Shown here one piece after another: positions 1-64,000 of a stretch of DNA of 64,000 bases. The first letter of the stretch is position 1, and the number at the start of each line of letters is the position of its first letter. Source of the DNA: Paramoeba atlantica (lineage: Eukaryota > Protista > Discosea). The notes under the pieces are model-generated. The model was not told the DNA's origin. It saw nothing but the letters and a program-made list of their open reading frames with translations, and did not search any database. A program made the translations under genes and the position numbers. The DNA is taken from positions 1 through 64,000 of the forward strand of contig CDRNVI010000065.1 of assembly GCA_977017575.1 (NCBI GenBank), in the 5' to 3' direction.

Positions 1-287
1 CCTCACTCTAAGAGGCTGGGCTGATAACCGACTAGGCCCAGTACTCGGAGGACCGTCCCGGACCCTCCCCTCAGGGAACCAGCTCCCTTACCCGGCTTAC
101 ACCTCTTGGGTAAGCCGTGTTGACGTACAGTTCGTCGACGCAGCGTGTTGGCAACAGCACGTTGGTGCCGCCTTGGACAAGCGGAAACTGGTAGAGGACG
201 TCGGCCTCGGAACTTCCAAATCTGTCTGTGAAGGGTCTGGCTTGCCAGTGACCATCCGGAGCAATCCGGAATGATTTGGTTTTTTTT
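1..287 (+). mobile_element. Subfamily A element, 5' end cut by the window edge
   Basis: Matches 5219-5505. Confidence 0.75.
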
Positions 288-529
288 GGAGACTCTACCC
301 TAGCGGCTAGCCCTCCGTGTCTTCTTCTTCTCCTCTCCTTCTTAAGGGAGTCGATAAAAAAATTCAACTGAGGACGAGAGGCCCGATTTTTTAGTCTCAA
401 AACGAAACTCAGTTTTTTATCCCCCTTTTTGTCGAGGGGCAAGGGCCATTTTGCGGGGGGGTTAACATTGTTGTTGGTAGCGGGGTCTTCCTCTGTCGCA
501 GAAAACAGAAAAAACCAACCAGGAGAAAA

Positions 530-1152
530 ATGCAAAAAATACACTTCCAAAGACCGATAAAGAAATGTTACCAAACGAACAAAAGAGATCCATATCTACA
601 GGAGAAGCTCCAAAGAAACTGCGAAAGAGATCACAGAAACAGAAACTGCCAGCTTCAAAACTATCACCAGCATTTTCAACCCCCAAGAAGATGCAAACGA
701 AACGAAAAATGCCAACTCAAGAGATCCAGGAGTTGGAATTATCTAAGGCTTCTGTAAAATATGAAGGAGAAAACAGTGAGTAACCCCCCCAGCCTCCCCC
801 CACCCCATCTCCCCCACCCCCCCGCCAGCATATTGTCCGATTTTATTTCTTTTCTTTTCTGCAAGATGCATTTCGTTTTTTATGTGTTTGATGTTGGTTT
901 GGTTGAAAACTAATTTAGTATACCGTGAAGCTGGTGTACCGCTCGTCTCGCAATTTCAGGTAAGTTGTCTCAAACTAGCTAGGTAGTAACAGTAAAACTA
1001 GCCACGCCCATCTAGGAAGATAAAAAAAAAGCTAGGAAGATAATCACGGCTAATTAACCTAAGGCAACGTTGCGACGATAACCTAACCTAAGTGTGAAAA
1101 TTAGTATGGCAAACAGTTTAACCTCCTTAAATGATCTATATCAGTGTTGTTG
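530..1152 (+). mobile_element. Probable LINE 3' end (basic ORF tail, 3'UTR, (GTT)n tail) in the tandem unit
   Basis: Ends in TTAACCTCCTTAAATGATCTATATCAGTGTTGTTGTT, matching the 3' end of the TSD-flanked insertion at 25128-25714. Confidence 0.55.
781..826 (-). other. G-quadruplex-prone tract in each repeat unit
   Basis: Five C-runs of 4-7 nt on the plus strand. Confidence 0.4.
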
Positions 1153-1605
1153 TTCTTGAAAGAGTCCGTGCTAACCCCCTTGGTGCGACATCCGTCATTA
1201 CGGATTGTGCCGATGATATCGGCTGTCGCATCGAGGGCTGTATCTCTGCGCCAACGAGCGCATGAACATCAAATTGTCGCAGCGACGACGACTTTCTGTA
1301 CCTTGTTCATTTTATTATTAAATAAGACTTTTCATGGCAGCACGGGGGAGCCCCCCCATACGTAGTTTGTCCCCCCCAACCAAAGACGTGGTTTGTCCGC
1401 AAGCTCGGTGTATTCAGGCTCATGATGGTACAGAAGTACCGCCTTCCCGATCGCATCAAGTTTAGGAAGTTCCTATGCTCGGCCTAACGGATTAAGTTTT
1501 TCCACACTTTGGGTTGCAGGTGAGGGGGTAAATTTTGGTTCTTTCTCGCCCATTCGTTTCTTAGTTCATACGTCGTTCATATGGGCAAAACCCCTCTTAT
1601 CGACT

Positions 1606-1765
1606 AAATCCAATACAAATCATTCCGGATTGCTCCAGACGGTCGCTGGCAAGCCAGACCCTTCACAGACAGATTTGGAAGTTCAGAGGCCGACGTCCTC
1701 TACCAGTTTCCGCTTTTCCAAGGCGGCACCAACGTGCTATTGCCAACACGCTGCGTCGACGAACT
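1606..1765 (-). mobile_element. Inverted 3' half of a subfamily A element (also ~6824-6983 and ~11850-12009)
   Basis: Reverse complement of the 3' ~155 nt of the body; lies head-to-head with the plus-strand copy at 1770. Confidence 0.8.
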
Positions 1766-1769
1766 CGAA

Positions 1770-2126
1770 GTGGCAAGAACTCGAAGTTTGAAGCACATGG
1801 TGCTCAGATGGCGAGTTCAAACGCATTTTTCCTGGCGGCTTCACTCTCAGAGGCTGCGCTGAGAACATTCTGGGCCCAGTACTCGGAGGATCGTCCCGGA
1901 CCCTCCGCTAAGGGAACCAGCTCCCTTACCCGGCTTACACCTCTTGGGTAAGCCGTGTTGACGTACAATTCGTCGACGCAGCGTGTTGGCAACAGCACGT
2001 TGGTGCCGCCTTGGAAAAGCGGAAACTGGTAGAGGACGTCGGCCTCGGAACTTCCAAATTTGTCTGTGAAGGGTCTGGCTTGCCAGTGACCGTCCGGAGC
2101 AATCCGGAATGATTTGGTTTTTTTTT
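1770..2126 (+). mobile_element. Subfamily A variant with partial head (also 6988-7344 and 12014-12370)
   Basis: Same body with substitutions (e.g. GCTTC/GAGGC wobble in place of GCCTC/GAGGC); ends in a T run. Confidence 0.75.
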
Positions 2127-2756
2127 GGAGACTCTACCCTAGCGGCTAGCTCTGCAGAGCCATCCGTGTCTTCTTCTTCTTCTTCTTCTTAAGGGGGTGG
2201 ATAAAAAAATTCAAATGATGGCGAGAGGCCCGATTTTTTTTGTCGCAAAACGAAACTCAGTTTTACATGCCCCTTTTTGTCGAGGGGCAAGGGCCCTTTT
2301 TCGGGGGGGATGTAAAATTGAAGAAGAATGCCCGGCGTCTTCACTCTAAGAGGCTGGGCTGATAACCGACTAGGTCAAGTACTCGGAGGACCGTCCCGGA
2401 CCTTCCTATCGGGGAACCAGCTCCCTTACCGGGCTCACACTTCTTGGGTGAGCCGTGTTGGCGTACAATTGGTCGAGGCATAAACCCAAAAAGAAGAAGA
2501 GAAGAATAGAAACCCGACCAACCACCAACCATCACTGGGATAATAAATTAATATGTCCCAGTTGAAAGCTTCACAAATTTCTCCTACCCATAAAACACTT
2601 TGGCGGTCTCCACAAAACTAACATATTCACCAGAAGCTTTTCAAAAACATCTTGCACCAGGCTAAGGGGCGGAGGTCTTGCAAGGGGCGGAGGTGGCGGA
2701 GGGGCAAGAATTCAAAGTTTGAAGCACATGGTGCTCAGACGGCGAGTTTAAACCCG

Positions 2757-3187
2757 CGGTGCTCGCGTAGTTGTTAGACGGTGGGCCTTACAACCTGCAG
2801 GTTGTGGGTTCGATTCCCGCTATCGACAAAACTCGCAACCTGGCGGCCTCACTGCAAAGGGAAAGCGATCAGGAGTGCCTTCAAGGCCCACACCCAACCC
2901 CGCTCCCCTGGAGGACCGGCCCGGAACCGCCGAGCTGAACCAGGCTCCAGCGCAGCCGATAAATTGCGAGATGCTTACGCAAAGGAGGCTTGAGACACAG
3001 CCTACACGATGCAACGGGGTGGACGCCCGTCCTGGTAGCTACGGTTGGGTAGCCGTGCTCGGGCCGCAAGGCGTCGAGTGCCTTCTGGGAAGGGGGTAGC
3101 AACACGATGAAGGTCGGTGGCCTGAGACTCTACCCTAACGGTTGGCGCTGCAGAGCCCTCCGTGTCTTCTTCTTCTTCTTCTTCTTC
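2757..3187 (+). mobile_element. tRNA(Val)-like-headed structured element, subfamily B (also 7975-8405 and 13592-14040)
   Basis: Anticodon-like loop CTTACAA 2787-2793, variable segment AGGTT, T-arm GTGGG-TTCGATT-CCCGC. The body shares CCTGGCGGCCTCACT, GGAGGACCG.CCCGGA, AACCAG and GGGTAGCCGTG with subfamily A. GCC-GCAA-GGC hairpin 3063-3072; (TTC)n tail. Confidence 0.65.
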
Positions 3188-3504
3188 AAACCCGCTCATC
3201 GCAATATCCCCGGCGGCCTCACTCTAAGAGGCTGGGCTGATAACCAACTAGGCCCAGTACTCGGAGGATCGTCCCGGACCCTCCCCTCAGGGAACCAGCT
3301 CCCTTACCCGGCTTACACCTCTTGGGTAAGCCGTGTTGACGTACAATTCGTCGACGCAGCGTGTTGGCAACAGCACGTTGGTGCCGCCTTGGAAAAGCGG
3401 AAACTGGTAGAGGACGTCGGCCTCGGAACTTCCAAATCTGTCTGTGAAGGGCCTGGCTTGCCAGTGACCATCCGGAGCGATCCGGAATGATTTGGATTTT
3501 GGAT
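3188..3504 (+). mobile_element. Subfamily A element lacking box A, abutting an antisense RNase H fragment (also 8406-8647)
   Basis: Starts at AAACCCGCTCATCGC and ends in GATTTGGATTTTGGATT. The minus-strand RNase H reading CKVKSH runs directly into it. Confidence 0.75.
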
Positions 3505-4190
3505 TATGAGATTTAACTTTGCACACATACAAATTAACATTCTGAGATTTTAGTTTCCGCACCTGATGCTCTATATCTTGTAGAATGTTTCTGTTGACGC
3601 TGCCGTCATACCCTATTACCCGTCTTCGAATGCGAACATGATGAAAGAAGTGCCACGCATAGAATGAATCTGTGTGTACTACGATATCTTTTGCTCCGCC
3701 CGGTATTCTTTTAAGCGCCTCTCGGAAAGATTCAGCCTCAGCTTGCTCGGCACTATCAACATCTAGTGTTAAGGAAAAACATTTATCGGTTGTCCACCGT
3801 TGAAGCACAACAATTCCAGCACCTGCTCTGATCTCGTTTGTCACCCGCAAGGCACGGACTGAACCATCAATATAGAAGTGAACCTCACCATCTTTTACTG
3901 GAAGGATCAGAACTTTCTTCGACAAATTGGAAATCGTAAGGCGTATCTTGCTTCAAGGCGTAGGCATGTTTACTTTTCCATCTAGGAGAAGAGAGTCTTT
4001 CGTAATCCGGGAGCGGTTCGAGTGCTACGTGTATGACCCTCGCTTGGCCGAACGAACGGCGAAGAATACAATGTCAAAGCGCTTGGTCCGCCACCGGAAA
4101 GTAGACGGCGAAGTAATTGGACTAGTGACCAGCCTTCTGGAACGGCGATACAGCCAGCAACAGATTAGTGTCACCCTAAACAAGGAGCAA

Positions 4191-4313
4191 AGAGGAAGAA
4201 AGAGGAAGAAAGAGGAAGAAAGAGGAAGAAAGAGGAAGAAAGAGGAAGAAAGAGGAAGAAAGAGGAAGAAAGAGGAAGAAAGAGGAAGAAAGAGGAAGAA
4301 AGAGGAAGAGGAG
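4191..4313 (+). repeat. Polypurine 21-nt-period repeat (AGAGGAAGAA-based) inside the LINE fragment
   Basis: Directly visible; copy 2 (9333-9443) is shorter. Confidence 0.95.
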
Positions 4314-4570
4314 CAGGGGTCGCTCGCGCGACCCCCGCTAAATAGGGGGGGAAGGTGGTAGTTGTGGGGTATGGAGGCCTCTCGCAACTCCGGGGCCTCA
4401 CCGGGAGCACAATTGAGGTTACCTATTTTTTATGTTAACTGTGTGGCAAAATTGTAAATTTTTGGAAGGTGTTGAAATTTTTTTTTAGGGGTCGATTTTT
4501 TTTTAGGGGTTGAAATCTTTTTTAGGCCTTGAAATTTTTTTGAAGGGGTCGACTTCTTTTTAATCGGTTT

Positions 4571-4680
4571 ATGACAGATAAGGGTGCGGCTTATATGACA
4601 GATAAGGGTGCTGTATGACAGATAAGGGTGCGAGTTTCTATGGCAGATAAGGGTGCCGCGTTTATGACAGATAATGGTGC
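4571..4680 (+). repeat. ATGACAGATAAGGGTGC-core minisatellite, about 5 units
   Basis: Directly visible; one more unit in copy 2. A related reverse-strand motif TTATCTGTCAC occurs near 42750. Confidence 0.9.
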
Positions 4681-5126
4681 GAGTGGGTACCTTTAAATCT
4701 TCACGTAACTTTTTCCAGTGATCTCGATCCTGAGCGTATACGAGGGCTTGTTCTTCGGTAATGTCCAGATCGTGAAAGCAAGCTTCGCTTGGTGAGGGAT
4801 TTCGTTTCCTATCGCTGCATTTCCACTGAATAAGATCTCGAAACATGAATGAGTGCCTTAGAATGTGACCAACAATTTTAGCCCGACTAACGCGATGTAC
4901 GGTGGAGAAACGAGGAGTGCCGCAATAAAGTCACTCGATAGTGTAGCAGTGTCAAAACTCGTCCAGTTTAGCACAATTATAGCAAAATCTTCGCATCATA
5001 TTGAGCTCAACTTCTGTTTGCCGAAGCATTATGTTGGATATGGAAAGCGAAGCGGCACCAAAGGTCATGATTGGATAAGCGAGGCAATCAAACAAACGCA
5101 GTTTTGTTGCTGCACTCAGTGACGAG

Positions 5127-5505
5127 GTGGAGGTGGCGGAGTGGCAAGAACTCAAAGTTTGAAGCACATGGTGCTCAGAAGGCGAGTTCAAACCCGCTCA
5201 TCGCAATATTCCCGGCGGCCTCACTCTAAGAGGCTGGGCTGATAACCAACTAGGCCCAGTACTCGGAGGATCGTCCCGGACCCTCCCCTCAGGGAACCAG
5301 CTCCCTTACCCAGCTTAAAACTCTTGGGTAAGCCGTGTTGACGTACAGTTCGTCGACGCAGCGTGTTGGCAACAGCACGTTGGTGCCGCCTTGGACAAGC
5401 GGAAACTGGTAGAGAACGTCGGCCTCGGAACTTCCAAATCTGTCTGTGAAGGGTCTGGCTTGCCAGTGACCATCCGGAGCAATCCGGAATGATTTGGTTT
5501 TTTTT
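5127..5505 (+). mobile_element. tRNA-headed structured SINE-like element, subfamily A (complete copy)
   Basis: Box A TGGCGGAGTGG 5134-5144; box B GTTCAAACC 5186-5194; degenerate acceptor pairing GTGGAGG/TCATCGC; hairpin AGCAC-ATG-GTGCT in the variable-arm position; GCAA-tetraloop hairpins 5359-5382 and 5473-5488; T8 run 5498-5505; many dispersed copies in both orientations. Confidence 0.75.
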
Positions 5506-8500
5506 GGAGACTCTACCCTAGCGGCTAGCCCTCCGTGTCTTCTTCTTCTCCTCTCCTTCTTAAGGGAGTCGATAAAAAAATTCAACTGAGGACGAGAGGC
5601 CCGATTTTTTAGTCTCAAAACGAAACTCAGTTTTTTATCCCCCTTTTTGTCGAGGGGCAAGGGCCATTTTGCGGGGGGGTTAACATTGTTGTTGGTAGCG
5701 GGGTCTTCCTCTGTCGCAGAAAACAGAAAAAACCAACCAGGAGAAAAATGCAAAAAATACACTTCCAAAGACCGATAAAGAAATGTTACCAAACGAACAA
5801 AAGAGATCCATATCTACAGGAGAAGCTCCAAAGAAACTGCGAAAGAGATCACAGAAACAGAAACTGCCAGCTTCAAAACTATCACCAGCATTTTCAACCC
5901 CCAAGAAGATGCAAACGAAACGAAAAATGCCAACTCAAGAGATCCAGGAGTTGGAATTATCTAAGGCTTCTGTAAAATATGAAGGAGAAAACAGTGAGTA
6001 ACCCCCCAAGCCTCCCCCCACCCCATCTCCCCCACCCCCCCGCCAGCATATTGTCCGATTTTATTTCTTTTCTTTTCTGCAAGATGCATTTCGTTTTTTA
6101 TGTGTTTGATGTTGGTTTGGTTGAAAACTAATTTAGTATACCGTGAAGCTGGTGTACCGCTCGTCTCGCAATTTCAGGTAAGTTGTCTCAAACTAGCTAG
6201 GTAGTAACAGTAAAACTAGCCACGCCCATCTAGGAAGATAAAAAAAAAGCTAGGAAGATAATCACGGCTAATTAACCTAAGGCAACGTTGCGACGATAAC
6301 CTAACCTAAGTGTGAAAATTAGTATGGCAAACAGTTTAACCTCCTTAAATGATCTATATCAGTGTTGTTGTTCTTGAAAGAGTCCGTGCTAACCCCCTTG
6401 GTGCGACATCCGTCATTACGGATTGTGCCGATGATATCGGCTGTCGCATCGAGGGCTGTATCTCTGCGCCAACGAGCGCATGAACATCAAATTGTCGCAG
6501 CGACGACGACTTTCTGTACCTTGTTCATTTTATTATTAAATAAGACTTTTCATGGCAGCACGGGGGAGCCCCCCCATACGTAGTTTGTCCCCCCCAACCA
6601 AAGACGTGGTTTGTCCGCAAGCTAGGTGTATTCAGGCTCATGATGGTACAGAAGTACCGCCTTCCCGATCGCATCAAGTTTAGGAAGTTCCTATGCTCGG
6701 CCTAACGGATTAAGTTTTTCCACACTTTGGGTTGCAGGTGAGGGGGTAAATTTTGGTTCTTTCTCGCCCATTCGTTTCTTAGTTCATACGTCGTTCATAT
6801 GGGCAAAACCCCTCTTATCGACTAAATCCAATACAAATCATTCCGGATTGCTCCAGACGGTCGCTGGCAAGCCAGACCCTTCACAGACAGATTTGGAAGT
6901 TCAGAGGCCGACGTCCTCTACCAGTTTCCGCTTTTCCATGGCGGCACCAACGTGCTATTGCCAACACGCTGCGTCGACGAACTCGAAGTGGCAAGAACTC
7001 GAAGTTTGAAGCACATGGTGCTCAGATGGCGAGTTCAAACGCATTTTTCCTGGCGGCTTCACTCTCAGAGGCTGCGCTGAGAACATTCTGGGCCCAGTAC
7101 TCGGAGGATCGTCCCGGACCCTCCGCTAAGGGAACCAGCTCCCTTACCCGGCTTACACCTCTTGGGTAAGCCGTGTTGACGTACAATTCGTCGACGCAGC
7201 GTGTTGGCAACAGCACGTTGGTGCCGCCTTGGAAAAGCGGAAACTGGTAGAGGACGTCGGCCTCGGAACTTCCAAATTTGTCTGTGAAGGGTCTGGCTTG
7301 CCAGTGACCGTCCGGAGCAATCCGGAATGATTTGGTTTTTTTTTGGAGACTCTACCCTAGCGGCTAGCTCTGCAGAGCCATCCGTGTCTTCTTCTTCTTC
7401 TTCTTCTTAAGGGGGTGGATAAAAAAATTCAAATGATGGCGAGAGGCCCGATTTTTTTTGTCGCAAAACGAAACTCAGTTTTACATGCCCCTTTTTGTCG
7501 AGGGGCAAGGGCCCTTTTTCGGGGGGGATGTAAAATTGAAGAAGAATGCCCGGCGTCTTCACTCTAAGAGGCTGGGCTGATAACCGACTAGGTCAAGTAC
7601 TCGGAGGACCGTCCCGGACCTTCCTATCGGGGAACCAGCTCCCTTACCGGGCTCACACTTCTTGGGTGAGCCGTGTTGGCGTACAATTGGTCGAGGCATA
7701 AACCCAAAAAGAAGAAGAGAAGAATAGAAACCCGACCAACCACCAACCATCACTGGGATAATAAATTAATATGTCCCAGTTGAAAGCTTCACAAATTTCT
7801 CCTACCCATAAAACACTTTGGCGGTCTCCACAAAACTAACATATTCACCAGAAGCTTTTCAAAAACATCTTGCACCAGGCTAAGGGGCGGAGGTCTTGCA
7901 AGGGGCGGAGGTGGCGGAGGGGCAAGAATTCAAAGTTTGAAGCACATGGTGCTCAGACGGCGAGTTTAAACCCGCAGTGCTCGCGTAGTTGTTAGACGGT
8001 GGGCCTTACAACCTGCAGGTTGTGGGTTCGATTCCCGCTATCGACAAAACTCGCAACCTGGCGGCCTCACTGCAAAGGGAAAGCGATCAGGAGTGCCTTC
8101 AAGGCCCACACCCAACCCCGCTCCCCTGGAGGACCGACCCGGAACCGCCGAGCTGAACCAGGCTCCAGCGCAGCCGATAAATTGCGAGATGCTTACGCAA
8201 AGGAGGCTTGAGACACAGCCTACACGATGCAACGGGGTGGACGCCCGTCCTGGTAGCTACGGTTGGGTAGCCGTGCTCGGGCCGCAAGGCGTCGAGTGCC
8301 GTCTGGGAAGGGGGTAGCAACACGATGAAGGTCGGTGGCCTGAGACTCTACCCTAACGGTTGGCGCTGCAGAGCCCTCCGTGTCTTCTTCTTCTTCTTCT
8401 TCTTCAAACCCGCTCATCGCAATATCCCCGGCGGCCTCACTCTAAGAGGCTGGGCTGATAACCAACTAGGCCCAGTACTCGGAGGATCGTCCCGGACCCT

Positions 8501-10279
8501 CCCCTCAGGGAACCAGCTCCCTTACCCGGCTTACACCTCTTGGGTAAGCCGTGTTGACGTACAATTCGTCGACGCAGCGTGTTGGCAACAGCACGTTGGT
8601 GCCGCCTTGGACATCCGGAGCGATCCGGAATGATTTGGATTTTGGATTATGAGATTTAACTTTGCACACATACAAATTAACATTCTGAGATTTTAGTTTC
8701 CGCACCTGATGCTCTATATCTTGTAGAATGTTTCTGTTGACGCTGCCGTCATACCCTATTACCCGTCTTCGAATGCGAACATGATGAAAGAAGTGCCACG
8801 CATAGAATGAATCTGTGTGTACTACGATATCTTTTGCTCCGCCCGGTATTCTTTTAAGCGCCTCTCGGAAAGATTCAGCCTCAGCTTGCTCGGCACTATC
8901 AACATCTAGTGTTAAGGAAAAACATTTATCGGTTGTCCACCGTTGAAGCACAACAATTCCAGCACCTGCTCTGATCTCGTTTGTCACCCGCAAGGCACGG
9001 ACTGAACCATCAATATAGAAGTGAACCTCACCATCTTTTACTGGAAGGATCAGAACTTTCTTCGACAAATTGGAAATCGTAAGGCGTATCTTGCTTCAAG
9101 GCGTAGGCATGTTTACTTTTCCATCTAGGAGAAGAGAGTCTTTCGTAATCCGGGAGCGGTTCGAGTGCTACGTGTATGACCCTCGCTTGGCCGAACGAAC
9201 GGCGAAGAATACAATGTCAAAGCGCTTGGTCCGCCACCGGAAAGTAGACGGCGAAGTAATTGGACTAGTGACCAGCCTTCTGGAACGGCGATACAGCCAG
9301 CAACAGATTAGTGTCACCCTAAACAAGGAGCAAAGAGGAAGAAAGAGGAAGAAAGAGGAAGAAAGAGGAAGAAAGAGGAAGAAAGAGGAAGAAAGAGGAA
9401 GAAAGAGGAAGAAAGAGGAAGAAAGAGGAAGAAAGAGGAAGAGGAGCAGGGGTCGCTCGCGCGACCCCCGCTAAATAGGGGGGGAAGGTGGTAGTTGTGG
9501 GGTATGGAGGCCTCTCGCAACTCCGGGGCCTCACCGGGAGCACAATTGAGGTTACCTATTTTTTATGTTAACTGTGTGGCAAAATTGTAAATTTTTGGAA
9601 GGTGTTGAAATTTTTTTTTAGGGGTCGATTTTTTTTTAGGGGTTGAAATTTTTTTTAGGCCTTGAAATTTTTTTGAAGGGGTCGACTTCTTTTTAATCGG
9701 TTTATGACAGATAAGGGTGCGGCTTATATGACAGATAAGGGTGCATTATGACAGACAAGGGTGCTGTATGACAGATAAGGGTGCGAGTTTCTATGGCAGA
9801 TAAGGGTGCCGCGTTTATGACAGATAATGGTGCGAGTGGGTACCTTTAAATCTTCACGTAACTTTTTCCAGTGATCTCGATCCTGAGCGTATACGAGGGC
9901 TTGTTCTTCGGTAATGTCCAGATCGTGAAAGCAAGCTTCGCTTGGTGAGGGATTTCGTTTCCTATCGCTGCATTTCCACTGAATAAGATCTCGAAACATG
10001 AATGAGTGCCTTAGAATGTGACCAACAATTTTAGCCCGACTAACGCGATGTACGGTGGAGAAACGAGGAGTGCCGCAATAAAGTCACTCGATAGTGTAGC
10101 AGTGTCAAAACTCGTCCAGTTTAGCACAATTATAGCAAAATCTTCGCATCATATTGAGCTCAACTTCTGTTTGCCGAAGCATTATGTTGGATATGGAAAG
10201 CGAAGCGGCACCAAAGGTCATGATTGGATAAGCGAGGCAATCAAACAAACGCAGTTTTGTTGCTGCACTCAGTGACGAG

Positions 10280-10658
10280 GTGGAGGTGGCGGAGTGGCAA
10301 GAACTCAAAGTTTGAAGCACATGGTGCTCAGAAGGCGAGTTCAAACCCGCTCATCGCAATATTCCCGGCGGCCTCACTCTAAGAGGCTGGGCTGATAACC
10401 AACTAGGCCCAGTACTCGGAGGATCGTCCCGGACCCTCCCCTCAGGGAACCAGCTCCCTTACCCAGCTTAAAACTCTTGGGTAAGCCGTGTTGACGTACA
10501 GTTCGTCGACGCAGCGTGTTGGCAACAGCACGTTGGTGCCGCCTTGGACAAGCGGAAACTGGTAGAGAACGTCGGCCTCGGAACTTCCAAATCTGTCTGT
10601 GAAGGGTCTGGCTTGCCAGTGACCATCCGGAGCAATCCGGAATGATTTGGTTTTTTTT
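10280..10658 (+). mobile_element. Subfamily A SINE-like element, complete copy in the next repeat unit
   Basis: Near-identical to 5127-5505 at offset 5153. Confidence 0.75.
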
Positions 10659-13600
10659 GGAGACTCTACCCTAGCGGCTAGCCCTCCGTGTCTTCTTCTT
10701 CTCCTCTCCTTCTTAAGGGAGTCGATAAAAAAATTCAACTGAGGACGAGAGGCCCGATTTTTTAGTCTCAAAACGAAACTCAGTTTTTTATCCCCCTTTT
10801 TGTCGAGGGGCAAGGGCCATTTTGCGGGGGGGTTAACATTGTTGTTGGTAGCGGGGTCTTCCTCTGTCGCAGAAAACAGAAAAAACCAACCAGGAGAAAA
10901 ATGCAAAAAATACACTTCCAAAGACCGATAAAGAAATGTTACCAAACGAACAAAAGAGATCCATATCTACAGGAGAAGCTCCAAAGAAACTGCGAAAGAG
11001 ATCACAGAAACAGAAACTGCCAGCTTCAAAACTATCACCAGCATTTTCAACCCCCAAGAAGATGCAAACGAAACGAAAAATGCCAACTCAAGAGATCCAG
11101 GAGTTGGAATTATCTAAGGCTTCTGTAAAATATGAAGGAGAAAACAGTGAGTAACCCCCCAAGCCTCCCCCCACCCCATCTCCCCCACCCCCCCGCCAGC
11201 ATATTGTCCGATTTTATTTCTTTTCTTTTCTGCAAGATGCATTTCGTTTTTTATGTGTTTGATGTTGGTTTGGTTGAAAACTAATTTAGTATACCGTGAA
11301 GCTGGTGTACCGCTCGTCTCGCAATTTCAGGTAAGTTATCTCAAACTAGCTCGGTAGTGACAGTAAAACTAGCCACGCCCAGCTAGGAAGATAAAAAAAA
11401 AGCTAGGAAGATAATCACGGCTAATTAACCTAAGGCAACGTTGCGACGATAACCTAACCTAAGTGTGAAAATTAGTATGGCAAACAGTTTAACCTCCTTA
11501 AATGATCTATATCAGTGTTGTTGTTCTTGAAAGAGTCCGTGCTAACCCCCTTGGTGCGACATCCGTCATTACGGATTGTGCCGATGATATCGGCTGTCGC
11601 ATCGAGGGCTTTATCTCTGCGCCAACGAGCGCATGAACATCAAATTGTCGCAGCGACGACGACTTTCTGTACCTTGTTCATTTTATTATTAAATAAGACT
11701 TTTCATGGTAGCACGGGGGAGCCCCCCCATACGTAGTTTGTCCCCCCCAACCAAAGACGTGGTTTGTCCGCAAGCTAGGTGTATTCAGGCTCATGATGGT
11801 ACAGAAGTACCGCCTTCCCGATCGCATCAAGTTTAGGAAGTTATCGACTAAATCCAATACAAATCATTCCGGATTGCTCCAGACTTTCGCTGGCAAGCCA
11901 GACCCTTCACAGACAGATTTGGAAGTTCAGAGGCCGACGTCCTCTACCAGTTTCCGCTTTTCCAAGGCGGCACCAACGTGCTATTGCCAACACGCTGCGT
12001 CGACGAACTCGAAGTGGCAAGAACTCGAAGTTTGAAGCACATGGTGCTCAGATGGCGAGTTCAAACGCATTTTTCCTGGCGGCTTCACTCTCAGAGGCTG
12101 CGCTGAGAACATTCTGGGCCCAGTACTCGGAGGATCGTCCCGGACCCTCCGCTAAGGGAACCAGCTCCCTTACCCGGCTTACACCTCTTGGGTAAGCCGT
12201 GTTGACGTACAATTCGTCGACGCAGCGTGTTGGCAACAGCACGTTGGTGCCGCCGTGGAAAAGCGGAAACTGGTAGAGGACGTCGGCCTCGGAACTTCCA
12301 AATCTGTCTGTGAAGGGTCTGGCTTGCCAGTGACCGTCCGGAGCAATCCGGAATGATTTGGTTTTTTTTTGGAGACTCTACCCTAGCGGCTAGCTCTGCA
12401 GAGCCATCCGTGTCTTCTTCTTCTTCTTCTTCTTAAGGGGGTGGATAAAAAAATTCAAATGATGGCGAGAGGCCCGATTTTTTTTGTCGCAAAACGAAAC
12501 TCAGTTTTACATGCCCCTTTTTGTCGAGGGGCAAGGGCCCTTTTTCGGGGGGGATGTAAAATTGAAGAAGAATGCCCGGCGTCTTCACTCTAAGAGGCTG
12601 GGCTGATAACCGACTAGGTCAAGTACTCGGAGGACCGTCCCGGACCTTCCTATCGGGGAACCAGCTCCCTTACCGGGCTCACACTTCTTGGGTGAGCCGT
12701 GTTGGCGTACAATTGGTCGAGGCATAAACCCAAAAAGAAGAAGAGAAGAATAGAAACCCGACCAACCACCAACCATCACTGGGATAATAAATTGGTCATG
12801 ATCATACGCTCGTGGCGCAGAGATACGTCTCTCTGTGTGACGGCCGATACCATCGGCGCATGACCCGCATACGACGGGTGTCACACAGAGAGTGGAGTGC
12901 GAGGTAGGAGACGAGACGCCCATCGGTCATGCTACAACACGTATAGCCATGGTTCATGCTGCAACACGGTCAAGCCGTGGGTTCATGCTGTCAGATGCAT
13001 CATGGGGAGGTCCGTTACCGCCGCACTCGCTACAGCATGTAGGGAGAGAGGGGTGCAAGTTCGCATCCCCTATACACGCATACAACGTGTCCTCCCGCTG
13101 TAGCACGCCCAGTGGTCCTCAAGGGAGGCCACCATGGCGCATAGCTCCCGGGAGAAGAAAGCACGAGAAGTAGAGAGCCGGGGAGGGAAGAAAGCTCACT
13201 CGAAGAGAGCGAGCCGGGGAGGGGTGAAGAGTGCGAAGTGCGCCCCTACTTCCGCGACAAAGAGGGACAGTTCCAGCTAACCGTCAGCCGGAAACGGGCA
13301 TTTAAAAGTAAGAATATGCCCGTTTCCGGGAAAAGAAAGGAAGGGCTAGCAAAATGTACCAACAAGGTACAGAAACTGTATCTTTATATGTCCCAGTTGA
13401 AAGCTTCACAAATTTCTCCTACCCATAAAACACTTTGGCGGTCTCCACAAAACTAACATATTCACCAGAAGCTTTTCAAAAACATCTTGCACCAGGCTAA
13501 GGGGCGGAGGTCTTGCAAGGGGCGGAGGTGGCGGAGGGGCAAGAATTCAAAGTTTGAAGCACATGGTGCTCAGACGGCGAGTTTAAACCCGCGGTGCTCG

Positions 13601-14040
13601 CGTAGTTGTTAGACGGTGGGCCTTACAACCTGCAGGTTGTGGGTTCGATTCCCGCTATCGACAAAACTCGCAACCTGGCGGCCTCACTGCAAAGGGAAAG
13701 CGATCAGGAGTGCCTTCAAGGCCCACACCCAACCCCGCTCCCCTGGAGGACCGACCCGGAACCGCCGAGCTGAACCAGGCTCCAGCGCAGCCGATAAATT
13801 GCGAGCTGCTTACGCAAAGGAGGCTTGAGACACAGCCTACACGATGCAACGGGGTGGACGCCCGTCTTGGTAGCTACGGTTGGGTAGCCGTGCTCGGGCC
13901 GCAAGGCGTCGAGTGCCGTCTGGGAAGGGGGTAGCAACACGATGAAGGTCGGTGGCCTGAGACTCTACCCTAACGGTTGGCGCTGCAGAGCCCTCCGTGT
14001 CTTCTTCTTCTTCTTCTTCTTCTTCTTCTTCTTCTTCTGT

Positions 14041-16490
14041 TCAGAACATGCGATCAAGGGGGGTATGAGGGGGGTATCATTTCTTTGGTGTTCGTAATAC
14101 TTTGTTAGTGCGCGATCTATCGTCTTTCCCTTGACGCTTTTCTGTCTTTTTGACGCAGATCTCTCTTTTAGCGAGTGTTTTTTGACGTGACCCCTTTGGG
14201 CCCAGACTTTCATAGCTTGGATCGTCATTCTACTGGTATAACTGATTACTCCTCCTTCTTTGCGGAGCTCTAAATTTAACCCGATCACTAATAACAATGT
14301 CAAAGACCGTTCGTTCCAGACCACACAAGTTTCGCAAGGTGCGCCATGGATTTGCCTGGTTTTTGCGAAGTCCTCTTTCGGTGTCTCCGCACTCTTCGGC
14401 AATACATTGTTCAATTGCTTTCCTGTGCTGCATTACTAAAGAGTTAAAACTCTTTGGATTTCGACTCCAGGAGAAAAGATCTCGCAGCCCTCGGATTGGA
14501 CGATCATTTGAGGGATTCTCAAATTGATTCGCAGATTTCGAAGAATCTTCTTGGCTAGCTTTTTTTATTATATTCCATTACTTTATGCGGTTTGTGTGCT
14601 CTAGTATTGGAGGCACAAAAACTCTGAATTTGGAGGTGATAGAGATGGAAGTGTTTGATGTGAAAGTGCTAAGTATTTTAGCCGACTTTGTCGGTATTTT
14701 GGATTGGATTGGATTGGATCTTGGCTAGCTGATTTGATGCCCTTTGCAGCAGAGAGAATACATACCGACAGCGTATCCCATGAGGCTTTCTCTTCGCAGC
14801 CCTCCAAATATTGATGAGTTTTTTGGGTAAACAATTTTCGTTGCGTTTCATCTCGAAGTTGGTACCAGGGGGTCGCGCTGGATGCTCCCGCCGAAGTGCT
14901 TCGCCACTTAATCTTAATCCGCGCAAACACAGGGAGCTGGTTCGTGGGAATAGGGGCATTGAGAACCTTGTGCCGCCAGATTGCGGAGGCAAATCTGGAC
15001 GAAATTGTAACGTGATCTAGCTGTCGTTCCTTCTTGTCTGGTAATACTCACGTCCGGTTGCGGCTGCTGGGGCAAAGGCTGTGCGCAGATTTACGCACAA
15101 TCGAGCATAAAAGCCCACGAAATCTAGCAACCTCTGGGGGATCTAAACGTTTGTTCGTTACGAGCGTTAATGGCGAATTAAAATCCCCCATGACGACGCG
15201 GGTTACTGGCCTGTAATTGTTGACGCAGAGAAGTCAGTTCTCCGTAAAACGCGGTCAAAACATCTTCAGAAGAATCAAGGAGAAGAATCAAGAATTAAAG
15301 GAGCGTAGACATTAACCAGTGTTCCGACACCATCTTCCATCGGAAAGTGCGCGGCCATGATTCGCTCGCTAACTTTCCAGACCTTATTAAGCGGTTCAAT
15401 ACTCACTATTGCCATACCGTTATACGAATCCGTGGGGGCAGCTGATAAAAGATACAGATAATAACAGGTTTCCGAGTCATAGACTTTTCGACGAATTATC
15501 TCCTTGCTTTCAACCTTGGAAAAACTGTATCGCGTCTCCTGCATACAAAGAATGTGCACACCCTTCTGCGTCATCCAGTGCAGAACCTTATGCAGATGAG
15601 CTGATTTTCGGAGCGCAAACTCGTCGTCCCCATCCAACCTAAGCGTAGTAGTGTTGAGTGTTCCTATATTCAGTGTTCCCTTCTCAGCGGAACCTCGAAG
15701 GTTCTCCGAATCGCGATGAGCGCGTTTGCCGGACAATGCCCATTTATATTTGCGACTTCTCCGCCTTTCCCGCGATCGATGGGTACCAGAGGAGCAAAGA
15801 CGTGCAGCGCAAAGAACTATACGCGGGTCCCGAGGAGGAAAAGGTAAGGTGTCAGACGGTCGCTGCGCATAACGAACTCGCCATCTGAAACAGAAAAGGA
15901 ACATCCGCACCCCTTTGCTCCACCATCCCCTCCCAGAGATTGAATTCCCGTGCATAGGAATATCTCCACACCACAGCAATCCGTGAACCTCGGTACATCA
16001 TCTTCGTTAATTGTGACAGAGAATTCGCACGGAGTTTTGCGAGTCCATTTCTATACCTTTTGGGCTGGAAAAGGGCCCCCCGACCAAGCGTGGACCGCAG
16101 AAGGAGGCTCATGACTTCACTTGCTTCATGCGGGCCGGACGCGTCCGTCATTTTTTGAGAGTAACAAAAAACGTTGGCCCAGGAGCGCTCATGGATGGAG
16201 AAACGAAAATTTTTACGCCTTCCTTCCTCCGGGGGATGGGGTGGGATTAAACCACTTCTAGCACGAATGCCGTTCCACCTCCACCGAGGGGGAAAGGTTA
16301 GCGCGCTCGCTAACGACATGTATGCCTCGGCGACGGGTTGCCACGCCGTCTTTGCCCCAGAACGCGGTTAACGACGCCGAGAACGAGGGTAAAACAGGAT
16401 TAGGAAGGGACAATTCCCTCTTGCTAGCTCGAAAATCCTTACGTCGGAAGGCTGGAGTTCGCCACGCCCCACCACCGGCAACGGTCCAAT
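14041..16490 (-). pseudogene. Degenerate APE-containing LINE, 3'-truncated before the RT domain
   Basis: MTDASGPHEASEVMSLL, IGTLNTTTL, CMQETRY, VNVYAP and NQANPWRTLR are homologous to 18172-19900; several frameshifts and deletions. Confidence 0.9.
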
Positions 16491-16492
16491 GC

Positions 16493-16873
16493 CGGAGGTG
16501 GCGGAGTCGCCAAGAATTCAAAGTTTGAAGCACATGGTGCTCAGACGGAGAGTTCAAACCCGCTCATCGCAATATTCCCGGCGGCCTCACTCTAAGAGGC
16601 TGGGCTGATAACCGGCTAGGCCCAGTACTCGGAGGACCGTCCCGGACCCTCCCCTCAGGGAACTAGCTCCCTTACCCAGCTTAAAACTCTTGGGTAAGCC
16701 GTGTTGACGTGCAGTTCGTCGACGCAGCGTGTTGGCAATAGCACGTTGGTGCCGCCTTGGAAAAGCGGAAACTGGTAGAGGACGTCGGCCTCTGAACTTC
16801 CAAATCTGTCTGTGAAGGGTCTGGCTTGCCAGCGACCGTCTGGAGCAACCCGGAATGATTTGGATTTGGATTT
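16493..16873 (+). mobile_element. Subfamily A element outside the tandem array
   Basis: Same head and body, ends in GATTTGGATTTGGATTT; divergent from the 5' end of the minus-strand LINE relic. Confidence 0.75.
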
Positions 16874-17175
16874 AGTCAACAAGAGGGGTTTTGCCCATAT
16901 GAACGACGTATGAACTAAGAAAGCGGATGGACGAGAAAGAACCAAAATTTACCCCCTCACCTGCAACCAAAAGTGTGGCAAAATTTAACCCGTTAGGCCG
17001 AGCAGAGGAACTGCCTAAACTTGATGCGATCGGGAAGGCGGCAAAAGCGCTAGAGGCAAAGGAACGACAACCACTGTCTACTGAAGAGATAGCTAAGGCC
17101 ATCGATCGACTTCACCCAAAGGTCTTTCAGGTTTATAAACATTTACCGGCAAAAATCTAAGGACATCGAAAAGCA

Positions 17176-17558
17176 GGGTGAAAGGGAACCGGTTTTGCGC
17201 CAAAATTTTAAATTTTTCTAAAAAGAGTTATAATTATTTTAAAAAGTGTTTTTGTATTATCTGATACTTTTTCGGCCACTTTGGACATGAAATGTCGGCA
17301 GTACACTGATGTCGGCAGTACACTGATTTCTCTTGTACGGACAACAGGTCATACACATATTTGGCAACGGCAAGCGAAAGGGACATTATTCAACGACTAG
17401 CGGACCACAAGTTTGTATACCAACGTGTAGAGTGTCCTAAAAGCCATGGGCCATGAGTAAGGTAGAATATTCTATTAGCGGTGAGATAAGAAAAGCGTAA
17501 GATTTCTTGGCAATTTTTTAGATATTATTTTTGACGCAAAATCGGTTCCCTTTGACCA
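17176..17558. mobile_element. Small non-autonomous TIR element
   Basis: Inverted repeat AAAGGGAACCGGTTTTGCGCCAAAA (17181) versus TTTTGACGCAAAATCGGTTCCCTTT (ends 17553), 23/25 match; flanking direct repeat AAAAGCA at 17169-17175 and 17559-17565. Confidence 0.5.
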
Positions 17559-17785
17559 AAAGCAACTTAACTGACAGGGCTCGCCAAAGGATCCGCCAGG
17601 CTGGACACGCGAACTTCTTATACCGCTCCTAGGTGGCCAGGGTATCGTTGCCTTGGATAGCTACAGCAGTGCTGCGAAACCCCCGAGACGCTCAGCTACG
17701 GGACGTCTTAACCAGCTCCACTCTGACCTTGCTGCTCAAGGAGGGCCTTTCCTTAGAAGGATCACCAGCCTGCCGACCTATAGCA

Positions 17786-18161
17786 ATCGAGTTTTTTGTA
17801 AAGATCGAGTTTTTTGTAAAGATCGAGCTTTTGTAAAGATCGAGTTTTTTGTAAAGATCGAGTTTTTTGTAAAGATAGAGTTTTTTGTAAAGATCGAGTT
17901 TTTTGTAAAGATCGAGTTTTTTGTAAAGATCGAGTTTTTTGTAAAGATCGAGTTTTTTGTAAAGATCGAGTTTTTTGTAAAGATCGAGTTTTTTGTAAAG
18001 ATCGAGTTTTTTGTAAAGATCGAGGTTTTTGTAAAGATCGAGTTTTTTGTAAAGATCGAGTTTTTTGTAAAGATCGAGTTTTTTGTAAAGATCGAGGTTT
18101 TTGTAAAGATCGAGTTTTTTGTAAAGATCGAGTTTTTTGTAAAGATCGAGTTTTTTGTAAA
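17786..18161 (+). repeat. 18-nt minisatellite (ATCGAGTTTTTTGTAAAG), about 21 units, in the LINE 5'UTR
   Basis: Directly visible; ends 10 nt before the ATG at 18172. Confidence 0.97.
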
Positions 18162-18171
18162 TATTCGCAAA

Positions 18172-21100
18172 ATGGCGGATGCGTCCGGTGTGTGTGAGGC
18201 CACGACCATCATGAATCTTCTTGCGCATTCCACGCTCGATCGGGGGGTTTTGTTTCGTCCTGCAGAGGGCGGGGCAGAATCTGCCAAACTCCGCGTAAAA
18301 TCGTTGCGACAAATTATGCGGGGCTTGCAGTTAGGTGGTGAGCTGGCGGTGGTATGGAGGTACGCGAATTCATCGCACTACAGCGTGTGGGAGGGGGTTG
18401 TAGAGTGCCGGATGCTGAACCACTGGCGTATTCGCTATGTTCAGTGTCCGCGGTTTACGCTGCCATTTCCACCATGTAGTCCTCACATCGTCCTTCGTGC
18501 TGTTCGCCTGTTCGTTCCTAACAGTTGGCGTCGCAGGAAAAAGCGGTTTCGCAAACCGAGAGCTCAGTCCGGCAAACGGGATCTCCGTGACTCGGTGGGT
18601 CCTAGAGACCCCGCTGTGAAGAGGATGCTTAGCGTTGGAACCTTAAATGTAACTACTCTGAAGCTGAAGGGTGAGGATGAGTTTAGTGTACGAAAGTGTG
18701 GGCACCTTTATGAAGTAATTAATTTTATGGATACGAAGGGAATACATATCTTAGGCTTACAGGAAACGCGGTACAGATTTTCTCCTTCCGAAAAGTTGGA
18801 TGTACTCTACCGTAAAGTGCGCTACCGGAATACGGATTATCACTTAAACCTCGTTACAGCACGGGCAAGGGATGCATACAACGGTATGGGTTTCGTCAGC
18901 ACTCTTCCTTTGACTAAGGTTTCTAAGATCAGTGAAAGGATAATGTCTGGGGAATTTGAGATGGAGGATGGAGTCGGTGCAGTTGTCAATGTTTATTCTC
19001 CTACAAGGGACGCGTCAGACGTCGAGATAAAAAAGTTTTATGGTGAATTAGAGCGTTGTTGTCTGGTAGTGCGAGAAAACAATTCACGTCGTCCTCTCAT
19101 AGTCATAGGAGACTTCAACGCACCGCTAACGCACATAACTAATAAGGAACAGGATCCACTTGCAGCCGCACGACTCAAAGGTCTATCATGTTCCATAGAT
19201 TGCAAATCTGCACATAGCCTTTGCCCAAGCAGCCGGAAGTGGACGTGTGAATTACCAAACAAAGCTCTGAGGCAATTAGATCACATTTTCATTTGTAGCA
19301 GATTCGCATCGGCAATTCAAAGACACAAAGTGATTAAAGCACCTATTCCTACCACTCATTGTTGTGTCATTGCGAGTATCAGGATAAAGTGGCGAGTTAC
19401 TGCCCATAAGTCGAATAATAATCAGCTTTCGTGGTTTCTTCTTCGAAACAGTGATATTAGAACGGAATTCGTCAAAAACGTTCACTGTCAGCGCTTAGCG
19501 AATGCTGAGTCAGGAGCGACATGGGGAGAACTTGCAAAATGTATGGTGAGTGCTGTGAAAACCTTTAAAAAACCTTCGAAACGAACCGCGAATAAGGAAT
19601 CGGTAAAGGACTTTAAGATACACGACTTGCGCGGTTTATATCAAAAAAGCAGAAATAAAACCACATTCAATGCGCTATTAAGAGAGCATAAGGAAGAAAT
19701 TGAAGAAACTATTTCAAACGAATGCGTCGAGATTGAAAATCAACTTCGTAAAAATCATGCGAATCCGTGGAGAACTATTCGGCAAATTTGTGGGCGGTAT
19801 AGAGACACATTTAACACAAGCGGGGGCTCACGAAACAAGAAGCTACAAGAAATTCGAAATCACTTCATGCGGTTCAGTGGTTATGACTCGGGAAATCCGG
19901 ATATTAGCTTCGAGATGCTTCCGCCACCGCTCGTTCCAATTTCAGACGAACCATTTAGGGGCGAGGAATTGATCACTTCTTTGTCTCTTTTCAAGAAAGG
20001 AAAAACTCCAGGAAGTGACGGGATACCAATGGAAGCCATACAGGCAATATCAGGGCACCCAGATCTCAGATTACAACTCCTAGAAATCATAAACGAAGTC
20101 CATGCAACGGGGGTTACTGAGGAAGCTTGGCGAATCACGCTACAGATACCCATTCCAAAAAAGGGAGATTTAACAAAGATCGAAAATTGGAGGCCCATAT
20201 GCGTGGTAAACAGTATAGTGAAACTTATGAACCATATGATACTTTCCCGCATTAGGCCTAACATAGAAAAATCTCTTCGGGATAACCAATATGGTTTTCG
20301 ACCCAACCGACTTTCGATCCAACCGCTACTGTAGGCGCCCAGATCATCATGAACGAAGTCAAAACTAAAGGATTCAGAGGAGAAGGCCTTTCGGTAGCCC
20401 ACATAGATTTCGCGAAAGCTTTTCCCTCGGTTTCCTTCGCAGCGATAAAAGCTAGCTTAGATGCATTCCGTGTGGGACCTTGTCTATTCAGAACTATCAT
20501 GTCAATATACAGTAATTTGAAAGGCACCGTTCGAACTCAGCTTGGCACTACCAAACCTTTCCCTATTGCAACGGGCATACTTCAAGGCGACGTCTTAGCG
20601 CCTTATCTTTTTGTAATGGTATTGGATCGTATTTTGAACAAAGCACTAGACGACAATTCCGACGGTGTTCTTTTAAGTTCGAGAGGTACTAGGAAAAGGG
20701 GTCCTTATGAAAAACGCCTCACTGATATTGACTATGCAGACGATATAGCATTGTTTAGCGACACAAAAAGCGGATTAAACAATATGATAGACAATGTAGC
20801 CACAGAAGCCAGCAAAGCAAATCTACAGCTAGCCATTGGTGTAACGAAGACAGCCTGACTAACGTTCGGAAAATCAACAAAGAACAGTGACAACATTCAA
20901 AGCAATGTTGTCGGGAGCATTCCGAAAGTTCAAACATACAAACACTTAGGGCATCACCAGGAAAACGACTTTACATCAACAATGAAGGAACGTTTAAAGT
21001 TGGCTTGGGGTTCTCTTTTTCGCTTGAACGGGATTTGGCCGTCGTCTTTGAGTGCAGGGACAAAGCTCAGACTATACGATTCCCTTGTTTATCCGGTGTT

Positions 21101-22268
21101 AAATTTCGGAACGGGGGCCCTCTCAATATCGCAAACAATGCTCCGACGAATTGACGTTGAGGTAAATAATATGAGGAGAATTGCATGTCAATGCGACAAA
21201 TTGGATGAATATGGGATGTGTTACCCGAATGCATCTTTATATCTTGGCACGGAGAAATTTTCAACAATTCACAGGGTACAAAGAGCTAAGCTTGTTGGAC
21301 ACATGCTTCGTCACTCATCTGATTTCCAAGAGCTCGTCAAGTGGAAACAGCGGACCAACGCACGACAACCTTCCCCAAGCGAGGCTTGCTTGAAGGATTT
21401 GTACATCACCCTTGAATAAGCCTTGGTGTATGCAACTGACCGCGAACATTGGTATCAACTAACCGAAAAGTTGCGAAGAGAGCTCGAGCCTATTATTCAA
21501 TATGAAAAGTGCGGGCCCGTTAGATGTAAAAATGCCCTGGCAAGGGCGAAAAAACACAAAAGTCCTTCCGAGTTACAATTCGTTGAGGAGTCAGACATCC
21601 CTTTTCCAGCATATAAAACTATGCAAATTCATACAGACGGTTCAGTATTGCCGATGCGGGGCACGGATGAAATTCGAAGCGGTATCGGAGTTGTAGTATT
21701 AAAACCTAGATTAAAACCTCTACGAATATCTGTGCCTCTAGAATCTGAAACAATTGAGCGAGTCGAAATAATGGCCTTTCAGCAGGCCTTGCGTCAGCTC
21801 CCGGAAAAACTTTGCGCATGTCTTTTTCATACAGATTCGTACTATCTTTGGGAATTTTTTCACATTCTTCGTCATCAGAGGCGCATTGTTGGATATAAGG
21901 GGATCACAAACGGAGATTTATTTTATGAACTTGACAGAAAACTCCGTGAACTAAAACATGAATCATTTTCAATTTTTATGTGCAAGGTAAAGAGTCATTG
22001 TGGGAACAAATGGAATGAGGAGGCGGATGGGTTGGCACTCATGGCAGCACGAAAAATATCTCGACCTCCTGTACAGAAAAGGAGAAAGACAAGTGAAGAC
22101 ACCGAGGAGTCTCAGACAGACAAATCTTTGCAAAATCTGATTAAAAATAGAGCCTTAGAAAAGGGAAAGGCGAAAACTTTGCTAGCACCCAAGCGCGGGG
22201 CTGAGGCAAAAGGGAGACCCCGAGGGAAAGTAGCGAGAACTGGTGGCAAGAGGAAGCCCTCTGAGTAG
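18172..22268 (+). pseudogene. Full-length non-LTR retrotransposon ORF (N-terminal domain, APE endonuclease, RT, RNase H), disrupted
   Basis: APE: VGTLNV, GLQETR, VNVYSP, IGDFNA, LDHIF. RT: IPKKGDL..NWRPI, QYGFRP, DFAKAF, LQGDVLAPYLF, YADD, YKHLG. RNase H: TDGS, ERVEIMA, TDS, KVKSH, NEEAD. Frameshift near 20310-20335; in-frame TGA 20856-20858 and TAA 21417-21419. Confidence 0.95.
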
Positions 22269-22363
22269 GTATGATAAGACGGAAGTGTTCTCCGCTGGTG
22301 AGGAATATTTGTAAGATTAACGAAAAGTAATGCGTGTTTTCAGTAGTACACATACACTGCCGC

Positions 22364-24668
22364 CAAAAATTATTGAATTTTTAATTGGTGTCGAAACCGG
22401 ACAACTTTTAATTTAAAATTTAATAATTTTTGTGCCAATAATTTTTGTAGAAATGTGTACATGCGCAAATCTTAGGCTGCGGGAAATTAAGCGCCCGTCG
22501 TAGTGTTTTCACGTTCTTATTGACTACCGTGGGTTGGCGGGTTGCTCGTCTCATGGCCTTCGTCAGGTGGAGTGAAATGGTGCGAGGGTGCATTCCAACA
22601 GAGAATTTATCATTGTACTCTTATTGGTAGATAAAAGCAATGCATGTATTAAAACAATGCAGCTAATGTTGCGTACAAAGGTGAATAACAAAAAAGAGCG
22701 CGCGTTAAAATATTTCATTTTAATATCTAGTGCGGGGAAAAAGTGTAGACCGATAGAACAAAACATGGAAAAAACCCCACAAAATATCAGCATAAAATCT
22801 GAGTAAATGTTATTGCGCACTTTCACAATTCAATACCATCAGAAAATTCAATACAATCAAAAATATTTTGGAGGTGCTCATCAAAGGGGGAGTCACAGCA
22901 CCTAAACTTTAGGACCGATTCCGTACGATGAGAGAGGAGTAAACGTCAGACTCTGAGCGGATTTATAGCGCTCCTTTTGTCTTCGCGTCATTCCACGAAG
23001 TCGCTGGCGTAGATTCGTGATATCTTCAGCCTCTCGTCTCTGGAGTTCCAGTTCTTCAGTTGAGAGTACCTTACGAGGTCAGCCGCGTTTTCGCTTTTCT
23101 CCAGGTGCGCTTCTTTCGATTGTGGCGCTTGCTGTCGAATTTTCGTTCTCTTCTATTATATTGATGTCCCCTTCTGCGTTCCCAATGGATGAGGTGTTAA
23201 TTTCGTCGGAACCTTCATCGTCCAAGAAAATCGCACCACTAGACGTATGTAAATGAGTTTGCAAAAGCTTGTAGGCATCGAGACGTGACGGTCGGTTTTT
23301 TTTGCTGCCAAATAACACCACTGGAATTTCGGTTATTTCCCAGGAGGCCATAATCTGAGCTTGGGGAAGTTCTTGCATAGCCTGCACAATGTACGACACT
23401 TTTTCTCTCGGCAAAGTGTTCGCGATGTGCAAATAACGTTGGAGATGGCTGAATTGAGGTCGGAACGCGCAAAGATGCGGGATACATCATCGTTGTAGAG
23501 CTGAATAGCGCGTTGTTTTAGGCCAGAGATTACAAACTGATCTGCAGGTTGAAAGACATGCGTCATTTTCTTGGGAATACGAACTACCTCGCAAGAAGAA
23601 CCAAGGAGAATCTCATCAGTACCACTATGCTGAGTGGTTCATCAATAATCAAAAGGGCGGGGGCAGCGGGCTTCTTCATAGCTTCACGTTCGGAGGCAAG
23701 TATCTCCTTAAAGCGACTCAAAAAAGTTGACCACGTCGAGGCGTCTTGAAAATGAGATCCTTTCCGGGCACATTGTAGAACACGTGGGTCGCTACCAACA
23801 TTGACGAATACGCGACTCGTTCCCTGGAATATGAACTGTAACATTTTGATTTCTCCAGCTGCAGATGAAAGAACGTTGCAAGTGAAACCCTGCTTTTCAC
23901 GACGAACTGAAATTGTGCGGGACTCGCCTGGATTAATGCGTTCCCAGGTCCAAGTGGCATTTGCTTGTCCTAATCCCAGACACACAAAGAATTCGTCTGT
24001 GTTAAACACAAGCTCTTTTTCACCACGATTTTTATAGCTTTCAAGCTGTGAAAAGAATGTTTTAGATGCCTCAACAACTTCATTCGGCGTAACAGTTCGA
24101 TCGCTAGTAGCGTGGCGGACACGAATGTTATTTTGCTTCATCCAGTCCTTTGCCCATGATAGCGAAAACTTCAGAGGACCCCCCTTTAGGGATGTGGATT
24201 TCGGGGAAGATTGCTCTTTGATACCGCGGGCCACACTAGCTACAAGAGCCGCGTACACTGGGACAGCTTGCTCCCTCATTTTATCGAAAGCTTGAAGGAC
24301 AAGTGAAGATTCCTTTCCCGTAAGTAGGCCACGCCGGCCGCGACTACCGATGTTTTCTAGCGAGCGCATGCCCTTATATTGCGAAACGCAAGCAGCCGAA
24401 ATTACTCGTCCAAATTGATCCAAAAATCTCTCCATAACTAGTGCATTTTTACATGCACCTCAAGTGTTGTCAAAAAGCCATTCGCGCTCGTCCGGCGCTA
24501 AATCTTTCGAGGACGGCTGACTTTTCTTCGTCTGATGGATCGAATTCGCTACCAAAAAATGCTGAGCAATGTCCTGGTTGACCATCTCGAGCGGTTGACA
24601 AAAAATAAATAATAAATAAAACGCAGGCAAAAAACGACCATTTTTAATTAAAAATTCAATAATTTTTG
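22364..24668 (-). mobile_element. pogo/Tc1-mariner-type DNA transposon relic
   Basis: 23-bp perfect inverted repeat at 22364-22386 and 24646-24668 brackets a frameshifted transposase. Confidence 0.75.
23079..24435 (-). pseudogene. pogo/CENP-B-like DDE transposase, frameshifted
   Basis: FSLSWAKDWMKQ (HTH-like), LVFNTDE, ALLIID, THVFQPADQFVI match the pogo DDE_1 motif pattern; the reading frame breaks near 23590. Confidence 0.85.
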
Positions 24669-24699
24669 TACCATGAATATTAGCGACAATAAAATTTGA

Positions 24700-24930
24700 C
24701 TGGGATGTATATAAACTCTGAATTTGGAGGTGGAAGAATATAAGTTTGAGAGAACAATGTTATGTATTCTAACCGACTTACGTCGGTCTATTGGATTGGA
24801 TTGGATTGGATATAGCAATGGGTAAAATCTTTCTTAAATTGGCTAGCCGAATCACCATGGACAGGGTAGCAGAAGCAACGGGCAGACTTTTCCGAGATGC
24901 ACAATTTGGTGTTGGAACAAGAAATAGAAA
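24700..24930 (-). pseudogene. LINE fragment (APE-RT linker)
   Basis: Homologous to 14610-14800, including the (TTGGA)4 run. Confidence 0.6.
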
Positions 24931-24947
24931 TAGGAGGACCTAAAATA

Positions 24948-25752
24948 ACCCAGATTGAAAGGGGCGAAGGAGATACGAAGCAACAGTCGTGGCAGATTCC
25001 CACTGAAAAGAAATGGTATCTCCCCGTACCAAGTTTGTCTCCGAGCCAGCAAGCGCTAAGGCTTTTCTCGTGCGGGGAGATTCCATTTCTTTTCAGTGGG
25101 AATCTGCCACGCCTGTTGCTTCGTATCCAGAACGTCTAAAACTTCAACGAAACAACAAGAACCAAAAGGTTCTGACAAATATAGACGGGAAAAGTGAAAT
25201 TAAACCAAAGCTGCGAAGCCCACAAATAAAAAGAAAGCATTCTACAGAACGCGTTTCACGTGACTAATGGTATTTGAAATCTTGTGAAATATATTCCCCC
25301 CCCCTAATTTCAAATTTTGAGTAGTGCTTTTGTAGCCCGGACAAGGCGAGAAGTTCTTATTCATGTTTTTTCTGTCAGATTGTTTTTATTCTTATTACTA
25401 TATTTATTATTTATCGTAGATATATAAGGTTATAAGTTTTATGTTCATATTTATATGTTAGTTGTATTGTTTTATTTTAGCGCTCAAGTAGTTGATACCT
25501 TCAATTTACGTTGAACTCTAGGGGCGTTGGTGGTTCCATTTCCTGGTTTATTGTAATGAAAAGACTCATCCTTATGCGAGGGCTCATTAAAACAAACACT
25601 AAATTTGAGATATGGTAAACAGTTGTGTGGTCAGTGTTTTTAATCTAAGGTGTGAAGATGTTTAAGGGAAAATATTAACCCCTTAACTGATTATATCAGT
25701 GTTGTTGTTGTTGTTGTTGCTTCGTATCTCCCTCGACCCTTTCAATCTGGGT
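24948..25752. mobile_element. Foldback MITE (TA-flanked) interrupted by a retroposed insertion
   Basis: Ends TA|ACCCAGATTGAAAGGG and CCCTTTCAATCTGGGT|TA; inner arms GCAGATTCCCACTGAAAAGAAATGG / CCATTTCTTTTCAGTGGGAATCTGC; same family as 42786-44827. Confidence 0.8.
25128..25714 (+). mobile_element. 5'-truncated non-LTR insertion with (GTT)n tail and 14-bp TSD
   Basis: TGTTGCTTCGTATC duplicated at 25114-25127 and 25715-25728; ORF tail, AT-rich UTR and (GTT)n tail inside. Confidence 0.75.
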
Positions 25753-25922
25753 TATACGGCGGGCCCTTCGAGGCGGTGAAGACCCGGTTGGTTCCTTCAC
25801 AACGTGGCCAGCTGGTCACTCTTTCACAACATGGCCAGCTGGCCACCCTACCACATGGCGAGTTTGCCACCCTTCCACAACATGGCCAGCTTGCCACTCT
25901 TCCACGAGATGTCCAGCTGACC

Positions 25923-26305
25923 AAAAAAAATCCAAATCATTCCTGATTGCTCCGGATGGTCACTGGCAAGCCCGAACCTTCACAGACAGATTTGGAAGTT
26001 CCGAGGCCGACGTCCTCTACCAGTTTCCGCCTGTCCAAGGCGGCACCAACGTGCTATTGCCAACACGCTGCGTCGACGAATTGTACGTCAACACGGCTCA
26101 CCCAAGAGGTGTAAGCCGGGTAAGGGAGCTGGTTCCCTGAGGGGAGGGTCCGGGACGGTCCTCCGAGTGAAGCCGCCAGGAATATTGCGATGAGCGGGTT
26201 TGAACTCGCTGTCTGAGCACCATGTGCTTGAAACTTTGAATTCTTGCCACTCCTCCACCTCCTTGCCACTCCGCCACCTCCTTGCCACTCCGCCACCTCC
26301 TCCCC
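25923..26305 (-). mobile_element. Subfamily A element, minus strand, internally deleted, with duplicated box A motifs
   Basis: Reverse complement of the body at 25927-26250; GGAGGTGGCGGAGTGGCAA repeated at ~26245-26305. Confidence 0.75.
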
Positions 26306-26543
26306 CGCCGCGCGTACAGGTATGCACGTGGCACTTGATGATGATGATGTCACAGGTATAAACCCCACAGACGGGGTTTACTCACACTTACTCTTTCACG
26401 TACCACTGTACCGCTCTTTCACGTACTCTGTACGTGACTCTTTCACTTACTCTTTCACGTACCACTGTACTTATAGTGGCAGTGCACTTACTCTCGCACG
26501 TGTCACTGCAGCAATTTTTTTTTTTTCGATTTTTTTAGTAAAA

Positions 26544-26617
26544 TGTCGATGTCGGGAATCGAACCGCGGACGTCCAGCGTCAAAATGGAAACCCTTTACC
26601 AACTGGACTACTCAAAG
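26544..26617 (-). pseudogene. tRNA-like pseudogene or Pol III promoter cassette
   Basis: Minus strand TAGTCCAGTTGGTAAAGG (box A/D-loop) and GGTTCGATTCCCG (box B). The acceptor and anticodon stems do not pair. The 3' end resembles the subfamily B head. Confidence 0.55.
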
Positions 26618-26911
26618 GACGCTCCTTAGTCAACCAGTTTGTCGTATCGCAGACCTTTGCACACGCACTTCTTTTTACGAAAAATGTTCTAAAATTTGGG
26701 AAATAAGGTTGTTTTTGAGGTGATTTTTAGAGTATTGAAGAGTTCATCTAATGACCTACTGCAACGTTTCGGAATTTTGAAAAAACTCGATCTTACGCTT
26801 CTTTGACGATCTTTTTCAATTTTTGGAATTAACCTTAGTAAGCGAGTTAGATACTCCGTATCTCCCTCAATATTAAGGGCAAGAAACGCATTTCGTCAAA
26901 AAGCGGACTTT

Positions 26912-28709
26912 TTGCTCTTGACAGTAGACATCCGTAACGCCTTCACTTCAATTGAAAGAAACGCGGTGTTTCAGTATCTAAGGGGAAATGAAGAATTTCA
27001 GGAGCTCTACGGGGTGACCTCATATGTGTATGGGGCTCCAACTACGATATTTAATTCGTCGTGTTCGCCAACTATGGTTCTGAAGGGATTCCGAAAAGCT
27101 TCAATGAATCTGGAACTCCCCTCTTTCTGTTAGCTGCAAACTTATTACGGTGGTTGGAAAACTACCGCTCTATCCTCGATTAGTGAAAAAAAAGTGAACA
27201 AAAACAGTGAAAATACAAAGAGGAACACAGTAGTATTATAGAAGAAAAATTTATACACCCATGGACAGAAGTGTGCCCCCGGCCTGGCAAATGTCAATTT
27301 TTTCACCCGTTTTTTCTCATTTTTGCAGCATTCGAGAGATCTCGTTCCCCTAGCGAAGAGCTTTGCCGCCTTTGCTTCATAGGGACCCCCTGGTACCCCC
27401 TGTTTCCAAAAAACATGGTTTTATTGCCCGTTTTTTTGGAACACAGTCAATTTCTCTAGTATATTATCTTTTTTTCTCCCTTTTTTTTCTTCATGAGGAC
27501 CCCGCCTCGTATAAATCATAAACGAAACATCGTGTTTTGTCGATTTCGGAGCGAACAGAGATAGTCAAACAGCATAAATCCACACAACTTTGTAGTTTTA
27601 AGCCACACAACTCTGTAACCCTGACAAAGGCCACAGAAAAGGCGTTTAATGCTCTAAAACGTGCACCACATACACAGATAGAAAGTGTTGAATTCCATCA
27701 AATCTGTTCCTAAACGTATGCAAATAGTTATTCAGACCAATGGGGAGCATTGCGGATATTGATACTTCTTCCTTTTTTCTCATTTTCTCATTGAAAGGGT
27801 GATTTTTTTCTAGATGTCTAATGTACCATTTTTTGTTTTTGGTCTACTTTGGGGTCACCACCAGAGCACCAGGGGGTCCCTATAAAAAAAAAGGCGGCCA
27901 AGCTCTTCGCTAGGGGAACGAGATCGCTCGAATGCTGCAAAAATGAGAAAAAACGGATAAAAAAATGGCATTTACCAGGCCGGGGGCACACTTCTGTCCA
28001 TGGGTGTATAAGGGGGCTCCGGTGGTCCAAAATTGAAAAAAAAATTTGAAAAAAATGGGGGGTCTAGGGGGGGGCATAACGCACGAAATTTTTTTGAAAA
28101 AATTATTTTTCGAAACAAACCCGCAGAAGGGGTAGCCGGGGTCTTGGCGCGCATTGGGAAAGTGGTGCCGCAACCCCCCTAAGCCTCGTTGTACGAAGAA
28201 AAGATGTGGCAATTTGGGGTTTGCAAATCGTTTCCGAAGAAGGCGGTCTCGAGTCCTCCAAAGGTACGATTTTCTTTCTTAAAACTATCAGTTTATGGTG
28301 TTGTCCTTGATTCTTTGCGAAGAATACTTTTTGCGGGCCAAAGTTTTCGTCGGACCAAATTTCGGGCGAAATTTCGGGACAATTTTACTAATATAGGATA
28401 GCGAGGGAGTAGTATCTCCCTCAACTAGTATATAGACTCACCATGGCGGAGCACGGTGGCGATGAGGATTTTGTATGCTGTAAAGTTGATCTTCGATGCG
28501 CGTTGAACCACGTACTCAGCACTTCCCCAGATATCCAAGGTCTGAATAAGAAAAGAAATGGCAACCTTCGCATATTGGGAAGCCCCAATGCATCCACAAG
28601 CATTTGCTACCGATATCTTTTTTTTTTCCCGATACCGATATCTACAACTGGAAAACGTACTGGAAATGCACTGGAAAACGCAATCACCCTAGCTGAGAAC
28701 TCCATCTAA
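26912..28709 (+). pseudogene. Reverse transcriptase remnants of a second, CRE/SLACS-like non-LTR family, split by MITEs
   Basis: LTVDIRNAFTSIERNAV (motif A of the D..NAF.SI.R type) at 26912; NLRILGSP at ~28560. Confidence 0.5.
27256..28006. mobile_element. MITE family 2, ~130-bp imperfect TIRs, TA target duplication
   Basis: TA|CACCCATGGACAGAAGTGTGCCCCCGGCCTGG ... CCAGGCCGGGGGCACACTTCTGTCCATGGGTG|TA. Confidence 0.9.
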
Positions 28710-28830
28710 GCAATACAAGTTGGAGGGCTAAAGCCAAAGGTGAATTTATCGCTTCTTCATTGTACTTGATTTTGTCAAATGGTATAAATTGAGGGTTTAT
28801 ACACTACGCATGGCTCCCGCAACGGAGCTA

Positions 28831-29094
28831 CAGGGGGGTGGAGCTAAATCTGGGGGGTCAAAATTTCGTAAAATTTAGCCAATTGTAGAAAATAATAGCG
28901 CATTCGGGAGCTCTCTCGAATCCCTCTGGTGGAAAATACGTCGTTTCCTGCCGTTTTGAGCCTTACTTTTTTATAGCGAAAATGGCACTTTCTACCAGAA
29001 GGATTCGAGAGAGCTCTCGAATGCGCTATTGTTTTCTAAAATTGGACAACATTTACAAATTTTAGACCCCCCCAGATTTAGCTGCACCCCCCTG
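28831..29094. mobile_element. MITE family 1 (CAGGGG ends), 264 bp, TA target duplication
   Basis: TA|CAGGGGGGTGGAGCTAAATCTGGGGGG ... CCCCCCAGATTTAGCTGCACCCCCCTG|TA; arms about 90 bp. Confidence 0.9.
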
Positions 29095-29337
29095 TATAGG
29101 CCTTCGCAAACGACTCGATAACGCAGTTTAACAAACTTGGAACCTTTTATTGGTCCTTTAAGTGGCACTGCTCGCTGACAGGTGCAACGAGACAAAAGTA
29201 CGAAGGGTTGTATTCAGAGGTAACGCATTCCACTTCACCCTACGTATGCTTCACCGCCTTCGCATCAGCAAATCGTTGGGATCATTAGGATCCCATGCAA
29301 GCCCATCTCATTCAGCCCATCTCAAATCTTGATAGTT

Positions 29338-30234
29338 TTATATAGAAGGAATTATAGCTAACGACTGATTGATTTCATATACCGAGGAAAAAATGTAAGT
29401 AGGGTCTAGATGACGATCAGTACCAAATCCGTTTTCGAGCCTCTCTGATCCTGTCTGCACCCATATTGTACTACACCCCATACTTTTACCTAACGCGATA
29501 TCAGTAGAAAGACGGTCGCCTATAACGATAGAACTAACGGGACTTACTTGTATGTTATGCTCTTCCAGATACGAACGAATACCCAAGGAGTTCGGCTTTC
29601 CACATATAACATCCGGCTGCTTTCCAGCTGCCATACTCACTGCAGCCACAATCGCCCCAGCACCGGGGGTTCCCAAGCCACGAGATGACGGGAGCTGCGG
29701 ATCACTGTTGGTTGCAATGAAATAAGCGCCGTCTTGCACACATTGCGAAGCGTAGGCTATTTTGTACATATTTATTCTTGAATCCATTCCAACGACTACT
29801 GCTGCAATATTATTTTCTCTCCGGTCCGACAGATATTTGTTTAAAAATTTAGATGCAGTGTATGCCTGATTTTTATCCTCTTCCCCTAAAGTAGTGAATC
29901 CGGCGCTACGTAGTTCACAGTGGAGGCCGCTCTCGCCAATAACGTACACCAGTGCGCGTGGAATGCTGCTAGAACGACGTTGCTGAAGTAAGCGAGCGCA
30001 GAGAAAACCACTGCTTATGATGTCTTCTTTCCTTGGTTCAGGAAACCCTAAACAGGTGAATTTGTTCAGATATTGAAGTCTTGAGAGAGTAGAGTTGTTA
30101 GTAACAAAAAGGATGCGCTTCTCTAATTGACGCAGAGTCCGAATCAGGTCGACGGCTCCTCGAATAACTGCACCATCTCTCCAGAGAACTCCATCACAGT
30201 CGAAAACCCAGACAGAATACTGCAGGAGATCCAT
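29338..30234 (-). CDS. HAD-superfamily IIA phosphatase (phosphoglycolate/p-nitrophenyl phosphatase-like)
   Basis: Motifs FDCDGVLW, FVTNNS, GKP, IGDRLSTDI. Confidence 0.93.
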   Translation of the reverse strand: MDLLQYSVWVFDCDGVLWRDGAVIRGAVDLIRTLRQLEKRILFVTNNSTLSRLQYLNKFTCLGFPEPRKEDIISSGFLCARLLQQRRSSSIPRALVYVIGESGLHCELRSAGFTTLGEEDKNQAYTASKFLNKYLSDRRENNIAAVVVGMDSRINMYKIAYASQCVQDGAYFIATNSDPQLPSSRGLGTPGAGAIVAAVSMAAGKQPDVICGKPNSLGIRSYLEEHNIQVSPVSSIVIGDRLSTDIALGKSMGCSTIWVQTGSERLENGFGTDRHLDPTYIFSSVYEINQSLAIIPSI

Positions 30235-30269
30235 TGTTTTTTATCCTTTTTGGAGGAAAATTCCAATTT

Positions 30270-30320
30270 CTAGATGGAAGAAATAGAAAAGCACAGAAAA
30301 GAGAAAAATATTATTCTCTA
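30270..30320 (-). promoter_or_regulatory. Polypyrimidine tract plus AG (candidate trans-splice acceptor) for the phosphatase
   Basis: Minus strand TTTTTCTCTTTTCTGTGCTTTTCTATTTCTTCCATCTAG, ~35 nt before the ATG. Confidence 0.6.
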
Positions 30321-30723
30321 TACCGACGTTTTAAAAACTTTGCTTCCAGTTCCTCTTCTCCACTCGACAAACGAAACACATACATGTATACTACAGTACA
30401 TGAGGGGCTGATCTCGTTTTGAGGCCGTCCAACCACCCTCCCGAGCCAAAACCGCCCGCGAGGGATGTCGCGTGATCTGACGTGATCTCGCGTGATATCA
30501 CATGATCTCGCGTGATCTCGTCTTGGGCCTCACCCGCAGCCCCTCAATAGATGTATGAAAAACCACTTAAGCGTTTTATGCAAATTAATGAGACTAAGAG
30601 TTTATGACCTAGGAGGTCATGTCACGCGTAGGGCTTTTCTACGTGCTACATATACATGTATTTCACATGTTTTTTTCACAATTAAAGCGAACAAAATACG
30701 ACGCAAGAAAGCGGAGTTGAATT

Positions 30724-32976
30724 TCAACTCCCAGCGCTACGAGACGTACGAAAAACGTGGCCAAACAGAGCCCCCATACTTGCCATCAGATGTCGAATTT
30801 CTAAGGTCGCTAATATCATTGTGTCGTTCTCCTCGGCGTCCTCATCTACGACTGCAGAATCATTTAGATGAGTTTGAAGGCGATACAAGGCTTCCCTCAC
30901 AGAGGGATGCGTCGCTGGGAGTGATGGGTACGCAACCGAACTTTCAACGACATAGCACGGGGGAATAAGAATCGAGGAAATTTGCTGAGAGTTCACAGTG
31001 ACAGTGTCGCGGGAATTGACACATTCAAAGGCACGTTGTCTTGGAGAGCCATAAAGCTCAGAATGCTCTTGAACGCTTACTGCGAATGTGCTCCTACAGC
31101 CCCTTTTTGCAATGGGGGGAAATCTTTCATGATTAGTCTCAGTACCAGAGTACGCATGAATATCCAGTTGGCTTTGTAGGAAATCTAAAGGAAGAGTGCA
31201 GTTAGTTAGGGACCAAGGCATTTCCTTAGTTATCATTAAAAAGTTAGTGAACGTAGTGCTCGAGGTTTTGATCTTTCTAGGGAAAGGAAGATTATTTTTC
31301 AAAACTAAATGGCGAAGACGTTCCGATATATCTTTTCGCGTTCTTATTCCGGCCATCGTGCGGTACAAGATATTCATTGTTTCTTTCTGAGTGAGATACT
31401 TCTCCTGCGCCCACGTGTACATTGCCCAAAGCCTCTCATTTTCAAGAGTGGTCCAGGCCCGTCGAAAGCGTCCCCCCTTTAAAAGGGTCCAGTATCGTGA
31501 TTGTAAATGACGAGATGACCTTGTTGCAAATTTTGACGAACATGGAATTCGAGGAGAAATGTCGTGGAAATGTATAGCAACGCTGTTGGGATCATCCGTT
31601 CCGTATATGTGGAATAAAAATAAAATTTTTGCATCGTCAGAGGAGCTGAATTCTTGGCGTAGCTTTTTGAAGGATGCATGGGAGTTGTAGTTTGAACCCT
31701 GTCGGAGGTTCTCTCTTACAACCTTAGTGTGATACACAGAAATTTGTGGCAACTTTCTTGGAAGCCTTCTTAAGGCACTACAAAGGCTAGCATAGTCGAC
31801 GTATCGATCTCTGTAATGAGCCTCTAAAATTAATGCTCCTTCTTCAGAAGAAAAATCAAACTGCTCTGTCCCTTCAAATTGACTTGTATTTTGAAACCTT
31901 TTGACCAGACCTGCTGGCTTGCCGGCTTCATCTTGTGCAAAGTGATTATCCTTCATTTCAGATACGATGCATTCTGAACTGTACTCTTTCGTTCGATATC
32001 CAGAATCAAGTAGAAGACGTCTGAAACAAGAGAAACATTGCCAGGAAGAACGGCCTGTGCCCAGCTCATCGGAAATATGATCCCACACACCGAATTTTGA
32101 AAACTTCGCCATGTATTCGTCGGAGTTCAAATCGTGTCTTTTAGATCCAGTGAAACCTTCTGCAACACTAAAACTTATGCCGAATTTAGTTGCAAGCGCA
32201 AGAAGTAGTTTTATTTCATCTTCAGTCCACGGTGTCAAATTTGAACCGAAGAGAATCGCATGTCTGAAATGCACGTAGCAAGCAAAGCCAGGACGTTTCA
32301 AATGGCGTCCCATCAACTCCCAATGACTGGGTTGTAAATCTGATTCAGCGTGCTTTAAAATCGATTCGGTAAGTGCTGAGGTAGCTGTCGATAAATTAGA
32401 CACGAGATAGACATTTTCTGTAACAAGTTCGAGTAGTCTTTGTGTCTGAATCGAGGACCATTCCCACTGGTGTGAACCAAAACAGGGGTTGATAATGTAG
32501 CGGTAAACGGCATAAATATTCGTACACGGCTCCTCCTCTGATATCTCAGACTCGGTAGTGTCTGTACTGCCACTGTTAAGTGGAGCTATTGCTTTTATTG
32601 GTTTTGAAAAATGTTTAATCGCGTTTCGATGCCAAGGCGATCCCATGAAATCTGAGTATCGAATCGCTTGTAATTTACTGGGAGGTTTGTCTTTGCTCAT
32701 TCGTAAGTTTTTCTCTTTATTGGCGGTACGTGTTTGTTTGGCAGCGAAACTACTAGAAAAGAAGTGAGAAGGACTCATATATTTTCCAGGTACCCAATAA
32801 GTCTCATATTTTTCAGCGGCCTCACGGAGAAGATACCGACGAGAATCCTCCTCCGAGTCTATTGAAGATAGGTCAGGAGGAGATAATATAGTCTCAATCA
32901 AATGGTCGTCAGACAACGCTTTCTCCCGAGGTGTGGACTTTGAACTACACGACTCTGAAGAAAATAAACGTTCCAT
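30724..32976 (-). CDS. Multi-Myb/SANT-repeat protein (possibly SNAPC4-like)
   Basis: Trp-spaced repeats WEWSSIQ...HWELMG...CYVHF; PWTEDEIKLL...WDHISDELGTGRSSWQC; AWTTLENERL. Confidence 0.7.
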   Translation of the reverse strand: MERLFSSESCSSKSTPREKALSDDHLIETILSPPDLSSIDSEEDSRRYLLREAAEKYETYWVPGKYMSPSHFFSSSFAAKQTRTANKEKNLRMSKDKPPSKLQAIRYSDFMGSPWHRNAIKHFSKPIKAIAPLNSGSTDTTESEISEEEPCTNIYAVYRYIINPCFGSHQWEWSSIQTQRLLELVTENVYLVSNLSTATSALTESILKHAESDLQPSHWELMGRHLKRPGFACYVHFRHAILFGSNLTPWTEDEIKLLLALATKFGISFSVAEGFTGSKRHDLNSDEYMAKFSKFGVWDHISDELGTGRSSWQCFSCFRRLLLDSGYRTKEYSSECIVSEMKDNHFAQDEAGKPAGLVKRFQNTSQFEGTEQFDFSSEEGALILEAHYRDRYVDYASLCSALRRLPRKLPQISVYHTKVVRENLRQGSNYNSHASFKKLRQEFSSSDDAKILFLFHIYGTDDPNSVAIHFHDISPRIPCSSKFATRSSRHLQSRYWTLLKGGRFRRAWTTLENERLWAMYTWAQEKYLTQKETMNILYRTMAGIRTRKDISERLRHLVLKNNLPFPRKIKTSSTTFTNFLMITKEMPWSLTNCTLPLDFLQSQLDIHAYSGTETNHERFPPIAKRGCRSTFAVSVQEHSELYGSPRQRAFECVNSRDTVTVNSQQISSILIPPCYVVESSVAYPSLPATHPSVREALYRLQTHLNDSAVVDEDAEENDTMILATLEIRHLMASMGALFGHVFRTSRSAGS

Positions 32977-33186
32977 TAATAGAGGGAAGAGTTCTAGGTG
33001 TCAATGACGACATAATTAAAATATTTGCAGCTCGCCTTCAGCAAAATCGTACAAATTTTAGACGTAACTTTGATGGCTATTTCATAAACTATACTGTTAG
33101 CTATAAGATAGCTAAAAATATAGTAAAGATTATGAATCAAACTCCAGAACCTGATTTCAGAGTCATTCACAGCAGCGACCCTGCTG

Positions 33187-34413
33187 TCACGTCCTCTGAA
33201 GCTTTTCATCAACTTCTCGAAGTTTTCTCCTAAGAACGTCTTCAGAATCGTATTTTAAAACTTCAACTTTCCTATCGTCAAGTGCCTCACCGTACCTATT
33301 TTGACGAGTAAACCGTGTTCCGGTAGAGAACAATTTCTTTTCCTTCGAACGTACGTACGTTCCTGATATATCTCTTCCTGAATTTTCAACGGCCTTTTGA
33401 AGTCTTTGCTGATGTTTCACCCAATCGCTATCACTTGGATGTTTAGTTTCTTTTCCTCCAGTGGGGTGCAGAATGACACCCAATTCGTTTTCAGAGATAA
33501 CGATTTGCATAGCGCTGTGACCTACGCCAACCTCTGCGGTTTTTATTTTAATCAAATCTAAAAACTCACGTATCTTGCTCACTGCGCTTGGAGGGGAAAG
33601 AAATTTTGCACAAACAATGCGTACTTGCTTTCGCTTCGAAAGATCATCACGTATTCTCTGAGATCGCCACACCAAATCGTTGTGGGCTATGACATCCCGA
33701 ATGCTGTATTCCACGGGCTTTCCTTGTGATTTGATTATATTTCCAGAGGGAGAATTTCCAGTTGTCAAGTGATTGTCAATTTGTTTTAAAGCACGGCGAA
33801 CTTCATTTCGAATTTTACAATACCCAACGCCTTGATTTTCACCCAGCATAACCACATCTTGATCGCGTGACCTAGCATATACAATCGCGTCTTGAATCGA
33901 AAACTTCCGTTTGTCTGCATCGGGTTTAATGTCTTTCCCATCTGGCGTCTCTACTGAAGTGATAACTACCCTCTCGCAAGGAATATACTCATTAATCGGT
34001 GTTTTACGAAAATACTCGCGAAGAGCGCTTAACGCAGCTCGATTATTTTTCTGATCCGACGGAAGAATATTGCTGATCATTTGCTCATATTGCGAAGGAC
34101 TTGGAATCATTTTTGCTCTTCTTTGCATCTCGTGCTGCACTTGTAAGTCATTCAGAACGCCTTGCGAGAAATCAACTTCCTCAACATGCTCATCAGAATC
34201 GGTTTCTGTGCAATAACGACGAACAGCTGTGTAAATATGCAAATGCAGAATAGGGTAACGATTACTCCTTCTCATATTCAGAGAATTGGACTCGAAAAGT
34301 GGTATCTTCGGTCGAAATCCCCCGAGGGTATGACATGTTATGTTTGATGCTTCTGAATATTGTGACATCATGTACACACACGGGAAAGTTGGTTTCGGAC
34401 GTGCTCGAAACAT
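33187..34413 (-). CDS. Mitochondrial translation initiation factor IF3-like protein
   Basis: Basic N-terminal presequence; IF3-N-like SIQDAIVYARSRDQDVV...CKI; IF3-C-like IRDVIAHNDL...LSKRKQVRIV. Confidence 0.7.
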   Translation of the reverse strand: MFRARPKPTFPCVYMMSQYSEASNITCHTLGGFRPKIPLFESNSLNMRRSNRYPILHLHIYTAVRRYCTETDSDEHVEEVDFSQGVLNDLQVQHEMQRRAKMIPSPSQYEQMISNILPSDQKNNRAALSALREYFRKTPINEYIPCERVVITSVETPDGKDIKPDADKRKFSIQDAIVYARSRDQDVVMLGENQGVGYCKIRNEVRRALKQIDNHLTTGNSPSGNIIKSQGKPVEYSIRDVIAHNDLVWRSQRIRDDLSKRKQVRIVCAKFLSPPSAVSKIREFLDLIKIKTAEVGVGHSAMQIVISENELGVILHPTGGKETKHPSDSDWVKHQQRLQKAVENSGRDISGTYVRSKEKKLFSTGTRFTRQNRYGEALDDRKVEVLKYDSEDVLRRKLREVDEKLQRT

Positions 34414-34718
34414 TTGTTTGATGTGCTAATAGGAAAAATATAGAGAGCTACTTGGAAAATGACAATATCCCTTTTATAAGATTATGACACTTATTAGTGC
34501 TTTTTGTAAGCTATTTGTGCGCCTGTTTATGATAGCCCTCGAGTAGGGACTGAGTTGGTTTCGGACGTGCTCGAAACATTTGTTTGATGTGCTAATAGGA
34601 AAAATATAGAGAGCTACTTGGAAAATGACAATATCCCTTTTATAAGATTATGACACTTATTAGTGCTTTTTGTAAGCTATTTGTGCGCCTGTTTATGATA
34701 GTCCTCGTGTAGGGACTG
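34387..34718. repeat. 166-bp tandem duplication covering the IF3 start codon and upstream acceptor
   Basis: 34387-34552 and 34553-34718 are near-identical. Confidence 0.95.
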
Positions 34719-34749
34719 CAAGCACTTCAATCAAAGAGAGGATTGCCTT

Positions 34750-36861
34750 CTAGGAGTACTTAATAATGGTTTCTGCTTCTTGTAATATGGGATACTTTTT
34801 TCTAACTAGCATTTCTATTTTATGCCCTTGGGAAAAGGTTCTCGTCCGGGATAGACCGCAACACGACCATAGCGCCGTCAAAAGCGTACTTTTTTCGCGC
34901 ATTTTTTCAAGTTTAATAGCCCGCATCATACACTCACGGAGTTTGGAAGCTGTTTTTTTGCGCCATCTTGTGACGTCAGACTCATTATCTACAGAGGAAA
35001 CTTCATCATGAATGTTTTTTTGCAAAAAGTCTTTCTGAAGTTTCAGCTGAGTTATTTTTCTTTGCAAAGCCACATATTCTTGATATTTTTGCAAAACACG
35101 CAGATTTAAATGCTTCGAAGAATTTCCAGAGCTTAGGGTTGGTAAATTATTCTCTGATGCGTGCGACGTAGAATATCGCAAACGGAGAATTTTTTCTCTC
35201 AACTTCTCATCACTTGTAGTTTTCTCGACATTTAAATTATCTTGCTGTTCTACCTTCTTACTTCTGCAATTTACACTTCGAGCTCTGTAATTCTTTTTGC
35301 GTGAAGTAGTATCATTCCTTCCCCTTGTTTCAGAGTTTGAAGACGTCACGGCTGAATAAAGCAAGAAACTTTGCAAGGATTCTATTTTGCGATCCATTTT
35401 TCTAGCTTCTTCATTCGCCTTGTCGTATTTGCACGTTTCTTTTGTTATTAGGCCTTGTAAGCCGACTTCTACTTGTTGGGATTCCACAACTTGTGCCTGG
35501 TGAATAAGTTCAGCCTCTTCTACAAGACGTTGAATCGTGTCCTTGTATTTTGCTAGTAGAGAATTGTGAGACAATACTCGAACTTGTGAAGGATAATTCG
35601 ACACTTTTCGCGCGTTACTTCCAAAGTGTAAAGTACAGAGAGACTCTTTTTGCTCGTTTGGATTAATTGTGCAAATAACAAGAGTAAATGCTGAACCACC
35701 TATCGTGTGATGCAGAAGTCGCGTTAGCTTGCTATCGCGATACGGAATTCGCGTAGAATTGCGACCCGGAGACGCTAATGCTGTAGAATTCTGGGAATGA
35801 GTACTTTGCTTAGAGGCTGACTGAGCTGCAACCCTGACGCAGCTTTCGAGTGCGAGAAGACTCTTTCGGATATTTTTTCCTTCGCGCACACGAGTCGTCA
35901 GCTTTTTTGCGCGTTCCCCTTCTTGCCAACGTTGAGCTATATTGCTCTTCCTTTCACGCTCTTCGACAGCGAATTCACTACTCTCCTCGGTGAGATTTGT
36001 CGGAGTTTCATTTCCCGCCGTGTCGACAATACTTAAAGTGGAAAGACGAACGGATTGATCGGACGCGTTTCGAGATTCAAAAATAAACCGAAAGATGGTA
36101 TGAGAGCGACTCGCATCAATGTGAGCATCATTCGGCGCAACCAAACGCCTGTGCTCTCCCAGATCAAGCAGATTCATGACGTCCTCTACATTACGAACCA
36201 AGACCTCGCGAGCATGTAACACAATTGTCCCTCTATCAGGGTCTTTTACAATTGTAGGATAGAACAATAGGTCCTTTGAAGTCGAGCGGGAGGCTAATAA
36301 TTCTTGCCCATCTGTCTCCAAGCAATCACTGGAATTGTATGCCAAGACTTCTCGATGTAACAAATCCCGTATCTGCTCATTGTATAGCTCCAAAAAAGAA
36401 ACGCGAAGCAGAGAAACGCACTCAGTTTGATTTTCAATTTCATTGAAAAAGTCTTGTGCGGCTTGAGAAATTACCCCCGGAGAAGTGCGGCATCCATGAA
36501 GGGTATGCGTCTTTCCTGAATTCGTCTGTCCAAACGCGTAGATGCACGCATCATACCCGTCAATCGTGTTTCGTACGAGTTCATGCGCCCCGGAATGGTA
36601 AATATCCTCATTCGTGGAGGAGGGACCGAAAACGTTCTCGTAGGTACCCACAAGATCCATGTTCTCCCCGGCTTGATATACGCTGTGGTCATCCCATTTC
36701 CACTCGTGTTGTAGACCCCTATCTGGTCGGACGACATGCATGAAATGAGGATTCACCAGGGGCTCGCAAGGAGGACGAATACGAACCACCACGCGAACAG
36801 GTGCCACCAAACCACGGTCGGCGTGTGGACTACACGTTGTGCGAAACGGAGATGAGTTCAT
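34750..36861 (-). CDS. N-terminal kinesin motor protein with coiled-coil tail
   Basis: RVVVRIRP, P-loop GQTNSGKT, VSFLELYNE, switch I ASRSH, switch II DTAGNE, IPYRDSKLTRLL. Confidence 0.95.
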   Translation of the reverse strand: MNSSPFRTTCSPHADRGLVAPVRVVVRIRPPCEPLVNPHFMHVVRPDRGLQHEWKWDDHSVYQAGENMDLVGTYENVFGPSSTNEDIYHSGAHELVRNTIDGYDACIYAFGQTNSGKTHTLHGCRTSPGVISQAAQDFFNEIENQTECVSLLRVSFLELYNEQIRDLLHREVLAYNSSDCLETDGQELLASRSTSKDLLFYPTIVKDPDRGTIVLHAREVLVRNVEDVMNLLDLGEHRRLVAPNDAHIDASRSHTIFRFIFESRNASDQSVRLSTLSIVDTAGNETPTNLTEESSEFAVEERERKSNIAQRWQEGERAKKLTTRVREGKNIRKSLLALESCVRVAAQSASKQSTHSQNSTALASPGRNSTRIPYRDSKLTRLLHHTIGGSAFTLVICTINPNEQKESLCTLHFGSNARKVSNYPSQVRVLSHNSLLAKYKDTIQRLVEEAELIHQAQVVESQQVEVGLQGLITKETCKYDKANEEARKMDRKIESLQSFLLYSAVTSSNSETRGRNDTTSRKKNYRARSVNCRSKKVEQQDNLNVEKTTSDEKLREKILRLRYSTSHASENNLPTLSSGNSSKHLNLRVLQKYQEYVALQRKITQLKLQKDFLQKNIHDEVSSVDNESDVTRWRKKTASKLRECMMRAIKLEKMREKSTLLTALWSCCGLSRTRTFSQGHKIEMLVRKKYPILQEAETIIKYS

Positions 36862-37384
36862 GGGAGGAGCTTGGAAATTCTAAAAGTGGAGCGGTGAACG
36901 TGGGTCCGCAAAGTACCCAACTAGGAGCCTGTACGCATTCTGTAAGTAGTGCATTTCGTATGGGTTGTATTTTTGGTATGTTAGTTACCCAAAAGTTAAC
37001 AAAGGGTTATGTACCTACAAAACACATTTTTTTGATTGCAAGAAGGAGAGTTACTCAATGCCAATTTCACAAAGATTATCGAAAAAACATATCGTGCATT
37101 ACAAATTTTGAGCATTTGTAACCAGATGACTTTGGAAGTATTAGAATCAATATGACGCTAATACAACCAACAGAAACGTCACTGGATTCTATTCAGTGTT
37201 ACAAATGTGAATAAGCAGCGGCTTCTATAAGCACCTTATACACACAAGAGACAATAAAATCTTATTTCCACGTGGAAACCGTACAATGTCTTTATTATCA
37301 ACTTTAGAAGTTTTAGACACAACCACACGCAAATCATCCACGTGAGCGAAAAGACAATGCGTGCATACTAAACTACTGGGTAAA

Positions 37385-37945
37385 CTAACCCATATTCTGC
37401 TTGTATTTAATCAAAAAATCAAAGAAACCGTACCCTGCGGACATCCCCAGCGCAAGCGAGAAGCCCGACACAAGAGGTTTTAGTCCCCAATTCACCAGAA
37501 AATTCTCACGCACTCTTTTCATATTGTATTCCAGAGAGGAGTACTCCGAAGAGCACGAGGAGGAGCCTTTCTGCGAGCCCCACGCCCGGGGAGCTCGTCC
37601 CGAGAGCTCCGGGTCCCCAAACGAGGCGGTCTCATCCCGTGGGGCCGTCATGTTTGAAGACAAAGGAGAACTCAGCGCTTTTTGCGTAAGAAAATTTGGT
37701 CGTTGCGCCCCTCGAGGTGCATGACGTAAATGAGGTAAATTACTCCGTAGCGGCGCCGGGGTCTGGGAGGCGCCGCGTATTTGAGAGAGCGTTGGGGTGC
37801 GGGACTCACTGATACCTCGGTAGGGTGACGCCCGCTCGGCGGAAGTGGTCTTCTTCCCTGCTGCAAACCCTTTTTCTAATCGAGAGACGCGTTCAAGTAT
37901 CGGGGGAGGTTTTGATGAGGGGGTAGAACCCGAGTTCGGTTTCAT
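37385..37945 (-). CDS. Hypothetical protein, disordered N-terminus, C-terminal hydrophobic helix
   Basis: 186-aa ORF co-oriented with its neighbours; LVSGFSLALGMSAGYGFF near the end. Confidence 0.6.
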   Translation of the reverse strand: MKPNSGSTPSSKPPPILERVSRLEKGFAAGKKTTSAERASPYRGISESRTPTLSQIRGASQTPAPLRSNLPHLRHAPRGAQRPNFLTQKALSSPLSSNMTAPRDETASFGDPELSGRAPRAWGSQKGSSSCSSEYSSLEYNMKRVRENFLVNWGLKPLVSGFSLALGMSAGYGFFDFLIKYKQNMG

Positions 37946-38187
37946 GGGAGGAGAAATACAGTACGTTGATACTCAAAAAATAATAGAAGGTTGTGGTTAC
38001 GTAGTGACCTCCGATGACATTGACAGTAATAAAAGCCACTAGCTCAATCCTTGTATCACGTTAGAAATATTAAACTTCATTTACGCGAAATGTTTTACTA
38101 ATTTGTTTTGCAGAAAAATTGCAAACACCCACTTTCATCCAGTTACACCTTTTCTTCTCATACTTCCACAATTTTTCCTTTCTTCAC

Positions 38188-38712
38188 TTAGTACGATTTA
38201 GGGCGCATGGTAGAAAACTTGAGACCCTTTGGTAACTTTGGCAACGTATGCTTCAACGGAAATTTGACATCAACTTGAGCAAATTGCTGCATGTTCTTGT
38301 TGCGTACCTCCTTATCGTGAACGCTCTTCACTCCAACAACGTTGATGTCAAAATACTTTCCACGATTGCGCGAGGCAGTATCGATGTACGCCTGCGACAC
38401 AGCACTCCCACGAGAGACGTCACGAAATTCCTTGCGAATGTTGACAAAGCCGACACGGCGGTTGTACACCTTCATCGAGACCTCATAGTTTTTTACTTTG
38501 CCTGGCTTGGACGCAGGAATTTCCTTGCACCCCAGAAGCTCACCACTGGTGCGCTTAATGCTCTTCAAAGAGCGTAAGTGATACCAGAAACGAGATTTTG
38601 CGACCACGTAGTTCGGAGCGAAGATTCGCATAGCATAAATTTCCGGATCACGGTTGGCGGTCGACGGCTGGCGACGTCCCGTAATTTCATACTCACGCAA
38701 ATATGGCCCCAT
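38188..38712 (-). CDS. RPL18A: 60S ribosomal protein L18a (eL20)
   Basis: LREYEITGRR, MRIFAPNYVVAKSRFWY, KEFRDV, VKFPL. Confidence 0.95.
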   Translation of the reverse strand: MGPYLREYEITGRRQPSTANRDPEIYAMRIFAPNYVVAKSRFWYHLRSLKSIKRTSGELLGCKEIPASKPGKVKNYEVSMKVYNRRVGFVNIRKEFRDVSRGSAVSQAYIDTASRNRGKYFDINVVGVKSVHDKEVRNKNMQQFAQVDVKFPLKHTLPKLPKGLKFSTMRPKSY

Positions 38713-38736
38713 TGAGTTTTGTTTTGATTAAAATAC

Positions 38737-38790
38737 TAATAAGAAAATAATGAGAAATAATAAGAAGATAAATATAAATTGTCTTCAATA
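38737..38790 (-). promoter_or_regulatory. Polypyrimidine tract plus AG (candidate trans-splice acceptor) for RPL18a
   Basis: Minus strand TTTATCTTCTTATTATTTCTCATTATTTTCTTATTAG, 24 nt before the ATG. Confidence 0.6.
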
Positions 38791-38950
38791 GCCCAATTGC
38801 GTGTTTACTCGTGAAAAGAATACTTCAAAAAAAATCATAGAACATACAGCAGAAAATTTAAGTGACAAGTTTATGTGGCCACACATTTTCGAACCTGAAA
38901 TATTCAGCATAAGAGCGAGTTATTTGTATGCCCTTTTTAGGTAAAGTTCT

Positions 38951-39517
38951 TTATTGCTGTTGAAAAAAGTTACACAGATGATCAGTAGGCTTCGCGCCTG
39001 GAACGTCCGTGTCATCGGAGGCCATGTATGATAGGGCAGAGTCATATGACTTAGCAGGTTCGTTACTTTTCAAAATGCAATAATGGGGAAAAGAGCACTG
39101 ATATCCAGTACCCTCAGTATTTCTTCGAACGTAACGCGCGCTTCTAATTTGAAAATGCTGACTGCACAAGATTTCACTATTAACATCCCTCTGTAAGATT
39201 GCGCCTACATCTTCCACTGGCCCTCCTCGAAGACAGCTTGAGGAAGCCTTGCAAGCATAATATTCTGTAAGTGGTTTTACTAACCCACACTCTGAGGTAT
39301 ACCGAATTCGAGCATGACGAATACAATACACTTGAGGTGGGAAAGTGTTTTGCGGCGTAGACAAAGCCGTATCATAGTCTGTAAAAGGCACAGATGATGT
39401 TTGATGATCTGGAAGGGAATGTATACGCTGAGCAACGATAGGTGTCATCGGAAGTGGCTCATGAATGGAATGTTTGACTAATCTATCCGCCTCCTGAATG
39501 TTATCATAATTTACCAT
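38951..39517 (-). CDS. Hypothetical protein with two C-x2-H-x3-R-x15/16-C-x5-C motifs
   Basis: CIRHARIR...CKASSSC and CSQHFQIR...CSFPHYC. Confidence 0.65.
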   Translation of the reverse strand: MVNYDNIQEADRLVKHSIHEPLPMTPIVAQRIHSLPDHQTSSVPFTDYDTALSTPQNTFPPQVYCIRHARIRYTSECGLVKPLTEYYACKASSSCLRGGPVEDVGAILQRDVNSEILCSQHFQIRSARYVRRNTEGTGYQCSFPHYCILKSNEPAKSYDSALSYMASDDTDVPGAKPTDHLCNFFQQQ

Positions 39518-39682
39518 TTACTAGATTTTGCTTAATTGATAGACCTTGGGGGACATAAAGATATGAAGATTGATTTTGAACGCAGAAGGTTTTTCTAAAA
39601 TAACCCTTATCGATTTCACCAATGAAAGGTTCTCAACCTTGATATAAAACAACTACGGTGAGTAAATTCACCGAATTTAACT

Positions 39683-41290
39683 TCATAATTTTTTTTCCCT
39701 TTTTCCAAAGTAAGCTCTCTTAAAATCGACCGCGTCACAAATGGCTGGAAAAATTGCTGCAACAAAAAGTAAGAATCGAGAAGCGTCGGTACTGTCACGA
39801 ACATCCACACCAGCTTCCATGAGAAGAGTATTCATGTCAGAATAAATAGTTTCCTCATTCTCCGGAAGTAGGGAAAAACTTTGGATCTGCTGTGTTACAT
39901 GTGAACTCAATTGATCGCTTCGGAAGATGGCGAGTGCTAGTCGTTGACATGCATCACGTAGAATAAATTTAGCGCCGAAACCGACCCCGGAAAGTGCAGA
40001 TGATGTGAGCATGGCAATCTCCTCAAAGAATGTCGTTGAATTGGTTGAGGTTGATCGGATACTAAAAGATACGTCTTCGATGTAACCAGAACGAACGTGA
40101 AAAGATGTTTTTTCTATCCCACGATTATGTAATATCTTCTGCCAAAGAGAGTCTTCCCTTTGACCCTTCAAATTCAGTTTACTACATAAGGAAACTTGGA
40201 ACACAGCTCCTGCACCCCGAATCCATTCCCAAGAGCCCAACTCTTTTATTCGATGGTGTATATCAGCGCATGAATGTTCCCCAGAATCCACTTTTTGAAT
40301 TTCTCCTTGTACATTCTGTGTCTTGCAATTTGTTTTAAGTGCTGTGAAAAGGTTCTTCCCTGGAGCAACATGGTCGTATACATCATAGGCGCAGTAACTT
40401 CCATTCGACCCGTATTCCGTCCAAAAGGCTTCCTGTACGAGTTCACTGGTCAAGAGAAAGAGATCGGACTGGGGCGTGCAGTCTAAAGAATTCCCAGAAG
40501 CCTGAACCAGATTGGTGACTGAGCTTCGGACAGAGGGAGATCCCTTGGACTGCACCTCACAAGAGGACTGATTTTGAAAGAGGGGCCGTAGGGATTCACT
40601 AACTTTTGCGAGGTCCGAGTGTACAAGGATGGTTCCGTGATGATAGGCCGCTCTGTGTACAATGCGCATAGCACTACCAGTAATTTTCTTTCCCGCAACA
40701 AATAAATCGCTTCGTGGCGTGCTCGTTATATCAAGGCTTGACTCGCTCTTTCCGTTTTGTTTCAATTGTGTGTAAATTAACTTTTCAACTGCTTGGCGTA
40801 CGACACCAAGGCTTCTCGCAGGATTGTATTTAGATCGAGAGGTAATAATACTAAAGCAAAGACACCCGGAATCGTGATACACACAACCACCACCGCTAAT
40901 ACGACGCAACACAAGTGGACTTGTACTGGCGCCATCGTTAAAATGCATTTCTTCTGGGTGCAAATGTCTTGTTTCCATCCAGGAAACCTGATTTCGACCC
41001 ATGACAACGCACGGGTATCTACTGCGGTAGAGAAACAGAATAGATCCCAAAGAATCTACTCTAGGGTTGGTGTCGCAAACTCCGTAGACTGTCGGAAACA
41101 GCCGGAGCAACTGCTCTTCAAGAGCGAAATGAACGGTCGGATGCAGTCCTTGGCAATCGTCCTTGACGTAGGCTGTGTCCAGGCATCGAAGAACACAATT
41201 ACGCCCACTGGCTATGTGATGAGAGACATCGGCAAGGCAAGCCTCTAAATTTTGAGCTAATCCAGCGCTACTTAATGCAACAATTGTCAT
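39683..41290 (-). CDS. Lipoate-protein ligase A-like protein
   Basis: VVMGRNQ, RRISGGGCVYHD, KKITGSA, HHGTIL. Confidence 0.92.
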   Translation of the reverse strand: MTIVALSSAGLAQNLEACLADVSHHIASGRNCVLRCLDTAYVKDDCQGLHPTVHFALEEQLLRLFPTVYGVCDTNPRVDSLGSILFLYRSRYPCVVMGRNQVSWMETRHLHPEEMHFNDGASTSPLVLRRISGGGCVYHDSGCLCFSIITSRSKYNPARSLGVVRQAVEKLIYTQLKQNGKSESSLDITSTPRSDLFVAGKKITGSAMRIVHRAAYHHGTILVHSDLAKVSESLRPLFQNQSSCEVQSKGSPSVRSSVTNLVQASGNSLDCTPQSDLFLLTSELVQEAFWTEYGSNGSYCAYDVYDHVAPGKNLFTALKTNCKTQNVQGEIQKVDSGEHSCADIHHRIKELGSWEWIRGAGAVFQVSLCSKLNLKGQREDSLWQKILHNRGIEKTSFHVRSGYIEDVSFSIRSTSTNSTTFFEEIAMLTSSALSGVGFGAKFILRDACQRLALAIFRSDQLSSHVTQQIQSFSLLPENEETIYSDMNTLLMEAGVDVRDSTDASRFLLFVAAIFPAICDAVDFKRAYFGKREKKL

Positions 41291-41520
41291 ACATAGTTGT
41301 ATGTTAAAAAATCATTGATCTATCAATTTTACAGAATCTGTAAACATTTTACAGAATCTCTCAGATGTAATATTTTTTTTAATGTATTAAAAAATATAAA
41401 AAATTGAGTTCACGTAGTTGCCAACAAGAGCAAAAAAATTAAATAAATAAACCATTGAAAACGGGATGTTTATATTAAACATTGTTTATGAACATATTAT
41501 AAACTTTGTAATTATACATA

Positions 41521-42264
41521 CAGGGGTGAAAACTTCCATCTGGGGGGGTCTAAAATTTGCAAAACTTTTTCAATTTCGGAAAATAATACCGCATTCGAGA
41601 GCTTTCGCAGAGTTGCATGTCTTTGCACTGGTAGCTTTTGACGTATCAAATTAGAACTCCAAATACCGAATAGGCCAAAAAAGCAAATTATCACTTAAGG
41701 AATAATAAAAAATCTCAGATATTTTTAGGAAACATTATTTTAAAACCCGTGTCGCATCCACAATATGCACCCTTCTTTTCTACGATGATTCTACAACGTT
41801 TTCTGAAGTTTTTAAACTTATTATCAAACTTATCTTTGTCTTTTGCCTGAAGTTTATCGTAAAAAACATGAATCATTCCACCCAGAGTTTCACAGTTCCC
41901 TAGTGAACCCAAATACTTTGGTAAGTCCGGGAATAAGACTGTGTTTTCTCGAAGTCGGCCACAAGCAGTAATCTTTGGTGTTCTTTAATCTTCCCTGGCA
42001 AGCATAAGAACGGGCGTTCGAAACACCATGAGAATTCCTTGAGCGAACTCGCTTTTGGGGCGTAAAATGGGGCAAAAATGAAAAATTGCCATATTTTCAC
42101 AAGGAAAAAAACATGTTTTTTTCTCATCGGGTTAAATCTTTCAAGCCGAGCGTTCCGAATACGCCAAAGACATACAACTCTGCGAGACCTCTCCAATGCG
42201 CTATTATTTTCCAAAATTGGACAATTTTTACAAAATTTAGACCCTCCCTAGATGGAAGTTTTCA
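41521..42264. mobile_element. MITE family 1 long member, right end clipped
   Basis: TA|CAGGGGTGAAAACTTCCATCT... and ...AGATGGAAGTTTTCA; arms share the TCTAAAATTTG...GCATTCGAGAGCT block with 28831 and 54278. Confidence 0.8.
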
Positions 42265-42826
42265 GAACAATCCGGCGAATTTCAGAACAATCCGGCCCTT
42301 TCAGAACAATCCGGCGAATAGTTCTTATGTGACTAGGAAAGTGCAAGAGACGTTGTGAAGAAGATGCTCAGTATTGCAACATTGAACGTGACCACTTCAA
42401 AGCCGAAGAAGAGAGAGAGAAGAAAAGTAGTTTTTAAAGGACGCAGCTAATCAACGACGATACGGCTTGCATAAATTATGGGATGATTTTTCATAGTCGT
42501 TGCGCACAGACATACGCAGTAGTACACATGAGGGGCTGCGGGTCGCGAGGTTTCGCATGCACAATAATTTTGTAGGGGTGATCACCGGAAAATATTGATT
42601 ATCTATGCCTTATTTTAGCGAAGTGTTCTTTTGATTTATGTACACATCCATGTATACTGTACCCCAGTTATCAGTCACCCCTCCCCCCCCCCCCTATTTA
42701 TCAGCCACTATTTGGCACTTCGTTTTTTTTTTCGTCGACCACCCCCCCTAGTTATCTGTCACATTTTAAAAATAGTAATTTTAAAAATCCAGGCATAAAG
42801 GGGCGAGGGAGATACCAAGCAACAGA

Positions 42827-44654
42827 CACACCCTGGAGTAAGTGGCTTGTAAGTTACAATAGCCCACTTACAAGGTTGTAAGTTACAATTTTAACTTACA
42901 GCCTTGTAAGTAAATTTCAGGACATGTAAGTAAGAAATAATTCCTTAACATTTAGCAAATTGGGTAAATTGGTGGCGCATTCAAGAGCAACGAAAGGCAT
43001 GTTCACATAAAATGGGGCAATGATGATGGATATGACACCTATTTTCAATATTCAGGACAAAACAAGAAGACGCATATGTCTTTGTGTAAGACGTTAGTAA
43101 GCACAAGTAAGCAAGTTAGTGAAGTAGTATGTGAATTAATGCAACGGCTATCCTTTTTCATTCGTTTATGTACTCGCTGGTTGCCTGGCTAAGTTAAAGG
43201 AGTGCTCTGTTCGATCATGCAGGAAGTGATTTCAATGATAATGTAACGGTCTAGTAAAAGTATATAAAGATATATTGTAAAAAACAACGTCGTGCGATCG
43301 CTTTTCTTTCATGGTACACGTATTTTAAGATAAAAAACGTGAATTCGAATACCTAGAGAGGGTTTACGTAACACTAAGTAAAACCACAGAAAAGTTAGAT
43401 ACGACGTATAAAAAACGTTGCTGTGGACGGGAAAAGCTCGGGAAGGTGAGGTGCGCTATACCCCAACACTGTCGTACAATGCCCCTGACCTCCGGCCACG
43501 TTCGTGTCCGCCAAAATATATTGCAATAACAATCTTGAAAAGAGATATCATGCTGTATTCGGAACAGAACAATAATCGCATAGTATTTAATTTAAGGACT
43601 TATTCCTCGACGTCAAAGTCTTTATAATCCCCCACAAAAAACTTATTAAGGTTTCCTCTGATGAACATTTGGGTAGCAATCATGTCGGAATCTAAGCATG
43701 ACTGTCTGGGGTCATACTTCCACCCCATTATGGATAAAAGAGAACCGCAAGCAGTTACAATGGGAGGCACCAAGTAGTGTCTAGCTGCTTCGTATATAGC
43801 AGGGAACTTATCGCAACCAAGTCTCCGACCATTTCCACGCAGTGGTATGTTGCTCAGGGTGCCACTCATAATTTTGGCATGTTATGTAGTCTGACCACTC
43901 CCCGGCGCTGATTTGAAATAAGGGCTCACCGCTATGGAAAAGATCGTTTGCTTCGCTTGGAAAAGATCGTTTGGACAACCTGATTGTCCGAGGTATGTTC
44001 GTTAACTTGATCATCCAGTATCTGTTCTTATGTTGGGTATATGTTTGAATACACTTGCTGTGAAATATGGTAAAACACAGGTTGCACACTGCGTGACGCC
44101 TCTGATTCGCAGGGTCTTTTAAATATGTGCCGGCTTCGGATCTACGATCCAATTCCTTTTTACATGATTTTGATTTAACGTCATCGGTAAACGAGCAAAG
44201 CTCATAGGAGAAAAAATTGTGCAGCTTCCCATGTTTTAGAGGGTCTTTCACGTTTCCGGTGTGTGTTTTAGACTTCGTAGTGTTCCTGGTTGGGGTGAGC
44301 TCCGAGGACAGTGCAGCTTGAGACCGCGACTCAAGCAATGAGCCGGAGAGATCCTGAGAAATTAGTCTCCGCACCTGAGAAGCACTTGGTGTTGCCGGTG
44401 ACGCTTTTGAATTTGCCATTTCCTGTGATTCAGTTTGGTTGTCGGACGACCGCTTAGTTCTGGAACGTGTACTTGCCTTGCCTGGGCTCATAAGGATAAG
44501 GTATAACAGTTGAAGACTTGACAAAAAACTAGTTTATTGCAATAGCATCTTTGATTACTTTCATCTACAATAAGTTTAATGAAACAAAAAAAATACATTA
44601 TACTACATTGTAGGTTGTAAGTTGTAACTTACAAGCCACTTACTCCAGGGTGTG
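42827..44654 (-). mobile_element. Internally deleted hAT-like transposon, 33-bp TIR, 6-bp TSD
   Basis: CACACCCTGGAGTAAGTGGCTTGTAAGTTACAA at both ends; AACAGA at 42821-42826 and 44655-44660; the intact opposite arm has a single AACAGA. Confidence 0.88.
43600..44524 (-). pseudogene. hAT transposase remnant (BED-finger-like region plus C-terminal dimerisation domain, no catalytic core)
   Basis: AVCNLCF...TQH; WKW...KFPAIYEAARHYL...SCLDSDMIATQMFIRGN. Confidence 0.65.
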
Positions 44655-45317
44655 AACAGATGTAGCAGATTCCCACTGAAAAGAAGTCGTATCTCCTGCA
44701 CGAGAAATGTCTACCTATGCACTTGCTAGCTCGGAGTCAACTTCGTGCAGGGAAATACGATTTCTTTTCAGTGGGAATCTGCTACATCTGTTGCTTGGTA
44801 TCTCCCTCGCCCCTTTATGCCTGGATTATACAAAAACACTTTCGTCGTATCAATCAGAAAATTCGTGGACCTCATGGCGGCTACGGTTGACAAAACAATG
44901 CCAATCTTCTTCTAAAAAGTGGCTTCTGAAGGCTTCTGAAAAAATGGCCATCGGGCCATCCCCTGGAAAAGTGGCCAGCTGGCCACTCCCGGAAAAGTGG
45001 CTAGCTGACTCTTTTTTCACGTCTTCTGACCCTTTTGAAAAATAAAAGATGCGGTGCAGATTGCGTTGGTTTTCATGTATGGATCATTGTGCGTGAATCA
45101 TCAGTATGAATATGCCACATACATTAATGTAGATCTCTTAAAAATTTCAATGAAGAGAACCAAAGCCTGTGTAGTCGTGGTTGTGGCGTTGTTGAAACGA
45201 TTTTTGAAAGACGTTAAAATGAATTTATCCAGCACTGAGTATTGCTGTATTTCTATTCTGTTTGCTGAGTTGTTGGACGACAAACACTTGAGAATGGCTT
45301 TGAGGGATTTTAGCTGA

Positions 45318-45422
45318 GTTTCGCGAGGTTTCACCGAGGTTTCACGAGGTTTCACCGAGGTTTCAACAAGGTTTCACCGAAGTTTCACGAGGTTTCACTG
45401 AGGTTTCGCGAGGTTTCACCCG
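45318..45422 (+). repeat. GTTTCAC(C)GAG-based minisatellite (21-nt higher-order period)
   Basis: Directly visible, about 10 half-units. Confidence 0.9.
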
Positions 45423-45899
45423 CAGCTCCTCACATGTACTACGCTCATAAAAATGAACATTGCAAGGTACATCACAAGTATAAGGAGGAATCATCAAAAC
45501 ACCGTCTATCATAGATTTCATAGAAAAAGCTCTTCCTTGTCTTGCCGCACGAACGAACATGTCTTAATTTTATCCGACAGTATGAAAAACTGCGACCTAA
45601 TGACTCTTCTGAGGCCCTGCTAACCGTTTTTCCTTGTCCGAAAATCTTTAACATTAAAGAGAAAAAAGTTGTCGAGCAAAATGTGGGGAATAATACGCAC
45701 GGCAGTACATGAGAATCCCTTTTTCGGGCCTGCGGTGAACGCAGGTATAAGGACCTTATACTGTCTCACCCCATCATCTTTCGTGAAGAGTGTGCTTTTT
45801 CTGTCTGAATCACTCCATAAAACACTGGACACTGTTAACCCCAAAAGGAGATGTCCCGTAATTAACGGATCCCGCATTCATGTTCCGCACGGTACACGA

Positions 45900-47753
45900 C
45901 TACTCCACCCCCCTGTGTCCCCTCCCCACCCCACACTGCGCACAATACGCCCTCCACACATTCCCCATCAACACCCCCACCGTCACCGGACCCACCCCAC
46001 CCGGAACCGGACTCACCCACGACGCCACCTCCACCACCTCCTCCATCACCACCTCCCCTCCTCCTCCCTTGATCCTCCCCCCCGTCCCCCCCTCCCCCTC
46101 CCCCCTCCCCCTGCCTCCCCCCACATCCACCACCACCGCGCCCCTCTTCACCCACCCCCTCCCCACCCCTTGCGGTACCCCCGCCGCGCACACCAGCACG
46201 TCCCCGCGGGACGCCCACCCCATGGCGCCCGCACTCGTGGGGTCCACGAGGGAGACCGCGGGGAGGGCGGCGCGGAGCAGGAGGCGTGCGAGGGGGAGGC
46301 CGACGACGGGGGAGGTGCTGAGGACGACGACGTGGGGGGAGGGGGGGGAGGGGGGGAGGATGTGGTGGGCGGTGAGGAGGGTGAGGATCGCGAGGGGGGT
46401 GCAGGGGAGGAGGGGGGGGAGGGGGGGTGATGGGGAGGGAGATGAAGGTGAGGGAGATGGGGGAGATGGGGAAGATGGGGAAGAAAAGGAGGAAGATGGG
46501 GAAGATGAGGAGGAAGAAAAGGAGATTTCGTGTTGTTGTTGTTGTTGTTTTTGGGTTTCGGAGGGTAATGTGGGGTTTGGAGGGGATGGAAAGGAGGTTG
46601 CGGCTTGTTGTTTGTTTTGGGTTTCGGAGGGTAATGCGGGGTTTGGAGGGGATGGAAAGGAGGTTGCGGCTTGTTGTTTGTTTTGGGTTTCGGAGGGTAA
46701 TGTGGGGTTTGGAGGGGATGGAAAGGAGGTTGCGGCTTGTTGTTCGTTTTGGGTTTCGGAGGGTAAGGCGGGGTTTAGAGGGGATGAAAAGGAGGTTTCT
46801 TTTGGTTCGTTTTGGTTTCCAGTGGATAACGAGGGGACTGTAGGGGAAGAAAGGGAGGTTGCTGCTTGTTGTTCGTTTTGGGTTTCAGGGGATAATGCGG
46901 GGTTTAGAGGGGATGAAAAGGAGGTTTCTTTTGGTTCGTTTTGATTTCCAGTGGATAACGAGGTGTTCGGAGGGGATAAAAAGGAGGTTTTAGCTTGTTG
47001 TTCATTAGAGGATAACGAGGGGTTTGAGGAAGACACATACATGTCCTTTTTAGAGGAGAGGTTGGTGTTTTCAGAGGGACAAGAGGGCGGTAATTTATGA
47101 TTGGATGAAAGTGAATCAGAGTTGAACCTTTTTTCAGAGGTAGAGGCGTCAGAGATGAATCCTTTTTCGAAGGAACGCCGCTTATTTTTAGAAAAAGAGG
47201 AATCCAAGGAGAATTCCTGTTCAGTGGTACAATTAGAAGTGATCGAGGAAAAAGAAGAGGAGGAAGCAGCATCAAATAAACCGGAAGTATGTACAAAAGG
47301 ATAAGAAGAGGAAAAAGACAACGGTGTGGTGTCACACCATAGCTTTCCTGTGTTTACGTAGTGTACCCCGTCCACGTCTTTGGCAGGGGAGATGGCGGAG
47401 AAGGTGGTAGGGGAAATCAGGGAAGGGGGAAGGGGAGAAAGGAGAAGGATACCATGGGTGGAGGGATCATGGTTGAGTATGGAGAGCTGGGCATAGAGCT
47501 GGGCCGCGGAGGCATTCGCGGGGAGGGGGTACGACCGGACACGGATGCCGCAGTAAGCGGCGCACTTTTTTGTGGCCCTGAGGTAGCACTGGGCATCGGG
47601 TGGTTCCCCAACGTGGACCACGGCGAGGCCCGGGGGAGGGAGGGAGATCTTAGAGGCGAGGCATTGGGCTCGGTGCGTGGAGATAAGATTTTTGACGTTT
47701 TCACGTAGGGTAGATGCAATTGCAATCCCGCTGAGTAATTTTGCCCTACACAG
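45900..47753 (-). CDS. folD: Methylenetetrahydrofolate dehydrogenase/cyclohydrolase (FolD family) with a large repetitive insertion; start codon unclear
   Basis: AKLLSGIAIA, PGLAVVHVG, GILLLSPLP, KDVDG, PCTP, AVVVDVG, SPVPGGVGPVTV. The frame is open up to a TAA at 47802-47804 with no in-frame ATG before the insertion. Confidence 0.8.
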   Translation of the reverse strand: MCRAKLLSGIAIASTLRENVKNLISTHRAQCLASKISLPPPGLAVVHVGEPPDAQCYLRATKKCAAYCGIRVRSYPLPANASAAQLYAQLSILNHDPSTHGILLLSPLPPSLISPTTFSAISPAKDVDGVHYVNTGKLWCDTTPLSFSSSYPFVHTSGLFDAASSSSFSSITSNCTTEQEFSLDSSFSKNKRRSFEKGFISDASTSEKRFNSDSLSSNHKLPPSCPSENTNLSSKKDMYVSSSNPSLSSNEQQAKTSFLSPPNTSLSTGNQNEPKETSFSSPLNPALSPETQNEQQAATSLSSPTVPSLSTGNQNEPKETSFSSPLNPALPSETQNEQQAATSFPSPPNPTLPSETQNKQQAATSFPSPPNPALPSETQNKQQAATSFPSPPNPTLPSETQKQQQQQHEISFSSSSSSPSSSFSSPSSPSPPSPSPSSPSPSPPLPPLLPCTPLAILTLLTAHHILPPSPPSPHVVVLSTSPVVGLPLARLLLRAALPAVSLVDPTSAGAMGWASRGDVLVCAAGVPQGVGRGWVKRGAVVVDVGGGRGRGEGEGGTGGRIKGGGGEVVMEEVVEVASWVSPVPGGVGPVTVGVLMGNVWRAYCAQCGVGRGHRGVE

Positions 47754-48164
47754 CTTGTGAAAAAATAGGAGTGAAAGTGTTTTGCTAAAACTTATGAAAA
47801 CTTATGGAATTATTATAATGCGATACATACAATATGCTGTACAGAGACACGTAAACTACATAGAGATACGTGTTAGAACAAGCCATGACAAAAGTAAGGT
47901 TTAGATATAGTAAAGTTCAGATTTATTTGTGAAATACACTGCATACTGTACGCTAAAATCGCACTCAACGATCAATGGTCAAAGAAAAAAGATTCATTGG
48001 GCTGAGAAAACACAAGCAACGTATTTGGGGTGCCTATACTGTATAAGGCAAAGATTCGCGCTAAGTGCTTTGCCTTCCGTCCAAACATTAGAATACTGTA
48101 TCATAATTGGAATGTTCACATGACAACAACGAGGAAAATATGGTGAAATACTCATGAGCTTGCC

Positions 48165-49085
48165 TTATGAACCCAATGAAACAGCGTCCGTACTGGTAAG
48201 TTCAATGATTCCCGCTTGTGTGAGGCGTACGGCATCTTCATAAGTCATGACCCGTTGACTATCGGCCGCTTCGGCATTCATTCGAGGTTGCATAAATTTT
48301 ACTATCCTCCCTTTGATGCGGAAAGTGCCTGGTTTCATGTGGCATATCCGAGCCACAGGAGTGGGATCGTCGAAATCTACGAAACAGTACCCCTTACTTT
48401 GTGGAGTGTCCTCTGAATCATCGTTTTCATAGGCCATGCCTATGTTTTTCACGTTCCCATACGTGGAGAGCGCATCCTGTAGTTCGTCCAGCGTGAGCTG
48501 TGTACCCAAACACCCCAGATACAGCCGGTTGTGTAAGCTTTTATGATAGGCCGCAAGTGAGCTTCCGGCAAGCACCACCGCCTTTTCCGGATCTAAGAAC
48601 GGATATTCTTCCAGTCTCTCACAGCGTACGGGGTCTTCTTTTCGCGAAACATGACGTCTCTTCGGTGTTGGTGAGGAAGCGTCTCTTTGGGGTTTCATTC
48701 GATCTCCCTCCCAACGACCCCCACGTACGGGGCTCCCCCCCCCTCTCCGTGTGTCACGTGAAACGGGCTCTCGAGACCTCTCCCGGCGGGAAGCTGGATA
48801 GCGCGCCTCTGAATATCGCTCTCCGGTGCCTCGATCGCTATTGCCGTATCGCTCAGCGCTGCGTGGGTCGTGTCTCCGTCGTTCATCGTACTCCTTCGTG
48901 CCTGACTTTGCATCACGACGAGGACTTCGGTCATCGCGTCTTCTTTGCGAGTAGTCATAGTCGCGCCGTTCCCGGCTGCGGTGGGTTTCGCGACGGTCGA
49001 GTGAACCATTACGGGTCTCCCGGCGCCTCTCCCGACGAGAGTCATGTCTTGAATCGTTCCCATACGAGCGGTTTGAGCTGCCCAT
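48165..49085 (-). CDS. RS/RD-rich RNA-binding protein with C-terminal RRM (splicing-factor-like)
   Basis: Arg/Asp/Glu/Ser-rich N-terminus from MGSSNRS; RNP2 LYLGCL, RNP1 KGYCFVDF. The listed ORF extension to 49343 looks like UTR. Confidence 0.85.
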   Translation of the reverse strand: MGSSNRSYGNDSRHDSRRERRRETRNGSLDRRETHRSRERRDYDYSQRRRDDRSPRRDAKSGTKEYDERRRHDPRSAERYGNSDRGTGERYSEARYPASRRERSREPVSRDTRRGGGSPVRGGRWEGDRMKPQRDASSPTPKRRHVSRKEDPVRCERLEEYPFLDPEKAVVLAGSSLAAYHKSLHNRLYLGCLGTQLTLDELQDALSTYGNVKNIGMAYENDDSEDTPQSKGYCFVDFDDPTPVARICHMKPGTFRIKGRIVKFMQPRMNAEAADSQRVMTYEDAVRLTQAGIIELTSTDAVSLGS

Positions 49086-49361
49086 GCGTGAGGTGAGGTA
49101 TATAAAAGGATGGGATAGTGTATGTGATGCTTGAATTACGCTATATAAAAAGGTTTTACCCCGTTGAAATAGTATTATTAGAGGTTGGACGGGATTTCTA
49201 TTGTTGTGTAAAATACAGTGGTATACACAGGCGGTAGTAAAATTTATAAAATGCAGTGTAGGTAAAGGTGTAGGAGGTAAAGTTAGTCTTGAGTCCATAA
49301 AAAACGCATCAAAACTTAGCATGTCGTTTTGGTTGAGATACAAGGAATAAACTGTGTCTGT

Positions 49362-51203
49362 TCACATAGTGGCAAATTTTTCTTGAAGAATTTTTTGTAA
49401 CGGTGCAAATAAAGAGTTTTCCTCTTGCTTCGTAGAAAGATCTTTGCTAGAAACGTCCGACTTTCGGTCTTGATCAACAAATATAATGCCGTGATCGTCT
49501 TTAATTCTACGTTTTTCCTGTTTGGTGCACATTTTATCCGAGTTCATACCAGCGTGGACATGCTGGGTGAAACTAGATGAGGTGTCGGGAATGGAATCTC
49601 TTGTCGCTAAATTCAATCCATGAAATACGATTGGCGCCATGGGAAAATTTTGTGCAGTGCTGTGAAAAGGAGCCACGGAGGGAGATGAGCTTTGTGGAGG
49701 AAAAAGATTAGTAATCCTTTTGCGATAATCATTATCGTAAAGAGATGGCGTAACGTCACCGATACTTGTTTGTGTTCGATCTAATGTTCGAGTTAACCTG
49801 TGTGATTTGCTACTACTTCGTACGTCGCCCGAATTCCCACCTGATGGAAAGAAAGTATCAAGACCGGAATCAGGAGAACAAAAAGTTGGACGACCTACAT
49901 TTTCACAGCGTATGTTTGATGTTTCTTGAATGTTTCTTCCTGCACTTGATGTAGTCAGAAAAAGTTCTTTAATAGGATCCGAGACAGTAATATCCGAGAC
50001 ATTCTTTTTACCTTCTTGACCTGAATTTTTAAGACGGGTCTCAGAGAAATCTTCATTATTACCTATGAAGTCTGTTGCCTTAAAATTTTCTTGCAGGAGC
50101 TTCAGTACTGCACGTGCTTTACTACGCACAGAGGATTGTGGTACTGAGGTATTTTGAAGAATTTCTCTCGAGCTTTGTAAAAAGAAGGCATGCACTTCAT
50201 GCCAACTTTTTCTCAAGAGTATATCGATAATATGTAGAGCATTCAAGCGTTGTAGCCATGGTTTACGTACATCTAAAAAAAGAATAAGTTTTCCACATAT
50301 TGCTGCTGATAGCTTTGTATCGTCAATTTTAGCTATGACATGTGACGTATTGTCTGTTAAGCATGACAATATGCGTTTTACGTCATCTGATTTAGGAGCT
50401 CGGGTAGACTGAACAAGTTTTTCTATTTCAGATAGAACATCCAGTACTTCGTCATGCATCACACCTGAGCCAGATGCATTCTGCAATACACTTTCGCCAG
50501 AAATCGTGTCGTCGCAGGATGTTGAGATTCTGAGTTGTTGAAGCTCAGTATCTTCTATATTTTCATTAGAAGAAAAATGTGGAAAGGGCGGTGTTACGTA
50601 TAGTTCACGCTTTACTTTAAAAGTGGAAACTTGTGGTAGAAGCCTAGCTTCAGGTTTGCCCCCTTTTATAAGACCCAAACTCGGTTTAACGCCTTTGGTA
50701 ACTAATTCAGAAGTTTCATAAGAGCCGTTTTGATCGCTCGTCTTTGACGAAAAGTCATTTTCATTATGACTTCCTCTCCCCGAATAGTCTCCCTTAATAG
50801 CGTCTGAGAAATGGCTTCTGCCTTTATGGGAGCTGTTAGTGTCATACAGTACTTCGATGGTTGATCGAACAGCCTGACAAACCTCTTGTGTCCACTGATT
50901 TCCGTAATTTATGTTACCTCGAAAGGATGCACATTTTTTCAATGTTTCAATGTACCGCATTGCTTCCTTCCGAGTTTCAGGATGCCCTCTCTCGCACAGC
51001 TGCTGAATCACTTTCAGTGTTTTCATTATGACGAATGGGCTTGAACTTGCTGTGATCTCGGAAAGATTAGACATTAAGTATTGCATTACTTGTCGCATTA
51101 CAAAGAGATTGGAACAGGACATCGTGATGATTTCGCGATAGAGGTAACCTGGGGTCGCATCTGGAGTGTCTGCAGTAGCTTTTCGAAGAAGTGATGCATC
51201 CAT
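49362..51203 (-). CDS. ENTH/VHS-domain protein (tepsin-like)
   Basis: LLRKATAD...TPGYLYREI...KTLKVIQQLC at the N-terminus; second helical domain in the middle; likely ATG at 51203. Confidence 0.75.
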   Translation of the reverse strand: MDASLLRKATADTPDATPGYLYREIITMSCSNLFVMRQVMQYLMSNLSEITASSSPFVIMKTLKVIQQLCERGHPETRKEAMRYIETLKKCASFRGNINYGNQWTQEVCQAVRSTIEVLYDTNSSHKGRSHFSDAIKGDYSGRGSHNENDFSSKTSDQNGSYETSELVTKGVKPSLGLIKGGKPEARLLPQVSTFKVKRELYVTPPFPHFSSNENIEDTELQQLRISTSCDDTISGESVLQNASGSGVMHDEVLDVLSEIEKLVQSTRAPKSDDVKRILSCLTDNTSHVIAKIDDTKLSAAICGKLILFLDVRKPWLQRLNALHIIDILLRKSWHEVHAFFLQSSREILQNTSVPQSSVRSKARAVLKLLQENFKATDFIGNNEDFSETRLKNSGQEGKKNVSDITVSDPIKELFLTTSSAGRNIQETSNIRCENVGRPTFCSPDSGLDTFFPSGGNSGDVRSSSKSHRLTRTLDRTQTSIGDVTPSLYDNDYRKRITNLFPPQSSSPSVAPFHSTAQNFPMAPIVFHGLNLATRDSIPDTSSSFTQHVHAGMNSDKMCTKQEKRRIKDDHGIIFVDQDRKSDVSSKDLSTKQEENSLFAPLQKILQEKFATM

Positions 51204-51423
51204 CAAATATTCATTAATTTTAAAACTCTTTAAACAAGAGACACTTTTGTCTGAAACTTCTGTGAAACAAATAATTAGTGCGTAGCTGTACAACACCACA
51301 ACTTCGATATGATAACAATGAGCGTGGTAAGAAACGATTTAGAAACGAGCTTATACACCCCTGTCCAGCTTTATTTACCCCCCCCCCCCTACAGGTCTTG
51401 TAATTTCTTCTATCTTGCAACTA

Positions 51424-51774
51424 AACCCTGTTCCGGGTTATTGTGCCCCCCTGCACAATAACTGGCTCTAGGCACAATAACTACATGTAAATATTGGAAA
51501 ACCAAAAAAAAAGGTAAAAAAAAATTTGGCGCCGCTTCGCTGCGCCTTTTTTGTGGACAAACACGTTCATGTGCAGAATAAGTTCAATTTAAGGGATGCG
51601 TTGTTGAACAAACTACGTTATTTTTGAGAAAATGGAAACAAAAAACCACCAAAAAATTACGGCGCCGCCCGGCGGCGCCACATTTGGGAGGGGGGGGGGG
51701 CACAATAATAGTGGTTGTTTCCACTTATTGTGCCCCCCCTGCACAATAAGTGCACAATAACCCGGAACAGGGTT
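51424..51774. mobile_element. MITE family 3, 23-bp TIR, TA target duplication
   Basis: TA|AACCCTGTTCCGGGTTATTGTGC ... GCACAATAACCCGGAACAGGGTT|TA; internal TTATTGTGCCCCCCTGCACAATAA palindromic motif twice. Confidence 0.88.
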
Positions 51775-52169
51775 TATTTGGTATGTGACTGTTTTTCTAA
51801 CCAATCGTCTCGAATCCGATATTCTTTTCACTAGAGCGACCTTTTTTCTTCAGAGACATTAAAAGTTTTGTCGAAAACCCCGATTTCTTTTTGTCCACCC
51901 TAAAGAAATCCATTTTTTCAGTTTTTTCCTTAATGGTCAAGAGATATCGGGCTTCCTCTCTCCCAAATCAGCGTATTCCACCGGAAAGTCGAACCCTGAT
52001 CATAACATGGTACAAGGAACTAAATTATAAGGAATTATTTTAGTTAGTGTATTTTTGGAACTTAGTGGATTTTGGGGTTTATTTTCCATAAAATACCGGC
52101 AATTCTTACAATCGAGAGTGGAGCGATAGTCATGCAACCACCGCAATTTATCGCTTATAACGCATGCTA

Positions 52170-52919
52170 TTATTGGGGCTGACAGCGCAGGCCATGCGCT
52201 CTCAGATCTTTATTCCGCGGAAGACGTAAATCAAGTTTGTCGTTCAAAAGAGAAAGATCAACATCTCCTTCGAAACAGTTGTCCTCCAAATTCAAAAAAC
52301 GAAGGGAAGGAGGGAGGTGGGTCAGATCAAGAGACCCGTGAAAACTATTTGAATGAAGTAGGAGAATTTCCAGGCTTTGAGGAAGGCGATTAAAGGCAAC
52401 AGAACCAGAAAAGTCGTTAAAGCTCAAATTCAGCTCCGTTAGGAAGCATGGGAGATTCTGCAGATCAATAGGACCTATATGTTTGTTTACCTGAACGTAC
52501 ATTCGTTGCAAAGTAGAAGGAAGTTTAGCCAAAGGGACGTGCCCTTCTAGGGCGTTGAACGCCACATCAAAAAGCACGAGACCTTCCGATAAATATTCCC
52601 AAAGAATAGATCCACAATATTCTGGAGTGAAGTAAAAAGGATTTGTTTTTGGATCACGACCCCATCGTATAGAGTGTACAGCGTTTATTTCATTGTCGAA
52701 AATTACACCCTGCCATTTCTCGACTGTATTGTGAGTTGTCCAACTCTTGTGTGGATTTGAGATATTTGAAACTAGCCGAGACAATTCGTATTCTACAGGA
52801 ACAGTTGTACCGCGTACTTTACCGCTTCGAACCACATCTGAATCAGCCATGAGTAAAGAAAGCTGTTGAATCGTACAACTATTGGCAAAGATGACTTTGG
52901 CCAAGTATCGCAAACCCAT
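52170..52919 (-). CDS. Leucine-rich repeat protein
   Basis: W.GV capping motif, then repeats of the LP.SL..L.L..N.F.G type. Confidence 0.9.
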   Translation of the reverse strand: MGLRYLAKVIFANSCTIQQLSLLMADSDVVRSGKVRGTTVPVEYELSRLVSNISNPHKSWTTHNTVEKWQGVIFDNEINAVHSIRWGRDPKTNPFYFTPEYCGSILWEYLSEGLVLFDVAFNALEGHVPLAKLPSTLQRMYVQVNKHIGPIDLQNLPCFLTELNLSFNDFSGSVAFNRLPQSLEILLLHSNSFHGSLDLTHLPPSLRFLNLEDNCFEGDVDLSLLNDKLDLRLPRNKDLRAHGLRCQPQ

Positions 52920-53201
52920 GAAATAATAATAAGCTTAAATTTTACCCGTTGAAATATGCATGGGGGTCCAATTTCCGGGGGAGGGCTAAAATTTGTACCG
53001 TGAGAGCTAGTTGTTTTTGGACTTAATTTCTTTGGCATTCAACTGATTTCGAAATTCTAAGCTGCTTTGCGCTATAAAACTTTAATTTTTCGAAGAACAA
53101 GAGTTCTGGTGGATCTTAATTAAAGAAAGAAAAGGGTAAGAGACAAACAGTAAGACACTTTGCACCACCTTTCAATCCAATATAGAATTATGATTCAATA
53201 G

Positions 53202-53972
53202 TCAAGACTCTTGCTGCGTACCAAAGAAGACTCCATCAGGTGCCGAATTACATCTTAACTGATTTCCCTCCAAAGTAACGGAAATATCGGCATTTTGAAA
53301 CCATTTTCCAAAGACTATTCGTCCAGAAAAATTATTATGCGCCAGATATAAGTATCGGAGAGACTGTGGAAGATGTTCCAAAGAAAGTAAGCCGCTAAAG
53401 CAATTACGACTCAAATCTATCTTTCTAATAAGTTTTGGAAGGGAAGAAAAGATGAGTGAGCCAGATAATTTATTATTTTGAAGACGCAGCGTCTCTGTTG
53501 GGGGAGGTAGAAGAGAAAGATCAATTCCGCCGTAATGTAAGTTATAATGTGAAGAAAAGGAACTAATGAGAGGGGGTAAATCAGCTACGTCTAATATCCC
53601 TGTAAATTTGTTTCGACCGATGTGCAGCTGACGCAAACTGTCAGGAAGGTATACAAGTGTGATATTTCCTTCAAGACCCTTATCGGTACAATCCAAGGTA
53701 CGGACAATACCCGATGAATCACATAATATTCCCTCCCATGAACAAACAGAAGCAGCGCTTCGTTGCTTTGCGTTCGGTAGAACCCATCCTTTGGGTTGGG
53801 TTTTCCAGTTTTCAATAAATTTCCATAGCTTCGTATCTTGCGGAAATAATCTAGCATCGACTTTGGCTGCTCGATTCACGTATCCAACTTCGTCGGCGCA
53901 GAAGAAAAGTGAGAACCACACAAATAAGGCCTGATGCATGTAAGAATACTTCCAAGACACAGATTTTGACAT
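53202..53972 (-). CDS. Leucine-rich repeat protein, paralog of the neighbouring gene
   Basis: SVCSWEGILC cap, LPDSLRQLHIGRNKFTG repeats. Likely ATG at 53972; the upstream extension is an 18-nt repeat (54010-54060). Confidence 0.9.
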   Translation of the reverse strand: MSKSVSWKYSYMHQALFVWFSLFFCADEVGYVNRAAKVDARLFPQDTKLWKFIENWKTQPKGWVLPNAKQRSAASVCSWEGILCDSSGIVRTLDCTDKGLEGNITLVYLPDSLRQLHIGRNKFTGILDVADLPPLISSFSSHYNLHYGGIDLSLLPPPTETLRLQNNKLSGSLIFSSLPKLIRKIDLSRNCFSGLLSLEHLPQSLRYLYLAHNNFSGRIVFGKWFQNADISVTLEGNQLRCNSAPDGVFFGTQQES

Positions 53973-54277
53973 TGCACCACCAAAAAAGATTAATTCTTGT
54001 ATGCTGCAAAAAATAAACTTTACCAGAGTGTTAAACTTTACCAGCGTGTTAAACTTTACGAGAGCCATTTTCCTTATCTATCTGTCCCGCAATCACAACT
54101 CTTGCAATATGAGAGCAATTACACTGCTAGTAGCCACTTTTCTATGGTATCAAGTTTATTTTTTAATTTTATTTTCACGTTTTATTACACGAAGGCTATG
54201 TGGTAGGTGCTAGGGATACTACGGCATACTAGAAGAAACTAAAGTGTACAGTATTTCCTGCGCATAAAGAAAATATA

Positions 54278-54848
54278 CAGGGGGGATCAACTAATGCTGG
54301 GGGGAAGGGTCTAAAATTTGTAAAACTTGGTCAATTTTTGGAAAATAATAGCACATTCGAGAGCTCTCACACAGCCCTCCTGTGGAGGATATATCGTTTC
54401 CCGTGCTTTTATACACGACGCATTTTAAAGTGAAAATACGTTTTTTCGACTTGCATTTTTTGCTATTTTTTCGATTTCTTTTGAGATTTCTCCTGTTTTC
54501 ATCATTCATGCCTCAAAGACGAGTATCTTCACTTTCACTTCGGGAGAAATTGCCGGAGAGCCGTTTCTCACCCCAGGGTACATAAATATTGCTATAGAGA
54601 GGAACGGGCGTCACTGTGAGTACTAAGTTTGGTTTTACGTTTCGGGAAAAAAACGTCAGAATTTCTTAAAAAACTTGCAATCGACGTTTTTAACCCTCCC
54701 ACCATTTTATAAAACTGTTGATTTTATGCACAACGACATATCCTCCACAGGAGGGCTGTGTGTGAGCTCTGGAATGCGCTATTATTTTCCAAAATTGGCC
54801 AAGTTTTACAAATTTTAGACCCTTCCCAGCATTAGCTGATCCCCCCCG
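54278..54848. mobile_element. MITE family 1 member, 571 bp, ~125-bp arms, TA-flanked
   Basis: TA|CAGGGGGGATCAACTAATGCTGGG ... CCCAGCATTAGCTGATCCCCCCCG|TA. Confidence 0.9.
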
Positions 54849-54859
54849 TAGAATGAGCA

Positions 54860-56836
54860 TCAAAAAATAGAACTCTGATCATTATCCGATGAGTCAGTTT
54901 CAAGAGACGCAATTTCTGCCACGCGAAACGAATACGCTGATTCATCGCTATCCTCGGGCTCGTCGTCACAAGTTTCTTCTGTAGATGGGGTCATGAATTT
55001 CGCACTCACATTAACAGCAAGAAAATCAGAGTCACCACTTTCATGGCAGTTTGGCCCTTTAAATAAGTCGTATGTACTTGAGCTCTCTACGTGAGGTAAT
55101 TGAACGGAAATCTTTGAACCGATAATTCCACAGAAATCGGGTGGATGATTTGGCTTATTGTGAATATCTGTGTCTATTCCTTTCCTTACTTCCAAAGCTA
55201 GTTTAGATATTTCTAGACTTTCCGAAAGGGATGTCGGCAAGTTTTCCTGTAAAGCATCTTCAACGAGAAGTTCAACATTTCCTTTGTAATGCTCAAGCGC
55301 ATATCTCGCAAAATCTCCCGGCCACTTAGGAAATATCTCAAGAATTTGCTCAACACGATCCGAAAACTCGGTAATTGGTTGTTGCACAATTTTTTCAGAA
55401 GGAAGAAGAGCACCGAGGACAGTGGCGGCGAATACGTCCTGGCGATCGGACTTGAACGTCTTTGTGTGGTGCGACAAAGCCGTAATTAAAGAAGCAAATA
55501 CATGTGGCGAGTAATGAGGCACACCATCGATCATGACATGCTCGATAGCAATAGCATTGTCGAGGGCAGCATTGGAAACAGGTTGAATGTGACGCAATTG
55601 TCTTAGCCACGTACCAAATTTCATTTCAGGATGTTGTCGGAGAAAGTGTGCGCAAGAACTGTTACACGTCAAACGCAACATGCGAGAGACTCTACTATCC
55701 ACAAATTCGACCAACTCGGTCTTCAACTGAGAAAAAGCAAAACAAGAAACCCCACATGAGGTTTCAAGAGCGTCATTAAAGATGGAAGACAATAGTCGTT
55801 GTATGGAAGCTCTTCGATATCCTATCTTGGAATTGTGTGTTGCCAAGTGTAAGAGTTGGGGCAGTACTATATCAATCAACAAGGCAAGCCCTTGAAGCAC
55901 GAAAGAAACCTTCATGAACGGCACTATCATAGGACATGTCGCATAAAGACCTCGAAGGGAAAAAACTAAACATTGTGTCTGTTTAACAAGTTTAGTAACT
56001 TCATTCATACCAAACGGTTTGGTCTGAATTTCTTTTTTCTGCAACCTATGCACCAAAGCTGTTACATCTTCGAACCAACTTACGCTGTAGTGCTCCAAAA
56101 AATGCAGATACATCGCATTGCTAGCGTAGACGCTACTCAATACTATGTAAATTTCGCTATGCTGCGACATGTGATAAAGCATTGAAGCCATAGCTGGCAA
56201 CAAATTTGGTGATAACACACTTTCCATTGCCTTGATACCCGCCATTCTCTGTTTCGTAATGCTCCTGTATGCTACAACACGTAATAATATAGCTAAAATA
56301 ACCTTTTCAGTGGCTTCATCAATGCCCTTTTCTGGAGTCATAGAAAGAAATGCACATCTCTTTATTTCATCACACAAAGTCGTTTGTGCTGCATTCGAAC
56401 CAAGTTTAGATATGAAGCATTCGACGCTACTCTGTTTTACTACGTCAAGCAAAAGTATGAGAGCCGGAGTAGCGTTCTCTTTCATGAAAAAGAAGCTGCA
56501 GTGACCGAACAGCCTTTTTTCACGGCGATAATTTATAAAGTTTCTTCTGCTGGAAAGAGGAAGCCAACATGCCACCAATAGTAGTGTGTCACAAACGCAC
56601 CAATGGAACAGAAAATACGAAGTAAAAATACCAAGTAGAATAATACTCATGCAATAATACGCAACAACAAGTTTCGGTGAAACATGCATTGCACTTCCTT
56701 TTAGTACACTATCACAATGATAATAATGGATGTAAGATAAGGGAACGATACGAAATGTGGTTCTTGATAAAGAAATAATGGATGTAGTCCCCAAGAAAGT
56801 ACACAAGCCCGATGGCCTTATGATAACGTAGTTCAT
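54860..56836 (-). CDS. Helical protein with C-terminal CUE-like ubiquitin-binding domain (ASCC2-like)
   Basis: VEQILEIFP...FARYALEHYKGNVELLVEDALQENLP followed by an acidic tail. Confidence 0.65.
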   Translation of the reverse strand: MNYVIIRPSGLCTFLGTTSIISLSRTTFRIVPLSYIHYYHCDSVLKGSAMHVSPKLVVAYYCMSIILLGIFTSYFLFHWCVCDTLLLVACWLPLSSRRNFINYRREKRLFGHCSFFFMKENATPALILLLDVVKQSSVECFISKLGSNAAQTTLCDEIKRCAFLSMTPEKGIDEATEKVILAILLRVVAYRSITKQRMAGIKAMESVLSPNLLPAMASMLYHMSQHSEIYIVLSSVYASNAMYLHFLEHYSVSWFEDVTALVHRLQKKEIQTKPFGMNEVTKLVKQTQCLVFSLRGLYATCPMIVPFMKVSFVLQGLALLIDIVLPQLLHLATHNSKIGYRRASIQRLLSSIFNDALETSCGVSCFAFSQLKTELVEFVDSRVSRMLRLTCNSSCAHFLRQHPEMKFGTWLRQLRHIQPVSNAALDNAIAIEHVMIDGVPHYSPHVFASLITALSHHTKTFKSDRQDVFAATVLGALLPSEKIVQQPITEFSDRVEQILEIFPKWPGDFARYALEHYKGNVELLVEDALQENLPTSLSESLEISKLALEVRKGIDTDIHNKPNHPPDFCGIIGSKISVQLPHVESSSTYDLFKGPNCHESGDSDFLAVNVSAKFMTPSTEETCDDEPEDSDESAYSFRVAEIASLETDSSDNDQSSIF

Positions 56837-57157
56837 TACACAAGCACATACATTATAAAAATCGTCTATTTCTGATCACTGAAAAAATCGTCTCAAAATA
56901 CTGATTATAATACCCACTACTATCTTTCTATTCTCCAGCGAATAATCGGTGCGTTCCTAGCGCATTGGCTTAACACAGGGTTTGTTGCGAAACAAAGAAA
57001 ATATAGTCTACGAAATAAAGACAAGAGGAAAAATATGCATGAAACAGAATATTCATGAATCTGCAAGCACTACGTGTTATAAAAAAACGTTAAGAAAAAT
57101 ACACATTCGTATGTGTACGTATGATTCCTTCTACATGACTACCCTTGCGCGAACGTT

Positions 57158-58084
57158 CTACATTTTCGGGGCATAACTCCAGGTCAAAAACGCTTTACAT
57201 TGCTCCAAAACAAAAAAGCAGCTCAATGTATGTAAACCACAACGAGTGTAATACGGAACATAGCCTCGCCAAAGGGAAGAAACGCCCTCCACACGGGCAA
57301 CATTCCCTAACGCCTGTGCCATATTACGATAACGCAGCGAACCGTCCGCCTGTGGCTTTTGATTCTGCATACGAATTTTCACCGTCTCAATCGGCATCGT
57401 AAGAAAAGAATAAACCACCCCCGTAATCAGGGAGGATGTTACAAACGTGGACACGGAGGTCGGCGCGAAATACCCACTCTGAACCAGCCACGATTTACAC
57501 TGATCATAAAACCCCACTTGGGTCACCCCCACCGCGGTGGCCCGCACCACCGTCGGGGTCGACCCCCGCCAATACGTCCTCACCCCCTCCTCCGTCGCAA
57601 TCCGACGCAACGCATCCCCCACATGCGCATACCCCCTCCGTTCCCCCGCCGGTCCCGACCCATCCGCCTGCATCCGCACCATCGCCACCTCCACCGGACA
57701 ACTCAGGTAGGCCGCAAACCCCCCACTCAGCGCCCCCGCCACCAGGCGATCCCCGAACGTGGCCACCGGCACCCCCCCCTCCGCGGCACGACGGCGCACG
57801 ATGGCGTCTCGGAACACATCGTAGCCCCCCAGGCGCACGGTCGCGTACACCAGCTGCCGCGAGACCCCCGCGCTTAGCCCGTCGTAGAGCCCCGCGGGCC
57901 CGCGCTCCTTGAGGATAGCCCGCACGACGGAGGCCAGGCCCGTGTCGGCCTTGGCCTCCGCGCGCATCTGGACATGGACTTTGATGATGTCGAGGGGGTG
58001 GATGAGGGCCCAGGCGGTGGCCCCGGCAAGGGTGCCCGCGGGGAAGTTCATCCAGGTGGGGTAGGGGGAGGGGGCGGTGGTCAT
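57158..58084 (-). CDS. Mitochondrial carrier (SLC25), oxoglutarate/malate or dicarboxylate carrier-like
   Basis: Three signatures PLDIIK, PVEVAM, PIETVK; RQLVYATVRLG; VRMQADG. Confidence 0.93.
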   Translation of the reverse strand: MTTAPSPYPTWMNFPAGTLAGATAWALIHPLDIIKVHVQMRAEAKADTGLASVVRAILKERGPAGLYDGLSAGVSRQLVYATVRLGGYDVFRDAIVRRRAAEGGVPVATFGDRLVAGALSGGFAAYLSCPVEVAMVRMQADGSGPAGERRGYAHVGDALRRIATEEGVRTYWRGSTPTVVRATAVGVTQVGFYDQCKSWLVQSGYFAPTSVSTFVTSSLITGVVYSFLTMPIETVKIRMQNQKPQADGSLRYRNMAQALGNVARVEGVSSLWRGYVPYYTRCGLHTLSCFFVLEQCKAFLTWSYAPKM

Positions 58085-58740
58085 GGGGGTGGGGGAGAGA
58101 GGGTAGGTAAGGGGAGAGGAAGTGTTTTGTTGTTGTGAAAAAAAGGAAGGTTCGTGTAAAGTCGTTTCTTTTTTATTGTATTATATATTATTGTATTTTT
58201 ATTTGTAAGGTTTTAAGGTTTCTGTGAAGCCTGTTTTTTAGGATTAAATTCTTTTCTTTTGTTTTTTATGCTAACTTTTTTAAGGTTACGTTGGAAATGT
58301 GGCTGGACGTGTTGTAGAAAAGTGAAGGGTATAGGTTGTAGAGGAAAGCGGATGTTTTTTATGTGATAGGGCGTAACACGTTGCGTTTGAATGTGTTGAG
58401 AAGAGAAAAAAGCGAAACGAAATGGATAAGATTGAATAAGTTAATGGGAATAATGCCGATTGCGGTCGACAGGGTTGATCAAACCAGTATCCATATGATA
58501 GAACCAACCATGCACAAGATGGAGAGGTGTGGCGTGTGAAAGGTTAAATTCTGGAGAATCGTAGCACTTTACACGTTTAATACTCTACCGCAATAGGATG
58601 ACAAAATTCAGAAAAAACTATAAAATACTCTAGTAGAATCTAAAAACTAGTAAAGCAAGTCTATGAAAACAAGTTACGCAAAATTCTAGTTTACGAGGTA
58701 GAATTTAGAAGCTTTTAAAAGGAGCTTCCACTGGCCTGGA

Positions 58741-60597
58741 CTACCACCCAAGAAAACTCAGTGTTGATGAAACGACTCCGGTAGCTAAGCATTTGCGCAT
58801 AATTTCAATGGGCGTCATTTCTTTTTCCGCGCCCTCCCTAAGACATTTCGCAGCGTGCTGAAGATCTTCCATGTAGGTCTCCATCATAGGATCCTTTGTG
58901 TTTACTAAGTGAGAGCGCAGCGTATCTATGGCGGAGGGAAGGGCACTTTGTAGATATCGACGGACTCTTGGCAAAAACGGAGTATGCATGTGGGGAAACG
59001 ATGAATAGAACGTCGCAGTAGAAAATAGAGGGTGAAAGTTGGAAATACCGTCGAAACACAGTCCGAAGTCGGAAGAGATGAATCCGATAACGAATTCATG
59101 TGAACCGCTGTGCCGTGATCCTATCCCGTTAGCCAAAGGGTAAGATTCGGACCCCGCTGCCTTGTAGATGTGTTGCAGCGTACGAGGATCTCGGTTCGTG
59201 ATGCCTGTCAGGGCATCAAGAACGAACAAGAACTGTGCGGACTCACAACTGAAGATCTCTTCCATCTGATGTTTCGGCTGAGGTGAAGCCAGTGTCGGAG
59301 GAAACGACCCAAAAAATCTCTTTTCAAGCTCTTCATAGCTGTCCATATCGGAGGGGAGAACATCCCCTGGAATGTATTCCTGTAGCGTACCAATTCCAAG
59401 TTCCTCAATCACAACGGGAACTGTTATCGGGACAGAGAGACTACCCTCATAGTCCAACACGTATCGAGCCACCTGGTTGCGTATCTTCCGCTGGAGCTGT
59501 TGCACAACCTCATGCGGAGGCTGAGATTGAGGAGAAAGCATTGGAGAGGACAGAGAATCATCGTGCTCCTCCTCCTCCTCCTCCCCCTCCTTGTTCTCTT
59601 CTCGATGCCGTAGCATCCGTCGGGAGTAGGCAATATAATCACAGTGAGGGGTCCACGTCAAAAAACGTGCCAACGGTCGTTCTGAGGTCCACAACACGTA
59701 CTCCGTTTGTCGACTCCCGTGTCTTCGCACAATACGGTACTGCTCCGGCTGTGAGAGTGCCACTCGCACACGCTCCAACAGCGACTGCTGCCCCACAAGC
59801 CATCCCGCGCCCCCAATATCGGACTCCATCGTTGTCAAATTCAACGCCTGGACACGTCGAGGAAACCGACTTTGGGTGTGCCGGTCCTCGGGGGCGAGTG
59901 CAATCGGCAGCGGACGCCGCGGCCCCTGCCTCTGTTTTTGTGCCAACGACCCCGCGGAGGCCACAAAATCCTCAATCCCACTCTCCCGGGAGGCGTGGCG
60001 AATTTGCGCCTCCGCGATTTGCTCCACGTCCAGCGCGGTCATGGAACGCGAGCGCCAGCGACGCCTGTCTTTTTTTTTTCGCGCTCCTCGTTTCCGAAGA
60101 TGAGAGGAGGAGAGGCGGTGAAGCGGGCGAGAGAGGGACGAACGAAGATCGGGGAGACTGGCAATTAAAGGGGTAGGGGAGAGACCCACCTTCGTGAGAG
60201 GGCCGGAGAGGGTGGAAGAGGAGGGCATTGCGCCAGGGGGAAAAGGACGTGAAGTAGTGAACGGGTTATGGTCGTCCGGATGGGATGCTGCTTGCTGAGG
60301 AGGAAACAAGGGCGACGCGTGTCCTTTTGTTCGGGAAGGGACGGCGTCAGCACTATGGGAGCGTCGACGGAAGTCACGAACCGGGGGTCGAGGGTGTTGA
60401 CACCATGGGAGACCAAAGTAGCGAAAGAGAGGACGGAACAGGGTGCAGAAAAGTCGGGACACCCCCGCTGGGGGGTGACAGAGGGGGAGACTGCAGTCCA
60501 GGGTGTGGACGTGGGGAAGGGAGAGGGGCTGCGTAAGGAGACGTGGTGGGCTGACCGTGAAGAGAAAGTGGAGAAGGAGTGGGGTCCATAAATGCAT
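58741..60597 (-). CDS. Degenerate PI4K-II-fold (pseudo)kinase-like protein
   Basis: ARYVLDY..SVPIT, GTLQEYIP, LDALTGITNRD and SSDFGLCF lie in the order of PI4K-II motifs; the N-terminal extent is uncertain. Confidence 0.55.
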   Translation of the reverse strand: MHLWTPLLLHFLFTVSPPRLLTQPLSLPHVHTLDCSLPLCHPPAGVSRLFCTLFRPLFRYFGLPWCQHPRPPVRDFRRRSHSADAVPSRTKGHASPLFPPQQAASHPDDHNPFTTSRPFPPGAMPSSSTLSGPLTKVGLSPTPLIASLPDLRSSLSRPLHRLSSSHLRKRGARKKKDRRRWRSRSMTALDVEQIAEAQIRHASRESGIEDFVASAGSLAQKQRQGPRRPLPIALAPEDRHTQSRFPRRVQALNLTTMESDIGGAGWLVGQQSLLERVRVALSQPEQYRIVRRHGSRQTEYVLWTSERPLARFLTWTPHCDYIAYSRRMLRHREENKEGEEEEEEHDDSLSSPMLSPQSQPPHEVVQQLQRKIRNQVARYVLDYEGSLSVPITVPVVIEELGIGTLQEYIPGDVLPSDMDSYEELEKRFFGSFPPTLASPQPKHQMEEIFSCESAQFLFVLDALTGITNRDPRTLQHIYKAAGSESYPLANGIGSRHSGSHEFVIGFISSDFGLCFDGISNFHPLFSTATFYSSFPHMHTPFLPRVRRYLQSALPSAIDTLRSHLVNTKDPMMETYMEDLQHAAKCLREGAEKEMTPIEIMRKCLATGVVSSTLSFLGW

Positions 60598-61126
60598 TTT
60601 GGGAGTGGCTCGTAGACGTAGTGCTATGTGCCGAGTGCGATGATCATGAAATGACGTAGATCAAAAATATTAAAGTACTACGGTATTGCGATATTGTTAG
60701 AATCTGAACTGCGAAGTAAACAGGAAACTTTTGTGACGAAATATATCGTACTACTTTTCATATTATTTAACTAGGCGTATATATTTCTGCGAGTGAGCTC
60801 TGATAGGCATACTCGACTTACGAGATACAAGGTATTCACGTTAATTAGATGCATGCACAAGATGAATGTAGAAGAAGTCCAAAAAGGAATGTTCCACACC
60901 GGAGTCGAAGCACGAGTAAGCCTTCAACGTTTGCAGCGGTTGTCAGATTATGTAATTCTGTTGTCAGCGAAAGTTTGGTGTTTCTTCTTAGGATAGTAAC
61001 TTCAGGTTTCTTTGCACCTTGCGCTCCGGAAACTTGGGGTTCTCTTGAGCTACCATTGACCCCTACTCAAAGCCATTGAAACAGTCATCTTGTAAATCGC
61101 AGCGTCTTAAAACAGAAAATGAATTA

Positions 61127-62386
61127 TCAGCACGGGCAGCATGCAAGTTTTGCACGAATCCGAAGTATTTCGACGCCACTTTTAGGTTCTTCATAAATTG
61201 CGTAAGGTGGCATGTTGACAAGATCGAAAGGAGAAAATTGGTTTTCCAATACATCAACTAGATTGGCAATTTGTCCTCTAATAACAGCCATCTGGTCTCG
61301 AAAAGCACGCTTTTTGAAAAGGGGATCTTGCCTCATGATTCGTCGGAGCGCTTTCTTGAGTCTACGCCGCCACTCAAAGCTCGTAAGTAGCGGGAGTACG
61401 ATATCGGCTAACTCTTTGTCATAGGGTTGATGACAAGCACTTAGGTTCGACCAACCGTACGGATAGACGCGAAAAGTATCCGGATGCTTGAAAGGGAATG
61501 AGAGGCCGTTGTCAATTGCGGAAAGAAGCGGTTTTTCAAATGCACCAAAGTGAATAAGAAAATTATCTAAACCACGGTCCGTATTTCTTATCAGGTAGTC
61601 AAGAATGGTAAGCTTCTGAAACTGTACAATGAAATCTTTGTCTTGCATGAATTTTTGAAACTCGATTTCCGTAAAAGAAGATGCAGGTTTGGCATCATGC
61701 ACAAACTTCTGAAAGCTGCCCACTTTTCGAGGCAACATTCCCAAGTGACATCGAGCAAGAGCAGTGACAATTCCCTTATAATTGAACGCGGGCGAAGCAA
61801 ACGACGTTACGACCGTCTCAGGCACTATATGCAGTTGAAGCATATGATCCACAACACTCGCACTTGCTTCGCTGATATACCCTTGATTTTGTAGCAGACA
61901 TGCGCGTCCAAAACAACACGGAAACAACGCTCTCTGAATTGCTTTTCGAACCTTGGGATTGTGCGGTCCATATGGTTCTTCGTCTCTTGGTTTAAAAATG
62001 CCCACCATGGGCCCGTTACATGTCGCACGACAAAAATATGAGCCGGAGGAGCCTTGTCCTACGAGCTCCGGGAGGATCCCTTTCTTCTCCATTGAACGTC
62101 GAACATCTTTAATGTCGTCATGCAACTTGCGGAACGCCGCAGAGCGGAATTTGTACGGCACTATGCGAAGGCTTTCTTCTCTTATTTGCCCATCCGAACT
62201 TACGAATTTCTTGTCTTTGTGTTTTGATGCCGGACTTCTTTTGAATTCTGAATCCGTGGTAATATCTTCGTCTTTCTTGCTACGCAAATCGGGCATTGGG
62301 AGAAAATGCTGCGAATGTCCGAGGAGCTCTTGATACTTATGACATGAAGTTGTAAAAGAATCAGAAGGTAAAAGAAAGATCACCAT
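61127..62386 (-). CDS. Phosphatidylinositol 4-kinase type II
   Basis: GSSGSYF, IFKPRDEEPYG, CCFGRACL, GSFQKFV, LDYLIRNTDRG, AIDNGLSFP. Confidence 0.95.
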   Translation of the reverse strand: MVIFLLPSDSFTTSCHKYQELLGHSQHFLPMPDLRSKKDEDITTDSEFKRSPASKHKDKKFVSSDGQIREESLRIVPYKFRSAAFRKLHDDIKDVRRSMEKKGILPELVGQGSSGSYFCRATCNGPMVGIFKPRDEEPYGPHNPKVRKAIQRALFPCCFGRACLLQNQGYISEASASVVDHMLQLHIVPETVVTSFASPAFNYKGIVTALARCHLGMLPRKVGSFQKFVHDAKPASSFTEIEFQKFMQDKDFIVQFQKLTILDYLIRNTDRGLDNFLIHFGAFEKPLLSAIDNGLSFPFKHPDTFRVYPYGWSNLSACHQPYDKELADIVLPLLTSFEWRRRLKKALRRIMRQDPLFKKRAFRDQMAVIRGQIANLVDVLENQFSPFDLVNMPPYAIYEEPKSGVEILRIRAKLACCPC

Positions 62387-62889
62387 AAAAAATTTACAAA
62401 CGATTCAGGGACCAAGACACTTAGCGTATAGAAAGTGGATACATTCTTCCCTGCTTAAAGTTAGCATACTCCTCAAAAAAATGGTCATATTTTTGTAATA
62501 AAGAGTCGTTTAGAAGTTTCCGACTATAATTTTGTCAATCGGCCTTTCCTATAAGGTCAGGGTAATTGGGCCAGATGCCGCCTATCTTTTTGACACACAG
62601 TTCCCTTTACTTACTTTGTACGTGCGATAAATGTGTACGTCGTCCGTGTTTTAGAAAATATCCCCAAGGAATGGGAAAAATGCACAACGCTTTTACAGGA
62701 CACTATCCTGCTTTTTCTTGATAATCCGTGAGAATCCGTGAACTACGGAGAACTCCAGACATTTACCGGATAATGGAGCTGGGTTTTCGTAATCTTATGT
62801 GCCACATTGATTTTCCCAGTGGAGTTAGTACCTGTGTTGCCATGCACCGTTTTCGGTAGATAATCACCCTGTAACGGAACTAATATTCC

Positions 62890-63141
62890 CTAAGGAAAGA
62901 ACTTTACGCGAAGTACGATACTTCCATCCCAAACATAGCCATCCATATTTTTCACAGCTTCGATGGCGTCTTCTGGATCCTCATACGTCACTAACACGTA
63001 GCCCTTGGCAACTAAATGATTCTCCACACTGTCTGAATAGTAGAATCCAAACGTGCCAAAGAAATCGACTAGGTCGTCAAAAGAAGAAGCCAGAATAGGG
63101 TGTCGTTTTGATCCTCGAATTTTAATGGTCCCTGAAGACAT
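62890..63141 (-). CDS. Small single-RRM protein
   Basis: KGYVLVTYEDPEDAIEAVKNMDG (RNP1 plus helix 2). Confidence 0.75.
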   Translation of the reverse strand: MSSGTIKIRGSKRHPILASSFDDLVDFFGTFGFYYSDSVENHLVAKGYVLVTYEDPEDAIEAVKNMDGYVWDGSIVLRVKFFP

Positions 63142-63348
63142 GAGTTTTGACTAGAGCCTGTAAAGAAATATTTTTTTTAATCAATAACAAGAGCTTGTCG
63201 AGAAGTATTCACATACTTTATGTGTATGATGGCATAACTTAAATTAAAGTTCAGAGTCTAAACTACGGACGCACAACTTTTGCATGAAAAAGAATGTTTC
63301 AACAAGAGAAATACAACAATATGACAGCACCCAGAAAGTCCAGAGAAA

Positions 63349-64000
63349 TTAACTGTCTTGCCTATAGAAATTTGACACATCTTCCAAAGGCTTGCTTTGC
63401 AATAAGATGTCCCGATTTCGCTGTTTGACAAGCACATTCTCCGATTTGTGAAAGTCAACATTACGTCGCAAGCCGGATACCTTTAACTGCTTCTTGGAAG
63501 ACTTTCCTGTATGAGTTTTTTCCTCGATCGAAAGATTTTCGTCCGGTGTTTCAAACATGGATTCATGTAGTGCTGCACGACGTTGAGCTACGGCGTTCTT
63601 TGAGTCGGCGTCCAGAGCAAACAAATCCTTATCCTTTCGCTTTTTCATAGAGAACCTAGCGTCCTGACCCGATTTTGTATTAATACTGGAAAGCGCAGAT
63701 TCTTCGATGGTGTGGTTCTTCTCTCGGCGATGTTTCCGAGGCAGGGGATATGTAATCGGATCCTTCTTAAGTTGTTGACGTTGAGATTTCGTCAACTTAG
63801 ATACTTCTGACTTCAGTGAGGATGAATCTTTGTTCAGCACATTCGCCGTTGTCAAATGCTCAGAGATTTTCTCGCTGGGGCGAATGACGGCCTTCAAATC
63901 CCGAAGAAACTTTTCTTCTACAAAGTAGCCATGAGCAACGGCTCGAATCTGAGGTCGTGTGCCTTCTTGTGTTTGCTGCTCCACAGCTGCGCGCACAGCC
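63349..64000 (-). CDS. C-terminal part of a Lys-rich hypothetical protein; 5' end lies outside the window
   Basis: The frame is open to the window edge and co-oriented with the cluster. Confidence 0.6.
   Translation of the reverse strand, partial: AVRAAVEQQTQEGTRPQIRAVAHGYFVEEKFLRDLKAVIRPSEKISEHLTTANVLNKDSSSLKSEVSKLTKSQRQQLKKDPITYPLPRKHRREKNHTIEESALSSINTKSGQDARFSMKKRKDKDLFALDADSKNAVAQRRAALHESMFETPDENLSIEEKTHTGKSSKKQLKVSGLRRNVDFHKSENVLVKQRNRDILLQSKPLEDVSNFYRQDS

Follow-up and report, generated by a model that had tools for sequence, protein, structure and literature searches.

A tRNA-headed short retroposon and its plausible LINE partner in a probable euglenozoan relative of the kinetoplastids

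The repeat at positions 5127-5505 and its dispersed copies

The window, the whole stretch of 64,000 nucleotides of DNA that was analyzed, carries on its plus strand at positions 5127-5505 a repeat that is very probably a full-length copy (copy E) of a discrete, non-autonomous retroposon of ~377 nt, termed SINE1, residing in a spliced-leader-bearing euglenozoan. A further full-length copy on the plus strand (copy F, 16492-16871) is 95% identical and lies just upstream of a degenerate LINE, and a copy on the minus strand (copy G, 25924-26264) is 85% identical, contains an internal deletion, and has duplicated pieces of the 5' head upstream of it. Copy B (1766-2125, plus strand) is without the first 10 nt, abuts on an inverted partial copy (1616-1765), and recurs in a tandem array at 6984 and 12010. 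Fragment C (2328-2480, plus strand) is equivalent to positions 5208-5360, with 86% identity. Copy D (2686-3505, plus strand) is split into a head (2686-2757) and a body (3188-3505) by a member of a second family, termed sub2, which occupies positions 2758-3187, has a (TTC)8 tail, and is accompanied by a 7-8 bp target duplication, AAACCCG(C). Since a SINE1 copy was also found inserted in a sub2 element on the locus termed L003 (~ 5745-6123), the two families have inserted into each other. A sub2-type 3' fragment with the tail ...CCGTGTC(TTC)n, matching sub2 positions 367-429, was located on the plus strand at 5507-5561, outside SINE1, and the contig depth over this fragment was 20-40x lower than that over the SINE1 body.

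The initial annotation had counted more than 15 full or partial copies in both orientations. A BLAST search with 5127-5505 against the window did return 20 matches, but self-comparison showed that window bases 1 to ~ 14000 consist of ~ 2.7 copies of a 5.2-kb tandem unit and, therefore, that only ~ 8 SINE1 pieces in the window are independent, many of the matches being duplicates within the tandem array. Additional copies were taken from nine loci (L001-L009), which are contigs of one public ENA assembly and were reached by protein searches using the SINE1 minus-strand frame (eight 'proteins') and the neighboring LINE ORF. The SINE1 copies on these loci are 90-97% identical to the copy at 5127-5505, and the source is judged by its sequence to be the same or a very close organism. 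In the window and the nine loci together (~ 208 kb), 29 full-length BLAST matches were reduced to 22 independent copies, the full-length matches starting at query position 1-12 and ending at 364-379. The limits originally given to the repeat held up, as full-length copies elsewhere begin at the equivalents of 5127-5129 and end at those of 5501-5505, and assembler contigs from public runs break at 5126 and ~ 5500. The summed depth of assembler contigs from two public runs was roughly 40-250x higher over the SINE1 body than over the flanks, a ratio that serves as a rough guide rather than as a copy number, and it suggests that there are hundreds of SINE1 copies.

Dispersed copies flanked by target-site duplications had been proposed as a check on the nature of the element, and these are present. 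Duplications of 11-14 nt, with one mismatch allowed, were detected in 11 of the 22 copies, and most of the direct repeats immediately adjoin the 5' end of SINE1. In a control that combined left and right flanks taken from different copies, repeats reached 11 nt at most, and 8% of the combinations had repeats of at least 9 nt. Overall, the SINE1 insertions have target-site duplications of 9-14 nt, variable tails, and occasional 5' truncations. The 5'-truncated copies that retain the 3' part begin at positions 35, 42, 165, 221, 306, and 346, and it is because such copies keep the 3' part that the head can be identified as the 5' end, and the T-rich end as the 3' end, of the element. For the copy at 5127-5505 itself no target-site duplication was recognizable, and its surroundings are LINE debris that has been rearranged and duplicated in tandem; this copy has a right flank in common with copy B up to position 5679, indicating that these two copies are related by segmental duplication.

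The SINE1 sequence is non-coding, with stops in all frames, and on the minus strand there is an open frame of ~ 94 codons. The classification of 5127-5505 as a SINE is well supported: SINE1 has discrete ends and dispersed copies, some of them 5'-truncated, that lie between target-site duplications, its head is tRNA-related and contains both an A and a B box, and the element begins at position +1 of the tRNA. The family is abundant and has been recently active.

The tRNA-like head

The first 79 nt of the element (5127-5205, plus strand) constitute a degenerate tRNA-like head, in which an acceptor-like stem (5127-5133 with 5198-5204) is followed by a discriminator A at 5205. The stem has six of seven pairs, as was originally described, three of which are G-U, and position 2 of the head is C or T among the copies, either of which pairs with G5203. 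The plus-strand sequence at 5134-5144, TGGCGGAGTGG, is a perfect match (11/11) to the Pol III A box, in agreement with the first description, and the B box, previously placed at 5186-5194, is present as the B-box/T-loop sequence GAGTTCAAACC on the plus strand at 5184-5194, with a match of ~ 10/11 and a tRNA-like spacing. The combined pattern of A box and B box occurred 17 times on both strands of the 208 kb, exclusively at SINE1 heads. The hairpin GCAC-ATG-GTGC that had been noticed in the head was also found.

At default settings ARAGORN reported no tRNA in the window, and a scan of the window at Rfam gathering scores called nothing; when the Rfam search was relaxed to E <= 10 on positions 5000-5700 (701 nt) and 5115-5345 (231 nt), the output was noise, containing neither a tRNA nor a ribozyme. 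With the stringency of ARAGORN set to 80%, positions 5127-5205 were read as a 79-nt tRNA-Phe(GAA) with an acceptor stem of 6/7 pairs, a T stem of 4/5 pairs, and a T loop of 6 nt, which is at odds with the assignment of a TGA to the anticodon position in the initial annotation. The D and anticodon stems are poor and largely gone in this ARAGORN model, and this loss, together with the T loop of 6 nt, means that the tRNA species is not assignable. No native tRNA genes with which the head might be compared were present in the 208 kb. A consensus of 26 copies passed ARAGORN at 90% stringency over nt 1-79. In addition, the Rfam tRNA model was aligned over its entire length (1-71/71) to the first 79 nt of the near-consensus copy on L006 (3366-3444), where it was the sole match (10.9 bits, E 9.6) and scored below the gathering score of 29 bits. 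It is concluded from these sequence features that the SINE1 head is tRNA-related and has kept its promoter boxes.

An RNA polymerase III would be expected to start at tRNA position +1, to read through the T4-free body, and to stop in the T-rich tail. In the SINE1 consensus no T4 run is encountered ahead of position 373. All that a tiny public run labeled as RNA contained was a 47-nt piece that resembles the head and stands in a different context. It could be that the likeness to a tRNA is coincidental or non-functional, and that the retroposon arose from Pol II read-through or trans-spliced transcripts and has no Pol III promoter. The failure of both Rfam and default ARAGORN to call a tRNA would fit with such an origin. 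Note, however, that the perfect A box, the B box at its tRNA-like spacing, and the acceptor pairing all start precisely at the 5' terminus of SINE1, that only 1 in 2000 shuffled sequences passed ARAGORN as the consensus did, that no spliced-leader sequence was present at any SINE1 5' end, and that an internal T4 run is absent from both of the families with tRNA-like heads, SINE1 and sub2. A coincidental resemblance is accordingly regarded as unlikely.

The acceptor stem, T arm, and discriminator A that the head retains raise the question of whether it could be separated from the body by RNase P and RNase Z, as occurs for mascRNA. The predicted RNase Z cut would fall at ~ 5205/5206, close to the cleavage site near 5210/5211 that was favored in the initial annotation, and the head of sub2, which differs from that of SINE1, was best aligned to the mascRNA model (E 0.067). 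Against this route stand the imperfect stems of the head and the fact that the retroposed copies retain it, and RNase P and RNase Z are given only a small chance of being responsible for any such separation.

Structure of the body and the proposed ribozyme

The full element on the plus strand was predicted to fold at -147.6 kcal/mol (z = -3.25), with none of 100 shuffled sequences folding as well, compared with z = -1.68 for the minus strand, while the fold of sub2 was not above that of its shuffles (z = 0.01). The element had been described as highly structured; it is more structured than expected, and more so on the plus than on the minus strand, but the degree is only moderate. Ordinary hairpins make up the body. 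Directly behind the head lies block 1 (5211-5225, plus strand), CCYGGCGGCCTCACT, which matches sub2 at 14 of 15 positions. It is overlapped by the local hairpin (G)CCTC-ACTCTAA-GAGG(C) on the plus strand at 5219-5233, which was seen in local folds by RNAfold and is 97-98% paired across the copies, with no informative covariation. A hairpin of the form CTGGGC...GCCCAG (5234-5259, plus strand) appears in the minimum-energy folds and is 96.6% paired across the copies. Block 2 (5265-5286, plus strand), GGAGGAYCGTCCCGGACCCTCC, is common to sub2 and contains the GGAGG/CCTCC stem (5265-5269 with 5282-5286), and this stem, the GGGA/TCCC stem (5292-5295 with 5302-5305), the two hairpins with GCAA loops (5363-5378 and 5473-5488), and the T8 run (5498-5505) are all present as first reported. 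The internal one of the two GCAA hairpins, GTGTTG-GCAA-CAGCAC (5363-5378, plus strand), is 99% paired across the copies.

The two blocks shared with sub2 are collinear and correspond to SINE1 positions 85-99 (5211-5225) and 139-160 (5265-5286). Different heads joined to collinear central blocks are likewise found in the CORE-SINE, V-SINE, DeuSINE, and MetaSINE superfamilies (PMC4824008, PMC4758252). Unlike in those named superfamilies, the SINE1/sub2 blocks measure only 15 and 22 nt and were seen in one genome, and the likeness is one of layout.

The initial annotation had placed an HDV-like self-cleaving ribozyme just behind the tRNA part, with cleavage near 5210/5211, a P1 stem formed by 5211-5215 and 5234-5238, and a P3 stem formed by 5219-5222 and 5230-5233. 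In the trypanosomatid L1Tc element, the HDV-like ribozyme L1TcRz (Pr77) is located at the very 5' end and frees the element from upstream RNA (PMC3185411, PMC4035085), and the HDV-like theta ribozymes adjoin phage tRNAs (PMC10879173). SINE1 resembles these systems in having a C-rich strand (CCCGGC...) around a small hairpin beside a tRNA-like unit. It differs from them in that its motif is internal, P1.1 and P2 are not assignable, no ribozyme model fits, and sequence similarity is absent, in the case of Pr77 over residues 27-77.

The nested pairing on which the proposal was founded does exist, in that CCCGG (5211-5215), located within block 1, can pair with CTGGG (5234-5238) around CCTC-ACTCTAA-GAGG, and P1 and P3 are 96-98% paired across the copies. 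The block at 5211-5225 is, moreover, conserved in sub2 directly behind a different tRNA-like head, one fragment in the window (2331-2480) starts at the position that corresponds to 5211, and HDV-like ribozymes are known to be flexible in sequence (PMC4035085). Half of the copies have U-G in place of C-G at 5213-5236, and the initial annotation had noted that variants among the copies keep G-U wobbles able to pair on the plus strand only. Such variants are indistinguishable from the neutral decay of dead copies, because the variation between copies is mostly in the form of single transitions, because RNAalifold applied to 26 copies recorded no compensatory change in any of 88 predicted pairs (covariation term +1.37), and because the one pair changed on both sides (5222-5230, from C-G to U-A, in the L008 copy at 1232-1610) is a double change of which about one is expected by chance. 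The covariation that had been named as a check for P1 and P3 thus did not appear beyond this single-copy event, in a test of very low power, since the copies share 90-97% identity and most of them were inert from the moment of insertion.

The searches for the ribozyme itself were negative. No HDV-family or other ribozyme model matched the 231-nt and 701-nt stretches at E <= 10 with lax filters in Rfam, and the HDV model, for which a search had also been suggested, produced nothing at its gathering score or at E <= 10. With canonical sizes (P1 of at least 6 bp, P2 of at least 4 bp, and P1.1 of at least 1 bp) no model starts at 5211; an HDV-topology model at 5211 (position 85) was obtained only with P1 shortened to 5 bp and P2 shortened to 3 bp, and the nested double pseudoknot of the HDV type, with P1, P1.1, P2, P3, and a C in J4/2 immediately ahead of the 3' strand of P2, was not found there. 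The use of HDV-like descriptors, another of the suggested checks, proved unspecific in a permissive scan, a loose HDV-topology descriptor matching nine sites in the element and 8.9 +/- 4.3 in shuffled sequences. Since the L3 loop (ACTCTAA) is without a G, it offers no Watson-Crick partners with which the C and T located after the five-pair P1 could form P1.1.

The predicted folds also speak against the ribozyme. The P1/P3 combination is a plain hairpin of -10.7 kcal/mol. Once 60 nt have been transcribed, it would be outcompeted by the GGCCUC hairpin together with CUGGGC/GCCCAG (-16.9 kcal/mol), the latter competing for the 3' strand of P1, and in the fold of the full element GGCGGC pairs over a long range with GCCGCC at 5385-5390, displacing P1/P3. 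In sub2 the 'P3' and P1 3' strands are 8 nt apart, a form that is not HDV-like. The P3 stem had further been likened to a compensatory variant of CCAC/GUGG in the Pr77 hallmark. The motif is internal rather than 5'-terminal, and SINE1 is not similar to Pr77 residues 27-77. The best local match in that comparison was a 7-mer, which was equaled in 750 of 1000 shuffles, and the comparison covers residues 27-77 only, rebuilt from primers printed in PMC3185411. Finally, the head and body are joined in nearly all copies (22/22 of the full-length ones), and the 5' ends of the truncated copies are not piled up at position 85 (5211).

Taken together, the tests applied here offered no evidence for a ribozyme in any part of SINE1, and an HDV-like ribozyme behind the head appears very improbable. 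There is a slim chance, slightly greater than that for the HDV-like form, that the block CCYGGCGGCCUCAC... and its enclosing stem make up a functional RNA module, with an unconventional self-cleavage or processing event separating the tRNA-like RNA from the SINE body. If this were true, SINE1 would be a producer of tRNA-like RNAs besides being a mobile element.

The 3' end, the candidate partner LINE, and the host

The 3' end of SINE1 is composed of a 6-bp hairpin with a GCAA loop, a spacer of 7-8 nt, and a GGA-T(n) tail. In the copy under study the terminal hairpin, TCCGGA-GCAA-TCCGGA (5473-5488, plus strand), is 98.7% paired across the copies and is proposed here as the element recognized by a partner LINE. 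It is followed on the plus strand at 5489-5505 by the spacer AATGATTT and the tail (GG then T8), which in other copies takes the form of variable GGA-T(n) repeats, with GGA followed by 2-18 T, often repeated and differing from copy to copy. This tail may serve as a Pol III terminator as well.

An intact LINE was identified on the minus strand of L008 (3024-7616), where it encodes a single ORF of 1530 amino acids with Exo_endo_phos, RVT_1, and RNase_H domains and is flanked by the duplication AGATTATAT. The 3' RNA end of this LINE reads ACCGAU-GCAA-AUCGGU, a 6-nt spacer, and (GGATA)n. This arrangement, in which a GCAA-looped hairpin of 6 bp is followed by a spacer of 6 nt and (GGATA)n, terminates four LINE copies, namely the L008 LINE, two near-identical copies, and one on L002 that has 61% protein identity and a single mismatch in its 3' stem. 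The degenerate, frameshifted LINE on the plus strand of the window (17653-22268), recognizable by Pfam and tblastn from its endonuclease, reverse transcriptase, and RNase H, is related to the L008 LINE. A strict search pattern, in which a perfect stem of 5 bp closed by a GCAA loop has two GGAT units close behind it, gave 13 matches in ~ 208 kb, all of them at the 3' ends of SINE1 or LINE copies. The SINE1 and LINE stems have CCG/CGG in common, while the other three of the six pairs differ on both sides and still pair. Beyond the CCG/CGG, the GCAA, and the GGAT repeat, no other sequence similarity was found between SINE1 and the 4.7-kb LINE. The hairpin and repeat, as two or three independent occurrences, suggest that the L008-type LINE family may be the partner of SINE1. 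The reverse transcriptase of the resident LINE would then recognize the 3' hairpin and repeat of the SINE1 RNA, and the LINE would copy that RNA into nicked DNA.

A different relationship to the LINE, in which SINE1 is the 5' module of a LINE or an internally deleted LINE derivative, as RIME is of ingi and NARTc of L1Tc, was also considered. Copy F (16492-16871) is separated by 0.8 kb from a LINE ORF further downstream, and the 175 nt that follow this copy, located upstream of a LINE, also follow the inverted partial copy (within 1439-1765). This common right flank hints that some SINE1 copies travel inside larger units. Comparison of the duplication and five copies placed the LINE 5' ends ~ 35 nt before the ATG (...TTTTTTGTAA...), and these ends carry no SINE1 sequence; a Pr77-like start was also absent from the LINEs. 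Furthermore, each of 11 solitary SINE1 copies is immediately bordered on both sides by a target-site duplication of its own, and the body of the LINE lacks similarity to SINE1. The candidacy of SINE1 as the 5' end of the neighboring LINE was rejected once the LINE 5' ends had been defined, and an origin as a LINE module or deletion derivative is considered highly improbable.

The reading regarded as very likely is that of a tRNA-headed SINE1 with a predicted Pol III transcript that would be copied by a resident LINE and has a body in which nothing points to a ribozyme. The scheme of head, body, and tail is that used in SINEBase (PMC3531059, PMC5786205). Like the pairs formed by a tRNA-derived SINE and a stringent LINE, such as UnaSINE1 and UnaL2 of eel, SINE1 combines a tRNA-related head containing A and B boxes with a non-coding body, and its 3' hairpin and short tandem repeat resemble the 3' end of the resident LINE; the target-site duplications, 5' truncations, and high copy number are also as in tRNA-derived SINEs. 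Unlike in UnaSINE1/UnaL2, the 3' likeness between SINE1 and the LINE is a structural one (the CCG/CGG base of the stem, the GCAA loop, and a GGAT-type repeat) with no homologous stretch, the tail is T-rich GGA-T(n), and the host is euglenozoan. The RIME, NARTc, and SIDER elements of trypanosomatids are deletion derivatives of ingi/L1Tc that start with Pr77 and end in poly(A) (PMC12278014). SINE1 is similar to these in being short, non-coding, and presumably mobilized by a LINE that encodes endonuclease, reverse transcriptase, and RNase H domains, and is dissimilar in its tRNA-like head, in having no similarity to Pr77 (27-77), and in having no poly(A) tail.

The host is probably a spliced-leader-bearing euglenozoan related to the kinetoplastids. 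A spliced-leader motif of the kinetoplastid/diplonemid type was present, and the best named relative of a kinesin was that of Perkinsela, with 39% identity, followed by diplonemid and euglenid sequences. A survey from 2025 recorded only four retrotransposon clades in trypanosomatids, the short non-autonomous elements being derivatives of ingi/L1Tc (PMC12278014). The initial annotation had put it that no tRNA-derived SINE is known to have been described from kinetoplastids, and in keeping with this a full-text literature search, incomplete in its coverage, found none described from kinetoplastids or Euglenozoa. SINE1 is a true SINE with a tRNA head, residing in an unusual host, and the LINE partner proposed for it is plausible.

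For annotation, SINE1 needs to be masked, as spurious minus-strand ORFs of 100-165 amino acids have already been called in public data. The SINE1/LINE pair would provide a simple system in which to study the choice of template by a LINE, comprising a GCAA-looped hairpin of 6 bp and a GGAT-type repeat. The activity of a classical SINE with head, body, and tail, its tRNA head being of the Pol III type, alongside a LINE whose 3' end consists of a hairpin and a repeat shows that a relative of the trypanosomatid parasites hosts a much broader repertoire of mobile elements.

A tandem array and its SINE families

A 5.2-kb unit is tandemly repeated ~2.7 times across the first 14 kb of the window (1–14000). 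The units are 99% alike and are made of minus-strand LINE fragments (for example, 4691–5104 and 3503–4022) with copies of SINE1, the tRNA-headed retroposon, and of sub2, a second SINE family, interspersed. In the sub2 copy at 2758–3187, the head aligned best with the model for mascRNA, a tRNA-like RNA that lacks the D arm (E 0.067), and its T arm was good. The sub2 tail, which reads ...CCGTGTC(TTC)n, implies that this family has a putative LINE partner different from the one proposed for SINE1.

An older SINE1-like subfamily, 83–87% identical, was located on L003, a contig of the same public assembly, at 590–1060 and 13780–14260 (minus strand). Here, the sequence upstream of the B box differs, and the subfamily is broken by another insertion. 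In addition, a 239-nt contig from the public RNA-labelled run X6 contained 47 nt resembling the SINE1 head, with five differences, that matched window positions 5133–5179 and reached from the A box as far as the variable hairpin. Both flanks were unrelated, and the stretch may represent another family or the parent gene.

Other repeats and DNA transposons

A sequence resembling a spliced leader, ...GATACAGTTTCTGTACCTTGTTG and then GTACATTTT, was present on the minus strand at window ~50623, inside the span of an ENTH-domain ORF, and again on the minus strand of contig L006 at ~6543. At 4189–4309 and 9332–9442 lies a (AAAGAGGAAG)12 microsatellite whose contig depth was enormous in every run, among them the RNA-labelled run and that of a second organism.

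Contigs of the same assembly also carry DNA-transposon protein loci (L004 12229–16104 and 19739–20420; L009 8915–9739; L002 4818–5837; L005 13860–14657), which encode Helitron-like (Helitron_like_N with PIF1), DDE_Tnp_4 (Harbinger type), Tc1/mariner-type DDE_3, and IS1595-type DDE proteins. The known DNA-transposon set of trypanosomatids is far poorer.

Duplications at element 5′ ends

An 18-nt unit, ATCGAGTTTTTTGTAAAG, is tandemly repeated 21 times at 17786–18161, and is similar to the LINE 5′-terminal motif ...TTTTTTGTAA... located immediately ahead of the LINE ATG. Several SINE1 copies likewise bear duplicated pieces of the 5′-terminal head (window 26265–26300; L009 near 8730; L006 near 5697), with further instances at contig joints in the public runs. 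These repeats resembling the LINE motif and the SINE1 head duplications may be traces of template switching at the 5′ ends of RNAs.
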